DNA from: Nitrospinota bacterium
GTDB taxonomy: Bacteria; Nitrospinota; Nitrospinia; Nitrospinales; JACRGP01
DNA length: 61,235 nt
Assembly: GCA_016207065.1 (NCBI GenBank)
Contig: JACQQK010000074.1
Coordinates: forward strand, 1 to 61,235
Direction: 5' to 3'
The position numbers were made by a program, and so were the translations under genes. How positions within the stretch are numbered: position 1 is the stretch's first letter; each line of letters starts with the position of its first letter. The notes below the pieces were generated by a model. That model worked only from the letters and a program-made list of their open reading frames with translations, was not told the DNA's origin and made no database searches. Below are positions 1-61,235 of the stretch, piece after piece.

Positions 1-154
1 AGTCTGGAAACTGGCGCGTCGCTTGGCTACCCACAACCAGTATTTCGCGACGTTGGGCGCAATGGTCGAGGCGGCCATGTCATGTCTTGACAGGTGGAGA
101 AAACCCAATTGCGCCTTGAGAAAATTATGCGCATAAATTAAGTCGTCATGTTTA
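1..154 (+). mobile_element. 3' end of an IS630-family element (transposase C-terminus plus right end terminating in TA)
   Basis: Manual translation of 2..136 gives VWKLARRLATHNQYFATLGAMVEAAMSCLDRWRKPNCALRKLCA*, resembling IS630 DDE transposase C-termini (ERVWK...THNRYF). A short end ...TTAAGTCGTCATGTTTA follows and finishes at a TA, the IS630 target site. Confidence 0.7.
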
Positions 155-338
155 AATGCTGGCCCCCATCGACTTCAACGATCAATCGCTTTTCATAACA
201 GATAAAATCGGCAATATATTTTCCAACAGATTCCTGGCGGCGGAATTTACAGTTTTCCAATTGCCGACTACGAAGCATCCTCCACAACTTTCTCTCGACA
301 TCTGTTGAGTTTTTTCGTAGTTTTTTTGGATCTGGCAT
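138..338 (-). pseudogene. DUF559/Vsr-like endonuclease, C-terminally truncated by the IS630 insertion
   Basis: Motifs LRKNSTDVERKLW, KFRRQ, YIADF and VEVDGGQH are present. Similarity stops right after GGQH, exactly at the IS end, and the usual ...VLRFWN tail is missing. Confidence 0.85.
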
Positions 339-358
339 ATCATTAGATTTATGTGGCC

Positions 359-393
359 ACCCTCACCCCACCCTCTCCCGACAAGGGAGAGGG
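359..393. repeat. REP-like palindrome (CCCTCACCCC-CCCTCTCCC-N5-GGGAGAGGG type)
   Basis: CCCTCTCCC gacaa GGGAGAGGG is a perfect 9-bp stem preceded by CCCTCACCCCA, immediately upstream of the DUF559 gene. Confidence 0.75.
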
Positions 394-446
394 CTCATAG
401 CATACCCCTTGTGCGGGGGGATGGCAAAGACGGCTTTTACGCCGGG

Positions 447-1208
447 CTATTTCGTCAGTTCCGCCCGTATCCAGCCCGGATGGTTGGTGATCAGGCTGTC
501 AACGCCCAGATGGGCCATGGTCTTCGCGAGGGCCGGGGAATCGACGGTCCAGACATGCAGGGAAAGGCTGGCGTGTTTCGCCTTGTGGGCCAGGCGCGAG
601 GTTATGGCGCCGCAGGCTTTCAGGCTGAGCCCGTCCATGCCCGCGTCTCCGGCTTTGTGGATCAAATCGTCGGCGGCGGGACGCCAGGCGCCGAACCGTC
701 TCGCGAACTTCGCGTTCCAATAGACCGGAATATTTGGGAATAATTTTTTGGCCCGGCTCATGACGGTCAGCGAGAACCCGGCAAGCGCGACTCGCTTCTC
801 CGGGTTTCCCGGCCGGGCCAAAACGTCCTCCAGGACCGGCAGGATTTCTTCCCCGCACTTGATCTCGACGATCAGCTTCTTGTCCGCGGGGAGGACGGCC
901 AGGACCTCATCGAGGGCGGGGATTCTTTCGCCGCTCCACTCCCGGTTTTTCCGCCCGCCGACGTCGAGGGTCTGCAACTCGGCCAGCGTGTGGCTGGCTA
1001 TGGCCCAATTTTTCCCGGCCGCGCGTTTGGCGGTTTCGTCGTGGACGGCGACGATCCGCCGGTCCTTCGAAAGGCGGACGTCGATTTCGACGCCGTCCGC
1101 GCCCCGGTCCCACGCGAGCCCGATCGCGGCCAGGGTGTTTTCCGGGGCCAGACTGGAGTCTCCCCGGTGCGCGATGATGTCCATACCGGCGGGCGGGGGC
1201 GCGGTCAC
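447..1208 (-). CDS. Glycerophosphodiester phosphodiesterase (GDPD family)
   Basis: IIAHRG, PENTLAA, EIDVRLSKD...HD, EIK, WTVD and GVDSLITN motifs. Confidence 0.95.
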   Translation of the reverse strand: MTAPPPAGMDIIAHRGDSSLAPENTLAAIGLAWDRGADGVEIDVRLSKDRRIVAVHDETAKRAAGKNWAIASHTLAELQTLDVGGRKNREWSGERIPALDEVLAVLPADKKLIVEIKCGEEILPVLEDVLARPGNPEKRVALAGFSLTVMSRAKKLFPNIPVYWNAKFARRFGAWRPAADDLIHKAGDAGMDGLSLKACGAITSRLAHKAKHASLSLHVWTVDSPALAKTMAHLGVDSLITNHPGWIRAELTK

Positions 1209-2848
1209 TCGCAGGGGAGCAGGAAGAAAAAGACGGAGCCCTTGCCCAACTGGCTGGACACCCCGACTTCGCCTCCGTGGAGGGCGATGTTTTTCTTGAC
1301 GATCGCCAGCCCGAGACCGGAACTCCGCTCGCCCCCCGTGGGTTTGGCGCTCAAGGTCCGGAACGTCCCGAACAGCAGTTTTTGCTCTTCCTCCGAAATT
1401 CCCGGCCCCTCGTCGCGCACCTCGAAGCGGACGGTCTTGCCCGCGCGTCCCGCGGAGACGACGACCTTGCTCCCCGGCGGAGAAAACTTGACCGCGTTGC
1501 CGATCAGGTTGTCGATGGCCTGGATGATCCGCATCCGGTCGAAGGCAAACGGCGGTATGGACTGGAGGTCCATCCGGATTTCGATCCTCTTGTCATGGGC
1601 CATCACCCGGTTCAACTCGACGCGGCGCCGCGCGAGATCGTTGAAATCGCCGACTGCCTTCTCCAGTCCGATCTTGCCGCTCTCGATTTTGGAAATGTCC
1701 AGGAGATTGTTCAACAGGACCTCCATCTCCTGGCCCGCGCTGTATACGTCCTTGACGAGCTTCCTTTGCTTCTCGTTGAGCGGGCCGAGGTAATCGCCCT
1801 CGCTCAAGGCCCGGCTGTAAGCGTTGACGAGATAAAGCGGGTTGCGCAAGTCGTGCGCGGCAACCCCCAGGAGCTCGATTTTCAGGTCGTTCAACTCCTT
1901 CAACTTATCGTTGTTGCCCGCGAGGATCCGGTTCTTCTCCACGATCTCCTCCTCGGCCCGGCGGCGCTCGACGGCGTCCGCGATCAGCCCGCCGATCGAG
2001 CAGAGGATCTCCTGACTGCGCTCGTACCAGGGCGGGTCCTCGTGGGTATAGAGGAACATGACGCCGACCAGCTTGCCCCGGCTCTTGAGGGGCACGATAT
2101 AATGCCCGTGGGCCGTCATCCCCTCGAACCGCCGCTCGTGACGAAGGTCGGTAAAACAATTGGAGCTGACCAGCATTTCGCCCTCCGCCGCGCTACGCCC
2201 GCACAAACAATCCCCGTAGGGGACCTCCTTGTCGCGTTCGAGAAATTCGGGCGTGAAATCCCCGATCCAGGCGAACAACTTGAGGACCCGCCGCTCCGGG
2301 TCGGCGAGAAAAATCCCCGCCTTGTTTTCCGCCTTGAGCTCGCCAAAACCGGCGATGTCCGTCAAAACCTGCCGTAGCATGGCTTCCATGCCGTCCGCGG
2401 TCTGAAGGGTTTTCGCGACGTCGTGGAGCGCCTTGTACTCCTCGGCGCGCAGGCGGACTTGTTCCTCCGCGCGCAGTTGCCGGGTCACCTCGTGCTGGAC
2501 GGCCACGTAGTTGATCACCCGGCCCGTATCCGTCCGTATGGGCGAAATGGTCAACTGGGCGTTGTAGGTCGATCCGTCCTTCCGCCGGTTGACGACGTTG
2601 CCCCGCCATACGGCGCCCTTCAGAAGTGTGGCCCACATGCCGGCATACAACTCGGGGGGGTTCATGCCGCTCTTCAATATGCGCGGGTTTTTCCCGATCG
2701 CCTCCTCGGCCGAATATCCCGTGATCGTCTCGAAGGCGGGATTGACGTAGGCAATTTCCCCGCCGGGGTCGGTGATGATCACCGCTTCCGCGAGCGACTC
2801 CACCGCTTTCGACAGCTTCTCGCTTCTGAACAGGTCCAGGTCTTCCAT
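1205..2848 (-). CDS. PAS-GAF sensor histidine kinase
   Basis: N-terminal PAS (YVNPAFETITGYS...GKNPRILKSG), GAF, H-box AHDLRNPL, NLIGNAVKF, DEGPG and GLGL. Confidence 0.93.
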   Translation of the reverse strand: MEDLDLFRSEKLSKAVESLAEAVIITDPGGEIAYVNPAFETITGYSAEEAIGKNPRILKSGMNPPELYAGMWATLLKGAVWRGNVVNRRKDGSTYNAQLTISPIRTDTGRVINYVAVQHEVTRQLRAEEQVRLRAEEYKALHDVAKTLQTADGMEAMLRQVLTDIAGFGELKAENKAGIFLADPERRVLKLFAWIGDFTPEFLERDKEVPYGDCLCGRSAAEGEMLVSSNCFTDLRHERRFEGMTAHGHYIVPLKSRGKLVGVMFLYTHEDPPWYERSQEILCSIGGLIADAVERRRAEEEIVEKNRILAGNNDKLKELNDLKIELLGVAAHDLRNPLYLVNAYSRALSEGDYLGPLNEKQRKLVKDVYSAGQEMEVLLNNLLDISKIESGKIGLEKAVGDFNDLARRRVELNRVMAHDKRIEIRMDLQSIPPFAFDRMRIIQAIDNLIGNAVKFSPPGSKVVVSAGRAGKTVRFEVRDEGPGISEEEQKLLFGTFRTLSAKPTGGERSSGLGLAIVKKNIALHGGEVGVSSQLGKGSVFFFLLPCE

Positions 2849-2852
2849 GGGG

Positions 2853-5282
2853 TCACCTCACGGATTGCGCGGGCAAGGTGATGATGAACGTGGCGCCGTT
2901 CCCCGCCCGCGATTCGACGTCGATCCGCCCGCCATATTTCTCCACGATGCGATGCACGATATTCAGGCCCAGTCCCGAGCCCTTCCCCTGGTCCTTGGTG
3001 GTGAAGAAGGGGTCGAAAATTTTCGACAGATATTCGGGAGGGATGCCCGGCCCGCTGTCCTGGATCTTGACGACGATGTTGCCGTCGTCCCGCCCGGTGG
3101 AGACGATCAACCGCCCCGTCCCTTCCATGGCCTGCACGGCGTTGGCGATGACGTTGATGAACACCTGTTGTATCTCCTCGGGCCTGGCCTTGAACAAGGG
3201 GAGGGGCGAATAGTCCTTCCTGAGTTCGATGCCGTGGGTCATCGAGGCCATCAAGGCGATCTCCAGCGAGGCGTCCAGCCGCTCGTTGATATTCACGTCC
3301 TTGGCCTGGTCCCTGATGGAGGAGCGGGTGTAGCCGGACAAATTCTGGATGATGGCCGCCATGTGCCTGGAACTGTCCAGGACTTTCCGGGCGAAGGTCT
3401 TGATCTTCGCGGCGTCCTTTTCGTCGATGATGGCCTCGATATGTCCCATGATGGAATACAGGGGGTTGTTCATTTCATGGGCGATCCCCGCCGACAGCCT
3501 CCCCAGTCCGGAAAGTTTCTCCGCCATCGCCAGTTGGTCCTGAAGGCGTTTCTCCGAGGTGATTTCCTTGAGCAAAAGGCCGACACTGCGGGGTCCCCCC
3601 TCATCGAAGGCCACGTGAAAAAACTGGTAGGCAAAAACGCGTTCGCCGAGGGTCAATATGGTCTGGGACTTGGCGGAGGAGACCGCGCCAGTCGGCGCCA
3701 GGGGGTCCCTGGGCATGTAACGTTGCGCGGCCAGGTCCCGGCTTTCCGGGCGAAAAGCCGCGGAGCGCCCGCCGGAGTATTCCCGCAATTCGCCTCCGAT
3801 CCGCGCCCAGAGTTCCTTGTATTTCAGATCGCTTTCCTCAAGGGTCTTGCCCAGGACCGGAGAGGAGTTGTTGCAGGCCAACCGCGCGAAGGCCGGGTTC
3901 ATGTACTCGACCCGGCATTTCTCGTCGAATATGAGGATGGGGTCGGGCACGCTCATCAAGACGTTTTCGGTGTACTTTTTCAAATACAGCGCCTCGCGGG
4001 TCTTTTCGCGGACCTGGTTCTCCAACCCGGAAAAGGCCTTGGCGAGGAGGTCGTTCATCGTGTTGATCTCGTTGGCCAGGATTTCGATCTCGTCCCCCGT
4101 CCGGATGGACAGCTTATCCACTTTTTCGCCGCGTCCGATGCGCCCCGCGGTCTGTTGCAATTCCCAGATGGGCTTGACGATTTTGTCCGAGGCGAAGGAA
4201 CCCATCAGGACAATCAACAGAATGGACAGGAAACCGGCGGCGGAGATCCATAAAAACAGCTTGTTGGTCGGGCCAAACAGCTCGTCCGAGGACTGCCATG
4301 CGAACGTGAACCATTCCCGGCCCGCGGACTGCTTGACGATCGCGTTGGTCTCGCGCAGGGGAGAATAGCCGATGATCGACAGCTCCTTACTCCCATGGCC
4401 GTCCCCCTGGGTTTCCGCCCAATTGGGCTCGCGACCGGTGACGCTCCGGACCAGTTCGGGGTCGGCCAGTTTGGACCCCGTCGGCAGGATGGGGCAGTCC
4501 AGCACGACGCCGTCCGAATTGATCAGCATCACGTGTCCCGTCTCGCCGAACATGATCGGTTCGATCCAGGAGGCAAAGAACTCCTTCACCCGGAAAACAT
4601 GGTGGAAGGCGCCGATCGTCTCCCCGTCGGGGCCGCGGATGGGGATGGCCATTTCCAGCAGGTACTGCTGGGTTTTCTCGTCTTTCTGCGGGTCCCCGAT
4701 GTAAGCGAAGCCCTTCCCCCCCCGCATGGCCCGTTTCCAGGAAGGGTTGCCGCGGTTCAAAAACGGGGGAAAGAAATTGACGCTGGCGACCAGCGTCCCG
4801 TAGGCGTCGGTGATGTATAGCGCGTGGGTGGGCCTGGCGGCGTTATGGTCCATCTCCAGGAAGCCGCCCAGCAGACGGCTGGCGGGGTTCTGCAACAGGG
4901 CGTTCATCCGGCCTTCCTGGGCATCCCATGCGCGGGCGTCCTCCAGGAATCCGGTTTCCATCCGGGACTCGCTCAGGGCCTTGTTGATCCGGTTCTGTTC
5001 CTTGACGGAAAGGATGATGGTGGGGTGGTTCACCATCCGGAAATTTCTCTTGATCTCCTCCCGCATCATGAAATCGATCTTGGTCGAAGTCTCGTAGGCG
5101 AGGGCCTTGAAGCTGGACCCGATGACTTCCTTGAGCGATTTGTTCCCTTGAGCGTAGGAAAAGATCATGGCCAGGAGGAGAGGCAAGGCGCCCACGACAA
5201 TCATCACGCGGATCAATTTGCCTTTAAGGCCGATTTTCCCCAGAACGCGCGGATCTTTCACGCTGGCATCGGAATTTTCCAT
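2853..5282 (-). CDS. Membrane sensor histidine kinase (2 TM, Cache-like periplasmic domain, HAMP, PAS, NtrB-type kinase)
   Basis: Two hydrophobic segments, HAMP (TGDEIEILANEINTM), H-box AHEMNNPL, DSGPG, FDPFFTTK and GLGL. ATG 5282 preferred over the longer ORF start at 5336. Confidence 0.92.
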   Translation of the reverse strand: MENSDASVKDPRVLGKIGLKGKLIRVMIVVGALPLLLAMIFSYAQGNKSLKEVIGSSFKALAYETSTKIDFMMREEIKRNFRMVNHPTIILSVKEQNRINKALSESRMETGFLEDARAWDAQEGRMNALLQNPASRLLGGFLEMDHNAARPTHALYITDAYGTLVASVNFFPPFLNRGNPSWKRAMRGGKGFAYIGDPQKDEKTQQYLLEMAIPIRGPDGETIGAFHHVFRVKEFFASWIEPIMFGETGHVMLINSDGVVLDCPILPTGSKLADPELVRSVTGREPNWAETQGDGHGSKELSIIGYSPLRETNAIVKQSAGREWFTFAWQSSDELFGPTNKLFLWISAAGFLSILLIVLMGSFASDKIVKPIWELQQTAGRIGRGEKVDKLSIRTGDEIEILANEINTMNDLLAKAFSGLENQVREKTREALYLKKYTENVLMSVPDPILIFDEKCRVEYMNPAFARLACNNSSPVLGKTLEESDLKYKELWARIGGELREYSGGRSAAFRPESRDLAAQRYMPRDPLAPTGAVSSAKSQTILTLGERVFAYQFFHVAFDEGGPRSVGLLLKEITSEKRLQDQLAMAEKLSGLGRLSAGIAHEMNNPLYSIMGHIEAIIDEKDAAKIKTFARKVLDSSRHMAAIIQNLSGYTRSSIRDQAKDVNINERLDASLEIALMASMTHGIELRKDYSPLPLFKARPEEIQQVFINVIANAVQAMEGTGRLIVSTGRDDGNIVVKIQDSGPGIPPEYLSKIFDPFFTTKDQGKGSGLGLNIVHRIVEKYGGRIDVESRAGNGATFIITLPAQSVR

Positions 5283-5567
5283 ACGCAGAACCCTTCCAGC
5301 CCATCCCGCGCCCCAAAGATATACCAATAAAATCAACTAGTTTGACAGGGCTCGACAGGGATCTGGCCGGGATTGCCCCAACGGTTGAATTAATTAAAAA
5401 TATAGTTGCCAAAATTAATTTCGCAACCCATATTTGATTCAGTTACATGGAGCGAGGGGTGATCGTCATCCCTTTCCCGTGATGTGGCGAGCCGTCTTGA
5501 GCCGATGATTTTATGATAGCACGAGGCCCGGCCCCTTCGTAAACACATCTTACAAGGAGGATTGGCT

Positions 5568-5963
5568 ATGGTTGTAGGAAAAATTCTGGTTATCGACGAC
5601 GAAAAGAACGTGCGCGACGTTATCCGGTTGCATCTGGAACAAGCGGGTTTCCATATTCTGGAGGCAGGCAATGGCGAGGAAGGCATCTCCCTCTTGAAGG
5701 AAGAAAACAACATGGTCAATGTCGGGGTGATCCTGTGCGATATCCGGATGCCCAAGGTCAACGGGATCGAGATGATCGACTACTTGAGACAAGAGGCGCC
5801 GGGCATACCCATCGCCGTGATCACGGGATACCCGGACACCGAACTGGCGGTGTCCCTGCTGAAAAAGGGGGTAAAAGACTACCTGGTGAAACCCATCGAA
5901 AAGGAAAAACTGCTGGAGACGGTGGAGCGGCTCGTCGCGGCGGGCAAGGATTTTGAGTATTGA
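5568..5963 (+). CDS. Single-domain response regulator (REC)
   Basis: ILVIDDE, CDIRMP, ITG and KP motifs. AGGAGG SD lies upstream of ATG 5568. Divergent from the kinase pair. Confidence 0.93.
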   Translation: MVVGKILVIDDEKNVRDVIRLHLEQAGFHILEAGNGEEGISLLKEENNMVNVGVILCDIRMPKVNGIEMIDYLRQEAPGIPIAVITGYPDTELAVSLLKKGVKDYLVKPIEKEKLLETVERLVAAGKDFEY

Positions 5964-6001
5964 TCGCTCCCCCCACGGCGTTAATCCGTCCGAGGAAAAA
6001 C

Positions 6002-6041
6002 AGGGCCTTGCAAGCGTCCCGGTTGCAAAGCCCTTTTTTTT
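6002..6041 (+). terminator. Putative intrinsic terminator after the response regulator
   Basis: Imperfect stem AGGGC-CTTGCAA...TTGCAA-AGCCCT followed by a T run. Confidence 0.6.
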
Positions 6042-6063
6042 CGTCTAAAGTAACGCCAAGATT

Positions 6064-6411
6064 ATGAAAATGATCAAGTGCTACATCCAGCACGAAAAAT
6101 TGGAGGACGTGAGGGAAAAGCTGTTTGAGTTGGGCGTTCCCGGCTTGTCGGTCGTCGACGTCCGCGGCATCGGCAAACCCATGAGCCAACTGAGGTCCGA
6201 CCCCGCGATGAAAGGCAAAAGGCTCCCCCATTTTCTGCCGCGGGTCGAATTGACGGTCGTTTTGGAAAACGAGGCGGTGGACGAGGTCGTCAACATGCTG
6301 ACCGCCACGCTCCGCACGGGCAATCTGGGCGACGGCAAGATTTTCATTCTTCCCGTGGAGGACGCCATACGGATTCGCACCGGGGAGCGGGGCCATCAAG
6401 CCCTTTACTAG
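6064..6411 (+). CDS. PII-family signal transduction protein (atypical T-loop)
   Basis: B-loop TGNLGDGKIF and C-terminal RIRTGERG are conserved. The T-loop is non-canonical. Confidence 0.92.
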   Translation: MKMIKCYIQHEKLEDVREKLFELGVPGLSVVDVRGIGKPMSQLRSDPAMKGKRLPHFLPRVELTVVLENEAVDEVVNMLTATLRTGNLGDGKIFILPVEDAIRIRTGERGHQALY

Positions 6412-6515
6412 CCAGCGTGAACGCTGGACTCATTACCGTCCCAGCGCAAGCGCGGGGCGGCGTTGCCCCGGGGGACCGTCCCCGGCGTCATCGCCGCGTC
6501 GCCTCCGGGCGTTGC
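6412..6515. repeat. Modular palindromic intergenic repeat, copy 1
   Basis: Clear similarity to 46614-46723 (CCAGCGTGA.CGCTGGA.TCATTACCG.CCC.GCGCAAGCGCGGGGCGGC...GCGTCATCGCCGCGT.GCCTCCGGGCG). Confidence 0.85.
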
Positions 6516-6580
6516 GCTCGCCGACCCGTCCCCCTTCCCTGGAATCGTCACTCTCGTAACCTTTGCCGGTCGCGGGTTCA

Positions 6581-7297
6581 TTGATATCCGAAAACCTCGC
6601 TTTGGTGAAAAACCGAATAGCCGAGGCCGCCCGGAAGGCGGGCCGGTCCCCGGGAGGCGTCCGCCTGGTGGCCGTCTCCAAGGGCGTGCCGGCGGACCGG
6701 ATAAACCGGGCGAGGGACGCGGGGGCGACGCTGTTCGGGGAAAACAAGGCCCAGGAAGCCATGGGGAAAATAGCCCAATTGGGCAGAGTTGGCATTTCCT
6801 GGCATTTCATCGGCCATCTGCAGAAAAACAAGGCCAAATACGTCCTGGACCTGTTCGACATGGTCCATTCCGTGGACAGTCTCGCGCTGGCCGGGGCGAT
6901 CCACGGGGAAGCCCTGAAGCGCGGCGCGGTCATGCCCATTTTGCTCCAGGTCAACGTCTCCGGGGAGGAATCGAAATTCGGAGCGGCCCCCGGCGAGTTG
7001 GAGGACCTGCTGTCCGGGATTTCCCGGTTGAGCGGGGTCCGCGTCCGCGGGTTGATGACCATTCCCCCCTATGACCCCGACCCGGAAGCGTCGCGGAGGC
7101 ATTTCGCGCGGTTGCGCGAGATCCGCGACCGGCTTGCCGGACTGAATATCGAGAATGTTTCGCTGGACGAATTGTCCATGGGGATGTCCAACGATTTCGC
7201 GATCGCCGTCGAGGAGGGCGCGACCTTGGTGCGCGTGGGCACGGCGATTTTTGGCGAACGACCGGAAACCGCTAATGGGAGGAATAAAGCGTGCTGA
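6581..7297 (+). CDS. yggS: YggS/PipY pyridoxal-phosphate homeostasis protein
   Basis: LVAVSK, FGEN, WHFIGHLQKNK, GLMTIPP, LSMGMSND and VRVGTAIFG motifs. Start is approximate (TTG). Confidence 0.96.
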   Translation: MISENLALVKNRIAEAARKAGRSPGGVRLVAVSKGVPADRINRARDAGATLFGENKAQEAMGKIAQLGRVGISWHFIGHLQKNKAKYVLDLFDMVHSVDSLALAGAIHGEALKRGAVMPILLQVNVSGEESKFGAAPGELEDLLSGISRLSGVRVRGLMTIPPYDPDPEASRRHFARLREIRDRLAGLNIENVSLDELSMGMSNDFAIAVEEGATLVRVGTAIFGERPETANGRNKAC

Positions 7298-8175
7298 GGA
7301 ATAAAACGTTGGGATTCATCGGGGGAGGCAACATGGCCGAGGCCATGGTCAAGGGGCTGTTGTCCGCGGCCTTCGTCGAGGCGAAAAACGTCATCGTCTC
7401 CGACCCGCTCCCGGCGCGGCAGGATTTTTTGCGTCGCGAGTACAAGGTGCGGGCCGTGTCCGACAACCGCGAAGCGGCGGAAAAAAGCGACGTCGTCATC
7501 ATCGCCGTCAAGCCCCAGTCCATCCGCAAGGCGTTGCAAGGGATCGGCGATTTGGTCCACGAGAACAAGCTCGTGATCTCGGTGGCCGCGGGGATATCGA
7601 TCGGCGCCATCGAATTCTACCTGAACGCCGACGCCGCGAAAAAAATTCCCGTGGTGCGCACCATGCCCAACACCCCCGCCCTCGTCCAGGAAGCGGTCAC
7701 CGCCATCGCCTGTTGCAAGCACGTCTCCAAGACCGACATGCAAATCGCCCACCGGATCTTCGAGGCCATCGGCAAAACCGTCGACGTGGAGGAAATCCTC
7801 CTGAACGCCGTCACCGGCCTCAGCGGTAGCGGCCCGGCTTACGTTTTCATGATCATCGAGGCGCTTTCGGACGCCGGGGTGAAGATGGGATTGTCCCGCG
7901 AGGTCGCCAATATCCTCACGATCCAGACCGTCCTCGGCTCGGCCAAACTGGCCCTGGAAAGCGGCAAACATCCCGGTCAGTTGAAGGACATGGTGACCTC
8001 GCCCGGCGGGACCACCATATCCGCGCTTCATACCTTGGAAGCGGGAGGGCTTAGGACAACTCTCATGGATGCCGTGGAGGCGGCCACCAAGAGGTCGGAG
8101 GAACTGGGCATCATGGCCTTGAAAAAAGATCTGGACGAAGAGACCGAATCCGACCCAAAACAAGAAACTAATTGA
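7291..8175 (+). CDS. proC: Pyrroline-5-carboxylate reductase
   Basis: GFIGGGNMA, AVKPQ, RTMPNTP, TGLSGSGPAY and VTSPGGTT motifs. Classic synteny with yggS. Confidence 0.97.
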   Translation: MLRNKTLGFIGGGNMAEAMVKGLLSAAFVEAKNVIVSDPLPARQDFLRREYKVRAVSDNREAAEKSDVVIIAVKPQSIRKALQGIGDLVHENKLVISVAAGISIGAIEFYLNADAAKKIPVVRTMPNTPALVQEAVTAIACCKHVSKTDMQIAHRIFEAIGKTVDVEEILLNAVTGLSGSGPAYVFMIIEALSDAGVKMGLSREVANILTIQTVLGSAKLALESGKHPGQLKDMVTSPGGTTISALHTLEAGGLRTTLMDAVEAATKRSEELGIMALKKDLDEETESDPKQETN

Positions 8176-8238
8176 TTTTATTGAATATGACCGTCTTCGG
8201 GCGCGAAAGAAAATCGCCCCCAATATCATCCTGCCCTA

Positions 8239-8267
8239 TTGACAGGATCCGGATGGCTTCCTATATT
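8239..8267 (+). promoter_or_regulatory. Sigma70-type promoter
   Basis: TTGACA (8239-8244), 17-bp spacer, TATATT (8262-8267). Confidence 0.75.
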
Positions 8268-8273
8268 TATTTT

Positions 8274-8452
8274 GAGGGCCGAGAAGAAGCTCGACTCTCT
8301 TATAGCCGAAGGGAAGAGGGTTTGTGGAGTAAAACAGCGAGGAACCGATCGGCTATAAAACCGGAGGGGTTGCTCAGTTTCGTCAGAAACTAAGAAGTAT
8401 CGCCCGAGCAACCCCCAAAGGGGGAGAGCCCCGAATTGGGCTCTCTTTTTTT
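8274..8452 (+). ncRNA. Candidate ~180-nt structured small RNA (identity unknown; 6S-like size)
   Basis: Bounded by a consensus promoter and a terminator. Stems TTATAGCCGA/TCGGCTATAA and GGGGTTGCTC/GAGCAACCCC. No convincing ORF. Confidence 0.6.
8424..8452 (+). terminator. Intrinsic terminator
   Basis: GAGAGCCC-cgaatt-GGGCTCTC followed by T7. Confidence 0.85.
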
Positions 8453-8459
8453 GCCCGAT

Positions 8460-8699
8460 TTACCGGGCCTTGTATTTCTGCCACTCTCCCCACACCCCCA
8501 TACCCAGCCCAAAAATCATCAACAGCGAGGGAAGCAGGACCTCCTCCGGTTTCGTGAAATAGAGAAAGAGCATGACCAGGACCCCGCCCATGGCGACGGT
8601 CACGCCGATGTACACGTTCCCGATCCCTTTCGCGAAAAGCTCGGGGTCTTTAATCTGCCTTCTAAATTCCGGTTTCAGTTCGACGCGCCACATGGTCAA
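8460..8699 (-). CDS. Small two-TM hypothetical membrane protein
   Basis: 79 aa with two hydrophobic segments. Start overlaps the larE stop, implying translational coupling. Confidence 0.75.
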   Translation of the reverse strand: MTMWRVELKPEFRRQIKDPELFAKGIGNVYIGVTVAMGGVLVMLFLYFTKPEEVLLPSLLMIFGLGMGVWGEWQKYKAR

Positions 8700-9529
8700 T
8701 CGTTCCCTGGTTTCGCCATGGCGACGGCCTCGTTCAAGCTTCCCGTCCGGTAACCTTCAATATCGACCGCGACGTATTTAAAACCGATCTCCTTGAAGGC
8801 CCGTTGGACCCGGCCGGCAATATCGCCGGAAAAAAACGCCGCGATCTCCTCTTTCGGCAATTCGATGCGGGCGATGTCCCCATGGTGGCGCACCCGCATT
8901 TGCTTGAATCCCAGGGAAATCAGGAAATCCTCGGCATGCTCGATCATGGCCAGTTTTTCCGGCGTGACAGGCTGGCCGTAAGGAATCCGCGAGGAGAGAC
9001 AGGCCATGGCCGGTTTTTCCCAGGTGGAGAGCCCCATTTCGCGCGACAGGGCGCGGATGTCCGCCTTGGTGAAACCGGCGTCGCGCAAGGGGCTTTGGAC
9101 GTTGGCCTCCGCCGCCGCGGAGATGCCAGGACGGTAATCCCCCGCGTCGTCCGCGTTGGTCCCGTTCGCGATATGCGCGTAACCGCGTTCGTCGGCCAGG
9201 GCGCGCAACTTGCCGTACAGCTCGGACTTGCAGAAATAACACCGGTTGACCGGGTTGCTCCGGTAATCGGGAGAATCCATCTCGCCGGTCTGGATAACGA
9301 CGTGCCGCGCGCCGATCGTTTGCGCGAGTTTTCGCGCCTCGTCCAGTTCCCTCCGGGGCACGCTATCCGAACAAGCCGTCGCGGCCAGGACCTTGTCTCC
9401 CAGGACGGAATGGGCCGCGGCCAGGACCAGGGCGCTGTCCACCCCGCCCGAAAACGCAACCACGACGCTTCCCATGTCCCGTATCAGGGATTCCAGCTGG
9501 ATTTTTTTTTGCAGAAGCTCGACATCCAT
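8696..9529 (-). CDS. larE: LarE-family ATP-dependent sulfur transferase
   Basis: PP-loop AFSGGVDS, NRCYFCK, DYRPG, ACLSSRIPYG and GYRTGSLN motifs. Confidence 0.93.
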   Translation of the reverse strand: MDVELLQKKIQLESLIRDMGSVVVAFSGGVDSALVLAAAHSVLGDKVLAATACSDSVPRRELDEARKLAQTIGARHVVIQTGEMDSPDYRSNPVNRCYFCKSELYGKLRALADERGYAHIANGTNADDAGDYRPGISAAAEANVQSPLRDAGFTKADIRALSREMGLSTWEKPAMACLSSRIPYGQPVTPEKLAMIEHAEDFLISLGFKQMRVRHHGDIARIELPKEEIAAFFSGDIAGRVQRAFKEIGFKYVAVDIEGYRTGSLNEAVAMAKPGND

Positions 9530-10038
9530 CTTTTTACGATAGGCCTCGCGTTATTTACCGGTATTCAGGTTAACACAAAGGATTGGCGCAAACCAAAAAC
9601 CATTTTGACAAAACGCGCCGGGTCAACCGCCCGGGCACGGCCCATCCCGCGATTGAACATGAGCGGGGACCCCAGACAACCAATTCTTTACACGCTGGTT
9701 GGGGAATGCTATTCTTAACTTTTGGAGGGGACTGCGGCTTTCCCAGGACTCGCCGCCGGTTGCCGGTATTCGCGCTTTTTTCGCGGAACTCATCGCACAA
9801 CCGGCGGTTGCCAGAGGATACCCCATTGCGCGTCAAGAAAAGAGAACTCGGACGGGACAGACGCGACCCGGCCCCCGGGCTTCCGCCGGAACTCGAAAAT
9901 ATCCGGGGTTGACAGAAGGCCCGCATTTCGCTCCTCTCACGCGCTCTCTTTATCATAACGAACTCCCGTAACGCGCGATCCCGGAAGTCGGAAGCAGGAA
10001 AATACGGACGCAATTGCTTTCGCGTTTTAGCGGCAATC

Positions 10039-11493
10039 ATGCCCTCTTTGGAAAATAACCTGAAAAACCGGTTCTGGAGCGAAAATTTTCCGATTTGCAT
10101 TTTTAGCGCGATCGCCTTTTTATGGAGCGCGAATTTCCTGGACAGGTTTGTTGCCTTTCGCTCGGTTCAGCATCTGATAGCCGGAACGGTATGCGGCGGG
10201 GTCGGCGCGTTCCTGGTTTTTTCGTTGCGCAAGAGCCGGCAACAAGTCAAGAAGCACCTGGTCAATACGCTGGGAGCTTTTGTCCTGGCCCTGGCGCTTT
10301 CGGAATATTCGCTACAGAAGCTGGGCTCCCGCCATGCCGCGCCGCCTCAAGCGGTCCAGGCGCAGAGCCAGGGGATTCGCTTTGACGGGAGAAGCCCTTT
10401 TGAGGTTATCGCGGATTACCGGAGCAAGGGGGAGGACTACTACGAGCCAATTCAACCGGCCTCCTTTCATCGGTTGTTCGGGCGGGATTTGATCGTTGAC
10501 GGCAAAAAGGTCGTGGCTCTTGGCGGCGTGGCCAATGCGAACATCCTGCTTTGCAACGAAAGCGGGGCTTACGTCTCCTATCGCTCGGACGAGTATGGGT
10601 TCAACAACCCCCGCGGGCTGTGGGGCGACGGCGGAGCGATCGATATTGCCGTGATCGGAGATTCCTTCGCGCATGGATATTGCGTCGAACCGGGGCGGCA
10701 TTTTGTGGACCTGGTGAGAAGCCGCTTTTCCCGTACGGTCAATCTGGGGTTTGCCAACAATGGGCCTTTGACGGAGTTGGCCGGAATGCGCGAGTATCTG
10801 GCCGGGAGAAAGGTCAGGTACGCGTTTTTTGCGTATTACGAGGGGAACGATCTCACCAATTTGAACGAAGAAAAAGGCGACGCGATTTTGATGAGCTACC
10901 AGAATGAAAACTTTTCGCAAAACCTGGCGTCCCTGCAGGAAAAAATCAACGAAGCGGTCCGCGAACTCATCGCAACCGAGACGGAAAAGGCCATGAAAAA
11001 AAGCATGGCGCATGATCCAGGGACGGACGCGAGCTCCGCCTGGAGTCAACTTTGGAATCATCCTTTGCACTTTCTGTTTCCGAAGATGTACGAGAAAATC
11101 ACGCAAACCGCGATCGTTCCTCTTTCGGCGGGCGTCGGGAATCAGATATTTCTGGACATGGGTTTGTTCAAGAGAACGTTGGGTCTGGCAAAGTCTTTCA
11201 TGGACAAGGAGAACGGCAAGCTGACGTTTGTTTACCTGCCAACATACGAACGCTACAACAATGAAATCGTCGTCGGGATGAAAATGAAGGACGAAGTCCT
11301 CAAAACAGCTCGTTCGCTCGATCTGGATGTCATCGACATAGAGGCGTTGTTTGGAAAATCGAAAAACCCCAGGTTTCTGTATCAATACGGGATGAAAAAC
11401 CACTATTCCGAGGAGGGGCAGAGAATGATCGCCGACGCAATACTCGGTCATATCGGCAAAGAAGGCAAGCTTGGCGCGGTCGCCGCCCCATAA
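10039..11493 (+). CDS. Membrane-anchored SGNH/GDSL-fold protein (AlgJ/AlgX/PatB-like O-acyltransferase partner)
   Basis: N-terminal TMs, IGDSFAHG, YYEGND and a C-terminal NHYSEEG. Adjacent to an MBOAT gene. Confidence 0.7.
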   Translation: MPSLENNLKNRFWSENFPICIFSAIAFLWSANFLDRFVAFRSVQHLIAGTVCGGVGAFLVFSLRKSRQQVKKHLVNTLGAFVLALALSEYSLQKLGSRHAAPPQAVQAQSQGIRFDGRSPFEVIADYRSKGEDYYEPIQPASFHRLFGRDLIVDGKKVVALGGVANANILLCNESGAYVSYRSDEYGFNNPRGLWGDGGAIDIAVIGDSFAHGYCVEPGRHFVDLVRSRFSRTVNLGFANNGPLTELAGMREYLAGRKVRYAFFAYYEGNDLTNLNEEKGDAILMSYQNENFSQNLASLQEKINEAVRELIATETEKAMKKSMAHDPGTDASSAWSQLWNHPLHFLFPKMYEKITQTAIVPLSAGVGNQIFLDMGLFKRTLGLAKSFMDKENGKLTFVYLPTYERYNNEIVVGMKMKDEVLKTARSLDLDVIDIEALFGKSKNPRFLYQYGMKNHYSEEGQRMIADAILGHIGKEGKLGAVAAP

Positions 11494-11528
11494 ACGGCGC
11501 CGCGGAATGCCCCGGGAGGCGATGCGGA

Positions 11529-12968
11529 TCAAAATTGGAAATAGATGAAGTCCTTGGGGCCGGCCGCGGACCAAGCGAAAACCGCGAACAAAACAAAGAA
11601 GATAAAAAAGTAAAACGCAAACGATCCGGGTTTGAAAAACACCCGGTCCTCCCTTGTGATGAAAAACCACAAGTGCACAACGATCATCCATGGGACGAAG
11701 AACAGATTTGCGGGCGACAAAATTTCCCAGTTTGGGGTTTTTCCGTCCATAAAAAGCATTTTCCCGTACAGTGTCCAGACCACATCCATGTTCCCGGCGC
11801 GGAACGGAACCCAGGCGAAGCATACAAACAGATAAGTGGCCGCCCACTTGCAAAAAGTCAGGGCAAAGCTCGGTTTGAAAACTCCGCCGCGGGAAACCGC
11901 CAAGACGCGGTTGGCGAAAAGCCCCGCGCCGTGCAAACCTCCCCAGAAGACGAAATTCCAGCTCGGACCGTGCCAAAGCCCCCCCAACAGCATGGTTATG
12001 AACGCGTTCAGGCCCGCTCTGGCAAACCCCAGTCGATTCCCCCCCAAGGGAATGTACAGATAATCCCGGAGCCACGAGGAAAGGGAGATGTGCCAGCGAC
12101 GCCAGAAATCGGACAAATCGGCCGCCAGGTAAGGAGTCCGGAAATTCACGGGCAGTTCGTACCCCAGGCTGAGAGCGACGCCGATGGCCATCTCGGAATA
12201 TCCGCTGAAATCGCAAAATATCTGAATCGAATATCCGATAACCGCCAGCCAGGCGGCGGCTCCGTCGTAGGATTGCGGGTCCTTGAATATCGGGTCGATG
12301 ATCGGCTGGATGTTGTCGGCGATAACCGCTTTTAAGAAGAGCCCGTAAAGAAAAACTTGCAGTCCTTTAAGAAAGTTTTCTCCGGAAATCGTCGCCGGAC
12401 GGAGAAGCTGTGGAAGGAAACTGGCGGCGCGGGCAATAGGTCCCGCCATGATTTGAGGAAAAAATCCCACATACAAGGCGAAGTCGAGCGGGTCATCCGC
12501 GGGCTTCATTTTCCCCAAATAGATGTCCAGGGGATAAGTCATCGCCTGAAACGTGTAAAACGAAATGCCGATGGGCAGGATGATGTCGAGGCGCGACGCC
12601 GAAATATGGAAACCGGCCAGGAGATAATTCGCGGAATCCACGAAAAAATTGCAATACTTGAAAAAACCCAGTATGCCGAGGTTGACCGCGAGACACATTG
12701 TAAGATAAAACCTTTTTTGCTTTTTTTCCCTGGCGTGGAATATTCCGCGACCCGCCCAATAATCGATCGCCGTAATGGCGATGACCAGAGAAAGAAAACG
12801 CGCGTCCCAGTACGCATAAAAATAATAGCTGGCGGCCAGCAGAAAAAATTTGTCCAACTTGAAAGGCAGGACAGCATCCGGAGATCGTACGGATGCCGCG
12901 TTCAGTAGAAAATGGACGCCGTAAACGATGATGAAAAAAACAAAAAAGGCGGCGCTTTGAAATACCAT
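11529..12968 (-). CDS. MBOAT family O-acyltransferase (AlgI/PatA/DltB-like)
   Basis: LPIGISFYTFQ, FFPQIMAGPI, DFSGYS, FWRRWHISLSSWLRDYLYIPLGG, GLWHG and a terminal FIYFQF. ATG 12968 preferred. Confidence 0.95.
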   Translation of the reverse strand: MVFQSAAFFVFFIIVYGVHFLLNAASVRSPDAVLPFKLDKFFLLAASYYFYAYWDARFLSLVIAITAIDYWAGRGIFHAREKKQKRFYLTMCLAVNLGILGFFKYCNFFVDSANYLLAGFHISASRLDIILPIGISFYTFQAMTYPLDIYLGKMKPADDPLDFALYVGFFPQIMAGPIARAASFLPQLLRPATISGENFLKGLQVFLYGLFLKAVIADNIQPIIDPIFKDPQSYDGAAAWLAVIGYSIQIFCDFSGYSEMAIGVALSLGYELPVNFRTPYLAADLSDFWRRWHISLSSWLRDYLYIPLGGNRLGFARAGLNAFITMLLGGLWHGPSWNFVFWGGLHGAGLFANRVLAVSRGGVFKPSFALTFCKWAATYLFVCFAWVPFRAGNMDVVWTLYGKMLFMDGKTPNWEILSPANLFFVPWMIVVHLWFFITREDRVFFKPGSFAFYFFIFFVLFAVFAWSAAGPKDFIYFQF

Positions 12969-13498
12969 GGGTTGTTCCAAGACGACTTGCCCCTTCGCAA
13001 CGCGCAAGGGGGGAAAGGGAAGCAGGCATGATGGTCCGGCAATTATAACTTGATCTTCAGGCAAGGGCTGAAGAACGAGCGATTATTGCCGATAAAGGCT
13101 GTGGCGGCTTGTTTGCATCCGAATCGGAGATAGAGAGGACTGAGACATGAAAGGTCGAGGTTTCCCGCGCCACGCCAGACTCGAGCAACACGTACGCTTT
13201 GTGGCATCCTACAATCTCGACATGGAAAAAGCAATGCGTTTCCGATTTGCCGTCCGAGCGGAAAATTTCCGGGTTTGCCCGGAAAACCGCCCCTCGATCC
13301 GGCCCGCGTTTTTCTCAATATTCCCCCGTGGGCCGGTTTTCAATTGACCTTCATGGTTTTGAAAAATATAATTAAACTGTTTTTAAAAGTACGGTCAAGC
13401 TTTGTTGAAAATATTTCCGCCGTTGTTTCGGCTAATCTGGCTCAAGTTGCCAACCGTTAACACCCCAATAACCCGATATCGTTCAATGGATTCCTTAT

Positions 13499-14992
13499 AT
13501 GAAACTCACCTTAGTTTACCCGACGTTTGGAATGGAAAAAAATCCGGTCCAGCCGTTTGGGATTCTGTACGTTGCCGCCGCTTTACAGAAAGCGGATTTT
13601 GAAGTCAGCATTATCGACACGTCGCTTTTTTCCGGGTTTGACGAGTTTGAGCAGGCGCTATCGCGGGAAAAACCGGATGTTCTGGGGTTTACCATCCCGA
13701 CCTGGCTACTGAACAACTCCTACAAGGCCATCAAAATCGCCCGCCGGGTCATGCCGCGCATACCCATTATCGTGGGCGGGCCGCATCCGACGATCCAGGC
13801 CGAGGAGATGTTGGAGTCTTTCGGCGCCGACGTCGCCTGTATCGGCGAAGGCGAGATCACCACCGTCGAGCTTTGCGAAGCGCTGAAAAACAAAACCGAT
13901 CTCCAGCGGGTAAAGGGCATCGTTTATCGCGACGGCGACCGGTTTATCCGTACCCCGCCCAGGGAAAAAGTCAAGGACCTGGACACCCTCGCCTGGCCCG
14001 CGCGCGATTTGTTGAACATATCGGCCTATCTGCAACAACCTCCCAACCCGCCGGAGCTTTACCCCTTGCTGGGCATTCTGGCCTCCAGAGGTTGCCCTTT
14101 CAGTTGCACTTTTTGCGCCGACACCCTGCACGAACTCTTCGGCAAATCCATCCGCTACCGCTCCCCGAAAGACGTCGTGGACGAAATGGAATTTATTACC
14201 CATAAATACAAATTGAGGGGCATTCGCATTGTCGACGACGAATTCACCGCCAACAACAAATGGGTGATGAAGTTTTGCGACGAAATGATCCGGCGCAAAG
14301 TGAAGGTGAGTTGGAGTTGCAACAGCCGGGTGGACACCGTTTCCGAGGAACTCATACAAAAAATGAAGGAAGCGGGATGCTCCTACATCATTTTCGGGGT
14401 CGAATCTGGGTCGCAACAAATTCTCGACTCCCTACGCAAGGAAATCAAAGTGGAGGAAATCAAAAGGGCTTTTGCGATTTGCAACAAATACGGTTTGCCC
14501 ACCCGTTGCAATCTGATGGTGGGGTCTCCCGGCGAAACCATGGATACGTTCAACGAGACCAAGCGACTGCTTTCCGACATCGAGCCGGACTTCATCATCG
14601 TCGGCATCACCTCGCCCATTCCAGGCACGGAGCTTTACGATCAAGCCAAGGCGAAAGGCATCACCATCGCCAAATCGGACTCCTCGATCGACCGTTTCCA
14701 GAGCCTGCTGATCCTGGAGAACTTCACACACCAGGAAACCGTGGGGCTGGTCAAAAACCTCTTCCACCATTACTTCAAGATCGTTGCTTCCTATCTTTAC
14801 AATCCGGTGCAACTGTTTAAAAAACGGCATTTTTTCAAGGCGATATTCCGCTATTTTTACAACATGTTCGCGCAAAACCCCAGGCTGTGCCTCAGCACCG
14901 TTTTGCACCTTGTGAACTATCAAAAAGTGCGTTTCGGAAACGCCTTGACCGTAGCCAACGTGGTTGAAGAGCAAAGGAAGTTCATTTGCTGA
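13499..14992 (+). CDS. Cobalamin-binding radical SAM protein
   Basis: B12-binding N-domain (GGPHPT, GEGE), SRGCPFSCTFC (CxxxCxxC) and GVESGSQ. Confidence 0.93.
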   Translation: MKLTLVYPTFGMEKNPVQPFGILYVAAALQKADFEVSIIDTSLFSGFDEFEQALSREKPDVLGFTIPTWLLNNSYKAIKIARRVMPRIPIIVGGPHPTIQAEEMLESFGADVACIGEGEITTVELCEALKNKTDLQRVKGIVYRDGDRFIRTPPREKVKDLDTLAWPARDLLNISAYLQQPPNPPELYPLLGILASRGCPFSCTFCADTLHELFGKSIRYRSPKDVVDEMEFITHKYKLRGIRIVDDEFTANNKWVMKFCDEMIRRKVKVSWSCNSRVDTVSEELIQKMKEAGCSYIIFGVESGSQQILDSLRKEIKVEEIKRAFAICNKYGLPTRCNLMVGSPGETMDTFNETKRLLSDIEPDFIIVGITSPIPGTELYDQAKAKGITIAKSDSSIDRFQSLLILENFTHQETVGLVKNLFHHYFKIVASYLYNPVQLFKKRHFFKAIFRYFYNMFAQNPRLCLSTVLHLVNYQKVRFGNALTVANVVEEQRKFIC

Positions 14993-15085
14993 TCCCCCCG
15001 TTTCGGATCGGAATTCCAACCGGGGCGCTCGATTTTCGGTCCCCGATTAAAGCCGCCGCGCCATCGTATTGATAAACTTCGCTCC

Positions 15086-16342
15086 ATGCCGGGAAACGGA
15101 ATAAAAACCTCCAGATCGTTGCTGGTCTTCACCTCGACTTTCCCGAGATGGAAGGGAGACAAGCTCCCGGCGGACTTCGTTTTCCGTCTCGCGCGAGAAA
15201 TGACTCGGCATTATTCCACGTTCGTCCTGGCTCCTCACGATTCCACCGCCGCGGAAAGCGAGGAAATGGACTCCGTCGCCGTTCGCCGGTTCCCTTATTT
15301 CTGGCCGAGGAGGCTCCAGAAGCTGGCGGACGGGAAGGGCATCCTGGCGAACATACGCGGGAGCCTTCTCGCCTGGCTCCAGGTCCCGTTTTTTTTGTTC
15401 CGCGAGGCCTTGGCGTTCGCCAGGGTCGTGCGGGAAAACAATATCGGAATTGTAAACTCGCACTGGCTTGTCCCGCAAGGCGTCATCGCCGCTTTTTTCA
15501 AGAAGAGATACGGGTTTGTTCACGCCATAACCGTCCACGCCGCCGACGTATTTCTGCTCAACCGTCTGCCTTTCGGAAAACGCGTTGCGCGGTATATCGT
15601 GGAAAACGCCGACCTCATCATTCCCGTCAGCAAGCACAACCACGATCTTTTGCGCGGCATGGCCGGACGCGACTTCAAGTCGCTGATTCTGCCCATGGGA
15701 GTCGACGTCGAGTTTTTCGGCGGTTCAGGCGCCACCAAGCCAAAGGCGGAACTCTCGGTCGATCCGTCAAAGCGGACGATTCTTTTCGTCGGAAAACTTA
15801 CCGAAAAAAAAGGCGTCGTTTATCTCATCCGCGCCATGAAGGAGTTGCTGACGAAACTGCCCGACGTCCAATTGGCGATCGTGGGGGACGGTTATCTGCG
15901 GCCGGAATTGGAAAAGGAAAGCCTGGAGCTTGGGAACGCGGTCAAATTTGTCGGCCAGAAATCCCGGGACGAAGTCCGGGATTATCTGCAAGTCGCGGAA
16001 GCCCTGGTTGTCCCTTCCATCATTGACCGGCATGGGGAAACCGAGGGCGTACCGCTGGTAATTCTTGAGGCAATGGCCGCTGGACGGCCCATCGTCGCCA
16101 CCGATGTCGGCGGCAATTCCCAGATGGTTTTTCATGGAGAAAACGGATATATTGTCCGAGAAAAAGATCCATCGGGAATCGCCGAATCTCTCCTGTCGCT
16201 TTTATCCGAGGGCCGGGCGTCCGGGATGGGGCGGAAATCCCTGGAAATCATAAAAGACCTGGACTGGAAAATCGTCGGAGAACGTTATAAAACCGCTATC
16301 GAACAAAGTTGCCGCCAACCCCGGCCATCCCATAAGCCTTGA
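15086..16342 (+). CDS. Glycosyltransferase family 4
   Basis: HWLVPQG, FVGKLTEKKG and EGVPLVILEAMAAG (EX7E) motifs. Confidence 0.93.
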   Translation: MPGNGIKTSRSLLVFTSTFPRWKGDKLPADFVFRLAREMTRHYSTFVLAPHDSTAAESEEMDSVAVRRFPYFWPRRLQKLADGKGILANIRGSLLAWLQVPFFLFREALAFARVVRENNIGIVNSHWLVPQGVIAAFFKKRYGFVHAITVHAADVFLLNRLPFGKRVARYIVENADLIIPVSKHNHDLLRGMAGRDFKSLILPMGVDVEFFGGSGATKPKAELSVDPSKRTILFVGKLTEKKGVVYLIRAMKELLTKLPDVQLAIVGDGYLRPELEKESLELGNAVKFVGQKSRDEVRDYLQVAEALVVPSIIDRHGETEGVPLVILEAMAAGRPIVATDVGGNSQMVFHGENGYIVREKDPSGIAESLLSLLSEGRASGMGRKSLEIIKDLDWKIVGERYKTAIEQSCRQPRPSHKP

Positions 16343-17439
16343 AGAAAACCGTCCTTGTAGTTTCCATTCCCATCGTTCCTCCCTGGAACCAGGCCAGCAA
16401 GAATTTCGCGATCAATCTTGCCCGTCACTCGCGCCACGATTTTATTCTGATGTCGACGCACAATGGCCGCGAGGGCAACGTGTTTTTCGAACGGTTTTAT
16501 TCCTCGAAAAACATCGATCTGACGTCCTTCCAGAAAATATTCATGCTGATGAAGTTTCTGCTGAGAAAAAACTCCGGGATCGATATCCTGCATTTCGTTT
16601 TTGAGCCAAACCCGGCGGCGCTGTCGATATGGAGCTGGGTCGCGAAAATAATGCGGAAGCCCTGCGTGCACACGTTATTAAATCTTTTGGACGAGCGTCA
16701 GGATTGCCGAAAACTGCTTTTTGCCGACCGCATAACGGTCTGCACCAACAAGGTCTTGCGACAGTTGCGGGAAAAACAAGTCGAAAACGTCAGCCTGATC
16801 GTTCCGGGTATTCATGTCGAAAATTTTGCCAGACGAGAGAAGCGCCCGGAGATTTTCAAGAAATACGGCTTGCCGGAACGCCCCATAATCCTTTTCCCGG
16901 GGACGTATTACCCGCATCACGGAATGGAAACCATGTTCGAATCCTTCTTGAAAATCATCAAGACCCGCAACGACGTTTCCCTGGTTTCCGCCTGCCGGGT
17001 CCGGACCCCGTTGGAGGAAAGCGAGGAGGCGCGCTTCAAAAAAAAGGCGCTGGAAATGCGCTTGCAGGACAAAATTTTCTTTTTGCGGATAGTTCCCGAC
17101 ATGGCGGAATTGTTGAGCCTGTCCGATGTTTGCGTTTTCCCCCCGTCGCTGTTGATGGACAAGGCTTCCGTGCCCTTGATCGTGCTGGAAGCCGCAGCGG
17201 CGGAGCTTCCCGTCGTCGCAACCAACATACCCACTTTGGACGAGATCAAATGTCTGCATCCGGATTTTACCGTCCCGCCGCTCGACAGTTCCTTGCTGGC
17301 GGAGAAAATCCTGCAACTGTTGCGGGACAAAAACCTTTCCCGGTCGGTCGCCGCATGGCAGAAGGAAGCGGTGACGAGATATTATGACGCAAGAAACATG
17401 GCGCAAGAATACGATCTCTTATACGATCGATTGATTTGA
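16339..17439 (+). CDS. Glycosyltransferase family 4 (divergent)
   Basis: GT-B C-terminal motif PLIVLEAAAAELPVVATN. Coupled to both neighbours by 4-nt overlaps. Confidence 0.85.
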   Translation: MKKTVLVVSIPIVPPWNQASKNFAINLARHSRHDFILMSTHNGREGNVFFERFYSSKNIDLTSFQKIFMLMKFLLRKNSGIDILHFVFEPNPAALSIWSWVAKIMRKPCVHTLLNLLDERQDCRKLLFADRITVCTNKVLRQLREKQVENVSLIVPGIHVENFARREKRPEIFKKYGLPERPIILFPGTYYPHHGMETMFESFLKIIKTRNDVSLVSACRVRTPLEESEEARFKKKALEMRLQDKIFFLRIVPDMAELLSLSDVCVFPPSLLMDKASVPLIVLEAAAAELPVVATNIPTLDEIKCLHPDFTVPPLDSSLLAEKILQLLRDKNLSRSVAAWQKEAVTRYYDARNMAQEYDLLYDRLI

Positions 17440-18086
17440 AAATCGCCGGAAGCTCGCGCATGATCATCAGCTTTTCAGGGTTGGACGGATCGGGCAAGAC
17501 CACGCAGATCGAATTGCTGGCTGGACTTTTGCGTTCCAGAGGCATTCCCTTCGGCATCGTGAGGACGGGGCGGATTTCCCTCGTCGAGTCGGCGAAAAGT
17601 GCGTTGCAAACGCTCGGATGCGGCTGGGTTTCCCGCGTCGAAAAGGCGCAACGCGAGAAAAGCGGCAATCCCTCGCTGTTGAAAAGAATCCTGACGTTCG
17701 TCCGCCCACTGTGTTTTGTGGCCGACATCTTGATCTTTCAAGCGTTTTACCGGTTGCCTTTCCGCCTCAAGCGCGAAACCATGTTGTGCGACCGGTATTT
17801 TTTCGACGCCATCGCGCACTTTTTGCATCTCGGCATATGTTCGCGGCGCACGGCCTTCTCTCTGCTCGGCCTTGCTCCCAAGGCGGACATTGCCTTCTAT
17901 CTGCAAATCCGCGCCCGCGCCGCTTATCGGAGAAAACCGGAGTATGACGAATCGTATTTCGACGACAAAGCCGGAATCTACGCCGACATCGCCGAAAAAC
18001 TTGGAATGACCGTTATCGAAACCGGCGACATTCAGGAAACGTTCCAGTCCATCCAGCGCCATCTGCGCTCGCGGTCGGTTTTGTAG
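17436..18086 (+). CDS. Thymidylate-kinase-like P-loop kinase
   Basis: SGLDGSGKTT Walker A and CDRY motif. Embedded in a GT operon, so probably not the housekeeping tmk. Confidence 0.8.
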   Translation: MKIAGSSRMIISFSGLDGSGKTTQIELLAGLLRSRGIPFGIVRTGRISLVESAKSALQTLGCGWVSRVEKAQREKSGNPSLLKRILTFVRPLCFVADILIFQAFYRLPFRLKRETMLCDRYFFDAIAHFLHLGICSRRTAFSLLGLAPKADIAFYLQIRARAAYRRKPEYDESYFDDKAGIYADIAEKLGMTVIETGDIQETFQSIQRHLRSRSVL

Positions 18087-18092
18087 GCGCCG

Positions 18093-19025
18093 ATGCAAAA
18101 ACACAAATATCTTCTCCTTGCTCTCGTATTGTTCGCGGCGGTTTATTTCGCCCGTAGCAACCTGGACGAGATCAAAAAAATTCAAAACGTCCGGGCCGAA
18201 ACCGTCCTGTCTCTCGTCGTTCTCAACCTATTGAGCAGGATGACGGTGGGATACCGCATCAAAACCGTCTCGCGGATATACGGCATCGACATCGGATTCG
18301 GCGAATGGTTCGGCGTCGCCGCGATCAACAGTTTCTACAATTATCTGCTCGCGAAGAGCGGAACCCTGGCCAACGCCATGTACTTCGGAAAAAAATACGG
18401 CGTGTCGATGCCGAACTATATCGTGACGTTTGGTTCCACGCACGTATTCACGTTGCTGGCCTGCGGCATCGTCGGCCTGCCCGCCTCGGTTTACGCGGCC
18501 GGCAGGGGTTATCCCGCCGACGCCTTGTGCGCGCTGTTTCTTTTTCTCCTCGCGGTTCCATGCGTTTTGATTTTTTTTCCAGACCTTGAATGGAAGGGCG
18601 GGAGTACCCTTCAAAACAAGGCGCGGTCCCTGTTGCAAGGATGGTCGGTTTTGCGGCGCTCGAAAGAAACATGCGCGCTTTTGCTGTTATGCGAGTTGTC
18701 GAACCTGTTGTTCTTCGCCCTGCGGTTTTACCTGGCGTTCCAGGCGTTCGGGTACGACCTCGATTTCTGGGTTTCTCTCTTGCTGTCTCCCGTGACGTTG
18801 CTTTCGGGATTCATCGGAATCACTCCCGCCGCCTTGGGGATACGAGAGGCGGCGGGAGGCCTGTTGACGCGTCTGCTGGGCTTCGGCATGCAGGCCGGCG
18901 TTCTGGCGACGGTTCTCGATCGCGCCGTGGTCATGACCATCGCCTTTACCCTGGGGCCGTTTTTTTCCTACACGTTGCTGAAAGGCATCGACGCCGCCCC
19001 CCACAAGCCGCAAGAGAAGATTTGA
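18093..19025 (+). CDS. Flippase-like membrane protein (LPG-synthase TM / UPF0104 family)
   Basis: Multiple TMs and a TPAALGIREA motif. Confidence 0.8.
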   Translation: MQKHKYLLLALVLFAAVYFARSNLDEIKKIQNVRAETVLSLVVLNLLSRMTVGYRIKTVSRIYGIDIGFGEWFGVAAINSFYNYLLAKSGTLANAMYFGKKYGVSMPNYIVTFGSTHVFTLLACGIVGLPASVYAAGRGYPADALCALFLFLLAVPCVLIFFPDLEWKGGSTLQNKARSLLQGWSVLRRSKETCALLLLCELSNLLFFALRFYLAFQAFGYDLDFWVSLLLSPVTLLSGFIGITPAALGIREAAGGLLTRLLGFGMQAGVLATVLDRAVVMTIAFTLGPFFSYTLLKGIDAAPHKPQEKI

Positions 19026-19163
19026 GGGCGTCGCGGCAAAATAGTTTATTGCCGCGAGACGCGGGGTTTGATTTTGGTAAAAACCTTGGGAATCGCCTGT
19101 GTTAAGATGAAATCCGGTTTTTATCGAACATAAACGCTCATTTCGGTTTTTGGACGGAGGTCG

Positions 19164-20654
19164 ATGAAGATACAGTCTCTTTCAAACAATAAAAAACGCG
19201 TGGACCCGCGGGAAGGCATGCGCGTCCCCATTGTGTTGAACGTGAGCGATTCCATAATGCCCTGCGCGAAGACCCTCGAGCGCCTGGCCGCCATCGCCTC
19301 CCACGACTCCGTCTGCTCGCACGTGGCGGCGCTTTCGGATATCCATTACAAACCCAGGAACGAATGCCCGACCGGGACCGCCATTGTCACCGAAGACAAG
19401 ATCGTTCCGCAGTTCATCGACGCCGGTTTGAACTGCGGCATGCGGATGATCAAAACGCCGCTTTTCGATCGCGATCTGCCGGATTCCGCCGTCACGGCGT
19501 TATTCCGAAAAATGCAGGAACGCATCCCCATAACGGCGAAGAACAACGTAAAACTTTCCCACGAGGAGTTTTTTGAGATCGCCAGGAAAGGCGCCCCGTA
19601 TATCATCGAAAAACACGGGCTGGATCCGGAAGAGGCCGCTTTCATCGAGTTTGGCGGCAATATGTTCGCGGACGAGAAAGTCGACGACGAGGACATCCGC
19701 GAGTGCATCCCCGATACTTTCAGGAACATGTCGCTCGCCCGGTTCGGAACCCTGGGAAAGGGCAACCACTTCATCGAGTTGCAGAAAATAGAGGATATTG
19801 TGGACGACGAGATCGCCCGCATCCTCGGAGTCGAAAAGAACCAGATCGTGGTATTGATGCATACGGGTTCCTCGGCCTTGGGAAATCTGGCCAGCAACTT
19901 TTACGCACCCAGGAAAATGCCCCCACATCGCGCCCTGTTCATGTTCCTGGAGCGGTTGCGGTTTTACGGTTTGTCGTTCTCCGTTTTTGGCGCGGAAATC
20001 GACCGGCTGTTCCGCGTGCTGACGAACCGCCAGGGTTTCCAAGCTCTAGATGAAGACTCGAAAGACGCCGTTCTATTCCTGCGGGCGATGAAGGCCGCGC
20101 ACAACTTCGGCTATGCGTCGAGGACCCGCATCATGGAATTGATACGGAAAAGCTTCGCGGAAACCCTGGGCAAGCCCGATTTCCGGATGTCGTTGCTTTA
20201 CGACATGTCGCATGTCTCCATATTCCGCGAGGAACATTTCGGGAAAAAAGTATGGGTGCACCGGCACGGCGCCACGCGCGCATTTCCGTCCAACCGGGTC
20301 AACGGCCACCCCGTTTTCGGCAAAACCGGCGAGCCGGTCTTCGTTCCCGGTTCCATGGGCGACCCGACTTACCTGGGCGTCGGGCATCCGGAAAACTTCG
20401 ACACCTATTTTTCCTCCAGCCACGGCGCGGGCGTCGCCGACAGCGGCGGCAAACCCCTGGCCTCCGACAAGGAAACCCTGACCCGGAAAATGCACCAGAG
20501 AAAAGTCCAACTCTTTAAAAACGGAACCGAAAACCTCAGCAAGATCGACCCCGATCGTTTCAAAAATATCGAGATCGTCGTCAATGGCATGCGGGAAAAC
20601 AAGATCATCCGCCTTGTCGCCAAACTGTCGCCCATAGCCGTTATGAAGGGATGA
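19164..20654 (+). CDS. Divergent RtcB-family protein
   Basis: NCGMR, GTLGKGNHFIE, MHTGS, YDMSH, HRHGAT, VPGSMG, HGAG and a C-terminal PIAVMKG. Several canonical residues are altered. Confidence 0.9.
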   Translation: MKIQSLSNNKKRVDPREGMRVPIVLNVSDSIMPCAKTLERLAAIASHDSVCSHVAALSDIHYKPRNECPTGTAIVTEDKIVPQFIDAGLNCGMRMIKTPLFDRDLPDSAVTALFRKMQERIPITAKNNVKLSHEEFFEIARKGAPYIIEKHGLDPEEAAFIEFGGNMFADEKVDDEDIRECIPDTFRNMSLARFGTLGKGNHFIELQKIEDIVDDEIARILGVEKNQIVVLMHTGSSALGNLASNFYAPRKMPPHRALFMFLERLRFYGLSFSVFGAEIDRLFRVLTNRQGFQALDEDSKDAVLFLRAMKAAHNFGYASRTRIMELIRKSFAETLGKPDFRMSLLYDMSHVSIFREEHFGKKVWVHRHGATRAFPSNRVNGHPVFGKTGEPVFVPGSMGDPTYLGVGHPENFDTYFSSSHGAGVADSGGKPLASDKETLTRKMHQRKVQLFKNGTENLSKIDPDRFKNIEIVVNGMRENKIIRLVAKLSPIAVMKG

Positions 20655-20729
20655 GCTTTCCTCCGCCGACCCGTTTCCGTTCCGGCTGGAGGAAAGCGGA
20701 AACCCGGCTCCAATGAAACCGGCACCAGA

Positions 20730-22802
20730 ATGTTTGCTCTCGCCTTTCTTTGTCTATATACGATCGGGTTTTTGATTTCCCATCTTTGCCTGCCGCGCGT
20801 CGGCCCCCTCGAAAAAATCGGGCTTGGCTTTGGTCTGGGCATGGGAGTCGTCACCCTGCTGGTTTTTTTTCTTCTGCTATCGCATTCCCTTTCGTCCGTC
20901 AGCCTGGTTCTCTCCGAAATCGCCATTCTGGTTTTGCTTGGCCTTGCCTGCGCGAGGAAAAAACGCGGGTTGCCGCCGGGAGAGCGCCCCGGATTTTTTT
21001 TTGCGGCGGATGAAGAGGAAAACCGCGCCTCGATCCTGTTTTGTCTCGCCATCATAACATTTCTGGCATTGTCCGGTTTCGCTTTCTCTTCGGTCATACC
21101 CGTCATGGAAGCCGACGCGCTCAATTATTCCGTCTTTGGGCGCTCCGTAGCCATCGCCAACGACCTGGCGGGAATTACGGAGGGGCTTTACAAGGACCAC
21201 CGGCAACGCACCCCGCTCGTGCCGCTGACCTATGCGCTCGTCGAGTCCGTGAACGGCCCGTTGCCCAAAATCGCCCACCCACTTTTCTACCTTTCGTTTC
21301 TTCTAGTTTTTTTTGGCCGCGCGACCGGCCTGGGATTACGGACAGAGAAAGCCGTTCTTTTGACAACCCTGCTGGCAAGCGCGCCGCTTGTTTGGTGGCA
21401 TGGCGTCTTGTCGTTGAACAACCTGGCGACGGGTTACTACTTTTGCTCGGCGACGTTTTTCATGACCGCCGCTCTGTTCGAAAAGGAGGCGCCGCGCAAA
21501 TCGTACGCTTTGCTGAGCGGAGTTTTTTATGCGTTTGCCGTCTGGGCCAGGCTTGAGTTTTTGGCGTATTTTATCATTCCGTTGCTCGTCTTGATCCGGC
21601 ATTCCCTTAGAACGGACGACTTCCGACTGCCTTTTTATTTGTCGTTTCCGCCGCTGGCCCTGGGAGGGCTGTGGGCAATTTACGTGCATCTGTTTATAAA
21701 CGGGCAAAAATTCCCCCGGAAGGACTTGCTGGTCATCGCCGCGATAATCGCGATATTGTCGGCTTACGCCGCATTTTACGAGCGGCTCGTCGCGCGCGGG
21801 GACCCGGACCGAAGGGGCGGATGGAGCGGATATTTAAACGTTGCGGAGAATTTCTGCGGCAGAAACTTGATTGCCGCGGTTTCCGCCGCGCTGATTCCGA
21901 TCGTTGTCCTGGGGGAGTTTAAAGTTTTCGAGAACGTTTCCCCGGCGCTCAATTACTTTCTGGTTTCAGCAAGAGCGCGGATTTTTCAAACCCTGATGCA
22001 CCACGGTTATTGGATATTTACCAATACATTGCTGTTTGCCTTTTTATTCGGACTTTTTCCTCTCACGCGCGAGATGAAATATCTGTTTTTCATTCTCGCC
22101 TTGCTCGTGGCGTTTCACAATGCTCTTTATCTGGCCGTGGGACATAGCAAGGGCCATGAAATAAGCGGGATCGGGATCATCAAAGCCCATATTTTCAACG
22201 CGGGCCATTATGTCAACGGATCGTCCACCCGCGAACTCATCGCATTTTATCCGATCGTCATTTTCGCGGCGGCGTTGGGATGGAACGCTTTTTCGCGGGG
22301 GAACCCGGGCCATCAGGCCCGGTCTCGCGGGACCGCGGTTATTGTCAAGTCCGCGATAGCGCTCAACCTGACGGTTTTACTGTGCTTCTTCTGGATTCCC
22401 AGAGCCGTTTTTGTGGCAAAACACTTTGGCGAAAGCCAGAGGGAACTGTTGCTTTCCGAGGGGCCGAAGGACATCCCCAATTATTTCCAAACGGCAAACC
22501 AGTGGGCTTTCAGAGTAAAGGACCGGACGCCCGATAACGCGGTCATCGTCGCCCCCCTGGAGCATTCCATCGGACCGTTTTCCATGGCCAGTATTTTATT
22601 GCCGCGGAAAACGGCGTGGTTCCAGGAAAATACGCAACCGGACCCGTCGATTTATACACGGCATGGAGACCGACCGGTATATGCGATCACCGCGGGCGGG
22701 TGGTTTCCCCTTGCGCCCTACGAAACGCTGGAAACATTCAGGCACCAGGAATTCGAGGTGTCCCTGGTCAGAATCTTGAATACGCCCGCTACTACGCCTT
22801 GA
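20730..22802 (+). CDS. Polytopic membrane protein, ArnT/PMT (GT-C)-like
   Basis: Many TM helices, an early extracytoplasmic loop with an acidic residue (EADALNY) and a C-terminal soluble domain. Glycan-locus context. Confidence 0.55.
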   Translation: MFALAFLCLYTIGFLISHLCLPRVGPLEKIGLGFGLGMGVVTLLVFFLLLSHSLSSVSLVLSEIAILVLLGLACARKKRGLPPGERPGFFFAADEEENRASILFCLAIITFLALSGFAFSSVIPVMEADALNYSVFGRSVAIANDLAGITEGLYKDHRQRTPLVPLTYALVESVNGPLPKIAHPLFYLSFLLVFFGRATGLGLRTEKAVLLTTLLASAPLVWWHGVLSLNNLATGYYFCSATFFMTAALFEKEAPRKSYALLSGVFYAFAVWARLEFLAYFIIPLLVLIRHSLRTDDFRLPFYLSFPPLALGGLWAIYVHLFINGQKFPRKDLLVIAAIIAILSAYAAFYERLVARGDPDRRGGWSGYLNVAENFCGRNLIAAVSAALIPIVVLGEFKVFENVSPALNYFLVSARARIFQTLMHHGYWIFTNTLLFAFLFGLFPLTREMKYLFFILALLVAFHNALYLAVGHSKGHEISGIGIIKAHIFNAGHYVNGSSTRELIAFYPIVIFAAALGWNAFSRGNPGHQARSRGTAVIVKSAIALNLTVLLCFFWIPRAVFVAKHFGESQRELLLSEGPKDIPNYFQTANQWAFRVKDRTPDNAVIVAPLEHSIGPFSMASILLPRKTAWFQENTQPDPSIYTRHGDRPVYAITAGGWFPLAPYETLETFRHQEFEVSLVRILNTPATTP

Positions 22803-23796
22803 ACGCTTCCTCGGCTTCCCTTCGCAATTGGTTCTCCCGTCCGCTGTGGCGCGCCGAAAAATGGAACGGAAGTAGATTCTTCACCCCCGCCATTTTCGCC
22901 AGCGTTCCCGCCTGCCGGGAAGTGAGATGGCAACGCTCCCGACCGCGTTCCTCCTCCTCGGCAATGAACGGCGACTCGCAGTAAAAGACGTCGGCGTCCC
23001 GGACCAGATCGACGATCCTGCGGTTGTTCCGCTCGTTGAACACCGTGTCCACGACATAGGCGATCTTCTGCCCCGGCGAAATAATCACGAGGTCCTTCTT
23101 CAAATCCCCCAAACGGCGTTCCTCGAAAGCGTTTTGCGCGTTACCGTTCGCCGGAACGCGGACCGGCCAGTCGTCGGCCCTTTGCTCGTGGATGGAGCGC
23201 TTTAATTCGTTGAGCCAGGCGCCGGGGGCAAGACCCAAACTGTCCAGCCGATCCTTGCGGATATTGACATGGAACCTCTCCTTGAGGGCGAACCCCAGGC
23301 AGGGAACCCTGTGTTCCAAAATAGCCGTATGGATGGAGAACGCCGGCTCGTCCAGAAGGACGTTTTCCGCGAAAGGCTCCCGCCCCTCGCCGGTTTTCCT
23401 GAACTTGTCGAGCGCGCGAAACCGGGCGGTCAACAAATGGTCCTCGTGGACTTCCACCGCTTCAATGGTGACGGATTCGTTGTAATTGGCCACCAGGTTC
23501 CAGGTGAACCCGCGCAGTTTCCCCTCGACGTTGGCGATAAAATTCTCCGGCCCGTACATGCGGATGGTCTTCCCCCGCCCGAAGACGATCCGCAAAAACC
23601 GGTCGAAGCCGATGAAATGGTCGATATGCGTATGACTGACAAAGACGTGGGACACCTTCAAAAGGACGGCGTTGGGCACGGAGGACAGGTCCCCGAGGTC
23701 GAACAGGAGGGCCCTGCTCTCGTGCAGAAAATGGACCACGAGGCCGGGGTCGCCCAGGGGATCGTTGATCAATGCCGGATGAAAATGGGGTTTCAT
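22792..23796 (-). CDS. RNase Z-like metallo-beta-lactamase
   Basis: SHTHIDH (HxHxDH), LEHRVPCLGF, flexible-arm PG.WL, YVVDT, HLT and FHFS.R motifs. Confidence 0.88.
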   Translation of the reverse strand: MKPHFHPALINDPLGDPGLVVHFLHESRALLFDLGDLSSVPNAVLLKVSHVFVSHTHIDHFIGFDRFLRIVFGRGKTIRMYGPENFIANVEGKLRGFTWNLVANYNESVTIEAVEVHEDHLLTARFRALDKFRKTGEGREPFAENVLLDEPAFSIHTAILEHRVPCLGFALKERFHVNIRKDRLDSLGLAPGAWLNELKRSIHEQRADDWPVRVPANGNAQNAFEERRLGDLKKDLVIISPGQKIAYVVDTVFNERNNRRIVDLVRDADVFYCESPFIAEEEERGRERCHLTSRQAGTLAKMAGVKNLLPFHFSARHSGRENQLRREAEEAFKA

Positions 23797-23803
23797 GACT
23801 CGC

Positions 23804-24914
23804 TCATTCGGACGCCTTGGAGGCGTTCTTTAACAGATACGCTTCGATGAACATCTCCAGATCGCCATCCAGCACGGCGTCCACGTTTCCGGTTTCGACC
23901 TGGGTGCGGAGGTCTTTCGCCAGGCGATAGGGATGCAACACGTAGGAGCGGATCTGGCTCCCCCACTCGATCTTCTTCTTGGATTTTTCCAACGCCCGCA
24001 GTTCCTCGTCCTTCTTCTCCTGCTCAATCTCATAGAGACGGGCCCGCAAAACCTTCATGGCCGAGGCCTTGTTTTTATGCTGGGAACGTTCGTTCTGGCA
24101 TTGCACCACGATGCCCGTGGGGACGTGGGTGATGCGCACGGCGGAGTCGGTGGTGTTCACGCCCTGCCCGCCCGGTCCCGAAGAACGGTACACGTCGATC
24201 TTGAGGTCGGATTCGTTGATCGCCACCTCGATATCGTCCTGGATCTCGGGATAGACGAAGACGGAGGCGAACGAGGTGTGCCGCCGCTTGTTGGCGTCGA
24301 AAGGGGAAATGCGCACCAGGCGGTGCACTCCGATCTCGGCGCGCAAGTAACCGTAGGCGTAATCCCCGGCGAACGTCACGGTGGCGCTCTTGATGCCCGC
24401 CTCCTCGCCGTATTGCATGTCCAGGACCTCCGTCTTGTAGCCGTTGCGGTCGCCCCAGCGGGTATACATGCGGAGCAACATCATGGCCCAGTCCTGCGAC
24501 TCCGTTCCGCCCGCCCCCGAATTGATGGACAGGATGGCGTTGTTGAAATCGTTTTCCCCCGACAGCATGGCCTTGACCTCGGCCTGGGAGACCTTTTCCT
24601 CCAGCTTGGAAACGGCCGACTGGATTTCGGCGGCCATGGAATCGTCCTCTTCCTCCTCCGAGAGGGCGATCATGGCTTCGATGTCCTCTCCGGCCTTGTG
24701 GAGGTCTTTCCAAAGGCTCGCCACCCGCTGGGTTCCGGCGCGCTTCCGCAATAGTTTCTGGGCGGATTCGTTGTCGGCCCAAAAACCGGGAGCCGTCGCC
24801 TCCCGGTCCATGACTTCCAACTCTTTTACCTTTTTATCGACGTCAAAGATAACCTCGAAGCCGTTCGATCCTGTGGGACAAATCCTCGTAAGATTTCTTG
24901 AACTCGCCGATCAT
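23804..24914 (-). CDS. prfB: Peptide chain release factor 2 with programmed +1 frameshift
   Basis: SPF and GGQ motifs. Upstream 23-codon ORF (ATG 24914, MIGEF...LRGYL) ends in CTT-TGA-C at 24848-24842, and the +1 frame joins the long ORF. Confidence 0.97.
24842..24856 (-). promoter_or_regulatory. prfB autoregulatory frameshift site
   Basis: Minus strand reads GAGGT TAT CTT TGA C: an internal SD-like sequence followed by the slippery codon and UGA. Confidence 0.93.
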
Positions 24915-25207
24915 TTTGTATTCTCCGGATAAAAGTTGAAAGTCGTTTTTTCCAAAACCATTGTCTCCAAGAACCGGACCGAATGCAAGAAACTCCGTTC
25001 GTGAAGCGCCAGCGCCGGACAACCGCCCCTTCCCAGATTTTCCTATTTTTTTGTTAAAATATCCTCTAAAATGACCGATTAGTATTTATACATGGAGAAA
25101 ACCATCCGTCTCCAATGGAATCGATGGCCTCGCCCACCCTCCGACGGCAAGAAAAATTCTTACAATCCAAGAACGTCGGACATAGGGGATTCCCGTAACG
25201 ACTCAAA

Positions 25208-26389
25208 ATGAATCGACTCATTACGCCCGACCATCCTTCTTCGGTTTCCCCGCCTCGCGAACACCGGTCGATCGCCCCAAAACCGGGAACGGGGGCCTCG
25301 GTAAAAGATTTGCTTAAACGCTGGATAAAAAAACTGCCGTTTTTCTTCGAGATGGATTTCGTCCGCCGGAAGATCTACGACTCTCCCTTGTTCGATTTTA
25401 CGGTAAAACCCCTTGCCGAACGGCTCGAAACATGGCCTCGGGCCCTGGTGCTGGATATCACAAACCGGTGTAATGCCAAATGCTCCTGGTGCCCACAGCC
25501 CGGGTTGGAAGACCTCGGCGCCATGAAAATGCCCCTGTTCCATAAGATAATCGACGACTATGCCGTCCGGGGCGGAGCCATACGGTTCGGCACGTTTGGG
25601 GAACCGCTGATGGACAAGACGTTCGCCGAAAAAATCAGATACCTTAAAAAATATCCGTCGATAACCAAGGTGGAGGTCGTCACCAACGCTTTTTTCCTCA
25701 ATGAAAAAATCGCGCCCGTCCTGCTGGAGAACAACGTCGACGTGGAGATCAGCCTGGACGAGCTTGAGAAAGACACCTTCGAGGAAATAAAAAAAATGGA
25801 TTACGACGTGGTCCGGGCCAACATCCTCAATTTTTTGGAACTCAACGACAGGGCCGCCGACCCCGTGAAAGTGAACTTCCGGGTTAAATCCTCCCTTTCG
25901 CGGGAAGCCACCATGTCCCACGAACTGTACGCGAAGATCGTCTCGCACCGGTGCACGGTGGAACTTACCCCGATCGAGGAAGACAGCATCACCACCTGGG
26001 CGGGCCGCTTTGACAAGGAAAAGTTTTACGAAGAACACATGCATAGTTCCACCATTGTCAAGCCTCACAACAACAAACAGTACAACAAGGCCAGTCCCGC
26101 GCCGTGCAACCAGCCCTGGAAATGGATGGTCGTGTATTACGACGGCCGGGTGGTCCTCTGTTGCGTGGACATGTTTTCCAGCTCCGTGTTGGGGAACCTC
26201 CAGGAAAACTCCATCGCGGAAGTCTGGAACGGACCGGCGTTCGCCGGCCTGCGAAAAAAGATGGTCCGGAGAGAGCGTTTCGAAGTCCCCCTCTGCCAGA
26301 ACTGCGACCTCCATCTCGGCTGGCAAAACCTGAAGACTTATTACGACCCCCAGGGCAGGTTCCTGCCGAGCCGGAAATTCATCAGTTAA
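25208..26389 (+). CDS. Radical SAM protein with SPASM/twitch domain
   Basis: CNAKCSWC, FGEPL and C-terminal PCNQPW...LCCVD...CQNC. Confidence 0.92.
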   Translation: MNRLITPDHPSSVSPPREHRSIAPKPGTGASVKDLLKRWIKKLPFFFEMDFVRRKIYDSPLFDFTVKPLAERLETWPRALVLDITNRCNAKCSWCPQPGLEDLGAMKMPLFHKIIDDYAVRGGAIRFGTFGEPLMDKTFAEKIRYLKKYPSITKVEVVTNAFFLNEKIAPVLLENNVDVEISLDELEKDTFEEIKKMDYDVVRANILNFLELNDRAADPVKVNFRVKSSLSREATMSHELYAKIVSHRCTVELTPIEEDSITTWAGRFDKEKFYEEHMHSSTIVKPHNNKQYNKASPAPCNQPWKWMVVYYDGRVVLCCVDMFSSSVLGNLQENSIAEVWNGPAFAGLRKKMVRRERFEVPLCQNCDLHLGWQNLKTYYDPQGRFLPSRKFIS

Positions 26390-26391
26390 CG

Positions 26392-27171
26392 GTGATAAAA
26401 AGATTCCTGAGAAAAGCGCTTGCCGCGAGGCAAAATCGAGTCGTCGCCCGCTATCACGATTTCGTGAACTCCTTCTCCTCGTTGTCGCCGCAACTGGTCC
26501 CCGGCCTGCCCCCAGGAGAGAAGGTCGTGATTTTTTCGCCCCATTGCGACGACGAGTCCCTCGGATGCGGCGGGACCTTGTATAAACACCACCGTCAGGG
26601 GCATGCCATCGACGCCATATTCATGACGGACGGTTCGATGTGCGACTCGCAAAGCGAAATACGGGAGATCGTGGAGATCCGCAAGGAAGAGGCGCGTAAA
26701 GCGTCGGAAGTCCTGGGGATCGGCCGGTGTATCTTCCTGGACTATCCCGACCGCCGATTGAAAGCCACTCCACAAGCCATCGACCAGGTGACGGACCTAT
26801 TGCAAAAGTCCCGGCCCGATCTCGTTTATCTGCCGTTTTACCTGGATAACCACCCGGACCATATGGCAACCGCGATCATCTGCCTGGAGGCAATACGCCG
26901 GCGTCCGGTACGATCGGTTTTTTTTTACGAAATCTGGACGGCCATGATCCCCAACCATCTTGTCGATATCGGCGGCGCGATGGACAAGAAACTGGAGGCC
27001 ATCCGCGTTTACCGGTCCCAGAAAGGCATCGACGAGTTCGCGGAAAAAACAAGGTCTTTGAACCACTACCGGTCGCTTCTCTCCGGCGGCCGCTTCCAAT
27101 ACGCGGAGGCGCTCCTAAAAACGGAAGAGGCAGACTGGCAGAACATTCTCCGTCAATTGCATGCTCGCTAA
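26392..27171 (+). CDS. PIG-L family de-N-acetylase
   Basis: SPHCDDE..GCGG, MTDGS, HPDH and Y.SQ motifs. GTG 26392 is the likely start. Confidence 0.92.
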   Translation: MIKRFLRKALAARQNRVVARYHDFVNSFSSLSPQLVPGLPPGEKVVIFSPHCDDESLGCGGTLYKHHRQGHAIDAIFMTDGSMCDSQSEIREIVEIRKEEARKASEVLGIGRCIFLDYPDRRLKATPQAIDQVTDLLQKSRPDLVYLPFYLDNHPDHMATAIICLEAIRRRPVRSVFFYEIWTAMIPNHLVDIGGAMDKKLEAIRVYRSQKGIDEFAEKTRSLNHYRSLLSGGRFQYAEALLKTEEADWQNILRQLHAR

Positions 27172-27682
27172 AATTTTCCGATTATTCGGGATTCTGACGA
27201 GCGGCGCCGTATACAAAGAGCTGTGCCGCTGGGGACTGTACTACGTTTACGAACACGCCCTTCCCATGAAGCGTCTCAAGGTCGGAAGCTCCCCGGAAAT
27301 TCACCCGACGGTTTCCCTGCGGTTCGAGAAAAACATCGCGCTGGGGAACAACATTATTTTGGACATGAACTGCTGTCTCTGGGCCTCGGAACATTCCATG
27401 ATCACGATCGGCGACAATACCGGGATCGGTCCCGGGACCGTCGTCATCTCGTCCAACCATTCCTTCGCCAAGGGGAGGCCCGCGATCGAGCAACCCCTGA
27501 ACGAAAAGGACATCGCCATCGGCGACAATGTTTGGGTCGGGGCCAATTCCGTCATCCTGGCGGGCGCCAACATCGGCTCCGGCTCCGTCATCGGCGCCGG
27601 ATGCGTCATTTCGCGGACGATCCCCGCGGATTCGGTGGTGGTCTCCGGCAACAGGACCCTTTCCATCGTGAAGAAGAAATAA
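27161..27682 (+). CDS. Hexapeptide-repeat (left-handed beta-helix) acyltransferase
   Basis: IGDNTGIG, SNH and IGDNVWVGANSVILAGANIG repeats. Confidence 0.92.
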   Translation: MLAKIFRLFGILTSGAVYKELCRWGLYYVYEHALPMKRLKVGSSPEIHPTVSLRFEKNIALGNNIILDMNCCLWASEHSMITIGDNTGIGPGTVVISSNHSFAKGRPAIEQPLNEKDIAIGDNVWVGANSVILAGANIGSGSVIGAGCVISRTIPADSVVVSGNRTLSIVKKK

Positions 27683-27689
27683 CGGCGCC

Positions 27690-28112
27690 ATGCCCGAATT
27701 TGAAGCCATCCGGATTGGAGACGAGGCAAAAATCGCCCACACCGTGACCGAACAAGACGTGCGCGCGTTCGCCGACCTGACGGGAGACCATAATCCGCTC
27801 CACATGGACGGAAGTTTCGCCGCCCGGACCGTTTTTAAAAACCGGGTGGTCCATGGGATGTTCACCGCGTCCTTCATCGCGACGGTCATCGGCGTCCTGT
27901 TGCCCGGCCCGGGAGCGTTGATACACAGCCTGGAGTTCGACTTCAAAAAACCCGTCCGGATCGGTGATATAATCGAAGCCAAAGTGACCGTCGTCCAAAA
28001 AGTCGACGGCGCCCGGATGCTGGCGCTCCAAACCTCGGTCGCCAATCAGCATTCGCAGGTGGTTTTAAAGGGAACCGCCAAGGTCATGTGGGCCCAACCG
28101 GCCAGGGAGTAA
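27690..28112 (+). CDS. MaoC-family (hot-dog) dehydratase
   Basis: FADLTGDHNPLH, VHGM, PGPG and F.KPV.IGD motifs. Confidence 0.95.
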   Translation: MPEFEAIRIGDEAKIAHTVTEQDVRAFADLTGDHNPLHMDGSFAARTVFKNRVVHGMFTASFIATVIGVLLPGPGALIHSLEFDFKKPVRIGDIIEAKVTVVQKVDGARMLALQTSVANQHSQVVLKGTAKVMWAQPARE

Positions 28113-28113
28113 C

Positions 28114-28869
28114 TTGATGATCCATCTGGAAAATGAAATCGCCATCGTCACCGGCTCCAGCCGGGGCATCGGCGCCGATATCGCCAAAAGCCTTGCGGCC
28201 AACGGTTGCAAGGTCGCCGTGAACTACCGCCAAAGCGAGGACAAGGCCAATGCCGTGGTCGAGGAAATCCGGCGGGCGGGCGGGACCGCCGTTTCCGTCA
28301 AGGCGGACGTGACCGACAAGGACCAGGTCAACCGCATGGCGGAAACCGTCGCTGGACAATTCGGCCATCCCACCATCCTTGTCAACAACGCCTCCTCGTC
28401 CATGATCGCCAAAAAAATAGCCAAAACCGAATGGGGCGAATTCGAGTCCTGCTTCGCCATGGCGGTCAAATCCGCGTTCAACTGTTGCGGCGCGGTAACG
28501 CCGCAAATGATGAAAAACCGGCGCGGCAAAATCGTCAACATCGTCACCCAGTACTCGATGGGGGCGCCGCCCATCGCCATGGCCACTTACGTCACCGCCA
28601 AGCACGCCCTTGTGGGGTTCTCCAAATCCCTGGCGGTGGAATTGGCCCCGTTTGGAATCCAGGTGAACATGGTTTCCCCCGGTTTCACCGAAACCGAGCT
28701 GGTCGGCCATGTCCCGGAAAGTTTCAGGCAATCGATCGCCGGACAGACTCCGCTTAAAAGGAACGCCCTTGCCTCGGACACGTCCAATGCCGTTTTATAT
28801 CTTGTTTCCGGGCTCTCCAATTTCGTCACCGGGATTAATTTGCCGGTATGCGGCGGCAACGTAATGTAA
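28114..28869 (+). CDS. SDR oxidoreductase (FabG-like)
   Basis: TGSSRGIG, VNNA, YVTAK and VNMVSPG motifs. Confidence 0.95.
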   Translation: MMIHLENEIAIVTGSSRGIGADIAKSLAANGCKVAVNYRQSEDKANAVVEEIRRAGGTAVSVKADVTDKDQVNRMAETVAGQFGHPTILVNNASSSMIAKKIAKTEWGEFESCFAMAVKSAFNCCGAVTPQMMKNRRGKIVNIVTQYSMGAPPIAMATYVTAKHALVGFSKSLAVELAPFGIQVNMVSPGFTETELVGHVPESFRQSIAGQTPLKRNALASDTSNAVLYLVSGLSNFVTGINLPVCGGNVM

Positions 28870-28870
28870 A

Positions 28871-31162
28871 ATGGCCAGACCAGACTTGAAAGACAATCGA
28901 GACGGCTTACCCATGGAACCGGACCTGGACCCGTCCCTGAAGACAAATTTGGAACTCTCCCTTAAGATCTCCGAGGTCCAATTCCTTGTCGAAAAAAATC
29001 AATTGGCCGCCGCGGACCGGCGGCTACGGACTCTGATGGAAGAAAGCGCCATTCCCCAGGAGATGGAAAAGGCCCTCGTCCAAACCGCCGTCGCATTGCT
29101 GGAAAAGCTCCATCCCGCCAAACAAGACGACCGCGCGCTGGATATTTTCAACCGCTGTTCACGCTACCTCAAGAACGACCCCCGGGCGCTGACGCTGGCC
29201 GGCTCCATTTTCAGCCGCCGCGGCAACATCGACGAAGCCGTCCATCATCTCAACAAGGCCGTCGGCCTGGCCCCCTCCTCGCCCGATCCCTACCTCCTGC
29301 TCGGTGACCTGTTCGCCCAGGACCAACCGGGGAAAGCCATGGAATCTTATTCGCAGTACCACCAGAGAAACTATTCCGTGCTGGGCACGCGAACTTTTTT
29401 AAAAAGATCGAAATCGTTGCTGGAAACAAAAGGCGGGGAACTGGCCTTCAAGGACCTCCCGGTCGCCGTCGTTGGGAATTTCACGATCGAGCCATTGCAA
29501 CCGTATCTTGAGGCCGAGTGTTTCAAATTGCGCGTCCGCCCGCGCTTCTTTTTCGGAGGATACGACCAATACGTTCAGGAAATGAGCGATCCGCAATCCG
29601 GTCTGTATCGATTCAAGCCCGCCCTGACGTTCCTTTTCCTGGACCACCAAGCCTTACTGCCGGAACTGTTCGGCGCCTTCCTGGAGACCGCGCCGGAGGA
29701 ACGACTGCAAACCGCCCAAAACGGACTGGAGCAACTGCGAAAACTCTTGGAAAAATTCATGGAGTTGTCGGATTCCAAACTGGTATGCGGTAATTTCACG
29801 CTTCCCGCCGACCATTACATGGGCGTTTTCGACGCCCAAATGGAATGGGGGCAAAAAGAAATCCTGTTGGAGATGAACAAGACGCTCGGGAATTTCGCCC
29901 GCTCCTTTCCCCAGCGGCTCTTCGTGCTGGACATCGACAAGGTCCTTTCCAATTGCGGCAAGGACGTCGTCGCCAACGAAAAAATGCGTTACCTGGCGAA
30001 AATGACGGTCCCGGAAAAAGCGTTGCCGGGACTGGCCCGCGAGATCGTCCGTTATGTCCGCCCCGCGCTGGGGATGACCAAAAAATGCCTGGTCCTCGAC
30101 CTCGACAACACCTTGTGGGGCGGTATCCTTGGAGAGGACGGGCTGGAAGGCATTCGACTGGACCTGGAACCGCCGGGCAACGCGTTTTACGAATTTCAAA
30201 AAACGATCAAGACCCTGCACCACCGGGGCATCCTCCTCGCCATCAACAGCAAAAACGACCTGGAGCTTGTCCGCGAAGTATTCGAGAAGCATCCTTACAT
30301 GCAACTCAAGATGGACGACTTTGCCTGCATCCGGGCCAATTGGCAGGACAAGGCGCGGAACATGCGGGAAATAGCGCAAGAGCTGAACCTCGGGCTGGAC
30401 AGCTTCGTCTATATGGACGACAACCCCGCCGAACGGTATTTGATACAACGGGAACTTCCGGAAGTCACGACCGTCGAAATGCCGCCGGATTTTTCGGAGT
30501 TCGCGCGGACCCTTCTTCGCCTGGACGCTTTTGAGGTCCTGTGCCTCACGGAAGAGGACAAACACAGGAAGCATTTGTACCAGGCCGAATCGAAAAGGAG
30601 GGAATTAAAAAACCAGACCGCCGACTTGCAAGATTACCTGAACGCCCTGGAAATCCAGGTCGATGTCTGTCCGGCGGACCGCTTTTCGATTCCGCGCATC
30701 GCGCAACTGACGCACCGGACAAACCAGTTCAACCTGACCACCCGCAGGTACAGCGAATCCGATATCGCCCGCTTCGCCACGTCCGCCGGCCATGGCGTCT
30801 ATTACCTCAAGACGCACGACCGGTTCGGCGACCATGGAATCACGGGCGTTTGCATCGCCCGCAAAACCCCGGAAGCCTGGGAAATCGACACCTTCTTGAT
30901 GAGTTGCAGGATCATCGGCCGGGGGATCGAGCAGGCGTTCCTGCACCGAATTTGCCTGGACGCGCGTTCGGGAAAAGCGCGCAAACTAACGGCCCGTTAT
31001 CTGGCTACGCGAAAAAACCATATCGCGGCCGACTTCCTGCCCGGCATGAATTTCCGCAAAATTTCCCACAACGAGATCGAAACCGTTTATGAACTCGACC
31101 TCGGCGAGGAATCGGTCGCCTTGCCGCCGCATATCAAACTGAACGCCAACCATGGAAAATAA
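28871..31162 (+). CDS. FkbH-like HAD-IIIC glyceryl transferase/phosphatase with N-terminal TPRs
   Basis: LDLDNTLWGG, NSKN, DDNP.E, RTNQFNLTT, DRFGD.G and LMSCR motifs. TPR-like helices at the N-terminus. Confidence 0.93.
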   Translation: MARPDLKDNRDGLPMEPDLDPSLKTNLELSLKISEVQFLVEKNQLAAADRRLRTLMEESAIPQEMEKALVQTAVALLEKLHPAKQDDRALDIFNRCSRYLKNDPRALTLAGSIFSRRGNIDEAVHHLNKAVGLAPSSPDPYLLLGDLFAQDQPGKAMESYSQYHQRNYSVLGTRTFLKRSKSLLETKGGELAFKDLPVAVVGNFTIEPLQPYLEAECFKLRVRPRFFFGGYDQYVQEMSDPQSGLYRFKPALTFLFLDHQALLPELFGAFLETAPEERLQTAQNGLEQLRKLLEKFMELSDSKLVCGNFTLPADHYMGVFDAQMEWGQKEILLEMNKTLGNFARSFPQRLFVLDIDKVLSNCGKDVVANEKMRYLAKMTVPEKALPGLAREIVRYVRPALGMTKKCLVLDLDNTLWGGILGEDGLEGIRLDLEPPGNAFYEFQKTIKTLHHRGILLAINSKNDLELVREVFEKHPYMQLKMDDFACIRANWQDKARNMREIAQELNLGLDSFVYMDDNPAERYLIQRELPEVTTVEMPPDFSEFARTLLRLDAFEVLCLTEEDKHRKHLYQAESKRRELKNQTADLQDYLNALEIQVDVCPADRFSIPRIAQLTHRTNQFNLTTRRYSESDIARFATSAGHGVYYLKTHDRFGDHGITGVCIARKTPEAWEIDTFLMSCRIIGRGIEQAFLHRICLDARSGKARKLTARYLATRKNHIAADFLPGMNFRKISHNEIETVYELDLGEESVALPPHIKLNANHGK

Positions 31163-31376
31163 ATTACGCCAAATTCTGGCCGACGCCATCGACGTGGCCC
31201 CGGAAAACCTCACGGACAAATCGTCTCCGGACAACACGCCGGAGTGGGACTCCTTCGCCCACCTGAACATGGTCGCCGCCCTCGAGCAGGAGTTCAGGAT
31301 CTCCCTGACGCTTGACGAGGTGATCGAAATGCAGAATTTGCCGAAAATAAAGGAAGTCGTTTCCAGGAAATTGTAA
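31152..31376 (+). CDS. Acyl carrier protein
   Basis: 74 aa, acidic, with WDSFAH phosphopantetheine site. Overlaps the FkbH stop. Confidence 0.92.
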   Translation: MENKLRQILADAIDVAPENLTDKSSPDNTPEWDSFAHLNMVAALEQEFRISLTLDEVIEMQNLPKIKEVVSRKL

Positions 31377-31385
31377 GGCCACTCT

Positions 31386-32414
31386 TTGATGGAACTCCCA
31401 TATCGATTTTCCGAGCCCCCTTCCCTGGACCTCTCCATTGTCATCGTCAGCTTCAACACCCGCGACCTCCTGATCGATTGCCTGCGGTCCGTCCATCGAC
31501 ACACGCGGGAAATCGCTTTCGAAACGTTCGTGGTGGACAATGGCTCGAAAGACGGCAGTCCCCAGGCGGTCAGGGAAAAGTTTCCCGACGCCATTTTAAT
31601 CCAAAACTCCGGCAACGCCGGATTTTCCAGGGCCAACAACAGGGCCATCCGCCGGGCCCGCGGGCGCTACGTCGTCCTCCTCAACAGCGATACGCTCCTC
31701 ATCGAAAATTGTTTTCGCGAAATAGTCCGCTACATGGACGAGAGGCCGGAATACTCCATCATCACGCCGCGGGTCTACGACGGCAACGGCAAGTTATGCT
31801 CCATGCGCCTTTGGGAGGACACCCCCAGGGACGCCTTCTGGAGAATCCTCGGGAAATACGACGTGGCCGGCGAGTACGGGAAAATGGGAAAACCGGGACC
31901 CAAGGAGGTGGAGACCATCGGCGGCTCCTGCTTCGTGGTGCGCCGGTCGCTTTTCGAAACCATCGGCCTGTTGGACGAAAATTACTTTTTGTATAATGAA
32001 GAGGACGATTTTTGCCGGCGCGCCCGGAGGAGCGGACAGAAGGTGTGCTATTACCCCGACGCCTCCATCAAACACCTGCACGGGAAAAGCACCCATCAGC
32101 GGGAAGTCCGCGAAAAGGTCATCGTCGAAACTTACAAAAGCAACCTTTACTTTTATTCCAAGTACTACCCTCCGGTATGGAACCGGGTCCTGCGCGCGCT
32201 ATACAAATTCACTTTCCTGGCCGGAGCCGTTCATTCCCTGTGGAACCGGTTGACAGGCAAATCCTCGGAAATGGCGGACGATTCGGTCTCGCTGAAATTG
32301 CGGCTTCTTTTCATGAGGGTCCCGAAAACGGGCGGAAACAACGTCTCCGGGTCGTCGACGGTCGCGAACGGCCCCGCGGAATCCCTTCAAGATAAAAGCG
32401 ATTTCTGCCGATAA
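31386..32414 (+). CDS. Glycosyltransferase family 2 (WbbL/rhamnosyltransferase-like)
   Basis: SIVIVSFN, VDNGS.DGS, N.GFS.ANN, LNSD and FLYNEEDD motifs. Confidence 0.93.
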   Translation: MMELPYRFSEPPSLDLSIVIVSFNTRDLLIDCLRSVHRHTREIAFETFVVDNGSKDGSPQAVREKFPDAILIQNSGNAGFSRANNRAIRRARGRYVVLLNSDTLLIENCFREIVRYMDERPEYSIITPRVYDGNGKLCSMRLWEDTPRDAFWRILGKYDVAGEYGKMGKPGPKEVETIGGSCFVVRRSLFETIGLLDENYFLYNEEDDFCRRARRSGQKVCYYPDASIKHLHGKSTHQREVREKVIVETYKSNLYFYSKYYPPVWNRVLRALYKFTFLAGAVHSLWNRLTGKSSEMADDSVSLKLRLLFMRVPKTGGNNVSGSSTVANGPAESLQDKSDFCR

Positions 32415-32443
32415 ATATTTGTTGCTTCTTAACGTCCCGTAAT

Positions 32444-32591
32444 TAGCAGGGCGCTGAAAAAGTCCCTTTTGTGCCCAAAAATCGTCATGCCCGCGAAAGC
32501 GGGCATCCAGAAAGCCCTTGAAAATACTGGATTCCCGTTTTCACGGGAATGACGGCAAAAGACTAAAAAATAGTTTTTCAGCAACCTGTTA
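32444..32591. mobile_element. MITE-like element with imperfect terminal inverted repeats enclosing a REP doublet
   Basis: Left end TAGCAGGGCGCTGAAAAA and right end (reverse complement) TAACAGGTTGCTGAAAAA. Internal CGTCATGCCCGCGAAAGCGGGCATCCAG...CTGGATTCCCGTTTTCACGGGAATGACG. Confidence 0.75.
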
Positions 32592-32651
32592 GACAAGGGG
32601 CCGGAAAACCCGCAAGCGCCGCTTTCCGCATCGGCGCGGTTACAACAATCC

Positions 32652-35090
32652 ATGGATTTTCAATTGATTTTATCCATAGCGATCATCGTCCTGACGGCCA
32701 TTCTTTCCAGATTGCCCTTTTTGCGGTTCCCCATGGACGACGATTTCTCCATCTACACCTACATCGCCCGGTTCGCCGACCGGGGACTGCGATGGAAAAA
32801 AGACCTGTTCCTGGTCGGCCTCCCCATCTGGCGGATGCTGATCCTCGACAAGTTGTACGGCCGCCCCGAAACCGGCGTTCAGCGGACCCGGGCGTTTTTC
32901 GCGGCGGTACATACGGCCTCGGCCCTGGTCATCTTTTACTGCGCTCACTCGCTGACGAGCAATCTTCCCGCCGCGTTTATCGCGGGTCTTCTCTATGCGT
33001 TTTACGGGTCTTCCATCGATTACACCGCCGGGAACTACAGCCCCGAACAACGTTACATCCCCCTGGTTTTTCTCGGTCTCGCCCTGTTGATGAAGGGGCC
33101 GGAAACCGTCCTCTACGCCGGTCTTTTCTTCGGGCTGGCCTCTGCGCTGTTCTGGAAACCCGGGGTTTTCCCCGCCGTCCTCATGTGGGCCGTCTGGCAT
33201 CGATACGGGTTCGAGGCCTTGTGTCTTTTTACCGCCAGCGCCGCCCTTCCCGTCTTCCTGGCCCTCCTCGTCGATTGGAAACTGGGATATCTGGACGCCG
33301 AATCGAGAAAACAGTATGCCGCGCGGGCCGCCACGTCGCTACGGCTGGTGCGGACCAAGAGCATGTATTTCAGCATTCCCCGGGAAATTTTCCGCCTCAT
33401 GGGACAGACCCTCCCGGTTTGGGTCGTCGGTCTTCCCGCGACTTTCTACGCCTGTCTGGGGGACAAGGGAACCTGGGCGGCGGCGTTCGTCGGGACCATC
33501 GTCATCCTCCTGCTCATCCAGCGCGGGTTTTCCCGCTACCATTACCAGCCGCTGGTCGCCTGGCTGGCCCTCGCCACGGGTTGGGGCATCGACCGTCTCA
33601 TGCGGATGGGCGGGCCCTGGGAGACAGCCGCCTTTGCGGCTCTGGCGGCCGCCCTGATCGGCAATTTGATTTATACGCTTCCCTTCTACCTAAAACCGGC
33701 GGACGTAAAAAATTTGAACCGTCACGAAAAGTTTGACCAGTACATCTACCTCCCTCATGTGGGGAAAATCCTGAAACGCCTCATGCGCATGCGGGGCGAG
33801 ACGGGCAGACGGATTTTTGTCTGGGGAACGTTCACCCAGTTGTATCACCTGACCGGCTCGCCCGCCGCGGACACCTACCTGCACCACTGCGTGGGCCCCT
33901 GGGACTCGCCAACGCTCGAACCTTATTTCGACAGCGTCGTCGGCGGGTTGGTCCGTCATAAGCCCCTATACCTGATCAAGGCGTTTCACGACCTGGACGT
34001 GGACCGTCTGGAACAGGCGACCGGTTTGAAATACCAACTGTTGAAAATCGTTTTAGTCCGTTTTCCCGTCTACCGGCTTGTTTCGCTCCAACCGCCCAGC
34101 CCAGACCCCCTGTCCCTGCCCTGGCGGGAAAAAATGCGCCTCATGCGCTATTTGACCGAGAAGGACGAGGAACCTCAGCGAGAAAAGACGGATTGCGAAG
34201 GCAAACACCGGCCGGGGATCAACAAGACCGATCTCAAGTCCGGGCGCATTCAAACTGCCTTGAAAGAATGCCGGAAATTGTGCAAACTGAACCCTTATGA
34301 CCGGGACGGTCTCTATTTCCTCGGCAAGCTTTACGATTGGGCGAGACGAGTCCGCGAATCCGCCGCGACATTCGGCCATCTGCTCCAATTGGAACCCGGC
34401 CATCGATATGTCCGGACCATCCTGGCAAAGCAACAAATCAACCAGGACAACCTCGACGCCGCGGAACAACTGATTCGAGAAGACATTCGCCTGTTTGGGG
34501 AAAGACACGAGCATTACTTTTATCTCGGCCGGATTTGCCAGAAACGCGGCCAGCAACGGGAGGCGGCGGGCTATTTCGAAAAAATTTGCTCCGAAAATGC
34601 GGAGTGGATCGACGCCCGGTTTTACCTCGCCGAGTCCCTGACCGCGCTGGACCGGCGGGACGAAGCGAGGACGCTGTACGCGGATGCGTTCGACGAAATT
34701 GGCGAACAGTTTGACGCCGATTGGTTACAGACCAAATCCGCGACCGGCGTGGCCCGGTTGGACGCCGGTCAACGTCCCGAATCGGAGACTCTGGAATCTT
34801 ATTATCATCGGGCGCCGAAAAACGAGATCCTGGCCTACGCCTGGGCCTCGGCCCTGGAGCGCGAGGGCAAAACCGAGAAAGCCCGGTCGCTTTTCGAGAC
34901 CTTCGCCGCCTCCTTCGAAAAAAAGCATCTCCGGGCCAACGCCTGGTTCAGGCTGGCGCGTCTGTCCGACGGGGAACGGAGACAGCGGTCCCTGAGCGAG
35001 TGTCTGAAACTGGACCCGGGCCATGCCGGCGCGCAAAAACTGCTTTCGGAGTTCACGCGCAAACCGGAACCCGCAAACCGCGCCCTTTAG
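32652..35090 (+). CDS. Membrane protein with GT-C-like N-terminal region fused to C-terminal TPRs
   Basis: First TM followed by a DDD..Y loop, about 10 TMs, IFVWG, then multiple TPR-like repeats. Confidence 0.6.
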   Translation: MDFQLILSIAIIVLTAILSRLPFLRFPMDDDFSIYTYIARFADRGLRWKKDLFLVGLPIWRMLILDKLYGRPETGVQRTRAFFAAVHTASALVIFYCAHSLTSNLPAAFIAGLLYAFYGSSIDYTAGNYSPEQRYIPLVFLGLALLMKGPETVLYAGLFFGLASALFWKPGVFPAVLMWAVWHRYGFEALCLFTASAALPVFLALLVDWKLGYLDAESRKQYAARAATSLRLVRTKSMYFSIPREIFRLMGQTLPVWVVGLPATFYACLGDKGTWAAAFVGTIVILLLIQRGFSRYHYQPLVAWLALATGWGIDRLMRMGGPWETAAFAALAAALIGNLIYTLPFYLKPADVKNLNRHEKFDQYIYLPHVGKILKRLMRMRGETGRRIFVWGTFTQLYHLTGSPAADTYLHHCVGPWDSPTLEPYFDSVVGGLVRHKPLYLIKAFHDLDVDRLEQATGLKYQLLKIVLVRFPVYRLVSLQPPSPDPLSLPWREKMRLMRYLTEKDEEPQREKTDCEGKHRPGINKTDLKSGRIQTALKECRKLCKLNPYDRDGLYFLGKLYDWARRVRESAATFGHLLQLEPGHRYVRTILAKQQINQDNLDAAEQLIREDIRLFGERHEHYFYLGRICQKRGQQREAAGYFEKICSENAEWIDARFYLAESLTALDRRDEARTLYADAFDEIGEQFDADWLQTKSATGVARLDAGQRPESETLESYYHRAPKNEILAYAWASALEREGKTEKARSLFETFAASFEKKHLRANAWFRLARLSDGERRQRSLSECLKLDPGHAGAQKLLSEFTRKPEPANRAL

Positions 35091-35152
35091 GTTTTCACGA
35101 ATAAAACCGAAAAGAGATAGAGGTCCTTTGCGTTTAAAATGAGGTCCGCCAC

Positions 35153-36091
35153 ATGAAAATCAGCATCGTCATCCCCAATTGGAACGGAATCAAGTTCGTC
35201 GGCATGTGCCTCGACTCCATCGCCCGTTCGGCGTTCGAGGGTCACGAGACCATCGTGGTCGATAACGGTTCGGCGGACGGCTCGCGGGAACTGATCGAGG
35301 AAAAATATCCCTGGGTCCGTCTCATCAAGCTCCCAACCAACCTGGGGTTCGCGAAGGCCTGTAACGAGGGCATCAAAACCAGCAAGGCCGATTACGTCAT
35401 CCTCCTCAACAACGATATCGAGGTCGCGCCGGACTGGCTCCGGGAATTGCATGAAGGCATGGAAAGACATCCCGAATGCGGCATGGGGACGTCCAAAATG
35501 ATGTTTCTCGACCAGCGCGACGTGTTTTACAATACCGGCGACCTGTTCCACGCCTGGTCTTCCGGCGGCGGACGCGGCCAGGGCGAAAAAGACATGGGAC
35601 AGTATAACCGGGAGGAATACGTCTTCGGCGCCTGCGCCGGGGCCGGCATCTATCGCCGGGAATTGTTCGAAAAGATCGGGACCTTCGACGAGGACTTCTT
35701 CATCTTCGCCGAGGACGTCGACCTGAACATGCGCGGGCAACTGGCCGGCATGAAGGCGGTCTACCTGCCCAGGGCCAAGGTCTACCATATCGGCACGGCC
35801 ACCGTCGGCCTCTACAGCGACCGGTACGTTTACCTGTGCAAACGCAACGACGTCTTCGTCCTGGTCCGGAACTTTTCCCTGGGCCTGTATTTCAGGTATT
35901 TTTTCGCGATCCTCAGGCGCCAATTCGCGGACATCCATTATTTTACCTCCCGCGGCCAGGGTATCGTCCTGTTAAAGAGCAAGTTCGGAGCCATGAAAAT
36001 GCTCGTCCCCATGCTCATCCGGCGGTCCACGATCCAGCGCTCCAGGACCGTCGGCGACGAGGAACTGAGAAAATTCATCATAGAAAAATAA
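35153..36091 (+). CDS. Glycosyltransferase family 2
   Basis: SIVIPNWNG, VDNGSADGS, NLGFA, LNND and EDVDL motifs. Confidence 0.94.
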   Translation: MKISIVIPNWNGIKFVGMCLDSIARSAFEGHETIVVDNGSADGSRELIEEKYPWVRLIKLPTNLGFAKACNEGIKTSKADYVILLNNDIEVAPDWLRELHEGMERHPECGMGTSKMMFLDQRDVFYNTGDLFHAWSSGGGRGQGEKDMGQYNREEYVFGACAGAGIYRRELFEKIGTFDEDFFIFAEDVDLNMRGQLAGMKAVYLPRAKVYHIGTATVGLYSDRYVYLCKRNDVFVLVRNFSLGLYFRYFFAILRRQFADIHYFTSRGQGIVLLKSKFGAMKMLVPMLIRRSTIQRSRTVGDEELRKFIIEK

Positions 36092-36105
36092 AGGAGCTTC
36101 CCGAT

Positions 36106-37152
36106 ATGCAACCCACCGCGGGTGACAACTTTCTTCTGGCGTTCGATTACCGTCCGCCGGTTTCGGAACTTGTAGCCAGAAATATTCTTTACATTCATTC
36201 CACCCGTCCGGATAAAAGCCAGAAAGCCCTGTCCAGGCTCCTGCAATTGTACCCTGAGGCAAAATTTTTACTGCTCAAGGGAGAGGACGCCTCCTTCCCC
36301 GAAAACGATCGCGATCGAGTCGAGGCATTGACCTTTCAAGGCAAATTCCTGCCGCCCGACCTGAGCCGGACCCCGTTGGGGAAACGGCTGACCCCGGACA
36401 ACATAGACGCCGTGTATTTCTGCGTCAACATCGCCATCGGCGCCGAATTCGACCTGGTCGGATTTAAAGAACAATACAGCAACCTATTGCAATCCGTGAC
36501 CAACCTGGGACTGATCGAGCGGACCTACGCGATCGATAAAAATTTCCGGGTTTTTCCTCTGTCCAACCTCGACATCGACGGTTGGACGCGAAACTGGACG
36601 GTCAAGGGCAAAACTTTTTACCTCCCGTGGACCTTGCTCTCCCTCCGGGAAAAAGAAGAGCTTTTCGAGTTGGCCCGGTCCGGTCCCGGCGAAGGAGCCA
36701 TCGTCAATATCGGCCATTTCCTCGGGGGATCGTCCATCATCCTGGCGGGCGGGTCCAAAGAGCGCGGCAGAGAACGCGTCCATTCCCTCGACGTCAAAAA
36801 ATACGACAACGCCGAGGACCTCTATAAAAAGAACGGGGTCGAGGACTGGATCGCGTTTCAACAAATGGAATCGGGAAAAGCCGCGAGCCAATGGGCGAAA
36901 AGACCGGACACCGCCATCCGCCTGCTCATCGTCGACGGGGACCACTCCTACGAAGGCTGTAAAAAAGACCTCCTCGACTGGTCCCCCTATCTGGTCTCCG
37001 GCGGGACGCTCGCCGTCCACGATTACTGCAACGTTTCGGAGGGCGTGGACTTCTCGTCCATTGTCGAGGCGGTATACGACGTCGTCTTGGACCATGACGA
37101 TTTTCATCGTTTGCGAAGAGTCGAGACGCTCCTGATCGCCGAAAAAAAATAA
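36106..37152 (+). CDS. Class I SAM-dependent methyltransferase (Methyltransf_24-like) with N-terminal extension
   Basis: NIG..LGGSS, VDGDHSYEG and GG.LAVHD motifs. AAGGAG SD precedes ATG 36106. Confidence 0.85.
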   Translation: MQPTAGDNFLLAFDYRPPVSELVARNILYIHSTRPDKSQKALSRLLQLYPEAKFLLLKGEDASFPENDRDRVEALTFQGKFLPPDLSRTPLGKRLTPDNIDAVYFCVNIAIGAEFDLVGFKEQYSNLLQSVTNLGLIERTYAIDKNFRVFPLSNLDIDGWTRNWTVKGKTFYLPWTLLSLREKEELFELARSGPGEGAIVNIGHFLGGSSIILAGGSKERGRERVHSLDVKKYDNAEDLYKKNGVEDWIAFQQMESGKAASQWAKRPDTAIRLLIVDGDHSYEGCKKDLLDWSPYLVSGGTLAVHDYCNVSEGVDFSSIVEAVYDVVLDHDDFHRLRRVETLLIAEKK

Positions 37153-37155
37153 GCC

Positions 37156-38232
37156 ATGTCTGCCTCGCGTATAAGCGAAAATTTCCCAAGCGGCGCATCC
37201 GCGCAAATGAAGCGCGTCCTTTATCGCCGTTGCAAGGAATTGAACGCGCGGATCGCGATCGTGGGCTCCAAAACCTCGGCCGGGCTTCTGATCGGGGCGC
37301 TCGAAAACACCGACGTCCCCGTCGTTGGCGTTTATGAGCGGCCTCCTTTTCGGGAACCCTCGATCATTCGCGGCCATCCCCTCCGCCCCATCGAGGAACT
37401 TTCCCGATTAGACCCAGATGACGCGATCGTTATCGCGTCGAGCGCCGAGGCGACCCAACTTTACGACACTATCGCCCTCGTCCAATCCCTCTGCCCCTGC
37501 AGAACGCTTCACCTGAAATCGCTGTTAGACGTTTTCCTCCTGCGGGAGGAGTTGAAAATCCCGTTGCAATTTCAGTTTGACGAATTTCTTTTTGGACGCG
37601 GGCTGTTCCCGGAGCCAGGGGAGAGTCCCTTCTGGCACCCCATTCCCCCGAAGATCGACTTCAGGGACAAAACCGTTTTGGAATTGGGGCCGTTTGAGGG
37701 GAATGTCTCCAGCCTGATCATGGCCCAGAACCCCAAAAAGGTCATCGGACTGGAAGCCCGGCCGCTGAATTACGCCAAATTTTCCGTCATGCGCTCTTTG
37801 CACAACTGGAAAAACTACCATTTGCTCCTGGGCGATATGCACCTTTTTCCACAACTGGTCCGGGAGAAAATCGACATCATCTATTGTTCGGGGGTCCTCT
37901 ATCACTCCGAGAAACCCTGGTGGCTGTTGAAATCCTGCCTTGACCAATGCGACACCGTCGTCCTCGGGACACACGTCGCGTCCGAATTTTCCAGGCATCC
38001 CCGCATAACCGAAGAAGTCGTTTTGGAAAGCGGAACGTACCGTTTCGAAATATACCCCGAGAAAGGGTGGAACGATGGTTTGGCCGGGGTGGCCCCCAAA
38101 AGCCTCTGGTTTACCGAGGAAGACCTCGTCCGTTTCGCGGGTTTTTACGGCTTTCGATTCGAAAGGTACGATTCATTCGTAAGCCCGCCCACGGGGCTTT
38201 GGATCCACGGCCTGATTACAAAAACCCAATAA
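37156..38232 (+). CDS. Class I SAM-dependent methyltransferase with N-terminal Rossmann-like segment
   Basis: VLELGPFEG, GLEAR and CSGVLYH motifs. Confidence 0.85.
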   Translation: MSASRISENFPSGASAQMKRVLYRRCKELNARIAIVGSKTSAGLLIGALENTDVPVVGVYERPPFREPSIIRGHPLRPIEELSRLDPDDAIVIASSAEATQLYDTIALVQSLCPCRTLHLKSLLDVFLLREELKIPLQFQFDEFLFGRGLFPEPGESPFWHPIPPKIDFRDKTVLELGPFEGNVSSLIMAQNPKKVIGLEARPLNYAKFSVMRSLHNWKNYHLLLGDMHLFPQLVREKIDIIYCSGVLYHSEKPWWLLKSCLDQCDTVVLGTHVASEFSRHPRITEEVVLESGTYRFEIYPEKGWNDGLAGVAPKSLWFTEEDLVRFAGFYGFRFERYDSFVSPPTGLWIHGLITKTQ

Positions 38233-38359
38233 AATTCCATCGCCCCCAATTGGAACCGCGTTGCCGGAACCGGAAATTTTCGTTATAATAAAAACCCAAA
38301 GCCGTAAAAAGCTGGAAACGCAACGTCAAGAAAAAAAACTCCTTGACCGGAAGAGAGTA

Positions 38360-38782
38360 ATGGGATCAGAATATCCACGGCGGTTTTCCCCGGACCGGGC
38401 GCCAATCGACCCCGCCCTTGCCAACCGCATATTTTCCTTCGACGGAGAAGAAGTCCTGGGATATTGGAATGGGCTCTCCATCGACGACCTGGCCAGGGAA
38501 CTGGAGCGCATCGAGGAAGACGCCGACCCGAATTACGCGGGACTGCCCCACGGCCAAAACATCCCCGAGGACTTGCGAGACGAGGCGGAGAAGGATTATC
38601 CGATTTGGGCTTGCGACGTCACGGGACGTTGCCTGGTCGGGGAAAACGCAACGAGGATCGAAAACGCGGATGCCATCCGCGAGCATTACCATAAGAAGCA
38701 CGGAGGCTTGGAAAAATTTAAGGAACTGTTACGGATCGAACGAGAGCAAAAAATCGAAAGTCTGAGATTGAAAAAAGGATAA
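38360..38782 (+). CDS. Hypothetical protein
   Basis: Coding-like composition. ATG 38360 is preferred within the 38261 ORF. No recognisable motif. Confidence 0.65.
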   Translation: MGSEYPRRFSPDRAPIDPALANRIFSFDGEEVLGYWNGLSIDDLARELERIEEDADPNYAGLPHGQNIPEDLRDEAEKDYPIWACDVTGRCLVGENATRIENADAIREHYHKKHGGLEKFKELLRIEREQKIESLRLKKG

Positions 38783-39092
38783 TGCGGTCGATCTTCCCTC
38801 TCCGCGGGAAACGATGCGGGGAAAGCCGGTTCGAAGCCCGAATCGAGCTTCATTAAAATCCAGATCGCGACATCCATCCTGCCGAGACCTTAAGCATAAC
38901 TCGCTTGAGCCAACCAATCCCTTATTCAGCCTTGGTTCTTTAAAAATTCAATAGGCCCTGTCGTCAATTATCTTTTTGAGTGAACATGGAACCCCCTTTA
39001 CCGGTCGTCCGTTTCGCGACGATCTTTTCATCCGTTTTATTTCCTTTCCCGCCGATCAAACGCTCCCGCGAATTCCATTTGGCGAGACTTCG

Positions 39093-41111
39093 ATGAACAA
39101 CGCTCTCCTTTTGCTGTCCGGACCGGCCCTGGCGCTTTCAGCTTCCGCAGCGACCCCTCTTTTCGCCCGCGACAGGCGCGTCCAGATTTGGGCGCTGTGC
39201 TCGTTACTCGCCTTGTCCGGCGTGGCCACGGCCGTCTCCGGAATGGCGGGACTGTTATCGCCGCCGAAGACCGCCGTCCTTCCCCTTGGGCTTCCGCGGA
39301 TGCCCATGCACCTGCGCCTGGACGCCCTCGCCGGTTTTTTTCAAGTCGTGATCGGATTTTCGGTCGTTTCCGCGGCGGTTTATTCCGTCGGTTACCTGCG
39401 GCCCATGGCCAAGGACCGGAGCCTGACCCCCCTGGGCGTCTTTCTGTCCCTGTTCGTCCTCGGCATGCAGGGAGTAACGCTCGCCAACGACGCGTATACG
39501 TTCATGGTCTTCTGGGAGTTGATGAGCGTGACCTCCTATTTTCTGGTCGTCTTCGAACACGAGAATGAGGCCAACCGCAAAGCGGGGTTTCTATACCTGT
39601 TGATGGCCCATCTCGGGGGCCTTCTCATACTCGGCGGTTTCGCCGTCCTCTACGCCGCGGAGCGTTCGTTTGAATTCGACGTCATGCGCGCCGCGGAATT
39701 GAGTCCGCTCTGGGCCTCGATGGCCTTCTTGCTGGCCGGATTCGGTTTCGGCATGAAGGCCGGAGTGGTCCCGTTGCACGCCTGGTTGCCGGAGGCCCAT
39801 CCGGTGGCGCCTTCCAACGCCTCCGCCTTGATGAGCGGGGTGATGATCAAAGTGGCCATCTTCGGTTTTCTGCGGGTCGTGTGGGACCTGGTGGGACTGG
39901 AACAGGGAGCCTGGTGGTGGGGCGGGGTGGTGTTGGCGGCGGGTTCAAGCTCGTCGGTGAGCGGCATATTGCTGGCGTTACAGCAACACGATCTCAAACG
40001 CCTGCTGGCCTATTCCTCGGTGGAGAACATCGGAATCATCGTTATCGGACTGGGATTGGCCATGATCTTCTCCCACTTCGAGTATCAGGACCTGGCGGCC
40101 CTTGGCATCGTGGCGTCGCTGTACCATACCTTGAATCACTCCCTGTTCAAAGGTTTGCTGTTCATGGGGGCGGGGGCGGTCCTGCACGGCGCCCACAACC
40201 GCGACATGGAGCAAATGGGCGGGTTGATCCGGCGCATGCCCTATACCGCCGCCCTGTTTCTCGTGGGTTGCGTCTCCATATCGGCCCTGCCGCCGTTCAA
40301 CGGGTTCGTTTCGGAATGGCTGACCTTCCAGGCGGCCCTGATGGCGCCGAAGTTGACGGGCACCATATTGTCCGCGTTGATTCCATTCTCCGCGGCCATG
40401 CTGGCCCTGGCGGGCGCTTTGGCGGCGACGTGCTTCGTCAAGGTGTTTGGCGTCGTCTTTCAAGGGACCCCGCGGTCCCGTTCGGCGGCGGAGTCCCATG
40501 AAGTCGACCGTTGGATGCTGTCGGGCATGGCCATCCCCGCCCTGTTGTGCGTTTTGCTCGGCGTCTTTCCGGTGTGGGTCATCCGCTTGATCGACGCGGT
40601 GCCTATCGCCTTGATACAGACCAGCCTGGGCGGTTTGATCGCCGAGGGCGGCTGGCTGTGGTTGACGCCGATCGCCCCGGAACGGGCGTCCTACTCGCCG
40701 CTGATCGTGATGGCGGTGTCGCTGTCGGCGGGATTCGCCGCCTTTTTCATGTACCGCCGGGGCCGTCCCGTGCGGCGCGCCCCCATTTGGAGTTGCGGCC
40801 ATCCCAACCTCAATCCGCGCATGCAATATACCGCGACGAGTTTTTCCCAACCGTTGCGGCATATCTTCTCGAATATCTATCGGCCGCTGGAAAAGTCCCT
40901 GCGCGTGGACCATGGACACATCTTGCAGGTCAAGCAGGTGCGTTATTCGGTGCACGTCCAGGACCTGGCCTGGAACTACCTCTACGCGCCGGTCAGGCAG
41001 TTCACCGCCTGGGCGACCCAGGCCGTCGACTGGTTGCACGCGCGCCGGATCCACGGCCATCTCGCGTTGATTTTCGCGACCTTGTTGATCCTCATGAGTC
41101 TCCTGGTATGA
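39093..41111 (+). CDS. hyfB: Hydrogenase-4 component B-like antiporter subunit (NuoL/M-like)
   Basis: FWELMS, KAG.VPLHAWLPEAHPVAPS, KRLLAYSSVENIG, LPPFNGFVSEW and W.CG motifs. Confidence 0.92.
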   Translation: MNNALLLLSGPALALSASAATPLFARDRRVQIWALCSLLALSGVATAVSGMAGLLSPPKTAVLPLGLPRMPMHLRLDALAGFFQVVIGFSVVSAAVYSVGYLRPMAKDRSLTPLGVFLSLFVLGMQGVTLANDAYTFMVFWELMSVTSYFLVVFEHENEANRKAGFLYLLMAHLGGLLILGGFAVLYAAERSFEFDVMRAAELSPLWASMAFLLAGFGFGMKAGVVPLHAWLPEAHPVAPSNASALMSGVMIKVAIFGFLRVVWDLVGLEQGAWWWGGVVLAAGSSSSVSGILLALQQHDLKRLLAYSSVENIGIIVIGLGLAMIFSHFEYQDLAALGIVASLYHTLNHSLFKGLLFMGAGAVLHGAHNRDMEQMGGLIRRMPYTAALFLVGCVSISALPPFNGFVSEWLTFQAALMAPKLTGTILSALIPFSAAMLALAGALAATCFVKVFGVVFQGTPRSRSAAESHEVDRWMLSGMAIPALLCVLLGVFPVWVIRLIDAVPIALIQTSLGGLIAEGGWLWLTPIAPERASYSPLIVMAVSLSAGFAAFFMYRRGRPVRRAPIWSCGHPNLNPRMQYTATSFSQPLRHIFSNIYRPLEKSLRVDHGHILQVKQVRYSVHVQDLAWNYLYAPVRQFTAWATQAVDWLHARRIHGHLALIFATLLILMSLLV

Positions 41112-42055
41112 AACTCTGGGCCTACAACATCCTTCAAGCGGCGCTTCTGATCGGACTGTCTCCGCTGGCCGCGGCGGTCCTGAGGAAACTGAAGGCGCTT
41201 CTGCAAAACCGCCGGGGCCCCGGACCGCTACAGACCTACCGCGATCTCGTCAAGCTGTTCAACAAGGAACCGGTATTGCCCGATCGGGCTTCGTGGATTT
41301 TCAGGCTGGCCCCCTATGTCGTCTTTGCCGTCACGGCCTTGTCGGCCGCCATCGTGCCGGTCATCCTGGTCCATACGCCCCTGTCCGCGGTGGCCGACGT
41401 CATCACCCTGGTGGGACTTCTGGCCATGGCCCGTTTCTTTACCGCCCTAGCGGCGATGGACCTCGGAACCGCTTTTGGCGGGATGGGCGCCAGCCGCGAA
41501 ATGACCTTCGCCGCGTTGGCCGAACCCGCCATGCTCATGAGCGTTTTCATACTCTCCCTCGCGGCGCAGAGCACCAACCTCTCCACCGTGACCGACACCA
41601 TGCTCAACGCCGACCTGGGACTGCGGCCCTCGCTGGCTTTCGCGTTGACCGCCATGGCGCTGGTGGCCATCGCGGAAACCGGGCGCATCCCCGTGGACAA
41701 TCCCGCCACCCACCTGGAACTGACCATGGTCCACGAAGCGATGGTCCTCGAGTATTCCGGACGGTACCTGGCGCTGATCGAATGGGCCAACCAGATCAAG
41801 CTCATGTTGTTCGCCACCTTGTTGATCAACCTGTTCGTTCCCTGGGGCATAGCCATGGAGGCGACCGCCGTCAACATGGCGTTCGCCGCGTCCGCATGGC
41901 TATTGAAACTCCTCGCCCTGTTCGTGGCGCTGACCCTGATGGAAACCTGGATGGCCAAGATGCGCATCTTCCGCGTGCCGGAGTATCTGGGGCTGGCCTT
42001 TCTGCTGGCCATTCTCGGCATGTTGACCCACTTCATCCTGGAGGTCGTCATTTGA
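41108..42055 (+). CDS. hyfC: HyfC/NuoH-like membrane subunit
   Basis: QNRRGP, ETGRIPVDNPATHLELTMVHEAMVLEYSG. ATGA overlap with hyfB. Confidence 0.92.
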   Translation: MKLWAYNILQAALLIGLSPLAAAVLRKLKALLQNRRGPGPLQTYRDLVKLFNKEPVLPDRASWIFRLAPYVVFAVTALSAAIVPVILVHTPLSAVADVITLVGLLAMARFFTALAAMDLGTAFGGMGASREMTFAALAEPAMLMSVFILSLAAQSTNLSTVTDTMLNADLGLRPSLAFALTAMALVAIAETGRIPVDNPATHLELTMVHEAMVLEYSGRYLALIEWANQIKLMLFATLLINLFVPWGIAMEATAVNMAFAASAWLLKLLALFVALTLMETWMAKMRIFRVPEYLGLAFLLAILGMLTHFILEVVI

Positions 42056-42711
42056 TATCGGCGGAGCTTCTGAAACAATTGCTGTCCCTGGCCGCGGCGC
42101 TGTTTTTGCTGACCGCGTTCGCCCTGCTTGCCCAAAGGCACATGCACGCCCTTCTGCGCTGGTTCGCGGTCCAGGGCGTGTTGCTGGCGGCGACCACCGC
42201 CCTGGTGGCCTACGCCGCCAACGTCCACGAATTGTACATTTCGGCCTTTCTGGCCCTGGTCCTGAAGGGCCTGCTGGTTCCCTGGCTGTTGTGGCGCATC
42301 GTCATCCGCCTCGGCGCGCATCGCGAGGTAGAGTCGCTGGTCAACATTTTCGCCACCATGCTGATCGGCGCCGCCCTGGTGTTGTTCGCTTATTACGTCA
42401 GCCTGCCCATCCAGGAGCTGTCGTTCGTGGTGACGAGGAACATCATCGCCATCGCGCTGGCCTGCGTGCTGATCGGCATGCTGATCATGATCACCCGGCG
42501 CAAGGCCATCACCCAGGTCGTGGGTTTTCTCGCCCTGGAAAACGCCTTGTTCTTCACGGCCACCGCCGCCACCTATGGCATGCCGCTCGTGGTCGAGATC
42601 GGCGTGGCCTTCGACGTGTTGATCGCGGCGTTGATCTTCGGGGTGTTTTTCTTCCAAATCCGCAGTACGTTCGACTCCCTGGACCTGAAGCATTTGGAGG
42701 TGGAACGGTGA
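42052..42711 (+). CDS. hyfE: HyfE-like membrane subunit
   Basis: RRKAITQVVGFLALEN, GMPLVVEIGVAFD. TTG start after GGAGG. Confidence 0.9.
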   Translation: MISAELLKQLLSLAAALFLLTAFALLAQRHMHALLRWFAVQGVLLAATTALVAYAANVHELYISAFLALVLKGLLVPWLLWRIVIRLGAHREVESLVNIFATMLIGAALVLFAYYVSLPIQELSFVVTRNIIAIALACVLIGMLIMITRRKAITQVVGFLALENALFFTATAATYGMPLVVEIGVAFDVLIAALIFGVFFFQIRSTFDSLDLKHLEVER

Positions 42712-44171
42712 GCCTGTTCGACCTGCTCCTGGGGATTCCGTTGCTGTCGGGAGTCGTCATGGCCCTCATAAACCGTTCCCCTATCGCGGCCCGGTTGAAT
42801 ATCGCGGCCGGCTTCCTGACCTTCGTCGTTGCCCTGGCGTTGGCCTTTCAGGTTTTGGAACAGGGGTCCATCCTTGCCCACGAGCAGGCTTTTTTTCTGG
42901 ATCCGTATAACGTTTTCCTGGTCTCTCTCACGGCCTTCGTCGCCGCCACCACCGCGATCTTCTCCCGCACTTACATGTTGCACGAGGAGGAAATCGGCAG
43001 GGTGACCGCGAGCAACCTGCGGCTTTATCATGCCATGTTCCAGTTGTTCATTTTCGGCATGTTGCTCGCGTTGACGACAAACAATCTGGGGGTGTTGTGG
43101 ATCGCGCTCGAACTGGCGACCCTCGCGACGGTACTGCTGGTTTCCCTGTACCGTACGCCGGCGGCCATCAGCGCCGCGTGGAAATACTTCATCCTGTGCG
43201 GCGTGGGCATCGCCCTGGCGCTGTTCGGCACGATCTTGATCTTTTCCACGTCCTCCGAGACGCTGGGGCACGGCAACGATGCGTTGACGTGGACCCTGTT
43301 GTATAAAAACGCCGAGAACCTGACCCCGCAGGTAATCACCATCGCCTTTGTTTTTCTGATGGTGGGCTATGGCACCAAGGTGGGACTGGTCCCCATGCAT
43401 GCCTGGTTGCCGGACGCCCATGGAGAGGGACCGACGCCCATTTCCGCCGTCCTCTCCGGGTTATTGCTGAACGTCGCCCTTTACGCGCTGGTCCGTTGCA
43501 AGACCCTGGTGGACGGAGCCACCCATGGCGACCTGGCCGGGAAATTGATGATGGGGTTCGGGATGTTGTCCCTGGTGGTCGCCTCCATGGCCTTGCACCG
43601 GCAACGCGACATCAAGCGGATGTATTCCTTTTCCTCCATCGAGCACATGGGGCTCATGACTTTCTCCTTCGGCATCGGTACGCCGTTGGCGAATTTCGCG
43701 GCGCTCCTGCACATGACGGTGCATTCGCTGGTCAAATCCGGCATCTTCTTTACCGTCGGCCACGCCGCGCAGGGGATGAAGACCCAAAACATGATCGGCA
43801 TCCGCGGGTTGATCCGTCTTCAACCGGGCATCGGTTGGGGGTTGTTGCTGGGCACCATAGCCATCGCGGGTTTCCCTCCTTTTGGAGTGTTCGCCAGCGA
43901 ATTCCTGTTGATGACCGCGGCCCTGCAATCCTATCCCTGGACCATATGCCTGTTGTTGCCGAGCCTGGTGGTCGCTTTCGCCGGGCTGTTCCGCCACGTG
44001 CAACCCATGGTTTTCGGCGTTCCTCCCGAGGAGGTCCGGGCGGTGCGCGTGAACATGCTCCCGGTTTACATCCATCTGGGCCTGGCGCTGGTCCTGGGCC
44101 TGGCGATCCCCGGTTTTCTGGCGGACTGGTATCACAACGCCGCCGATCTGTTGCACAGGGGGGCGCAATGA
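42708..44171 (+). CDS. hyfF: HyfF-like antiporter subunit
   Basis: AAWKYFILC, GYGTKVGLVPMHAWLPDAH and SSIEHMG motifs. GTG start after GGAGG. Confidence 0.92.
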   Translation: MSLFDLLLGIPLLSGVVMALINRSPIAARLNIAAGFLTFVVALALAFQVLEQGSILAHEQAFFLDPYNVFLVSLTAFVAATTAIFSRTYMLHEEEIGRVTASNLRLYHAMFQLFIFGMLLALTTNNLGVLWIALELATLATVLLVSLYRTPAAISAAWKYFILCGVGIALALFGTILIFSTSSETLGHGNDALTWTLLYKNAENLTPQVITIAFVFLMVGYGTKVGLVPMHAWLPDAHGEGPTPISAVLSGLLLNVALYALVRCKTLVDGATHGDLAGKLMMGFGMLSLVVASMALHRQRDIKRMYSFSSIEHMGLMTFSFGIGTPLANFAALLHMTVHSLVKSGIFFTVGHAAQGMKTQNMIGIRGLIRLQPGIGWGLLLGTIAIAGFPPFGVFASEFLLMTAALQSYPWTICLLLPSLVVAFAGLFRHVQPMVFGVPPEEVRAVRVNMLPVYIHLGLALVLGLAIPGFLADWYHNAADLLHRGAQ

Positions 44172-45733
44172 AGTTCAGGCTGAGCGAACATCTTGCCTCG
44201 TTGATCGCGGTCGCCGATCTCGACGTCGAGAGGACGGAAGGTCCGCCCCCCAGTCTGCGGGTGGACCGCGACGACTGGGCCGCGGTCGCGCGGATCGCCA
44301 GGGAGGCGGGAATGCGGCTGGTGGCGGAATGGGCGGCCCAGGAAAAGGATGGGTTTTCGGTCCATGCCGCTTACGCGCAAAACCCCAACGGTTATGCCCT
44401 GGTAAAAACGACGCTGAACGCCGGAGTAGAGGGATTCCCCAGCCTGGCGCCCCATTACGTCGCCGCGGCGCGCATGGAGCGCGCGATCCATGACCTGTTC
44501 GGCCTCATGCCCCTGGGCCATCCCGACCCGCGTCCATGGATCAAACACGAACACTGGCCGGAGGGCGCCCATCCACTGCGCAAGGACTTCGCCGCCGATA
44601 CCGGCATGCCCCGCGGGGAGGGCCGTTACCCGTTTATCGAGGCGGAGGGGGAAGGCGTCTACGAGATCCCCGTGGGTCCGGTGCATGCGGGGATCATCGA
44701 ACCCGGGCATTTCCGCTTCCTCGCGGTGGGCGAGCAAATCCTGAACCTGGAGGAACGTTTGGGCTACGTGCACAAAGGCATCGAAAAAAGCATGGAGGGG
44801 CGCGACGCCTTTTCCGCGGCGCGCCTGGCCGCCCGCATTTCCGGCGACGCCACCGTGGCGCATGCCTGGGCGTTTTGCCTGGCGGCGGAACAGGCCGCGG
44901 GCCTGGAAGCGTCCCCCCGCGCCGCCACGTTACGCGCGATATTGTGCGAGCGCGAACGCATGGCCAATCACATTGGCGATATCGGCGCCATCTGTAACGA
45001 CGCGGCATGGGGTTTTATGCACATGCAGTGTCAGCGACTGCGCGAGGAGATGGCGCGACTGCATCGCCGCCTGTTTGGCCATCGGCTGTTGATGGACTGC
45101 GTTCTGCCGGGGGGAGCGGCCCGCGATCTGGACGCCGAAGGCATCGAAGCGCTGGCCGGACAGACGCAGGCCATGGCCCGCGAAATGAACGAACTGTTTG
45201 AAATGTACGAGGACCAGACGTCGATCCGCGAGCGGGTCATCGACTCCGGCGCGATCCAGTCCAGGCACGCCCGCGACCTGGGCCTGCTGGGTTACGCGGG
45301 CCGGAGCGCCGAATGCGACATCGACGCTCGCCGCGACGCCGCCTATCCCCCTTATGACCGCCATCCCCCGCAGGTCAAGGTGTGCAAGGGAGGCGACGTG
45401 TCCGCCCGCCTGTGGATCCGTTTCCAGGAGATCCAGGAGAGCGCGAGGCTGGTCCAGAAGTTTCTGGCTGAACTCCCCGCGGGTCCCTTGCGGGAGCCAT
45501 GGACCGCGCCGCGCGACGGCCGCTGGGGTTTTGCCGCCATCGAGTCCTGGCGCGGCGAGATCGCCGCCTGGGTGCGTTTCGGCGCCGGGGGTAAAATCGA
45601 CCGCTGTTACGCGCGAGACCCGTCCATGATCAACTGGCTGGGCCTGGAACTCGCGGTGCGCGAGGTGCCGGTGCCCGATTTTCCTCTCAACAATAAATCG
45701 TTCAATTGCTCGTACTCCGGGCACGATCTGTAA
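44168..45733 (+). CDS. HyfG/HycE-like large subunit (NuoC-NuoD fusion) lacking NiFe cysteine motifs (Ehr type)
   Basis: VGPVHAGIIEPGHFRF, GYVHKGIE. L1 position reads RISGD and L2 reads SFNCSYSGHDL. Confidence 0.92.
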   Translation: MKFRLSEHLASLIAVADLDVERTEGPPPSLRVDRDDWAAVARIAREAGMRLVAEWAAQEKDGFSVHAAYAQNPNGYALVKTTLNAGVEGFPSLAPHYVAAARMERAIHDLFGLMPLGHPDPRPWIKHEHWPEGAHPLRKDFAADTGMPRGEGRYPFIEAEGEGVYEIPVGPVHAGIIEPGHFRFLAVGEQILNLEERLGYVHKGIEKSMEGRDAFSAARLAARISGDATVAHAWAFCLAAEQAAGLEASPRAATLRAILCERERMANHIGDIGAICNDAAWGFMHMQCQRLREEMARLHRRLFGHRLLMDCVLPGGAARDLDAEGIEALAGQTQAMAREMNELFEMYEDQTSIRERVIDSGAIQSRHARDLGLLGYAGRSAECDIDARRDAAYPPYDRHPPQVKVCKGGDVSARLWIRFQEIQESARLVQKFLAELPAGPLREPWTAPRDGRWGFAAIESWRGEIAAWVRFGAGGKIDRCYARDPSMINWLGLELAVREVPVPDFPLNNKSFNCSYSGHDL

Positions 45734-45740
45734 GGCCGCC

Positions 45741-46253
45741 ATGCAACGCATGTTACGCAAAATCATACGAGTCGGGACCGTAACGGAACCTCCGGGGAAG
45801 GCGGACAACCGGATCGAGACGCTGGGCGCGTTGCTGGACGAGGCGATTCGCCGGCGTTTCCAGGGTTCTCTGGCCATCCGTCAGGTGGATGCCGGTTCCT
45901 GCAACGGTTGCGAACTCGAGATTCACGCCCTGAATAATCCCTACTACGATATCGAGCGCTTCGGGATTCACTTCGTCGCCTCGCCGCGGCACGCCGATAT
46001 GTTACTGGTGACCGGCCCGGTCAGCCGTAATATGGAAACCGCGTTGAGGATGACCTACGACGCCGTCCCCAACCCAAAACTGGTTGTCGCCGCGGGCGAT
46101 TGCGCGGTCCGCGGCGGGGAGTTTGGATGTTCCTACGCCTTGTCCGGAAAGGTCGCCAACGTGATCCCCGTGGACGTCGCCGTGCAGGGTTGCCCGCCAA
46201 CGCCCGCGGACCTGATCCAAGGCATACTGACGGCGCTAGGGTTGGCGCGATAA
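45741..46253 (+). CDS. HyfI/NuoB-like Fe-S small subunit
   Basis: DAGSCNGCE, ASPRHAD, GDCA and GCPP motifs. Confidence 0.95.
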   Translation: MQRMLRKIIRVGTVTEPPGKADNRIETLGALLDEAIRRRFQGSLAIRQVDAGSCNGCELEIHALNNPYYDIERFGIHFVASPRHADMLLVTGPVSRNMETALRMTYDAVPNPKLVVAAGDCAVRGGEFGCSYALSGKVANVIPVDVAVQGCPPTPADLIQGILTALGLAR

Positions 46254-46303
46254 CCGCCGCCGTATCCTTAGTTGCCGTATCCGCATTATTTCTCGACGCC
46301 CCT

Positions 46304-46603
46304 ATGACGTCAAAAAACGGGAAAACCTGGGAAGTCTATATCGTAAGGACCCGGTCCGGGAAATTGTACACGGGTATCACCACGGACCTGGAAAGGCGGT
46401 TTCAGGAACACGCCCGGACCAAGCGGGGGGCGAAATTCTTCCGCGTCTCCCGGCCCGAGGCGATCGCTTTCAAGGAAACGGCCCCCAACCGGTCGGAGGC
46501 GACCCGCCGGGAAATGGAAATCAAAAGGATGTCGCGCGCGGAAAAATTGCGTCTGATCGAGGAGCGCCAACGTACCGTTGGATCTGATGCCGCCTCCGGC
46601 TGA
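46304..46603 (+). CDS. Stand-alone GIY-YIG nuclease (UPF0213/YhbQ-like)
   Basis: VYIVR...LYTGITTDLERRF.EH, GAKF and A.RRE..IK motifs. Confidence 0.9.
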   Translation: MTSKNGKTWEVYIVRTRSGKLYTGITTDLERRFQEHARTKRGAKFFRVSRPEAIAFKETAPNRSEATRREMEIKRMSRAEKLRLIEERQRTVGSDAASG

Positions 46604-46723
46604 CGCCGAGGCGTCCGGCGTGACGCCGGATTCATTACCGCCCCGGCGCAAGCGCGGGGCGGCATTGCCCACCGGGGGCGCCCCCGGCGTCATCGCCGCG
46701 TTGCCTCCGGGCGCTTGCCCGGC
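46590..46723. repeat. Modular palindromic intergenic repeat, copy 2 (longest)
   Basis: Shares modules with 6412-6515 and 56700-56812. Fills the gap between two convergent genes and supplies the GIY-YIG stop codon. Confidence 0.85.
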
Positions 46724-46948
46724 TCACAACCAGTCTTCCAGATCGAATTGCGCGGCGCAATGCGGATCGCGCATGTCCATATATAAATCCGCCTGGTCGA
46801 ACTGGAGGTTGAACGCCGGCAGGCGTTCGCTTTTGAGGCCGGCCTCCTTGACTCTTTTCTCGGCTCCCTCCAAGGCGGGCAAGCCGCCAAATTCCAAAAC
46901 GACGGCAAACCCCGTCGCGGCCTTGAACTTCAGTATGTACCTTCCCAT
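46724..46948 (-). CDS. Small hypothetical protein
   Basis: 74 aa, ATG start, purine-rich upstream region, plausible composition. Confidence 0.55.
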   Translation of the reverse strand: MGRYILKFKAATGFAVVLEFGGLPALEGAEKRVKEAGLKSERLPAFNLQFDQADLYMDMRDPHCAAQFDLEDWL

Positions 46949-47054
46949 GCTCGTCGTTTTCCCTTTTCCGAGGATAAATGCCGACCATTATACGCGATTC
47001 TCGATGGAATTTAGGGCGTGTAACAAAATGGACCCTTTGGCTCGACACTCAAAT

Positions 47055-47239
47055 TACTCCCCTCCCTTGACCGGGGGAACGCCCCGGAGCGGGATGGCCA
47101 AGCCCGGATTGCCCCCGATGACTCCCATTCGCCATCGGAGCCGCGCCTATTGAGTCCAGCGTCACGCTGGGGAGGGGGCTGGGGGAGGGTGGAACCGGCT
47201 TTTCACCCCCACCTGTCCTCCCCCTTCAAGGGGAAGGAA
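47055..47239. repeat. Composite repeat: CTCCCCTCCC/GGAGGGG REP-like pair interrupted by a degenerate reverse copy of the modular repeat
   Basis: TACTCCCCTCCCTTGACCGGG...[insert ending TGAGTCCAGCGTCACGCTGG]...GGAGGGGGCTGGGGGAGGGTG...CACCCCCACC...TCCTCCCCCTTCAAGGGGAAGGA. Confidence 0.65.
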
Positions 47240-47309
47240 GTTATGGAATACTTCATTTTGTTAGACGCTCTTGGAAAAGCGGTCGTTCAGGCGGGAGTTC
47301 TAACGCGGC

Positions 47310-49247
47310 TCATTCTTTTCCAGATTGCTTTTCGGGAAGAGTGACGAAAAAAGTCGTTCCTTTTCCCGGAACGCTGTTCACCTTGATCTTTCCGCCGTGG
47401 ACCGCGACGACCTTCTGGCAAATCGTCAGGCCCAACCCCGTCCCTTCATAGATCGAGGAATTGTCATGCAATCTCTCGAAAGGCCGGAAGACGCGGTCGG
47501 CGTATTTTTCGTCGAACCCGATGCCATTATCCTCCACCGCGATCGTCCAATTCCCGTCTCCGTCGCGGAAACTTCGCAAATCGAGCGTGGGCGGGGTATC
47601 TTCCTTGTGAAACTTCAGACCGTTTGAAACCAGGTTCTGGAACAATTGCCGCATGTGCAACGGGTCCGCCTCGATGATGGGGAGGTTTTCCCTGTTCACC
47701 GTCCCCCGGGTCTGGGAGATCCGTATTTCCAGGTCGGCCAGCACGTCCTCCACGATCTTGTCCAAGTCGATACGTTCGAACTTCCTGGCCCTGGCCGACA
47801 AGTTGGAATAGAGCAGGAGATCGTCTATGAACAACTGCATGCGCGCGGCGGATTTTTGAATGCGCCCCAAAAGGTCCCGTTCCCGGTCCGGGAACTCCGA
47901 CGCCGCTGACAGCAAACGGTCGCCCAAGGCGATGATTTTGCGAAGCGGCTCCTTGAGGTCGTGCGACACCACGGAGGCAAACCCCTGCAACTCCATGTTG
48001 CTCCGCCGCAGATCCTCCGCGAACTTTCTCAGCTTTTCCTCCGCCGCCTTCCGTTCGGTAATGTCCCGGACGATCCCGATGAACAGGCTGTTTTTGTCGA
48101 ATTCCATGCGGGACAGGGAAAGGTCCAGCGGAAAGGCCGAGCCGTCCTTGCGAAGCCCGGTCAATTCGCATTTCATCGCGTCGAAGCCGTGTTTTTCCGA
48201 CGCCCAAAAACCGGCGGCCTTTTCCTGGTACGCTTTTCTGGACGAGTCGTGCAGTAGTTTCGTAAAGCTTCCCCTGGCGACCTCGGAAGCGGCATAGCCG
48301 AAAATCCTCTCCCCGGCGATATTAAGCGATTCGATCGCGCCGCCTTGATTGACGGTGACGATGGCGTCGGCGACGTTGTCCAAAATGGCGCGCATGCGCA
48401 GTTCGCTTTCCCGCAACGCGTCCTCGGCCTGCTTCCGCTTGGTGATGTTGCGGGCGATGCACAACGTCCCGACGAAGACCTTTTGCGCCCCATGGGTCTG
48501 CACCACGGCGTCGGGGACGCTCCACATCCCGTAGGAGTCGAGGAGGACGGCGATCTTCTTCATCTCGTGCCACTCGGTGGCGCCCGACTTGTACTGCAAG
48601 CGGACCTCCAGGTTCCGGGTGCACCGGGCGCCGACGCGCCGGGTGGCGATCAGATTGACCTTGCCCCTGTCCTCCGGGCAAAGGAATTCCTCCACCGACC
48701 TGCCGAGCGCGTTTTCCGGATCGTATCCCAATTCGCGGATGGCCGAATTGATGAACGTGATCTTCTGCTCCGGGTCCAACTGGAAAATAATGTCCGACAC
48801 CGTTTCCACGATGGTCCGGTAACGTTTTTCGCTTTCCTCGATCCTGAGCTCGTTATGCTTGCGCAACAAAACGTTGTTTATCGAGGTCGGGAGCAACGCG
48901 AGATAATTGCGCTCGTGGTCCTTGATCAAATAGTCGTACGCCCCCCGGCGCATGGCCTCCACCGCCACATGCTCGTTGCCGTTCCCGGTGATCACGATGA
49001 CCGGCGTATTTGCGGCCTCCGAAAGAATCTCCAACCCCACGCCGTCGGCCAGGAGGTAATCCAGCAGGACGACGTCGTAAGTCGATTCCTTCAACCGGGC
49101 GCTCGCCTTCTCAAGCGTTTCGACCGTTTCCAACCGGTAAGGGAGACCGTTTTTCTGGATGAACCTTTCGAGCGCCAGGCAATCCACCCGGTCGTTTTCG
49201 ATCAAAAGGATATTCATGGTTTTCCCGATCATAACCCCTCTTCCCAA
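47310..49247 (-). CDS. REC-PAS-PAS histidine kinase
   Basis: N-terminal receiver (LLDYLL, ITG, YLIKD), two PAS domains, SHDLKEPLR, DNGIG and GTGLGL. True start is probably a few codons downstream. Confidence 0.93.
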   Translation of the reverse strand: MGRGVMIGKTMNILLIENDRVDCLALERFIQKNGLPYRLETVETLEKASARLKESTYDVVLLDYLLADGVGLEILSEAANTPVIVITGNGNEHVAVEAMRRGAYDYLIKDHERNYLALLPTSINNVLLRKHNELRIEESEKRYRTIVETVSDIIFQLDPEQKITFINSAIRELGYDPENALGRSVEEFLCPEDRGKVNLIATRRVGARCTRNLEVRLQYKSGATEWHEMKKIAVLLDSYGMWSVPDAVVQTHGAQKVFVGTLCIARNITKRKQAEDALRESELRMRAILDNVADAIVTVNQGGAIESLNIAGERIFGYAASEVARGSFTKLLHDSSRKAYQEKAAGFWASEKHGFDAMKCELTGLRKDGSAFPLDLSLSRMEFDKNSLFIGIVRDITERKAAEEKLRKFAEDLRRSNMELQGFASVVSHDLKEPLRKIIALGDRLLSAASEFPDRERDLLGRIQKSAARMQLFIDDLLLYSNLSARARKFERIDLDKIVEDVLADLEIRISQTRGTVNRENLPIIEADPLHMRQLFQNLVSNGLKFHKEDTPPTLDLRSFRDGDGNWTIAVEDNGIGFDEKYADRVFRPFERLHDNSSIYEGTGLGLTICQKVVAVHGGKIKVNSVPGKGTTFFVTLPEKQSGKE

Positions 49248-49675
49248 GGCGATTCGCTAAGGGTCCAATACAGGTTCAGGATGGTCACGACGTGGGTGAA
49301 TTTCTCGAAGTCCACCGGCTTGATGATGTAGCCGGCGACGCTCATGTTGAAACTTTCCACCCGGTCGTTCTCCTCCTTGGAGGTGGTCAACACGACGACA
49401 GGGATGCGCCTGAACACGTCGTCGGCCTTGACAATGCGCAAGAACTCCAGACCGTTCATGAGCGGCATGTTGAGGTCGAGCAGGATGATGCACGGGTTCG
49501 CCGTCCGCTTCTGGCCCGCGAACTTGCCCTCGCTCCGCAGATAAGCCAGGGCCTCCTCGCCATTGTTGGTTATGATCAGCGGATTGGAGATTTTCGCTTG
49601 CTTGAACGACCGCTCGATGGTCATCACGTCCACGCGATTGTCTTCAACGATTAAAATTGGGGATTTACCTCGCAT
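49229..49675 (-). CDS. Rcp1-like single-domain response regulator
   Basis: LIVED, LLDLNMP, IPVVVLTTS, YIIKP and YW motifs. Confidence 0.95.
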   Translation of the reverse strand: MRGKSPILIVEDNRVDVMTIERSFKQAKISNPLIITNNGEEALAYLRSEGKFAGQKRTANPCIILLDLNMPLMNGLEFLRIVKADDVFRRIPVVVLTTSKEENDRVESFNMSVAGYIIKPVDFEKFTHVVTILNLYWTLSESPWEEGL

Positions 49676-51734
49676 TGTTCAACGGTTCCTTTTCGAATGT
49701 TTTGGAAATGGTGAAGAAAAACGACGTCCCCTGTCCGATCGCGGATTCCACCCAAACCTCTTCTCCGTGGGTATCGAGTATTTTTTTGACCAGCGAAAGC
49801 CCGATCCCGGTGCTGTCGGCATAGTTATCGCTCTTGTTCAGGGTCTGAAACAACTTGAAGATCCGCTCGAAATGGCGTTCGGGAATGCCGACGCCGTTGT
49901 CCCGTACGCAAAACTCCCAGGCCTCGCCGGCGTCCCGGCAGGAAACCACGATCTCGCCCTCGGGCTTTCCGAGGTGCTTGACGGCGTTCCCGATCAGGTT
50001 CTGAAATACCTGTTCGAGATGGATCAGATGAAATAACACCGCCGGAAAAGCCCCCTCGGTCGCCACCCGTATGTTTTTGGGTATCGCGAGGGAATTGAGC
50101 ACGGTGGCGACGACTTCCGCGGAATCCAGCGTGGACTTTTCGAGCCTGTCCCGGCCGATGCGCGAGTAGGCCAGGATTCCGTCGATCAGCTTGTGCATCC
50201 TTCTGGCATTGTCGAGAAGCAGTTGCATCTGTTGCCGTCCGGCATCGTCGAACTTGCCGGCGTAGTCCTCGGCGATCCATTGGCCCAGGGACGCGATGCC
50301 CCGGACCGGCTCCTTCAAGTCGTGGGAGACGACATAAGCGAACTCCAGCAATTCGTTGTTGACGTGCTCGTAGTTCGCGAGCGCCTCCTCCCTCTGCTTT
50401 TCGGCGCGCTTGCGCTCGGCGATATCTTGAAACGTGACGACCGCCCCGACGATCTTGCCGTCCTCCATGGAGGAGGTGCAGGTATAGTCCGCGGGGAATC
50501 GCGATCCGTCCTTCCTCCGGAAATAATCTCCCGCTTCGCGAAACGAGATATAATCCCTTAGGGCCCCGTAAATCGGGGATGGGCTTTGCGAGGAGGCCCC
50601 ATTCCCGGCCATGCCGCCGGGCAAAACGGCTTCCAGGGACTTGCCGATGATTTCGGGGTTGTCATAGCCCAACGCCTGGGCCGCCGCCGGGTTGACGAAG
50701 GTAAAGTTCCCGCGCAGGTCCAGTCCGAAAATCCCTTCCGCCGCGGAGGTGAGGATCAGGTCGTATTGCCGGTTCAACCGCTCGAGCTTCGCCTCGGCCC
50801 GTTTGTGTTCCGCGATTTCATGGTGCAGTCTTTGATTGGCCCGCGACAGTTCGGCGGTCCGTTCCCCGATGCCCGTTTCCAGGTTTTCGCGGGCCAGCCG
50901 CTGGTTTATTTCCGAGCGGTCGCGCTCGATCACGCGGCCCAGCTGGGCGCCGACGTGCTCCATGACGTTCAACAAGGCCTCGTCCGGCTCCTCCGCCCGG
51001 CCCGAAAAAAACTCCAACACTCCCGCGGCTTCCTTGCCCACGAGTATCGGGAAGGCAAAACCGCCCTTGACCCCGATGTCGCCGGCCTGTTTGGCGCGGG
51101 GGAAATTGGGGTCCCGGGTCACGTCGATGATCCACGCCGGTTTCCCCGACTCCAGCACCCGGCCGGGAAGGCCGACCCCCCGTCTCATGAGCGCGCCTTC
51201 CGTTACCCGCACAAAGACCTCGAACTGCGCCGGGTTGTCCAGATGCCAGATGTTGGAGGGCTCCAAAACCGACTTATCGTCGCCGGGGAAAAGATAGGCA
51301 TGTCCCACCGGCCAGCCCGTGGCCTCGCAAACCTTGTCGAGGCTGATTTGGATCGCTTCCGGAAGCATCCGGGCCTCGTTCGCGGCTATCGCCACGTCCT
51401 GAAGCAGATTGACGTAAACGCTTTTCCGGGCCAAGACCTCCTGGGTCCGTTTCTGCAACAAACAGGTCATCGCCATCGTCCAAACCACGATGATGGACAT
51501 GACTCGATTGACGCATACGACCCAAAACTCGCCTCCTGGAGGGGAAAGGAAATACCCCAAAACGATAAGTCCCGAGGCCGCCCCGGCGCTGACGAACAGA
51601 TACCGCTTTCCGGGAATCCACAGACTGACGGCCACCGGGGCGATATAAAGCATGCCGTCGGCGATTCCCAAGGGCGACGACAGGTCCAACAGGAAAACCG
51701 CCCAAAATAATAATACACCGAGAAAAGTCAACAT
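49665..51734 (-). CDS. Membrane GAF-PAS histidine kinase
   Basis: N-terminal TMs, GAF (GLPGRV...FPR), PAS, SHDLKEP, DNGVGI and TGIGL. ATG 51734 preferred. Confidence 0.92.
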   Translation of the reverse strand: MLTFLGVLLFWAVFLLDLSSPLGIADGMLYIAPVAVSLWIPGKRYLFVSAGAASGLIVLGYFLSPPGGEFWVVCVNRVMSIIVVWTMAMTCLLQKRTQEVLARKSVYVNLLQDVAIAANEARMLPEAIQISLDKVCEATGWPVGHAYLFPGDDKSVLEPSNIWHLDNPAQFEVFVRVTEGALMRRGVGLPGRVLESGKPAWIIDVTRDPNFPRAKQAGDIGVKGGFAFPILVGKEAAGVLEFFSGRAEEPDEALLNVMEHVGAQLGRVIERDRSEINQRLARENLETGIGERTAELSRANQRLHHEIAEHKRAEAKLERLNRQYDLILTSAAEGIFGLDLRGNFTFVNPAAAQALGYDNPEIIGKSLEAVLPGGMAGNGASSQSPSPIYGALRDYISFREAGDYFRRKDGSRFPADYTCTSSMEDGKIVGAVVTFQDIAERKRAEKQREEALANYEHVNNELLEFAYVVSHDLKEPVRGIASLGQWIAEDYAGKFDDAGRQQMQLLLDNARRMHKLIDGILAYSRIGRDRLEKSTLDSAEVVATVLNSLAIPKNIRVATEGAFPAVLFHLIHLEQVFQNLIGNAVKHLGKPEGEIVVSCRDAGEAWEFCVRDNGVGIPERHFERIFKLFQTLNKSDNYADSTGIGLSLVKKILDTHGEEVWVESAIGQGTSFFFTISKTFEKEPLNNAR

Positions 51735-52052
51735 GATAAAAGTTCGGGAAGTTAAAAAAAACAACGGAACAACAATAAATTCTCATTATAGATGAAAGCC
51801 GCGCCCATGGCGCGGTTTTCATCATCGATTACGCCATGCCCGACTCAAGGGGTTCCGGAAATTTTCACGAGGACCGCACACAAATATATTACTTTCGCGG
51901 TAAGTAATTGTAAATAGAAAAATCAACATAGTTTTCAAGTCATTGAAAAAAAACCGTATTCACGCGCCGATCGAAACCAGCCGATCGCGCCTTTTCGAAA
52001 AGGCGTGGATATCCGTCCGAAAAAAGGACCCTCGATTCGACTCGAAGGCTTT

Positions 52053-53993
52053 TTATCCCCCCTCGTTCTTGAAGAACACGACGCCCAGGGGCGGCAACGT
52101 GATCTCTATCGAGCGGTCCCGCCCCTGGGCCGGGATGGGCGCCGTATCGACTCCGCCGAAATTGCCGTATCCGCCGCCTCCGTATTCGACCGCGTCGCTG
52201 TTGAGGCATTCCCTCCACCATCCGCCCCTCGGCGTCCCCATGCGGTAACGCAGTCTGGGGACCGGCGTGAGGTTGCACGCGACGAGGATGAGATCGCCGC
52301 CGCCCCTGCTTTTCCTCACAAAACTGACGACGCTTTGCTCCCAGTCGTGGAAATCGATCCACTCGAATCCCTCCGGGGAAAAATCCATCTCATGCAAGGC
52401 GGGCTGGGTCTTGTAAAAGGAATTCAGGTCGCCGACCCATTTGCGAATCCCCCGGTGCGGCGCATGATTCAAAAGATGCCAATCCAGGCTGGCGTCGTGG
52501 TTCCACTCGTTCCATTGCCCGAATTCGCCGCCCATGAACAGGAGTTTTTTCCCGGGGTGCCCGTACATGTATCCCAATAACAGCCGCAAATTGGCGAACT
52601 TCTCCCAATCGTTGCCGGGCATCTTGCCGATCAGCGAGCCCTTGCCGTGGACCACCTCGTCATGCGAGAAGGGCAAGACGAAATTTTCCGTGAAGGCGTA
52701 CCACAACCCGAACGTCAACCGTTCATGGTGGAATTTCCGGAAAACGGGATCTTTTGAAAAATAATCCAGGGTATCGTGCATCCACCCCATGTTCCATTTC
52801 ATGCCGAACCCCAGTCCGCCCAGATGCACGGGCCGGGAAACCATCGGCCACGCCGTGGACTCCTCCGCGATGGTCTGGACGCCGGGACGTTCCCGGTATA
52901 CTCCCTGGTTGAGGAGGCGCAGGAACTCGACCGCGTCGAGGTCCTCGTTCCCCCCGTACCGGTTCGGGACCCACTCCCCGTCCTTGCGGGCATAGTCGAG
53001 ATACAGCATGGAGGCCACGGCGTCGACGCGGAGCCCGTCGGCGTGATATTTCTCCAGCCAGAACAGGGCGCTACTGATCAGGAAGGACCGGACCTCGTAG
53101 CGGCCATGGTTGAAAATGTAGGTGTTCCATTCCGGGTGAAACCCCTTCTTGGGGTCCGCGTGTTCGTAGAGATAGGTCCCGTCGAAAAACGCCAGCCCAT
53201 GCGCGTCGTTCGGGAAATGCGAGGGGACCCAGTCGAGGATGACGCCGATGCCGTTCTGGTGGAGCGCGTCGATAAGCCCCATGAATTCCCGCGGCGTCCC
53301 GTGACCGGAGGTGGGCGCGAAATAACCGACTTTCTGATAGCCCCAGGAGCCGTAGAACGGGTGTTCCATCACCGGCAGAAACTCCACGTGCGTGAACCCC
53401 ATTTCCTTCACGTACTCCACGAGGCGCGCGGCCAGCTCTGTATAGGTCAGACAGCGGTTGTTGTCCTCCGGCACGCGCATCCACGACCCCAAATGGACCT
53501 CGTATACGGACATGGGAGCGTCCAGCGAATTGACCCTGGCGCGGTCCTTCATCCAATCGCCGTCGCCCCACGAATAGTCCAGGTCCCAGACCCTGGAAGC
53601 GGTATTGGGGCGGACTTCCCAGTAGAAAGCGTAAGGGTCGCCTTTATCGACGCGGTAATCGTTGAACCGCGAACGGACATGGTATTTGTACAACGCCCCG
53701 CGGGAGACGCCGGGGATGAACCCCTCCCAGATTCCGGAACCGTCTTCCCTCTGTTTCAAAACGTGGGCGTCAGCGTCCCAGCGGTTGAAGTCGCCGATGA
53801 CCGAGACATGTTGCGCGTTAGGAGCCCAAACGGCGAAACAGGTCCCGTCCTCGCCCTCGACCCGATGGACATGCGACCCCAGCTTGTCGTACATCGCGCC
53901 ATGCGTCCCCTCCTTGAACAAATAGATGTCGCGGTCGGTCAACAGGCTGACGTCATGCCGGACTTTACCGGGGCCGTTGGTTCGCGCTTTCAT
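52053..53993 (-). CDS. glgB: 1,4-alpha-glucan branching enzyme (short form)
   Basis: FAVWAPNA, YEVHLGSW, SWGYQ, LRVDAVASM, AEEST and SHDEVVHGK motifs. Confidence 0.97.
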   Translation of the reverse strand: MKARTNGPGKVRHDVSLLTDRDIYLFKEGTHGAMYDKLGSHVHRVEGEDGTCFAVWAPNAQHVSVIGDFNRWDADAHVLKQREDGSGIWEGFIPGVSRGALYKYHVRSRFNDYRVDKGDPYAFYWEVRPNTASRVWDLDYSWGDGDWMKDRARVNSLDAPMSVYEVHLGSWMRVPEDNNRCLTYTELAARLVEYVKEMGFTHVEFLPVMEHPFYGSWGYQKVGYFAPTSGHGTPREFMGLIDALHQNGIGVILDWVPSHFPNDAHGLAFFDGTYLYEHADPKKGFHPEWNTYIFNHGRYEVRSFLISSALFWLEKYHADGLRVDAVASMLYLDYARKDGEWVPNRYGGNEDLDAVEFLRLLNQGVYRERPGVQTIAEESTAWPMVSRPVHLGGLGFGMKWNMGWMHDTLDYFSKDPVFRKFHHERLTFGLWYAFTENFVLPFSHDEVVHGKGSLIGKMPGNDWEKFANLRLLLGYMYGHPGKKLLFMGGEFGQWNEWNHDASLDWHLLNHAPHRGIRKWVGDLNSFYKTQPALHEMDFSPEGFEWIDFHDWEQSVVSFVRKSRGGGDLILVACNLTPVPRLRYRMGTPRGGWWRECLNSDAVEYGGGGYGNFGGVDTAPIPAQGRDRSIEITLPPLGVVFFKNEGG

Positions 53994-54003
53994 GAATGGA
54001 GTC

Positions 54004-54519
54004 CTATTTACCGCAACACTTCTTGTGTTTTTTGCCGCTCCCGCAGGGACAGGGGTCGTTCCGCCCCACCTTTTCGCCCGAACGGACTATTGGCTTGGAG
54101 GACGGAACCGCCTGTCGAGCGGAACGCTTGACGGACCGTTTTTCGCTGTAATACCACCGGCCGTCCTCTTTCACGAACCTCGACGTTTCGCTCAACGTTT
54201 TCGCGACGCCCTTCTCCAGGTAATGCGCGGTAAACGTCACCTCGCCTTCGCCGTCCTCGCGCCCGCCGTTTTTCAGGCCGAGAATTTCCAGCTTTTTCCA
54301 GTGGACATTCTCCTGGTTCGCGGAATACGCCCTCTCCATCCCCGGACGCCTTTCCTCCGGCAGGACGGTCGCGGCCAGGTAGTCCCAGTTTTTCATGACA
54401 TGGGCCGTGTACCGGGAGCGCATCAAATCCTCCGCCGTGTCGGGGAGGACCGCGCCGCGGACCAGCGGGGCGCAACAGTCGGTGAAGGGGGAATTCAATC
54501 CGCACGGGCATTCGTTCAT
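54004..54519 (-). CDS. ychJ: YchJ-family protein (SEC-C motifs, NTF2-like)
   Basis: CPCG......[14 protein letters not shown] and [18 protein letters not shown] motifs. Start is approximate. Confidence 0.92.
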
Positions 54520-54594
54520 CGTTCGCTCCATTTTTTCCACGCAAGTTTCCCGCCGCCCCGGGAGGCGGAACGGGTTTTCCGGCCTCTCCCCGTC

Positions 54595-55692
54595 TCACTC
54601 CCTGACGGAGACGGAAGAAGGGCCTTTCAAGTAAAGGGAGCCCGTCGGCGTCCGGAAAAACTTTTCCAGGGGGATATCCTCCTGTTTCAGGAATCCGCGA
54701 GAGGGGAGATCGCCGCCCGCGACCAGTTCCAAAACCGCGCAGACGGAGGCGGCGGTCGTCCAGGAGATGGCCTTCCAGGACTCGCCGGCGATTCCCAGAG
54801 GATAATAACTGCGGACGAATTCCTCGCGCGCCTGCTTGCCCTTCCGCCGGCCTTCCACCGCCGCGTGGACGTACACCACGTCGTCCTTGACAGGGGGTTT
54901 GGCGTTGACCAGGATTTCGCCGGCGCGCTTGCGTTCGTCCCTCATATGCAGTTCGTTGAAGAAGAAGCTCATCAACTGGCAATGACCGGGATAGCGGATG
55001 GTTTTGTAATTGAGGTTCGAGACTTTCCCCTCGAATGTCTCGCACATCGTCCCCAGTCCGCCGGAAGTGGTGAACGCCTCCAACTGCACGCCGTCGATGA
55101 CGATGGTCTCCAGCCCTTCCATGGCGGTGATCTTGGCGCGCTTGCCGTCCTTGATGACGTCGCAGTCGTTGAGATACTCGTTGACCACGCCCTCCGGAGA
55201 CCAGTTGAACGCATACCCCAGAAGACCGCGGGGGTGCTGGGGCAAGGCCCCGACCCGGAGCTCGATGCTTCTCAGGCGTTCAAACTTTTTCGTCAGGTCG
55301 GCCCCCGCGACGCTGATGAACCCTGGCGCGAGACCGCACTGCGGGGCCATGACCCCTTTCGCGGAGGCCGAAAGCTCCCGCACCGCCTGGGTGGTCGCCA
55401 CGTCCTCGGTCAGGTCAAAATAATGGCGGCCCGCGGAATGCGCGGCGCGGGCGACGCCGAGGTTCAGATGGTAGGGAAGGCAGGTCACCACGGCGTCGTG
55501 TCCATTCACCGCCCGGGCAAGGGCCTTCGCGTCCGAAACGTCGCTTTTCCTCACGCCGAAGGGGACGTCCCCGTGGGTTTTCGAGTCCAGTCCCGAGACC
55601 CGGTAGCCCGCCTCGTGCAAAAGGATGGCCGCCAATTTGCCGACCTTCCCCAAACCCACCACAAGAACGGATTCAATGATTTTCCCGCTCAT
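54595..55692 (-). CDS. Saccharopine dehydrogenase / lysine 6-dehydrogenase family protein
   Basis: GLGKVG, HYFDLTED, CGLAPG, EAF.TSGG and YKTIRYPGH motifs. Confidence 0.9.
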   Translation of the reverse strand: MSGKIIESVLVVGLGKVGKLAAILLHEAGYRVSGLDSKTHGDVPFGVRKSDVSDAKALARAVNGHDAVVTCLPYHLNLGVARAAHSAGRHYFDLTEDVATTQAVRELSASAKGVMAPQCGLAPGFISVAGADLTKKFERLRSIELRVGALPQHPRGLLGYAFNWSPEGVVNEYLNDCDVIKDGKRAKITAMEGLETIVIDGVQLEAFTTSGGLGTMCETFEGKVSNLNYKTIRYPGHCQLMSFFFNELHMRDERKRAGEILVNAKPPVKDDVVYVHAAVEGRRKGKQAREEFVRSYYPLGIAGESWKAISWTTAASVCAVLELVAGGDLPSRGFLKQEDIPLEKFFRTPTGSLYLKGPSSVSVRE

Positions 55693-55789
55693 CGCCTGAA
55701 AGTTCCTCCCATCGCCCGATCGGACTCCGCGTTTCCGGTTTATATTTTAGACTATCCCAAAAAACAATCAACAGAAGTCCCAACGGGGT

Positions 55790-56392
55790 TCAAACCCTTC
55801 CGGCGGACCACCGCATGACAAACCAGGCCCAGACGCCGAGCATTCCTGCCCAGCCCGCGACGCGGGTCCGTCCGGCGATGACCGTGTCCCGGTCTATCAG
55901 GTTGAAACGGAAGAACAGGTTGCGCCAATCGTGCGCGTCGTCCCCCAGCCCGCCGATCAAGGGCATGACCAGCGCGCGCGCGTCCGCCATGTAAACTGCG
56001 ACGTCGAGAAAGTTTTCGAACGTCCAGAACGCGCCGAAAGCGAAACCGGCCGCGTCCCGCCGCCACCAGAACGAAAGCGCCGCGGCCAGCGGGACCAGGA
56101 CCTGGTTCAGGCTCCCCCCGAAAACAGTCAGGGTTTCGTTGCCGAATATTCCGAAAATCCAATGCCCGGCCTCGTGGAACACGAGGTTGACGTTGTGGAC
56201 CAGGAACAACACGACCGACCGTTCCCCCAGCATGTCGCCCGTCGTCAAGAGATAGACCATCAATCCAAACCCCGACGACAGACCGAGCATGGCCGGGGTC
56301 GATACGGGATTCCACGGCATGGCGGAACGTTCGCGAAGGGTTTCCCAGATACCGGCCGGAGCATTCGAAGGACCGGGAGATTTTGCTTTCAT
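55790..56392 (-). CDS. Membrane protein with HExxH motif (putative zinc metalloprotease-like)
   Basis: FHEAGH, YMADAR and HDW motifs, several TMs. Confidence 0.7.
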   Translation of the reverse strand: MKAKSPGPSNAPAGIWETLRERSAMPWNPVSTPAMLGLSSGFGLMVYLLTTGDMLGERSVVLFLVHNVNLVFHEAGHWIFGIFGNETLTVFGGSLNQVLVPLAAALSFWWRRDAAGFAFGAFWTFENFLDVAVYMADARALVMPLIGGLGDDAHDWRNLFFRFNLIDRDTVIAGRTRVAGWAGMLGVWAWFVMRWSAGRV

Positions 56393-56508
56393 GCCCGCTT
56401 TCCATTAAATTAGAGGAATCTGGTGGGTCGGCAAACTGCGGATAGCGACCTTGAAGTTTGGATCAGACAAATGGGCTGTATCCGGGTCCGCGACGAAAGC
56501 GAAGGTCC

Positions 56509-56670
56509 ATGACGAAAAACAAACCGCGCAAGAAAACCAAAAAACCGAACCCGTCGGCCAAGGCTTTGGCCAGCGGCCGGTACCGGCAACGGCGGGTGGA
56601 GTCCCGGAAGGTTTACCGGCGGCCAAAACAAAAACGCGTTTCACTGAAGGAGACCCAAAGCGACGGTTGA
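56509..56670 (+). CDS. Small highly basic protein, ArfA-like motif
   Basis: 53 aa MTKNKPRKKTKKPNPSAKALASGRYRQRRVESRKVYRRPK... with GAAGG SD-like sequence upstream. Confidence 0.5.
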   Translation: MTKNKPRKKTKKPNPSAKALASGRYRQRRVESRKVYRRPKQKRVSLKETQSDG

Positions 56671-56699
56671 GGAAACCGCCGGCTCCGGCGCCTCGCCGG

Positions 56700-56812
56700 C
56701 CAGCGTGACGCTGGATCCAACTCCGCCTCCGGCTGACGCCGAGGGCGGGGGGTTGCATTCCGGCGATCGCTACAGCGTCATCGCCGCGTTACCTCCGGGC
56801 GCTTGCCCGGCC
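56700..56812. repeat. Modular palindromic intergenic repeat, copy 3
   Basis: Contains the CCAGCGTGACGCTGG, CCGCCTCCGGCTGACGCCGAGG and GCGTCATCGCCGCGTTACCTCCGGGCGCTTGCCCGGC modules. Confidence 0.85.
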
Positions 56813-56822
56813 GGACGATCTT

Positions 56823-57836
56823 TCAGCCGCCGATGGCGTGCATGGCGCGCCGGGGACGCTCGAAATCGTCCAGGTTGATCTTGTGGCCGGGCTCCTTGAG
56901 TTGGACGGCGTATTGGATGGTCGCGGCGATTTCCGCGTCCGCGGCCCCCGAGCGGACCATGTCCTTGAGGTCGTATTCCGCGGTCGAGAACAGACAGGTG
57001 CGGAGTTTGCCGTCCGCCGTCATGCGGATGCGGTTGCAATGGTCGCAGAACGGATTGCTGACCGCCGTGATGATCCCGATCTTCCCCTTGCCGTCGGCGA
57101 ACTGGTACTCGCTGGCCGGGCCGATGTCGAGGGACTCGTTGACCGGGACCAGGTCGTATTTCCGTTTGACGATGGCGACGATCTCGTGGCCGAAAAGGAC
57201 CTTGTTCTTTTCCCAGACTTCGTCGGAATCGAGAGGCATGAACTCGATGAACCGGATCTCGAACCCCTCCGACCGGCCCATCTCGATGAGCCCCATGATC
57301 TCGGTCTCGGAAAAATTGCGTATGGCCACGGCGTTGATCTTTATGGATTTGAACCCGGTCTCCGCCGCGGTCCGGAGCCCTTCCAGCACTTGCTGGAGGC
57401 AGTCCCTGCGGTTGACGTGGCGGAACTTTTCTGGGTCGAGCGAGTCGAGGCTGACGTTCAGGCGTTGCAGTCCGGCCTCTTTCAAGGCCCGGGCCTGGTC
57501 CTTCAAAAAGAAGGCGTTGGTGGTCATCGCGATATCGTCGATGCCTTTTATTTTGGACAGCATGGCGACCAGGACGGGCAGGTCCTTGCGCATGGTCGGT
57601 TCCCCGCCCGTCAGGCGGAGCCGGTTGATTCCCAGGCTGGAAACGATTTCGACGATGCGCGCGATTTCCTCGAAGGAGAGCAGTTCCTTGCGGTCCATGA
57701 ACTCGACGTTGTCCGCCGGCATACAGTAAGTACACCGGAAGTTACAGCGGTCGGTGACGGATATGCGCAGGTTGACGATCGTCCTGCCCATCCCATCCAC
57801 TAACTTGGGTCTCTGGTGTTCGTTGGCGGTCGTCAT
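56823..57836 (-). CDS. moaA: GTP 3',8-cyclase (molybdenum cofactor biosynthesis)
   Basis: LRISVTDRCNFRCTYCM, TGGEP, RFIEFMP, FCDHCNRIR...CL and a C-terminal IGG. Confidence 0.97.
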   Translation of the reverse strand: MTTANEHQRPKLVDGMGRTIVNLRISVTDRCNFRCTYCMPADNVEFMDRKELLSFEEIARIVEIVSSLGINRLRLTGGEPTMRKDLPVLVAMLSKIKGIDDIAMTTNAFFLKDQARALKEAGLQRLNVSLDSLDPEKFRHVNRRDCLQQVLEGLRTAAETGFKSIKINAVAIRNFSETEIMGLIEMGRSEGFEIRFIEFMPLDSDEVWEKNKVLFGHEIVAIVKRKYDLVPVNESLDIGPASEYQFADGKGKIGIITAVSNPFCDHCNRIRMTADGKLRTCLFSTAEYDLKDMVRSGAADAEIAATIQYAVQLKEPGHKINLDDFERPRRAMHAIGG

Positions 57837-58182
57837 ATGCAGTCGCTCAGGCTTTACTTTCCGGCGGTTTACGCAAGATCGTTGCCCCGGAAAGGCGAAG
57901 CCATCCCCTTCCTTTTTGCATGGTTGAACCTGTAACGGTCATTATAACCCTTTCGCCGGGTTTTGCACCTGAATAGTTGACGCCGAACCGCCCCCTCTCC
58001 CCCTTCCTCATTAAGAATCATCGAATAGGCCAAATTCCTATATTGAATAAGAAATATCTTTAATTAATGCCAAAACAAAGCTATTATATCGGCTCTTGGA
58101 ATATCGACGGCGAAAAAAAGACGAAAACCGTCCTTTAGCCTTGTAAGCGGCCACAACTCATTTCATTGTCCAGGAGCGAGTT

Positions 58183-59451
58183 TTGGAGATCCAGGAAGCG
58201 CGTGCGCGGCTCAATTATTTGCTGACCTTGAATATCCGCCGGGAGGAAGCGTTCGGCCCCCTGTCCCTGGCGTTCATCAAGGAGCCGGACTTCGACAGCG
58301 TTGGCCTGTCGGCGGAGGAACGGTTCAACCTGGTCATCGCCACCGTGCAGGCGCTCGACCCGAACCCGAAACGCCACAACCTGAAGCTTGAGTTATTGCG
58401 CCGGGCCAAGGCCCTGCTGGTTCAGACGTTCTACTTCAACCATGAACTCGCCCGCCACCTGGAACAGGACATCCAAAAGACGGAAGCCGAGTTGACGTTA
58501 TACAGCGAGGCCATGCGTCCCGAGGCGCGGGCGCCGGATTGCAACCAGCATCGGCTGATCGTCCAGAGCGACGCCCCGGAATACTTCCTGGACATCGCGC
58601 GGAAACGGGCCGCCTCTTACTATCAAAACAAATACTCGCTGTCCCGGGAAGCGCGGACGGCCCAGCACTTCGCCGGTTGTCCGCGCAAGTTCGATCCGGA
58701 CAACCAGCACATCCAAAAAGAGTTCCCGGGGGCGTGCGGGCCGTTCATGAACTCCCGCGTCAACGCGTTCCACCTGATGTTCCCCTTCGACCTGAAAATC
58801 AGTCGCAAGCCGGAGGCCCCCCTGGAAGCGGGCGCGCGTATTTTTTACGCCAAGAGGGGTTATTCGTTCCCGCTCTGTTACGAAAGAGACAAGTATTGCA
58901 GTTACCACGACGGGCAGGTCGTCGAAATCCCCATCGACGACCCCCACCTGTTGTTCGTCTCCTTCTCCGCCGTCAAGGAGCCGCAGTTCAAGGGGCCTCC
59001 GGGGATGACGACGGACGTCCCGCCGCGGTTTGCCTATCCCGCGACCGTGCTCGACCGCGTCGGAACGTTGGGGACGTTCGTGCAAATCCCCACGAACTTC
59101 AAAGTATGGTTCGACGCGTCGGCGGTGTCGCTGTTGGTCCAGGGCGCGCCGGACCTGCCCGAATACGGGGCGCTCGGCGGGACGGGACTGATGATGCGCT
59201 CCCATGCGTCGGACAAGCTGGACGCCTACGTCGAATCCACCCGGGAACCCTGGCAGGAAGGGTTGAGCTTCAACTTCGTCAACGTGCACTTGCAGTTGGC
59301 TCCGGGGGTGGACACGGCGGTCGTCCCCTACAACACCCCGATCTTCACGGTCCATCCGACCCACTGCCTGCAGAACTACAACTTCGAGGACGCCCGAAAC
59401 GCGCGCGTCCGCTCCAACGGAAACGCCGCCTCATCGCTCCGCCCCGCGTGA
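58183..59451 (+). CDS. Hypothetical protein (helical N-terminus; C-terminal domain possibly dUTPase-like beta fold)
   Basis: 422-aa ORF with AGGAG SD before TTG. Motifs ACGPF......F.LMFPFD and VVPYNTPIFTVHP. Confidence 0.75.
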   Translation: MEIQEARARLNYLLTLNIRREEAFGPLSLAFIKEPDFDSVGLSAEERFNLVIATVQALDPNPKRHNLKLELLRRAKALLVQTFYFNHELARHLEQDIQKTEAELTLYSEAMRPEARAPDCNQHRLIVQSDAPEYFLDIARKRAASYYQNKYSLSREARTAQHFAGCPRKFDPDNQHIQKEFPGACGPFMNSRVNAFHLMFPFDLKISRKPEAPLEAGARIFYAKRGYSFPLCYERDKYCSYHDGQVVEIPIDDPHLLFVSFSAVKEPQFKGPPGMTTDVPPRFAYPATVLDRVGTLGTFVQIPTNFKVWFDASAVSLLVQGAPDLPEYGALGGTGLMMRSHASDKLDAYVESTREPWQEGLSFNFVNVHLQLAPGVDTAVVPYNTPIFTVHPTHCLQNYNFEDARNARVRSNGNAASSLRPA

Positions 59452-59747
59452 GGGCAGGCCCCACGCATTCCTCCGTCGGCGCTTGAAACCCGGCGCGAAG
59501 CGCCTCCCCCAAAAAAATTTACAGGCATGATTCAGGCCTCCTTGTCTCGCGTTCCATCCCGCCGCGCGCAAAAATGTATTTTCACCTTGCTGTACGGGGC
59601 GTAGCCCGCGAATATCCGGCGCTCCGAAAATATGCTATGATTGGGCGAATTGCAAGAAACCCAAGAGCGGGGATTATCAAAAACCACTCTTTTCCCATCA
59701 GATGAAATCCATAAACAGTCTCAAATCCAATTTTTAGAGGTGTCCAG

Positions 59748-61115
59748 ATGACATATACACCACATGAATTTGAGGATGAGGTTAGGCGAATTGCGCGTCT
59801 ACTTTGGCCAGCAGGAAAATATGGCGGCTCAGAAATGGTTGATGGTCAGGAAAGAGATGGAATTTTTGAAACAGAGGATTTTTTTCATTGTGTTGAGTCA
59901 ACTATCTCAAGGCAAAAAGATAAAGCAGAAAAGGATTTTTGCAAATTAGCTAAGTTAACAAAGAAATTGAATGGAAGGCGTGGAAAATTTGCAAAAGGGT
60001 GGTTTGTAACTTTTGAGGAGCCCACTGCGGAGCAAAGATCCGTTTTTAAAAGTAATAAAGAACCGAGATTAACAATATGCTCGTATGACCAATTCCGATC
60101 AAAATTGGCGGACATAACAAACTATCTTAATTTAAGACAAAGTTATCCTTTTGGAAGTCTCGAAGACCCAGAGACAGGAGAGAAAAATTTTAATTTAAAA
60201 TATATTCCATTAGACATTTTGGATCAGTCGGGAGCTCCTGTTCGGCTTGAGAATTTGAAGGAAAACCTTGGAGATGGAGGTAGGGCGATTTTAACTGGAG
60301 ATTATGGTGCGGGTAAAAGTGCTACAGCAAAAGATATTTTCTTACATCTAGCGAATAAATTCAGGGAAAGAAAATCCCTCCAATTTCCTTTATTATTAAA
60401 CTTGCGGGATCATCATGGACAAAATAATCCTGTTGAAGCAATAGAGCGTCACGCCAGAAACATTGGGTTTGCCGACCAATCTTCCCTTGTTCGAGCTTGG
60501 AGAGCGGGGCATTGCGTGCTTTTGTTGGATGGGTTTGATGAAATAGCATCGGCTGGATGGTCTGGCAAAGTCAAGCGTTTTCGTGACTTAAGATATCAGT
60601 CGATGGAATTGCTCCGGAAAATTATTGGCGAGACCCCGAAGAGCAGTGGCGTCTTAATCACGGGAAGAGCCCATTTTTTCGACTCAGACCTTGAATTAAA
60701 GAATGCGTTAGGAGGGCTAGGGAATTTTAAAATTTACTCATTAGCGGAATTCAGCTTGGAGCAGGTGAAGGAATTTTTGAAGGGTTGGGGATTAAATACC
60801 GCCGTTCCCGAATGGTTGCCAACCCGGCCACTACTTTTGGGTTATTTGGCCACAAAAAATTTGATCGCTATTGAAGGGGAAATGGGAGAAGAGGTCTCCA
60901 GTCCAGTTATTGGCTGGAATATCCTTTTAGAGAAAATATCAGAAAGAGAAGCCAAGATTGAAGCCGGGATCGATCCTGGAACCGTACGAAATTTAATTGA
61001 ATCTTTAGCAACCATGGCCCGTGTATCGGTGGATGGTCTTGGCCCATTGAGTGCGGATGAAATAATTGATTGTTTTAAGGATGTCTGTGGGCATCGGCCT
61101 GATGACCGCGGAATA
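59748..61115 (+). pseudogene. Restriction-endonuclease-like domain plus NACHT NTPase, interrupted by an IS
   Basis: Walker A GDYGAGKS, Walker B LLLDGFDE, ITGR, PLLL and N-terminal FEDEV...ERDG...VEST. Visibly AT-richer than the host. The frame runs into IS sequence and stops at 61163. Confidence 0.8.
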
Positions 61116-61235
61116 GTAGTGCAACAAAATTTCTGTAAAAGCGTTTGCCTCGATGTTGGATAGCCTGAATCGGAAGGAGCCCGTAGGGCGACTGAAGATA
61201 CAGGCTATGCGGCCTTTTCCTTCCCGGTCTTTTGG
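61116..61235 (-). mobile_element. Right end of a probable IS256-family element
   Basis: Terminal GTAGTGCAACAAAATTTCTGTAAAA resembles IS256-type inverted repeats. Minus strand carries an ORF end ...QKTGKEKAA* followed by a hairpin. The window ends inside it. Confidence 0.6.

What the first reader, a model, noticed from the sequence alone, without database searches (positions are those of the whole stretch)
13499..22802. Divergent RtcB ligase embedded in a glycosylation locus with a TMK-like kinase, flippase and GT-C-like protein: a possible non-RNA phosphodiester-forming system
Seen: co-oriented B12 radical SAM - GT4 - GT4 - TMK-like kinase - flippase-like - RtcB - polytopic GT-C-like gene, with no rtcA, rtcR, archease, Ro60 or prfH in the window. 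Known: RtcB activates a terminal phosphate through His-GMP and joins it to a hydroxyl. Inference: the kinase could phosphorylate a sugar, polyol or lipid-linked glycan, and the RtcB homologue could link it to an acceptor OH, replacing the usual NDP-activated phosphotransferase route. The product would then be flipped and transferred by the GT-C protein. I know of no described RtcB role in envelope biosynthesis.
Basis: partly seen in the sequence, partly recalled or inferred. Interest (0 to 1): 0.85.

Follow-up and report, generated by a model that had tools for sequence, protein, structure and literature searches.

The report
RtcB ligase paralog wired into glycan synthesis
A second, divergent copy of the RNA-joining enzyme RtcB sits in a cell-surface sugar-polymer operon here and in dozens of distant bacteria, always beside the same sugar transferase and a small kinase, and has lost the residues that hold RNA, so it probably joins or activates something other than RNA.

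Summary
Seven co-oriented genes (13499-22802) encode a B12-radical SAM enzyme, two GT4 glycosyltransferases, a thymidylate-kinase-fold kinase, an MprF-type flippase-like protein, an RtcB and a GT-C-fold membrane protein. The genome keeps a canonical rtcB next to archease on another contig.

This RtcB belongs to a separate clade. In the 80 best of 211 related loci, mostly Moraniibacteriota, an orthologue of the second GT4 lies directly upstream in 64. The kinase orthologue lies within 500 bp downstream in 49, and both are present in 53. In 2 of 80 loci GT4 and RtcB are one reading frame. None of 20 canonical rtcB neighbourhoods has either family.

The metal, histidine-GMP and guanine residues are kept. 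The four residues that hold the 5'-OH nucleic-acid strand in the Pyrococcus structure are replaced throughout the glycan-linked clade (PMC8051266).

Best reading (about 0.55): a GTP-dependent enzyme that guanylylates a kinase-made phosphomonoester on a sugar or lipid-linked glycan and joins it to a hydroxyl. This is inferred, not shown. Seven full-text searches found no description.

The parts
13344..13372 (+). sigma-70-like promoter candidate ahead of the operon
   Evidence: TTGACC-17-TATAAT, 11 of 12 matches. The number of promoter-like sites in the region is not above shuffles (5 against 5.4), so this is a candidate only.
13499..14992 (+). B12-binding radical SAM enzyme, first gene of the co-oriented block
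   Evidence: PF02310 94 bits and PF04055 101.5 bits. Below all NCBIfam equivalog cut-offs. A 29%-identical counterpart lies in L023. It is not part of the Moraniibacteriota module.
15086..16342 (+). GT4 glycosyltransferase 'GT4a'
   Evidence: Glycos_transf_1 127.7 bits and Glyco_trans_1_4 130 bits. It clusters with a GT4 found in 60 of the 80 related loci, typically four genes upstream of RtcB.
16339..17439 (+). GT4 glycosyltransferase 'GT4b', the RtcB-linked transferase
   Evidence: Glycos_transf_1 75 bits. Its orthologue cluster sits directly upstream of RtcB in 64 of 80 loci and is fused to RtcB in L045 and L061. Its reading frame overlaps the neighbours by 4 bases on each side.
17436..18086 (+). 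thymidylate-kinase-fold P-loop kinase, divergent paralog
   Evidence: Model pLDDT 86; every listed Foldseek PDB match (39 rows) is a thymidylate kinase. The motifs SGLDGSGKxTQ and DRYFxD and the residues R90, D97 and R166 are invariant in 51 sequences. It scores 29 bits against the dTMP-kinase cut-off of 83. The genuine tmk is on contig C34 (142 bits). Orthologues lie within 500 bp downstream of RtcB in 49 of 80 loci.
18093..19025 (+). MprF-type flippase-like membrane protein (LPG_synthase_TM / UPF0104)
   Evidence: PF03706 74.6 bits; TIGR00374 flippase-like domain 42 bits, just under its cut-off of 43.2. A 49%-identical copy lies directly upstream of RtcB in L023. Moraniibacteriota loci carry a Wzx-type flippase instead.
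19164..20654 (+). divergent RtcB-family enzyme (P0001)
   Evidence: PF01139 258.8 bits. C91, N201, H202, H233, H350, H420, K467 and E205 are retained. The Asp95 position is Gly88, with Asp86 two residues upstream. The counterparts of Arg190, Gln194, Arg238 and His242 are M189, R193, S237 and N241. It lies in a 100%-supported clade apart from canonical RtcB.
20730..22802 (+). GT-C-fold polytopic membrane protein (P0002), last gene of the block
   Evidence: No Pfam hit. 180 relatives by full HMMER. Model pLDDT 86, pTM 0.90. VIA-align Z 22.7 to ArnT (430 residues aligned) and Z 20.5 to AglB. Its end overlaps the convergent RNase Z gene.

Best explanation
The gene at 19164-20654 encodes an active member of a distinct RtcB subfamily that works in envelope-glycan biosynthesis rather than RNA repair.

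The conserved working unit is GT4b + RtcB + a thymidylate-kinase-fold kinase. It is embedded in operons that also carry a second GT4, a flippase and a GT-C-fold membrane transferase.

Proposed mechanism (inferred):
1. GT4a and GT4b build a sugar or lipid-linked glycan on the cytoplasmic face.
2. The kinase installs a phosphate.
3. The RtcB homologue charges His420 with GMP from GTP on its two-metal site and transfers GMP to that phosphomonoester, giving X-pp-G.
4. A hydroxyl of a second sugar, polyol or lipid attacks, which makes a phosphodiester and releases GMP.
5. The product is flipped and passed on by the GT-C protein.

Shown here: the genes, their folds, the conserved linkage and fusion, the retained catalytic residues and the lost polynucleotide contacts. 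Not shown: any substrate, any activity, co-transcription.
For: 1. Conserved linkage. tblastn of the window's neighbours against the 80 best related loci (of 211 found) placed a GT4b homologue on the same strand less than 500 bp upstream of RtcB in 60 loci. In 4 more its end touches the RtcB start. The kinase homologue lay less than 500 bp downstream in 49 loci and less than 3 kb in 56. Both were present in 53. Clustering recovered the same orthologue groups, with the window's GT4a, GT4b and kinase inside them.
2. Fusion. L045 (886 aa) and L061 (974 aa) are single ORFs with a GT4 domain followed by RtcB.
3. Context. The Moraniibacteriota operon is UDP-glucose/GDP-mannose dehydrogenase, polyprenyl-phosphate-sugar-synthase-like GT2, GT4a, a 640-aa GT-C-like membrane protein, a small protein, GT4b, RtcB, the kinase and a Wzx flippase, with Wzy_C and PMT-like genes nearby.
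4. Control. In 20 canonical rtcB neighbourhoods (about 6 kb on each side where the contig allowed) from relatives, 0 of 20 had the kinase family and 0 of 20 had the GT4b family. The window's RNase Z, prfB and GDSL genes hit 0 of 80 loci.
5. Non-redundancy. The genome has a canonical rtcB (571 bits) adjacent to archease on C126. No orthologue of P0001 was found in 40 relatives from genus to order.
6. Residues. Among 77 canonical RtcBs the counterparts of Pho Arg190, Gln194, Arg238 and His242 are R in 74, Q in 72, R in 76 and H in 68. In the 69 loci with GT4b and/or the kinase they are never R or K (0 of 69), R in 69, G in 69 and Q in 69. The window has M, R, S and N (mapping). PMC8051266 (abstract and section 7 read) shows these four residues contact the 5'-OH strand. 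It also reports that the E. coli Arg238 counterpart is needed for sealing (200-fold effect) but hardly for guanylylation (threefold).
7. Catalytic core kept. M1 ligands C91, H233 and H350; M2 ligand H202; nucleophile H420; guanine contacts K467 and E205 (roles from PMC9745838, passages read).
8. Phylogeny. The window type (5 rows) is sister to the Moraniibacteriota branch inside a 34-row clade with 100% support, so the linkage spans both branches.
9. Logic, from general knowledge. RNA breaks arrive already phosphorylated, and RNA-repair RtcB systems need no kinase. A dedicated kinase partner fits a biosynthetic role.
Against: - No biochemical datum exists for any member of the clade.
- In 5 of 5 genomes tested (4 Patescibacteria and the L023 gammaproteobacterial MAG) this is the only RtcB. 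If those organisms need an RNA 3'-P/5'-OH ligase, this enzyme would have to serve.
- Most of the 80 loci come from one lineage (Moraniibacteriota), so much of the synteny count is inherited rather than independent. Independent support is limited to the window, the fusions and the rearranged gene order.
- The closest relative with context (L023, 60% identity) shows the flippase-like gene, GT4a and radical SAM genes but no kinase or GT4b in the 10 kb upstream. Only 650 bp is available downstream.
- Four loci (L044, L085, L094, L096) have the same residue signature without GT4b or the kinase.
- A TMK-fold kinase normally phosphorylates a nucleotide phosphate, not a sugar hydroxyl (general knowledge).
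- The M2 ligand Asp95 is displaced by two residues, and the effect of that is unknown.
- A 139-bp gap with a weak terminator-like hairpin (19052-19064) precedes the gene.
Confidence: 0.55

Rival explanations
1. It is an ordinary RNA 3'-phosphate/5'-OH ligase for RNA repair or tRNA processing. It became fixed inside a glycan operon by chance and was carried along by descent and by transfer of the whole block.
For: - Clear RtcB family match (258.8 bits) with every catalytic and GTP-binding residue intact.
- It is the only RtcB in 5 of 5 other genomes that carry the clade.
- Patescibacterial operons are long and mixed (general knowledge).
- RNase Z and prfB lie just downstream in the window, though on the other strand.
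Against: - All four structurally defined 5'-OH strand contacts are replaced across the clade, including the Arg whose loss slows sealing 200-fold in E. coli (PMC8051266).
- GT4::RtcB single ORFs occur in 2 of 80 loci.
- The kinase and GT4b are retained beside RtcB in a different gene order in an unrelated phylum.
- A canonical rtcB-archease pair already exists in this genome.
- 0 of 20 canonical rtcB loci show these neighbours.
Confidence: 0.2
2. The RtcB homologue stops after step 2 and acts only as a guanylyltransferase. The kinase makes a sugar phosphate and RtcB converts it to a GDP-linked (X-pp-G) donor. GT4b, or another transferase, then uses that donor. In this reading kinase + RtcB replace the usual sugar-1-phosphate nucleotidyltransferase.
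For: - Guanylylation residues are kept, while the residue needed mainly for the sealing step (Arg238 counterpart) is lost (PMC8051266 section 7).
- The tightest partner is a nucleotide-sugar-dependent GT4, adjacent in 64 of 80 loci and fused in 2.
- Canonical RtcB makes stable DNA3'pp5'G caps (PMC8051266 introduction).
Against: - Asn202, which anchors the attacking hydroxyl in the Pyrococcus structure, is invariant here (N201). This fits a retained joining step.
- A GT4 using a phosphate-linked donor made this way has no precedent that I know of.
- No substrate evidence exists either way.
Confidence: 0.15
3. The substrate is still a nucleotide or a short nucleic acid, but one attached to the glycan pathway. 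Examples are a nucleotide-bearing or ribose-phosphate-containing surface polymer, or a glycosylated RNA.
For: The kinase has a thymidylate-kinase fold and keeps the TMK P-loop Asp and the DR(Y/F) motif, which in known members bind a nucleotide (motif roles recalled). RtcB chemistry is native to ribose 3'-phosphates.
Against: The polynucleotide phosphate contacts are lost. No nuclease, RNA-binding or nucleotide-sugar-modifying gene is conserved in the module. The TMK region that holds the base is replaced by a variable, poorly modelled insert.
Confidence: 0.07

Closest known systems
Canonical RtcB RNA ligases (Pyrococcus horikoshii PH1602, E. coli RtcB, human RTCB)
   Same: Same fold and family (PF01139; 151-167 bits to solved structures). 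Same binuclear-metal ligands Cys/His/His/His, same His nucleophile and same guanine contacts Lys and Glu.
   Different: - Separate clade with 100% support.
- The M2 Asp is shifted by two residues.
- The counterparts of Arg190, Gln194, Arg238 and His242 are replaced.
- In the window type the two conserved Arg after the nucleophile (HGAGR...R) are V and G.
- There is an insert of about 28 residues after H233.
- Partners are a GT4 and a kinase, not archease, RtcA, RtcR, Ro or PrfH.
RtcB2-PrfH and the Myxococcus RtcB paralogs, specialised RtcB copies beside the housekeeping one
   Same: A second RtcB paralog with a dedicated partner and a specialised target. Paralogs with altered end specificity (5'-phosphate capping by RtcB3) are known (reference lists and text of PMC8051266 and PMC10630183; PMC9223846 search listing only).
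   Different: Those paralogs still act on RNA or DNA and keep nucleic-acid partners. Here the partners are glycan enzymes and the nucleic-acid contacts are gone.
CobU/CobS (cobalamin nucleotide loop) and CofC/CofD (F420), which form small-molecule phosphodiesters through a GMP-activated phosphate (recalled, not from a call)
   Same: The proposed chemistry: kinase, then guanylyl transfer (through a His-GMP enzyme in CobU) to give X-pp-G, then attack by a hydroxyl with release of GMP. In the cobalamin case the last step is done by a polytopic membrane protein.
   Different: Unrelated protein families. No homology to CobU, CobS, CofC or CofD was found in the module. The CofD-family gene next to RtcB in 4 loci is YvcK (272 bits).
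Teichoic-acid and capsule phosphotransferases (TagF/TarL, LicD, Stealth), which put phosphodiesters into surface glycans (recalled)
   Same: The predicted product class: a phosphodiester-linked envelope glycopolymer assembled on the cytoplasmic face, then flipped.
   Different: Those enzymes use CDP- or UDP-activated donors made by nucleotidyltransferases. None of those families is present in 13499-22802.

Membership tests
RtcB (PF01139) | Family profile match above the curated cut-off | tested here: met
   258.8 bits against a cut-off of 27, covering residues 41-496.
RtcB (PF01139) | His nucleophile that forms His-GMP (Pho His404) | tested here: met
   H420 in SSSHGAG. Invariant in alignments A1 and A2 and in all 79 locus sequences.
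RtcB (PF01139) | M1 ligands Cys98/His234/His329 and M2 ligand His203 | tested here: met
   C91, H233, H350 and H202 are invariant. Roles come from PMC9745838 passages.
RtcB (PF01139) | M2 ligand Asp95 at position -3 from the Cys | tested here: inconclusive
   The aligned position is Gly88 (Ala in 69 of 69 glycan-linked loci). An Asp at -5 (D86) is present in all 79 locus sequences and 40 of 43 database clade members. Canonical sequences have G at -5 and D at -3 in 76 of 77. Whether D86 reaches the metal was not modelled.
RtcB (PF01139) | Guanine-specific contacts Lys480 and Glu206 | tested here: met
   K467 and E205 (Asp in the Moraniibacteriota branch) (PMC9745838).
RtcB as an RNA ligase | 5'-OH polynucleotide contacts Arg190, Gln194, Arg238 and His242 | tested here: not met
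   The window has M189, R193, S237 and N241. The 69 glycan-linked loci have I/V/F/T/L, R, G and Q. Canonical sequences have R in 74, Q in 72, R in 76 and H in 68 of 77 (PMC8051266).
RtcB as an RNA ligase | NCBIfam RtcB equivalog score | tested here: not met
   126 bits against a cut-off of 407 (NF007153) and 101.6 against 271.8 (TIGR03073).
RtcB as an RNA ligase | GTP/Mn-dependent joining of 3'-P or 2',3'>P RNA to 5'-OH RNA | not testable with these tools
   Needs purified protein.
Thymidylate kinase (PF02223 / TIGR00041) | TMK fold with the P-loop GxDGxGK(S/T)TQ and the DR(Y/F) motif | tested here: met
   Every listed PDB match (39 rows) is a TMK (TM 0.57-0.78). The motifs are invariant in 51 sequences. 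The motif definitions are recalled.
Thymidylate kinase (PF02223 / TIGR00041) | Equivalog-level score, meaning a true dTMP kinase | tested here: not met
   29.3 bits against a cut-off of 83.25, and only residues 8-36 match. The genuine tmk is elsewhere (142 bits, C34).
GT-C glycosyltransferases | GT-C membrane fold | tested here: met
   Z 22.7 to ArnT (430 aligned, rmsd 4.9), Z 20.5 to AglB and Z 19 to ALG12/STT3. The top 28 Foldseek rows are all GT-C proteins.
GT-C glycosyltransferases | Catalytic acidic residue in the first external loop | tested here: inconclusive
   D129 is at least 90% conserved in 35 relatives, in an FPIT..DG stretch. Its equivalence to the GT-C catalytic Asp was not mapped.
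GT4 glycosyltransferases | GT-B C-terminal Glycos_transf_1 domain above cut-off | tested here: met
   127.7 bits (GT4a) and 75.1 bits (GT4b) against a cut-off of 26.4.
MprF-type flippase domain (PF03706) | Family profile match above cut-off | tested here: met
   74.6 bits against 33.4. Flippase activity itself is not testable here.

The most novel reading that the evidence does not exclude
A whole branch of the RtcB family, present in at least 211 species-level genomes, has left nucleic-acid repair. It now serves as the GTP-driven phosphodiester-forming (or phosphate-activating) enzyme of a surface-glycan pathway.

It works on a phosphate installed by a dedicated P-loop kinase: TMK-like in this branch, and an HprK-related kinase, even fused, in the sister branch. 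This would be the first RtcB with a non-nucleic-acid substrate. It would also be a nucleotide-sugar-independent route to phosphodiester-linked envelope polymers.
Probability: 0.5. Interest if true: 0.88.

Novelty: new variant of a known kind. Interest (0 to 1): 0.8.

Why it matters
RtcB is known only as a nucleic-acid end-joining enzyme. A conserved, sometimes fused, partnership with a glycosyltransferase and a kinase inside glycan operons gives a concrete candidate for a new class of RtcB substrate, and the loss of the RNA-holding residues points the same way.

It also suggests a new way of making phosphodiester links in bacterial envelopes.

It assigns a testable role to a module that is nearly universal in Moraniibacteriota, a lineage whose surface chemistry is essentially unknown.

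It warns against annotating every RtcB homologue as a tRNA-splicing or RNA-repair ligase.

The proteins are soluble and the first assays are standard: autoguanylylation, then RNA against sugar-phosphate substrates.

Tried and rejected
- Complex prediction of GT4b with RtcB (alignments A6 and A2): no answer, score 0.00. It counts neither way.
- Expression: no RNA holder listed for 15086-22802. Only DNA contigs could be laid.
- Metagenome scan with P0001: 20 loci, none closer than 39%.
- P0002: the word-index search found only itself. Full HMMER found 180 relatives. hhalign of P0002 against the Moraniibacteriota 640-aa membrane family gave 6% probability, so the two GT-C-like proteins are not detectably homologous.
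- Foldseek TM-scores for P0002 were only 0.31-0.40. The VIA-align second look gave the clear Z-scores.
- N-termini of the long forms P0041 and P0044 against GT4b and the kinase: no relation. They match the HprK-related gene of L090 instead. The 218-aa gene downstream of RtcB in L090 is not the TMK-like family.
- L023 7963-9008 was searched for a broken kinase. None was found; the stretch is stop-rich and AT-rich.
- Terminator-like sites in 12800-23900 are not above shuffles (27 against 19.6, sd 4.5). I draw no operon boundary from them.
- The CofD lead (Pfam CofD next to RtcB in 4 loci) was rejected as a CofD proper. It is YvcK.
- The role of the two Arg after the nucleophile (V424 and G428 here) could not be documented. 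Maughan & Shuman 2016 and Burroughs & Aravind 2016 are not held, and the review PMC10630183 does not mention them.
- Literature: seven full-text searches listed no paper linking RtcB to glycan synthesis, glycosyltransferases, thymidylate-kinase-like genes or Patescibacteria. Supplements are closed and were not seen.
- Row dropped: L058 is missing from the residue table, because my ORF caller did not recover its RtcB (79 of 80 loci counted).
- Circularity: the HMMs were built from the test loci, so only the control figure (0 of 20) is an independent result.

Full report
WHAT IS THERE

- 13499-14992: B12-binding radical SAM enzyme.
- 15086-16342 (GT4a) and 16339-17439 (GT4b): GT4 glycosyltransferases.
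- 17436-18086: a P-loop protein. Only its first 38 residues hit the thymidylate-kinase profile.
- 18093-19025: an LPG_synthase_TM (MprF-type, flippase-like) membrane protein.
- 19164-20654: an RtcB (PF01139, 258.8 bits, below every NCBIfam RtcB cut-off).
- 20730-22802: a 690-residue polytopic protein without a Pfam hit.

GT4a/GT4b and GT4b/kinase overlap by 4 bases. The other gaps are 94, 7, 139 and 76 bases.

I folded the two unclear proteins with alignments of relatives.
- The kinase model (pLDDT 86.4) matches only thymidylate kinases among its listed PDB hits (TM 0.57-0.78). Its family keeps the SGLDGSGKxTQ P-loop and a DRYFxD motif.
- The 690-residue protein (pLDDT 86.0, pTM 0.90) has the GT-C fold: Z 22.7 to ArnT, Z 20.5 to AglB, Z 19 to ALG12 and STT3.

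Downstream, on the other strand, lie RNase Z (22792-23796, 410 bits) and prfB (23804-24820, 516 bits).

A strong -35/-10 match sits at 13344-13372, and a weak hairpin at 19052-19064. Neither class of site is enriched over shuffles.

Re-assembled contigs of three runs, possibly the source samples, cover the block without differences and at even depth. One contig spans 13118-22993.

THE GENOME ALREADY HAS A NORMAL RtcB

The assembly is a 79.6%-complete MAG from groundwater. It is probably a member of Nitrospinota, because named prfB relatives at 74-78% identity are Nitrospinaceae, Nitrospinota or Nitrospina gracilis.

It carries a canonical rtcB on contig C126 (570.9 bits), immediately beside archease (135 bits).

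RtcA, RtcR and TROVE/Ro were not found anywhere in the assembly. The only prfH-like hits are prfB here and a second release-factor-like hit on contig C27, both below the prfH cut-off.

None of 40 relatives from genus to order has an orthologue of the window's RtcB. The best foreign hit is 74 bits, against 1130 bits for self.

The window's kinase is likewise an extra copy. The true tmk is on C34 (142 bits).

THE RtcB BELONGS TO ITS OWN CLADE

A protein search gave three close relatives (70, 60 and 61% identity), then about 40 proteins at 33-39%, then a drop from 244 to 190 bits into canonical RtcBs.

A quick maximum-likelihood tree of 68 sequences puts all of these in one clade with 100% SH-aLRT support. 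Inside it, the window type (5 rows, 99%) is sister to a branch holding the Moraniibacteriota sequences. Together they form a 34-row clade with 100% support.

A scan of one genome per species found 211 relatives, and the best 80 were returned. One is a gammaproteobacterial MAG (L023, 60% identity). Nearly all the others are Patescibacteria, mostly Moraniibacteriota; several carry 'Bdellovibrionales' labels that look wrong.

CONSERVED NEIGHBOURHOOD

tblastn of the window's neighbours against the 80 loci gave these counts.
- A GT4b homologue on the same strand less than 500 bp upstream of RtcB in 60 loci.
- In 4 more loci its end coincides with the RtcB start, and in 5 more it lies within 3 kb.
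- The kinase homologue less than 500 bp downstream in 49 loci and less than 3 kb in 56.
- Both present in 53 loci.
- 75 of the 80 loci had enough upstream sequence to judge, and 77 had enough downstream.

Clustering all ORFs placed the window's GT4a, GT4b and kinase in the same groups as the patescibacterial genes. It also revealed a fixed operon:
1. UDP-glucose/GDP-mannose dehydrogenase.
2. A GT2 resembling polyprenyl-phosphate-sugar synthases.
3. GT4a.
4. A 640-residue membrane protein. Its Atlas model resembles DUF6541, RgtA-like and PMT_2 clusters (TM 0.62-0.77; a lead only).
5. A small protein with no family.
6. GT4b.
7. RtcB.
8. The kinase.
9. A Wzx-type flippase.

Wzy_C and PMT-like genes lie nearby.

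In L045 and L061 the GT4 and RtcB domains are one open reading frame of 886 and 974 residues.

L023 shares the flippase-like gene directly upstream of RtcB (49% identity), GT4a and radical SAM genes. It shows no kinase or GT4b in the 10 kb available upstream, and the contig ends 650 bp after RtcB.

As a control I took 20 canonical rtcB genes of relatives with about 6 kb on each side where the contig allowed. Profiles of the kinase family and of the GT4b family hit 0 of 20. The window's RNase Z, prfB and GDSL genes hit none of the 80 loci.

Caveat: most loci come from one lineage, so the counts are not independent events. The independent points are three:
- The same four families appear in a different order in a Nitrospinota-like genome.
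- The fusions exist.
- The linkage is present on both sides of the deepest split of the 34-row clade.

RESIDUES

I mapped P0001 onto Pyrococcus horikoshii RtcB using the HMMER alignment, counting positions by hand.

Residue roles come from two papers.
- PMC9745838 (passages read): M1 ligands Cys98, His234 and His329; M2 ligands Cys98, Asp95 and His203; guanine contacts Lys480 and Glu206.
- PMC8051266 (abstract and section 7 read): Asn202 holds the 5'-OH; Arg238, Arg190 and Gln194 bind the first two phosphodiesters of the 5'-OH strand; His242 packs on the first base. Mutating the E. coli Arg238 counterpart slows sealing 200-fold but guanylylation only threefold.

In P0001 the catalytic set is intact: C91, H233, H350, H202, N201, H420, K467 and E205.

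Asp95 aligns with Gly88, and an Asp sits two residues earlier (D86).

The strand contacts compare as follows.

| Pho residue | P0001 | 69 loci with GT4b and/or kinase | 77 canonical RtcBs |
|---|---|---|---|
| Arg190 | M189 | I/V/F/T/L in 69 (never R or K) | R in 74 |
| Gln194 | R193 | R in 69 | Q in 72 |
| Arg238 | S237 | G in 69 | R in 76 |
| His242 | N241 | Q in 69 | H in 68 |

The two arginines that follow the nucleophile (HGAGR...R) are R in 76 of 77 canonical sequences at each position. In the window type they are V424 and G428. I could not document their role.

The sister branch of the clade (P0031 type, including L087 and L090) keeps the Arg238 counterpart and lacks the GT4b/kinase context.

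INTERPRETATION

The enzyme looks able to bind GTP and metals and to form His-GMP. It has lost what canonical RtcB uses to hold a polynucleotide acceptor.

Its fixed partners are a glycosyltransferase and a kinase inside operons that build, flip and transfer a surface glycan.

RNA-repair RtcB systems need no kinase, because nuclease cuts leave the phosphate (general knowledge). A dedicated kinase therefore points to biosynthesis.

The most economical mechanism has three steps.
1. The kinase installs a phosphomonoester on a sugar or lipid-linked intermediate made by the GT4 enzymes.
2. RtcB converts it to X-pp-G.
3. A hydroxyl attacks to give a phosphodiester and GMP.

The chemistry has precedent in the cobalamin (CobU/CobS) and F420 (CofC/CofD) pathways, which use unrelated proteins (recalled).

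I give this 0.55. The alternatives are:
- an ordinary RNA ligase kept by synteny, 0.20;
- a guanylyltransferase-only role that feeds GT4b, 0.15;
- a nucleotide-bearing substrate, 0.07.

The main weaknesses:
- There is no biochemical evidence.
- This is the only RtcB in 5 of 5 other carrier genomes.
- The TMK fold normally acts on nucleotides.
- L023 shows no kinase.

NOVELTY

Seven full-text searches listed nothing that connects RtcB with glycan synthesis. Two papers that might bear on RtcB contexts and residue roles are not held. Supplements were closed.

I rate it a new variant of a known kind. The protein family and its core chemistry are known. The predicted substrate class, the partners and the pathway are not.

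Noticed in passing
L090:8776-9867 with L090:9962-11344; proteins P0041 (828 aa) and P0044 (852 aa): In the sister branch that keeps the Arg238 counterpart, RtcB follows a 364-aa P-loop protein weakly like HprK-related kinase A (28 bits). In P0041 that domain (41% identical to the L090 gene) is fused to the N-terminus of RtcB. Kinase plus RtcB may therefore be a theme of the whole shifted-Asp clade, with different kinases in different branches.
   Followed up: partly
L044:6154-7146, L085:116-1120, and the equivalent genes in L094 and L096: A sub-branch with the same residue signature but without GT4b or the kinase has YvcK directly upstream of RtcB on the same strand, in 4 of 80 loci. YvcK is a UDP-GlcNAc-binding protein of the CofD family (272 bits, cut-off 196).
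   Followed up: partly
window 10000-20000 against the flanks: G+C is 0.52-0.55 across roughly 10-20 kb, against 0.57-0.62 on both sides. This fits a laterally acquired surface-glycan island. Groundwater, the source habitat, is rich in Patescibacteria.
   Followed up: no
window 23804-24820 (- strand): The prfB ORF starts at profile position 26 of 353. The database holds a 369-aa form of the same protein (P0273). This is the expected signature of the programmed +1 frameshift of RF2. The frameshift site was not inspected.
   Followed up: no
protein P0337: A partial prfB 97% identical to the window's is labelled 'Candidatus Uhrbacteria'. All other named relatives are Nitrospinota. It is probably a mis-binned contig in a public MAG.
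   Followed up: no
L023:4876-5495 and L023:7963-9008: In the gammaproteobacterial MAG a second B12-radical SAM gene is split into two ORFs. A stop-rich, AT-rich stretch of about 1 kb with no ORF of 90 aa or more precedes the flippase-like gene.
   Followed up: partly
alignment A3, columns about 60-95 (kinase residues about 45-80): The kinase family has a variable, poorly modelled insert where TMK holds the base. In many Moraniibacteriota members it carries a C-x2-C ... C pattern, possibly a small metal site.
   Followed up: no
G000:C141:9817-10206 and G000:C143:14454-14948: The genome has two further weak TMK-like paralogs (59 and 34.5 bits) besides the true tmk and the window's kinase.
   Followed up: no
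L101:8500-8871, L050:8256-8678 (clusters c8 and c10): A conserved small protein of about 120-140 aa with no Pfam or NCBIfam match sits between the 640-aa membrane protein and GT4b in 55 of 80 loci (35 + 20).
   Followed up: no
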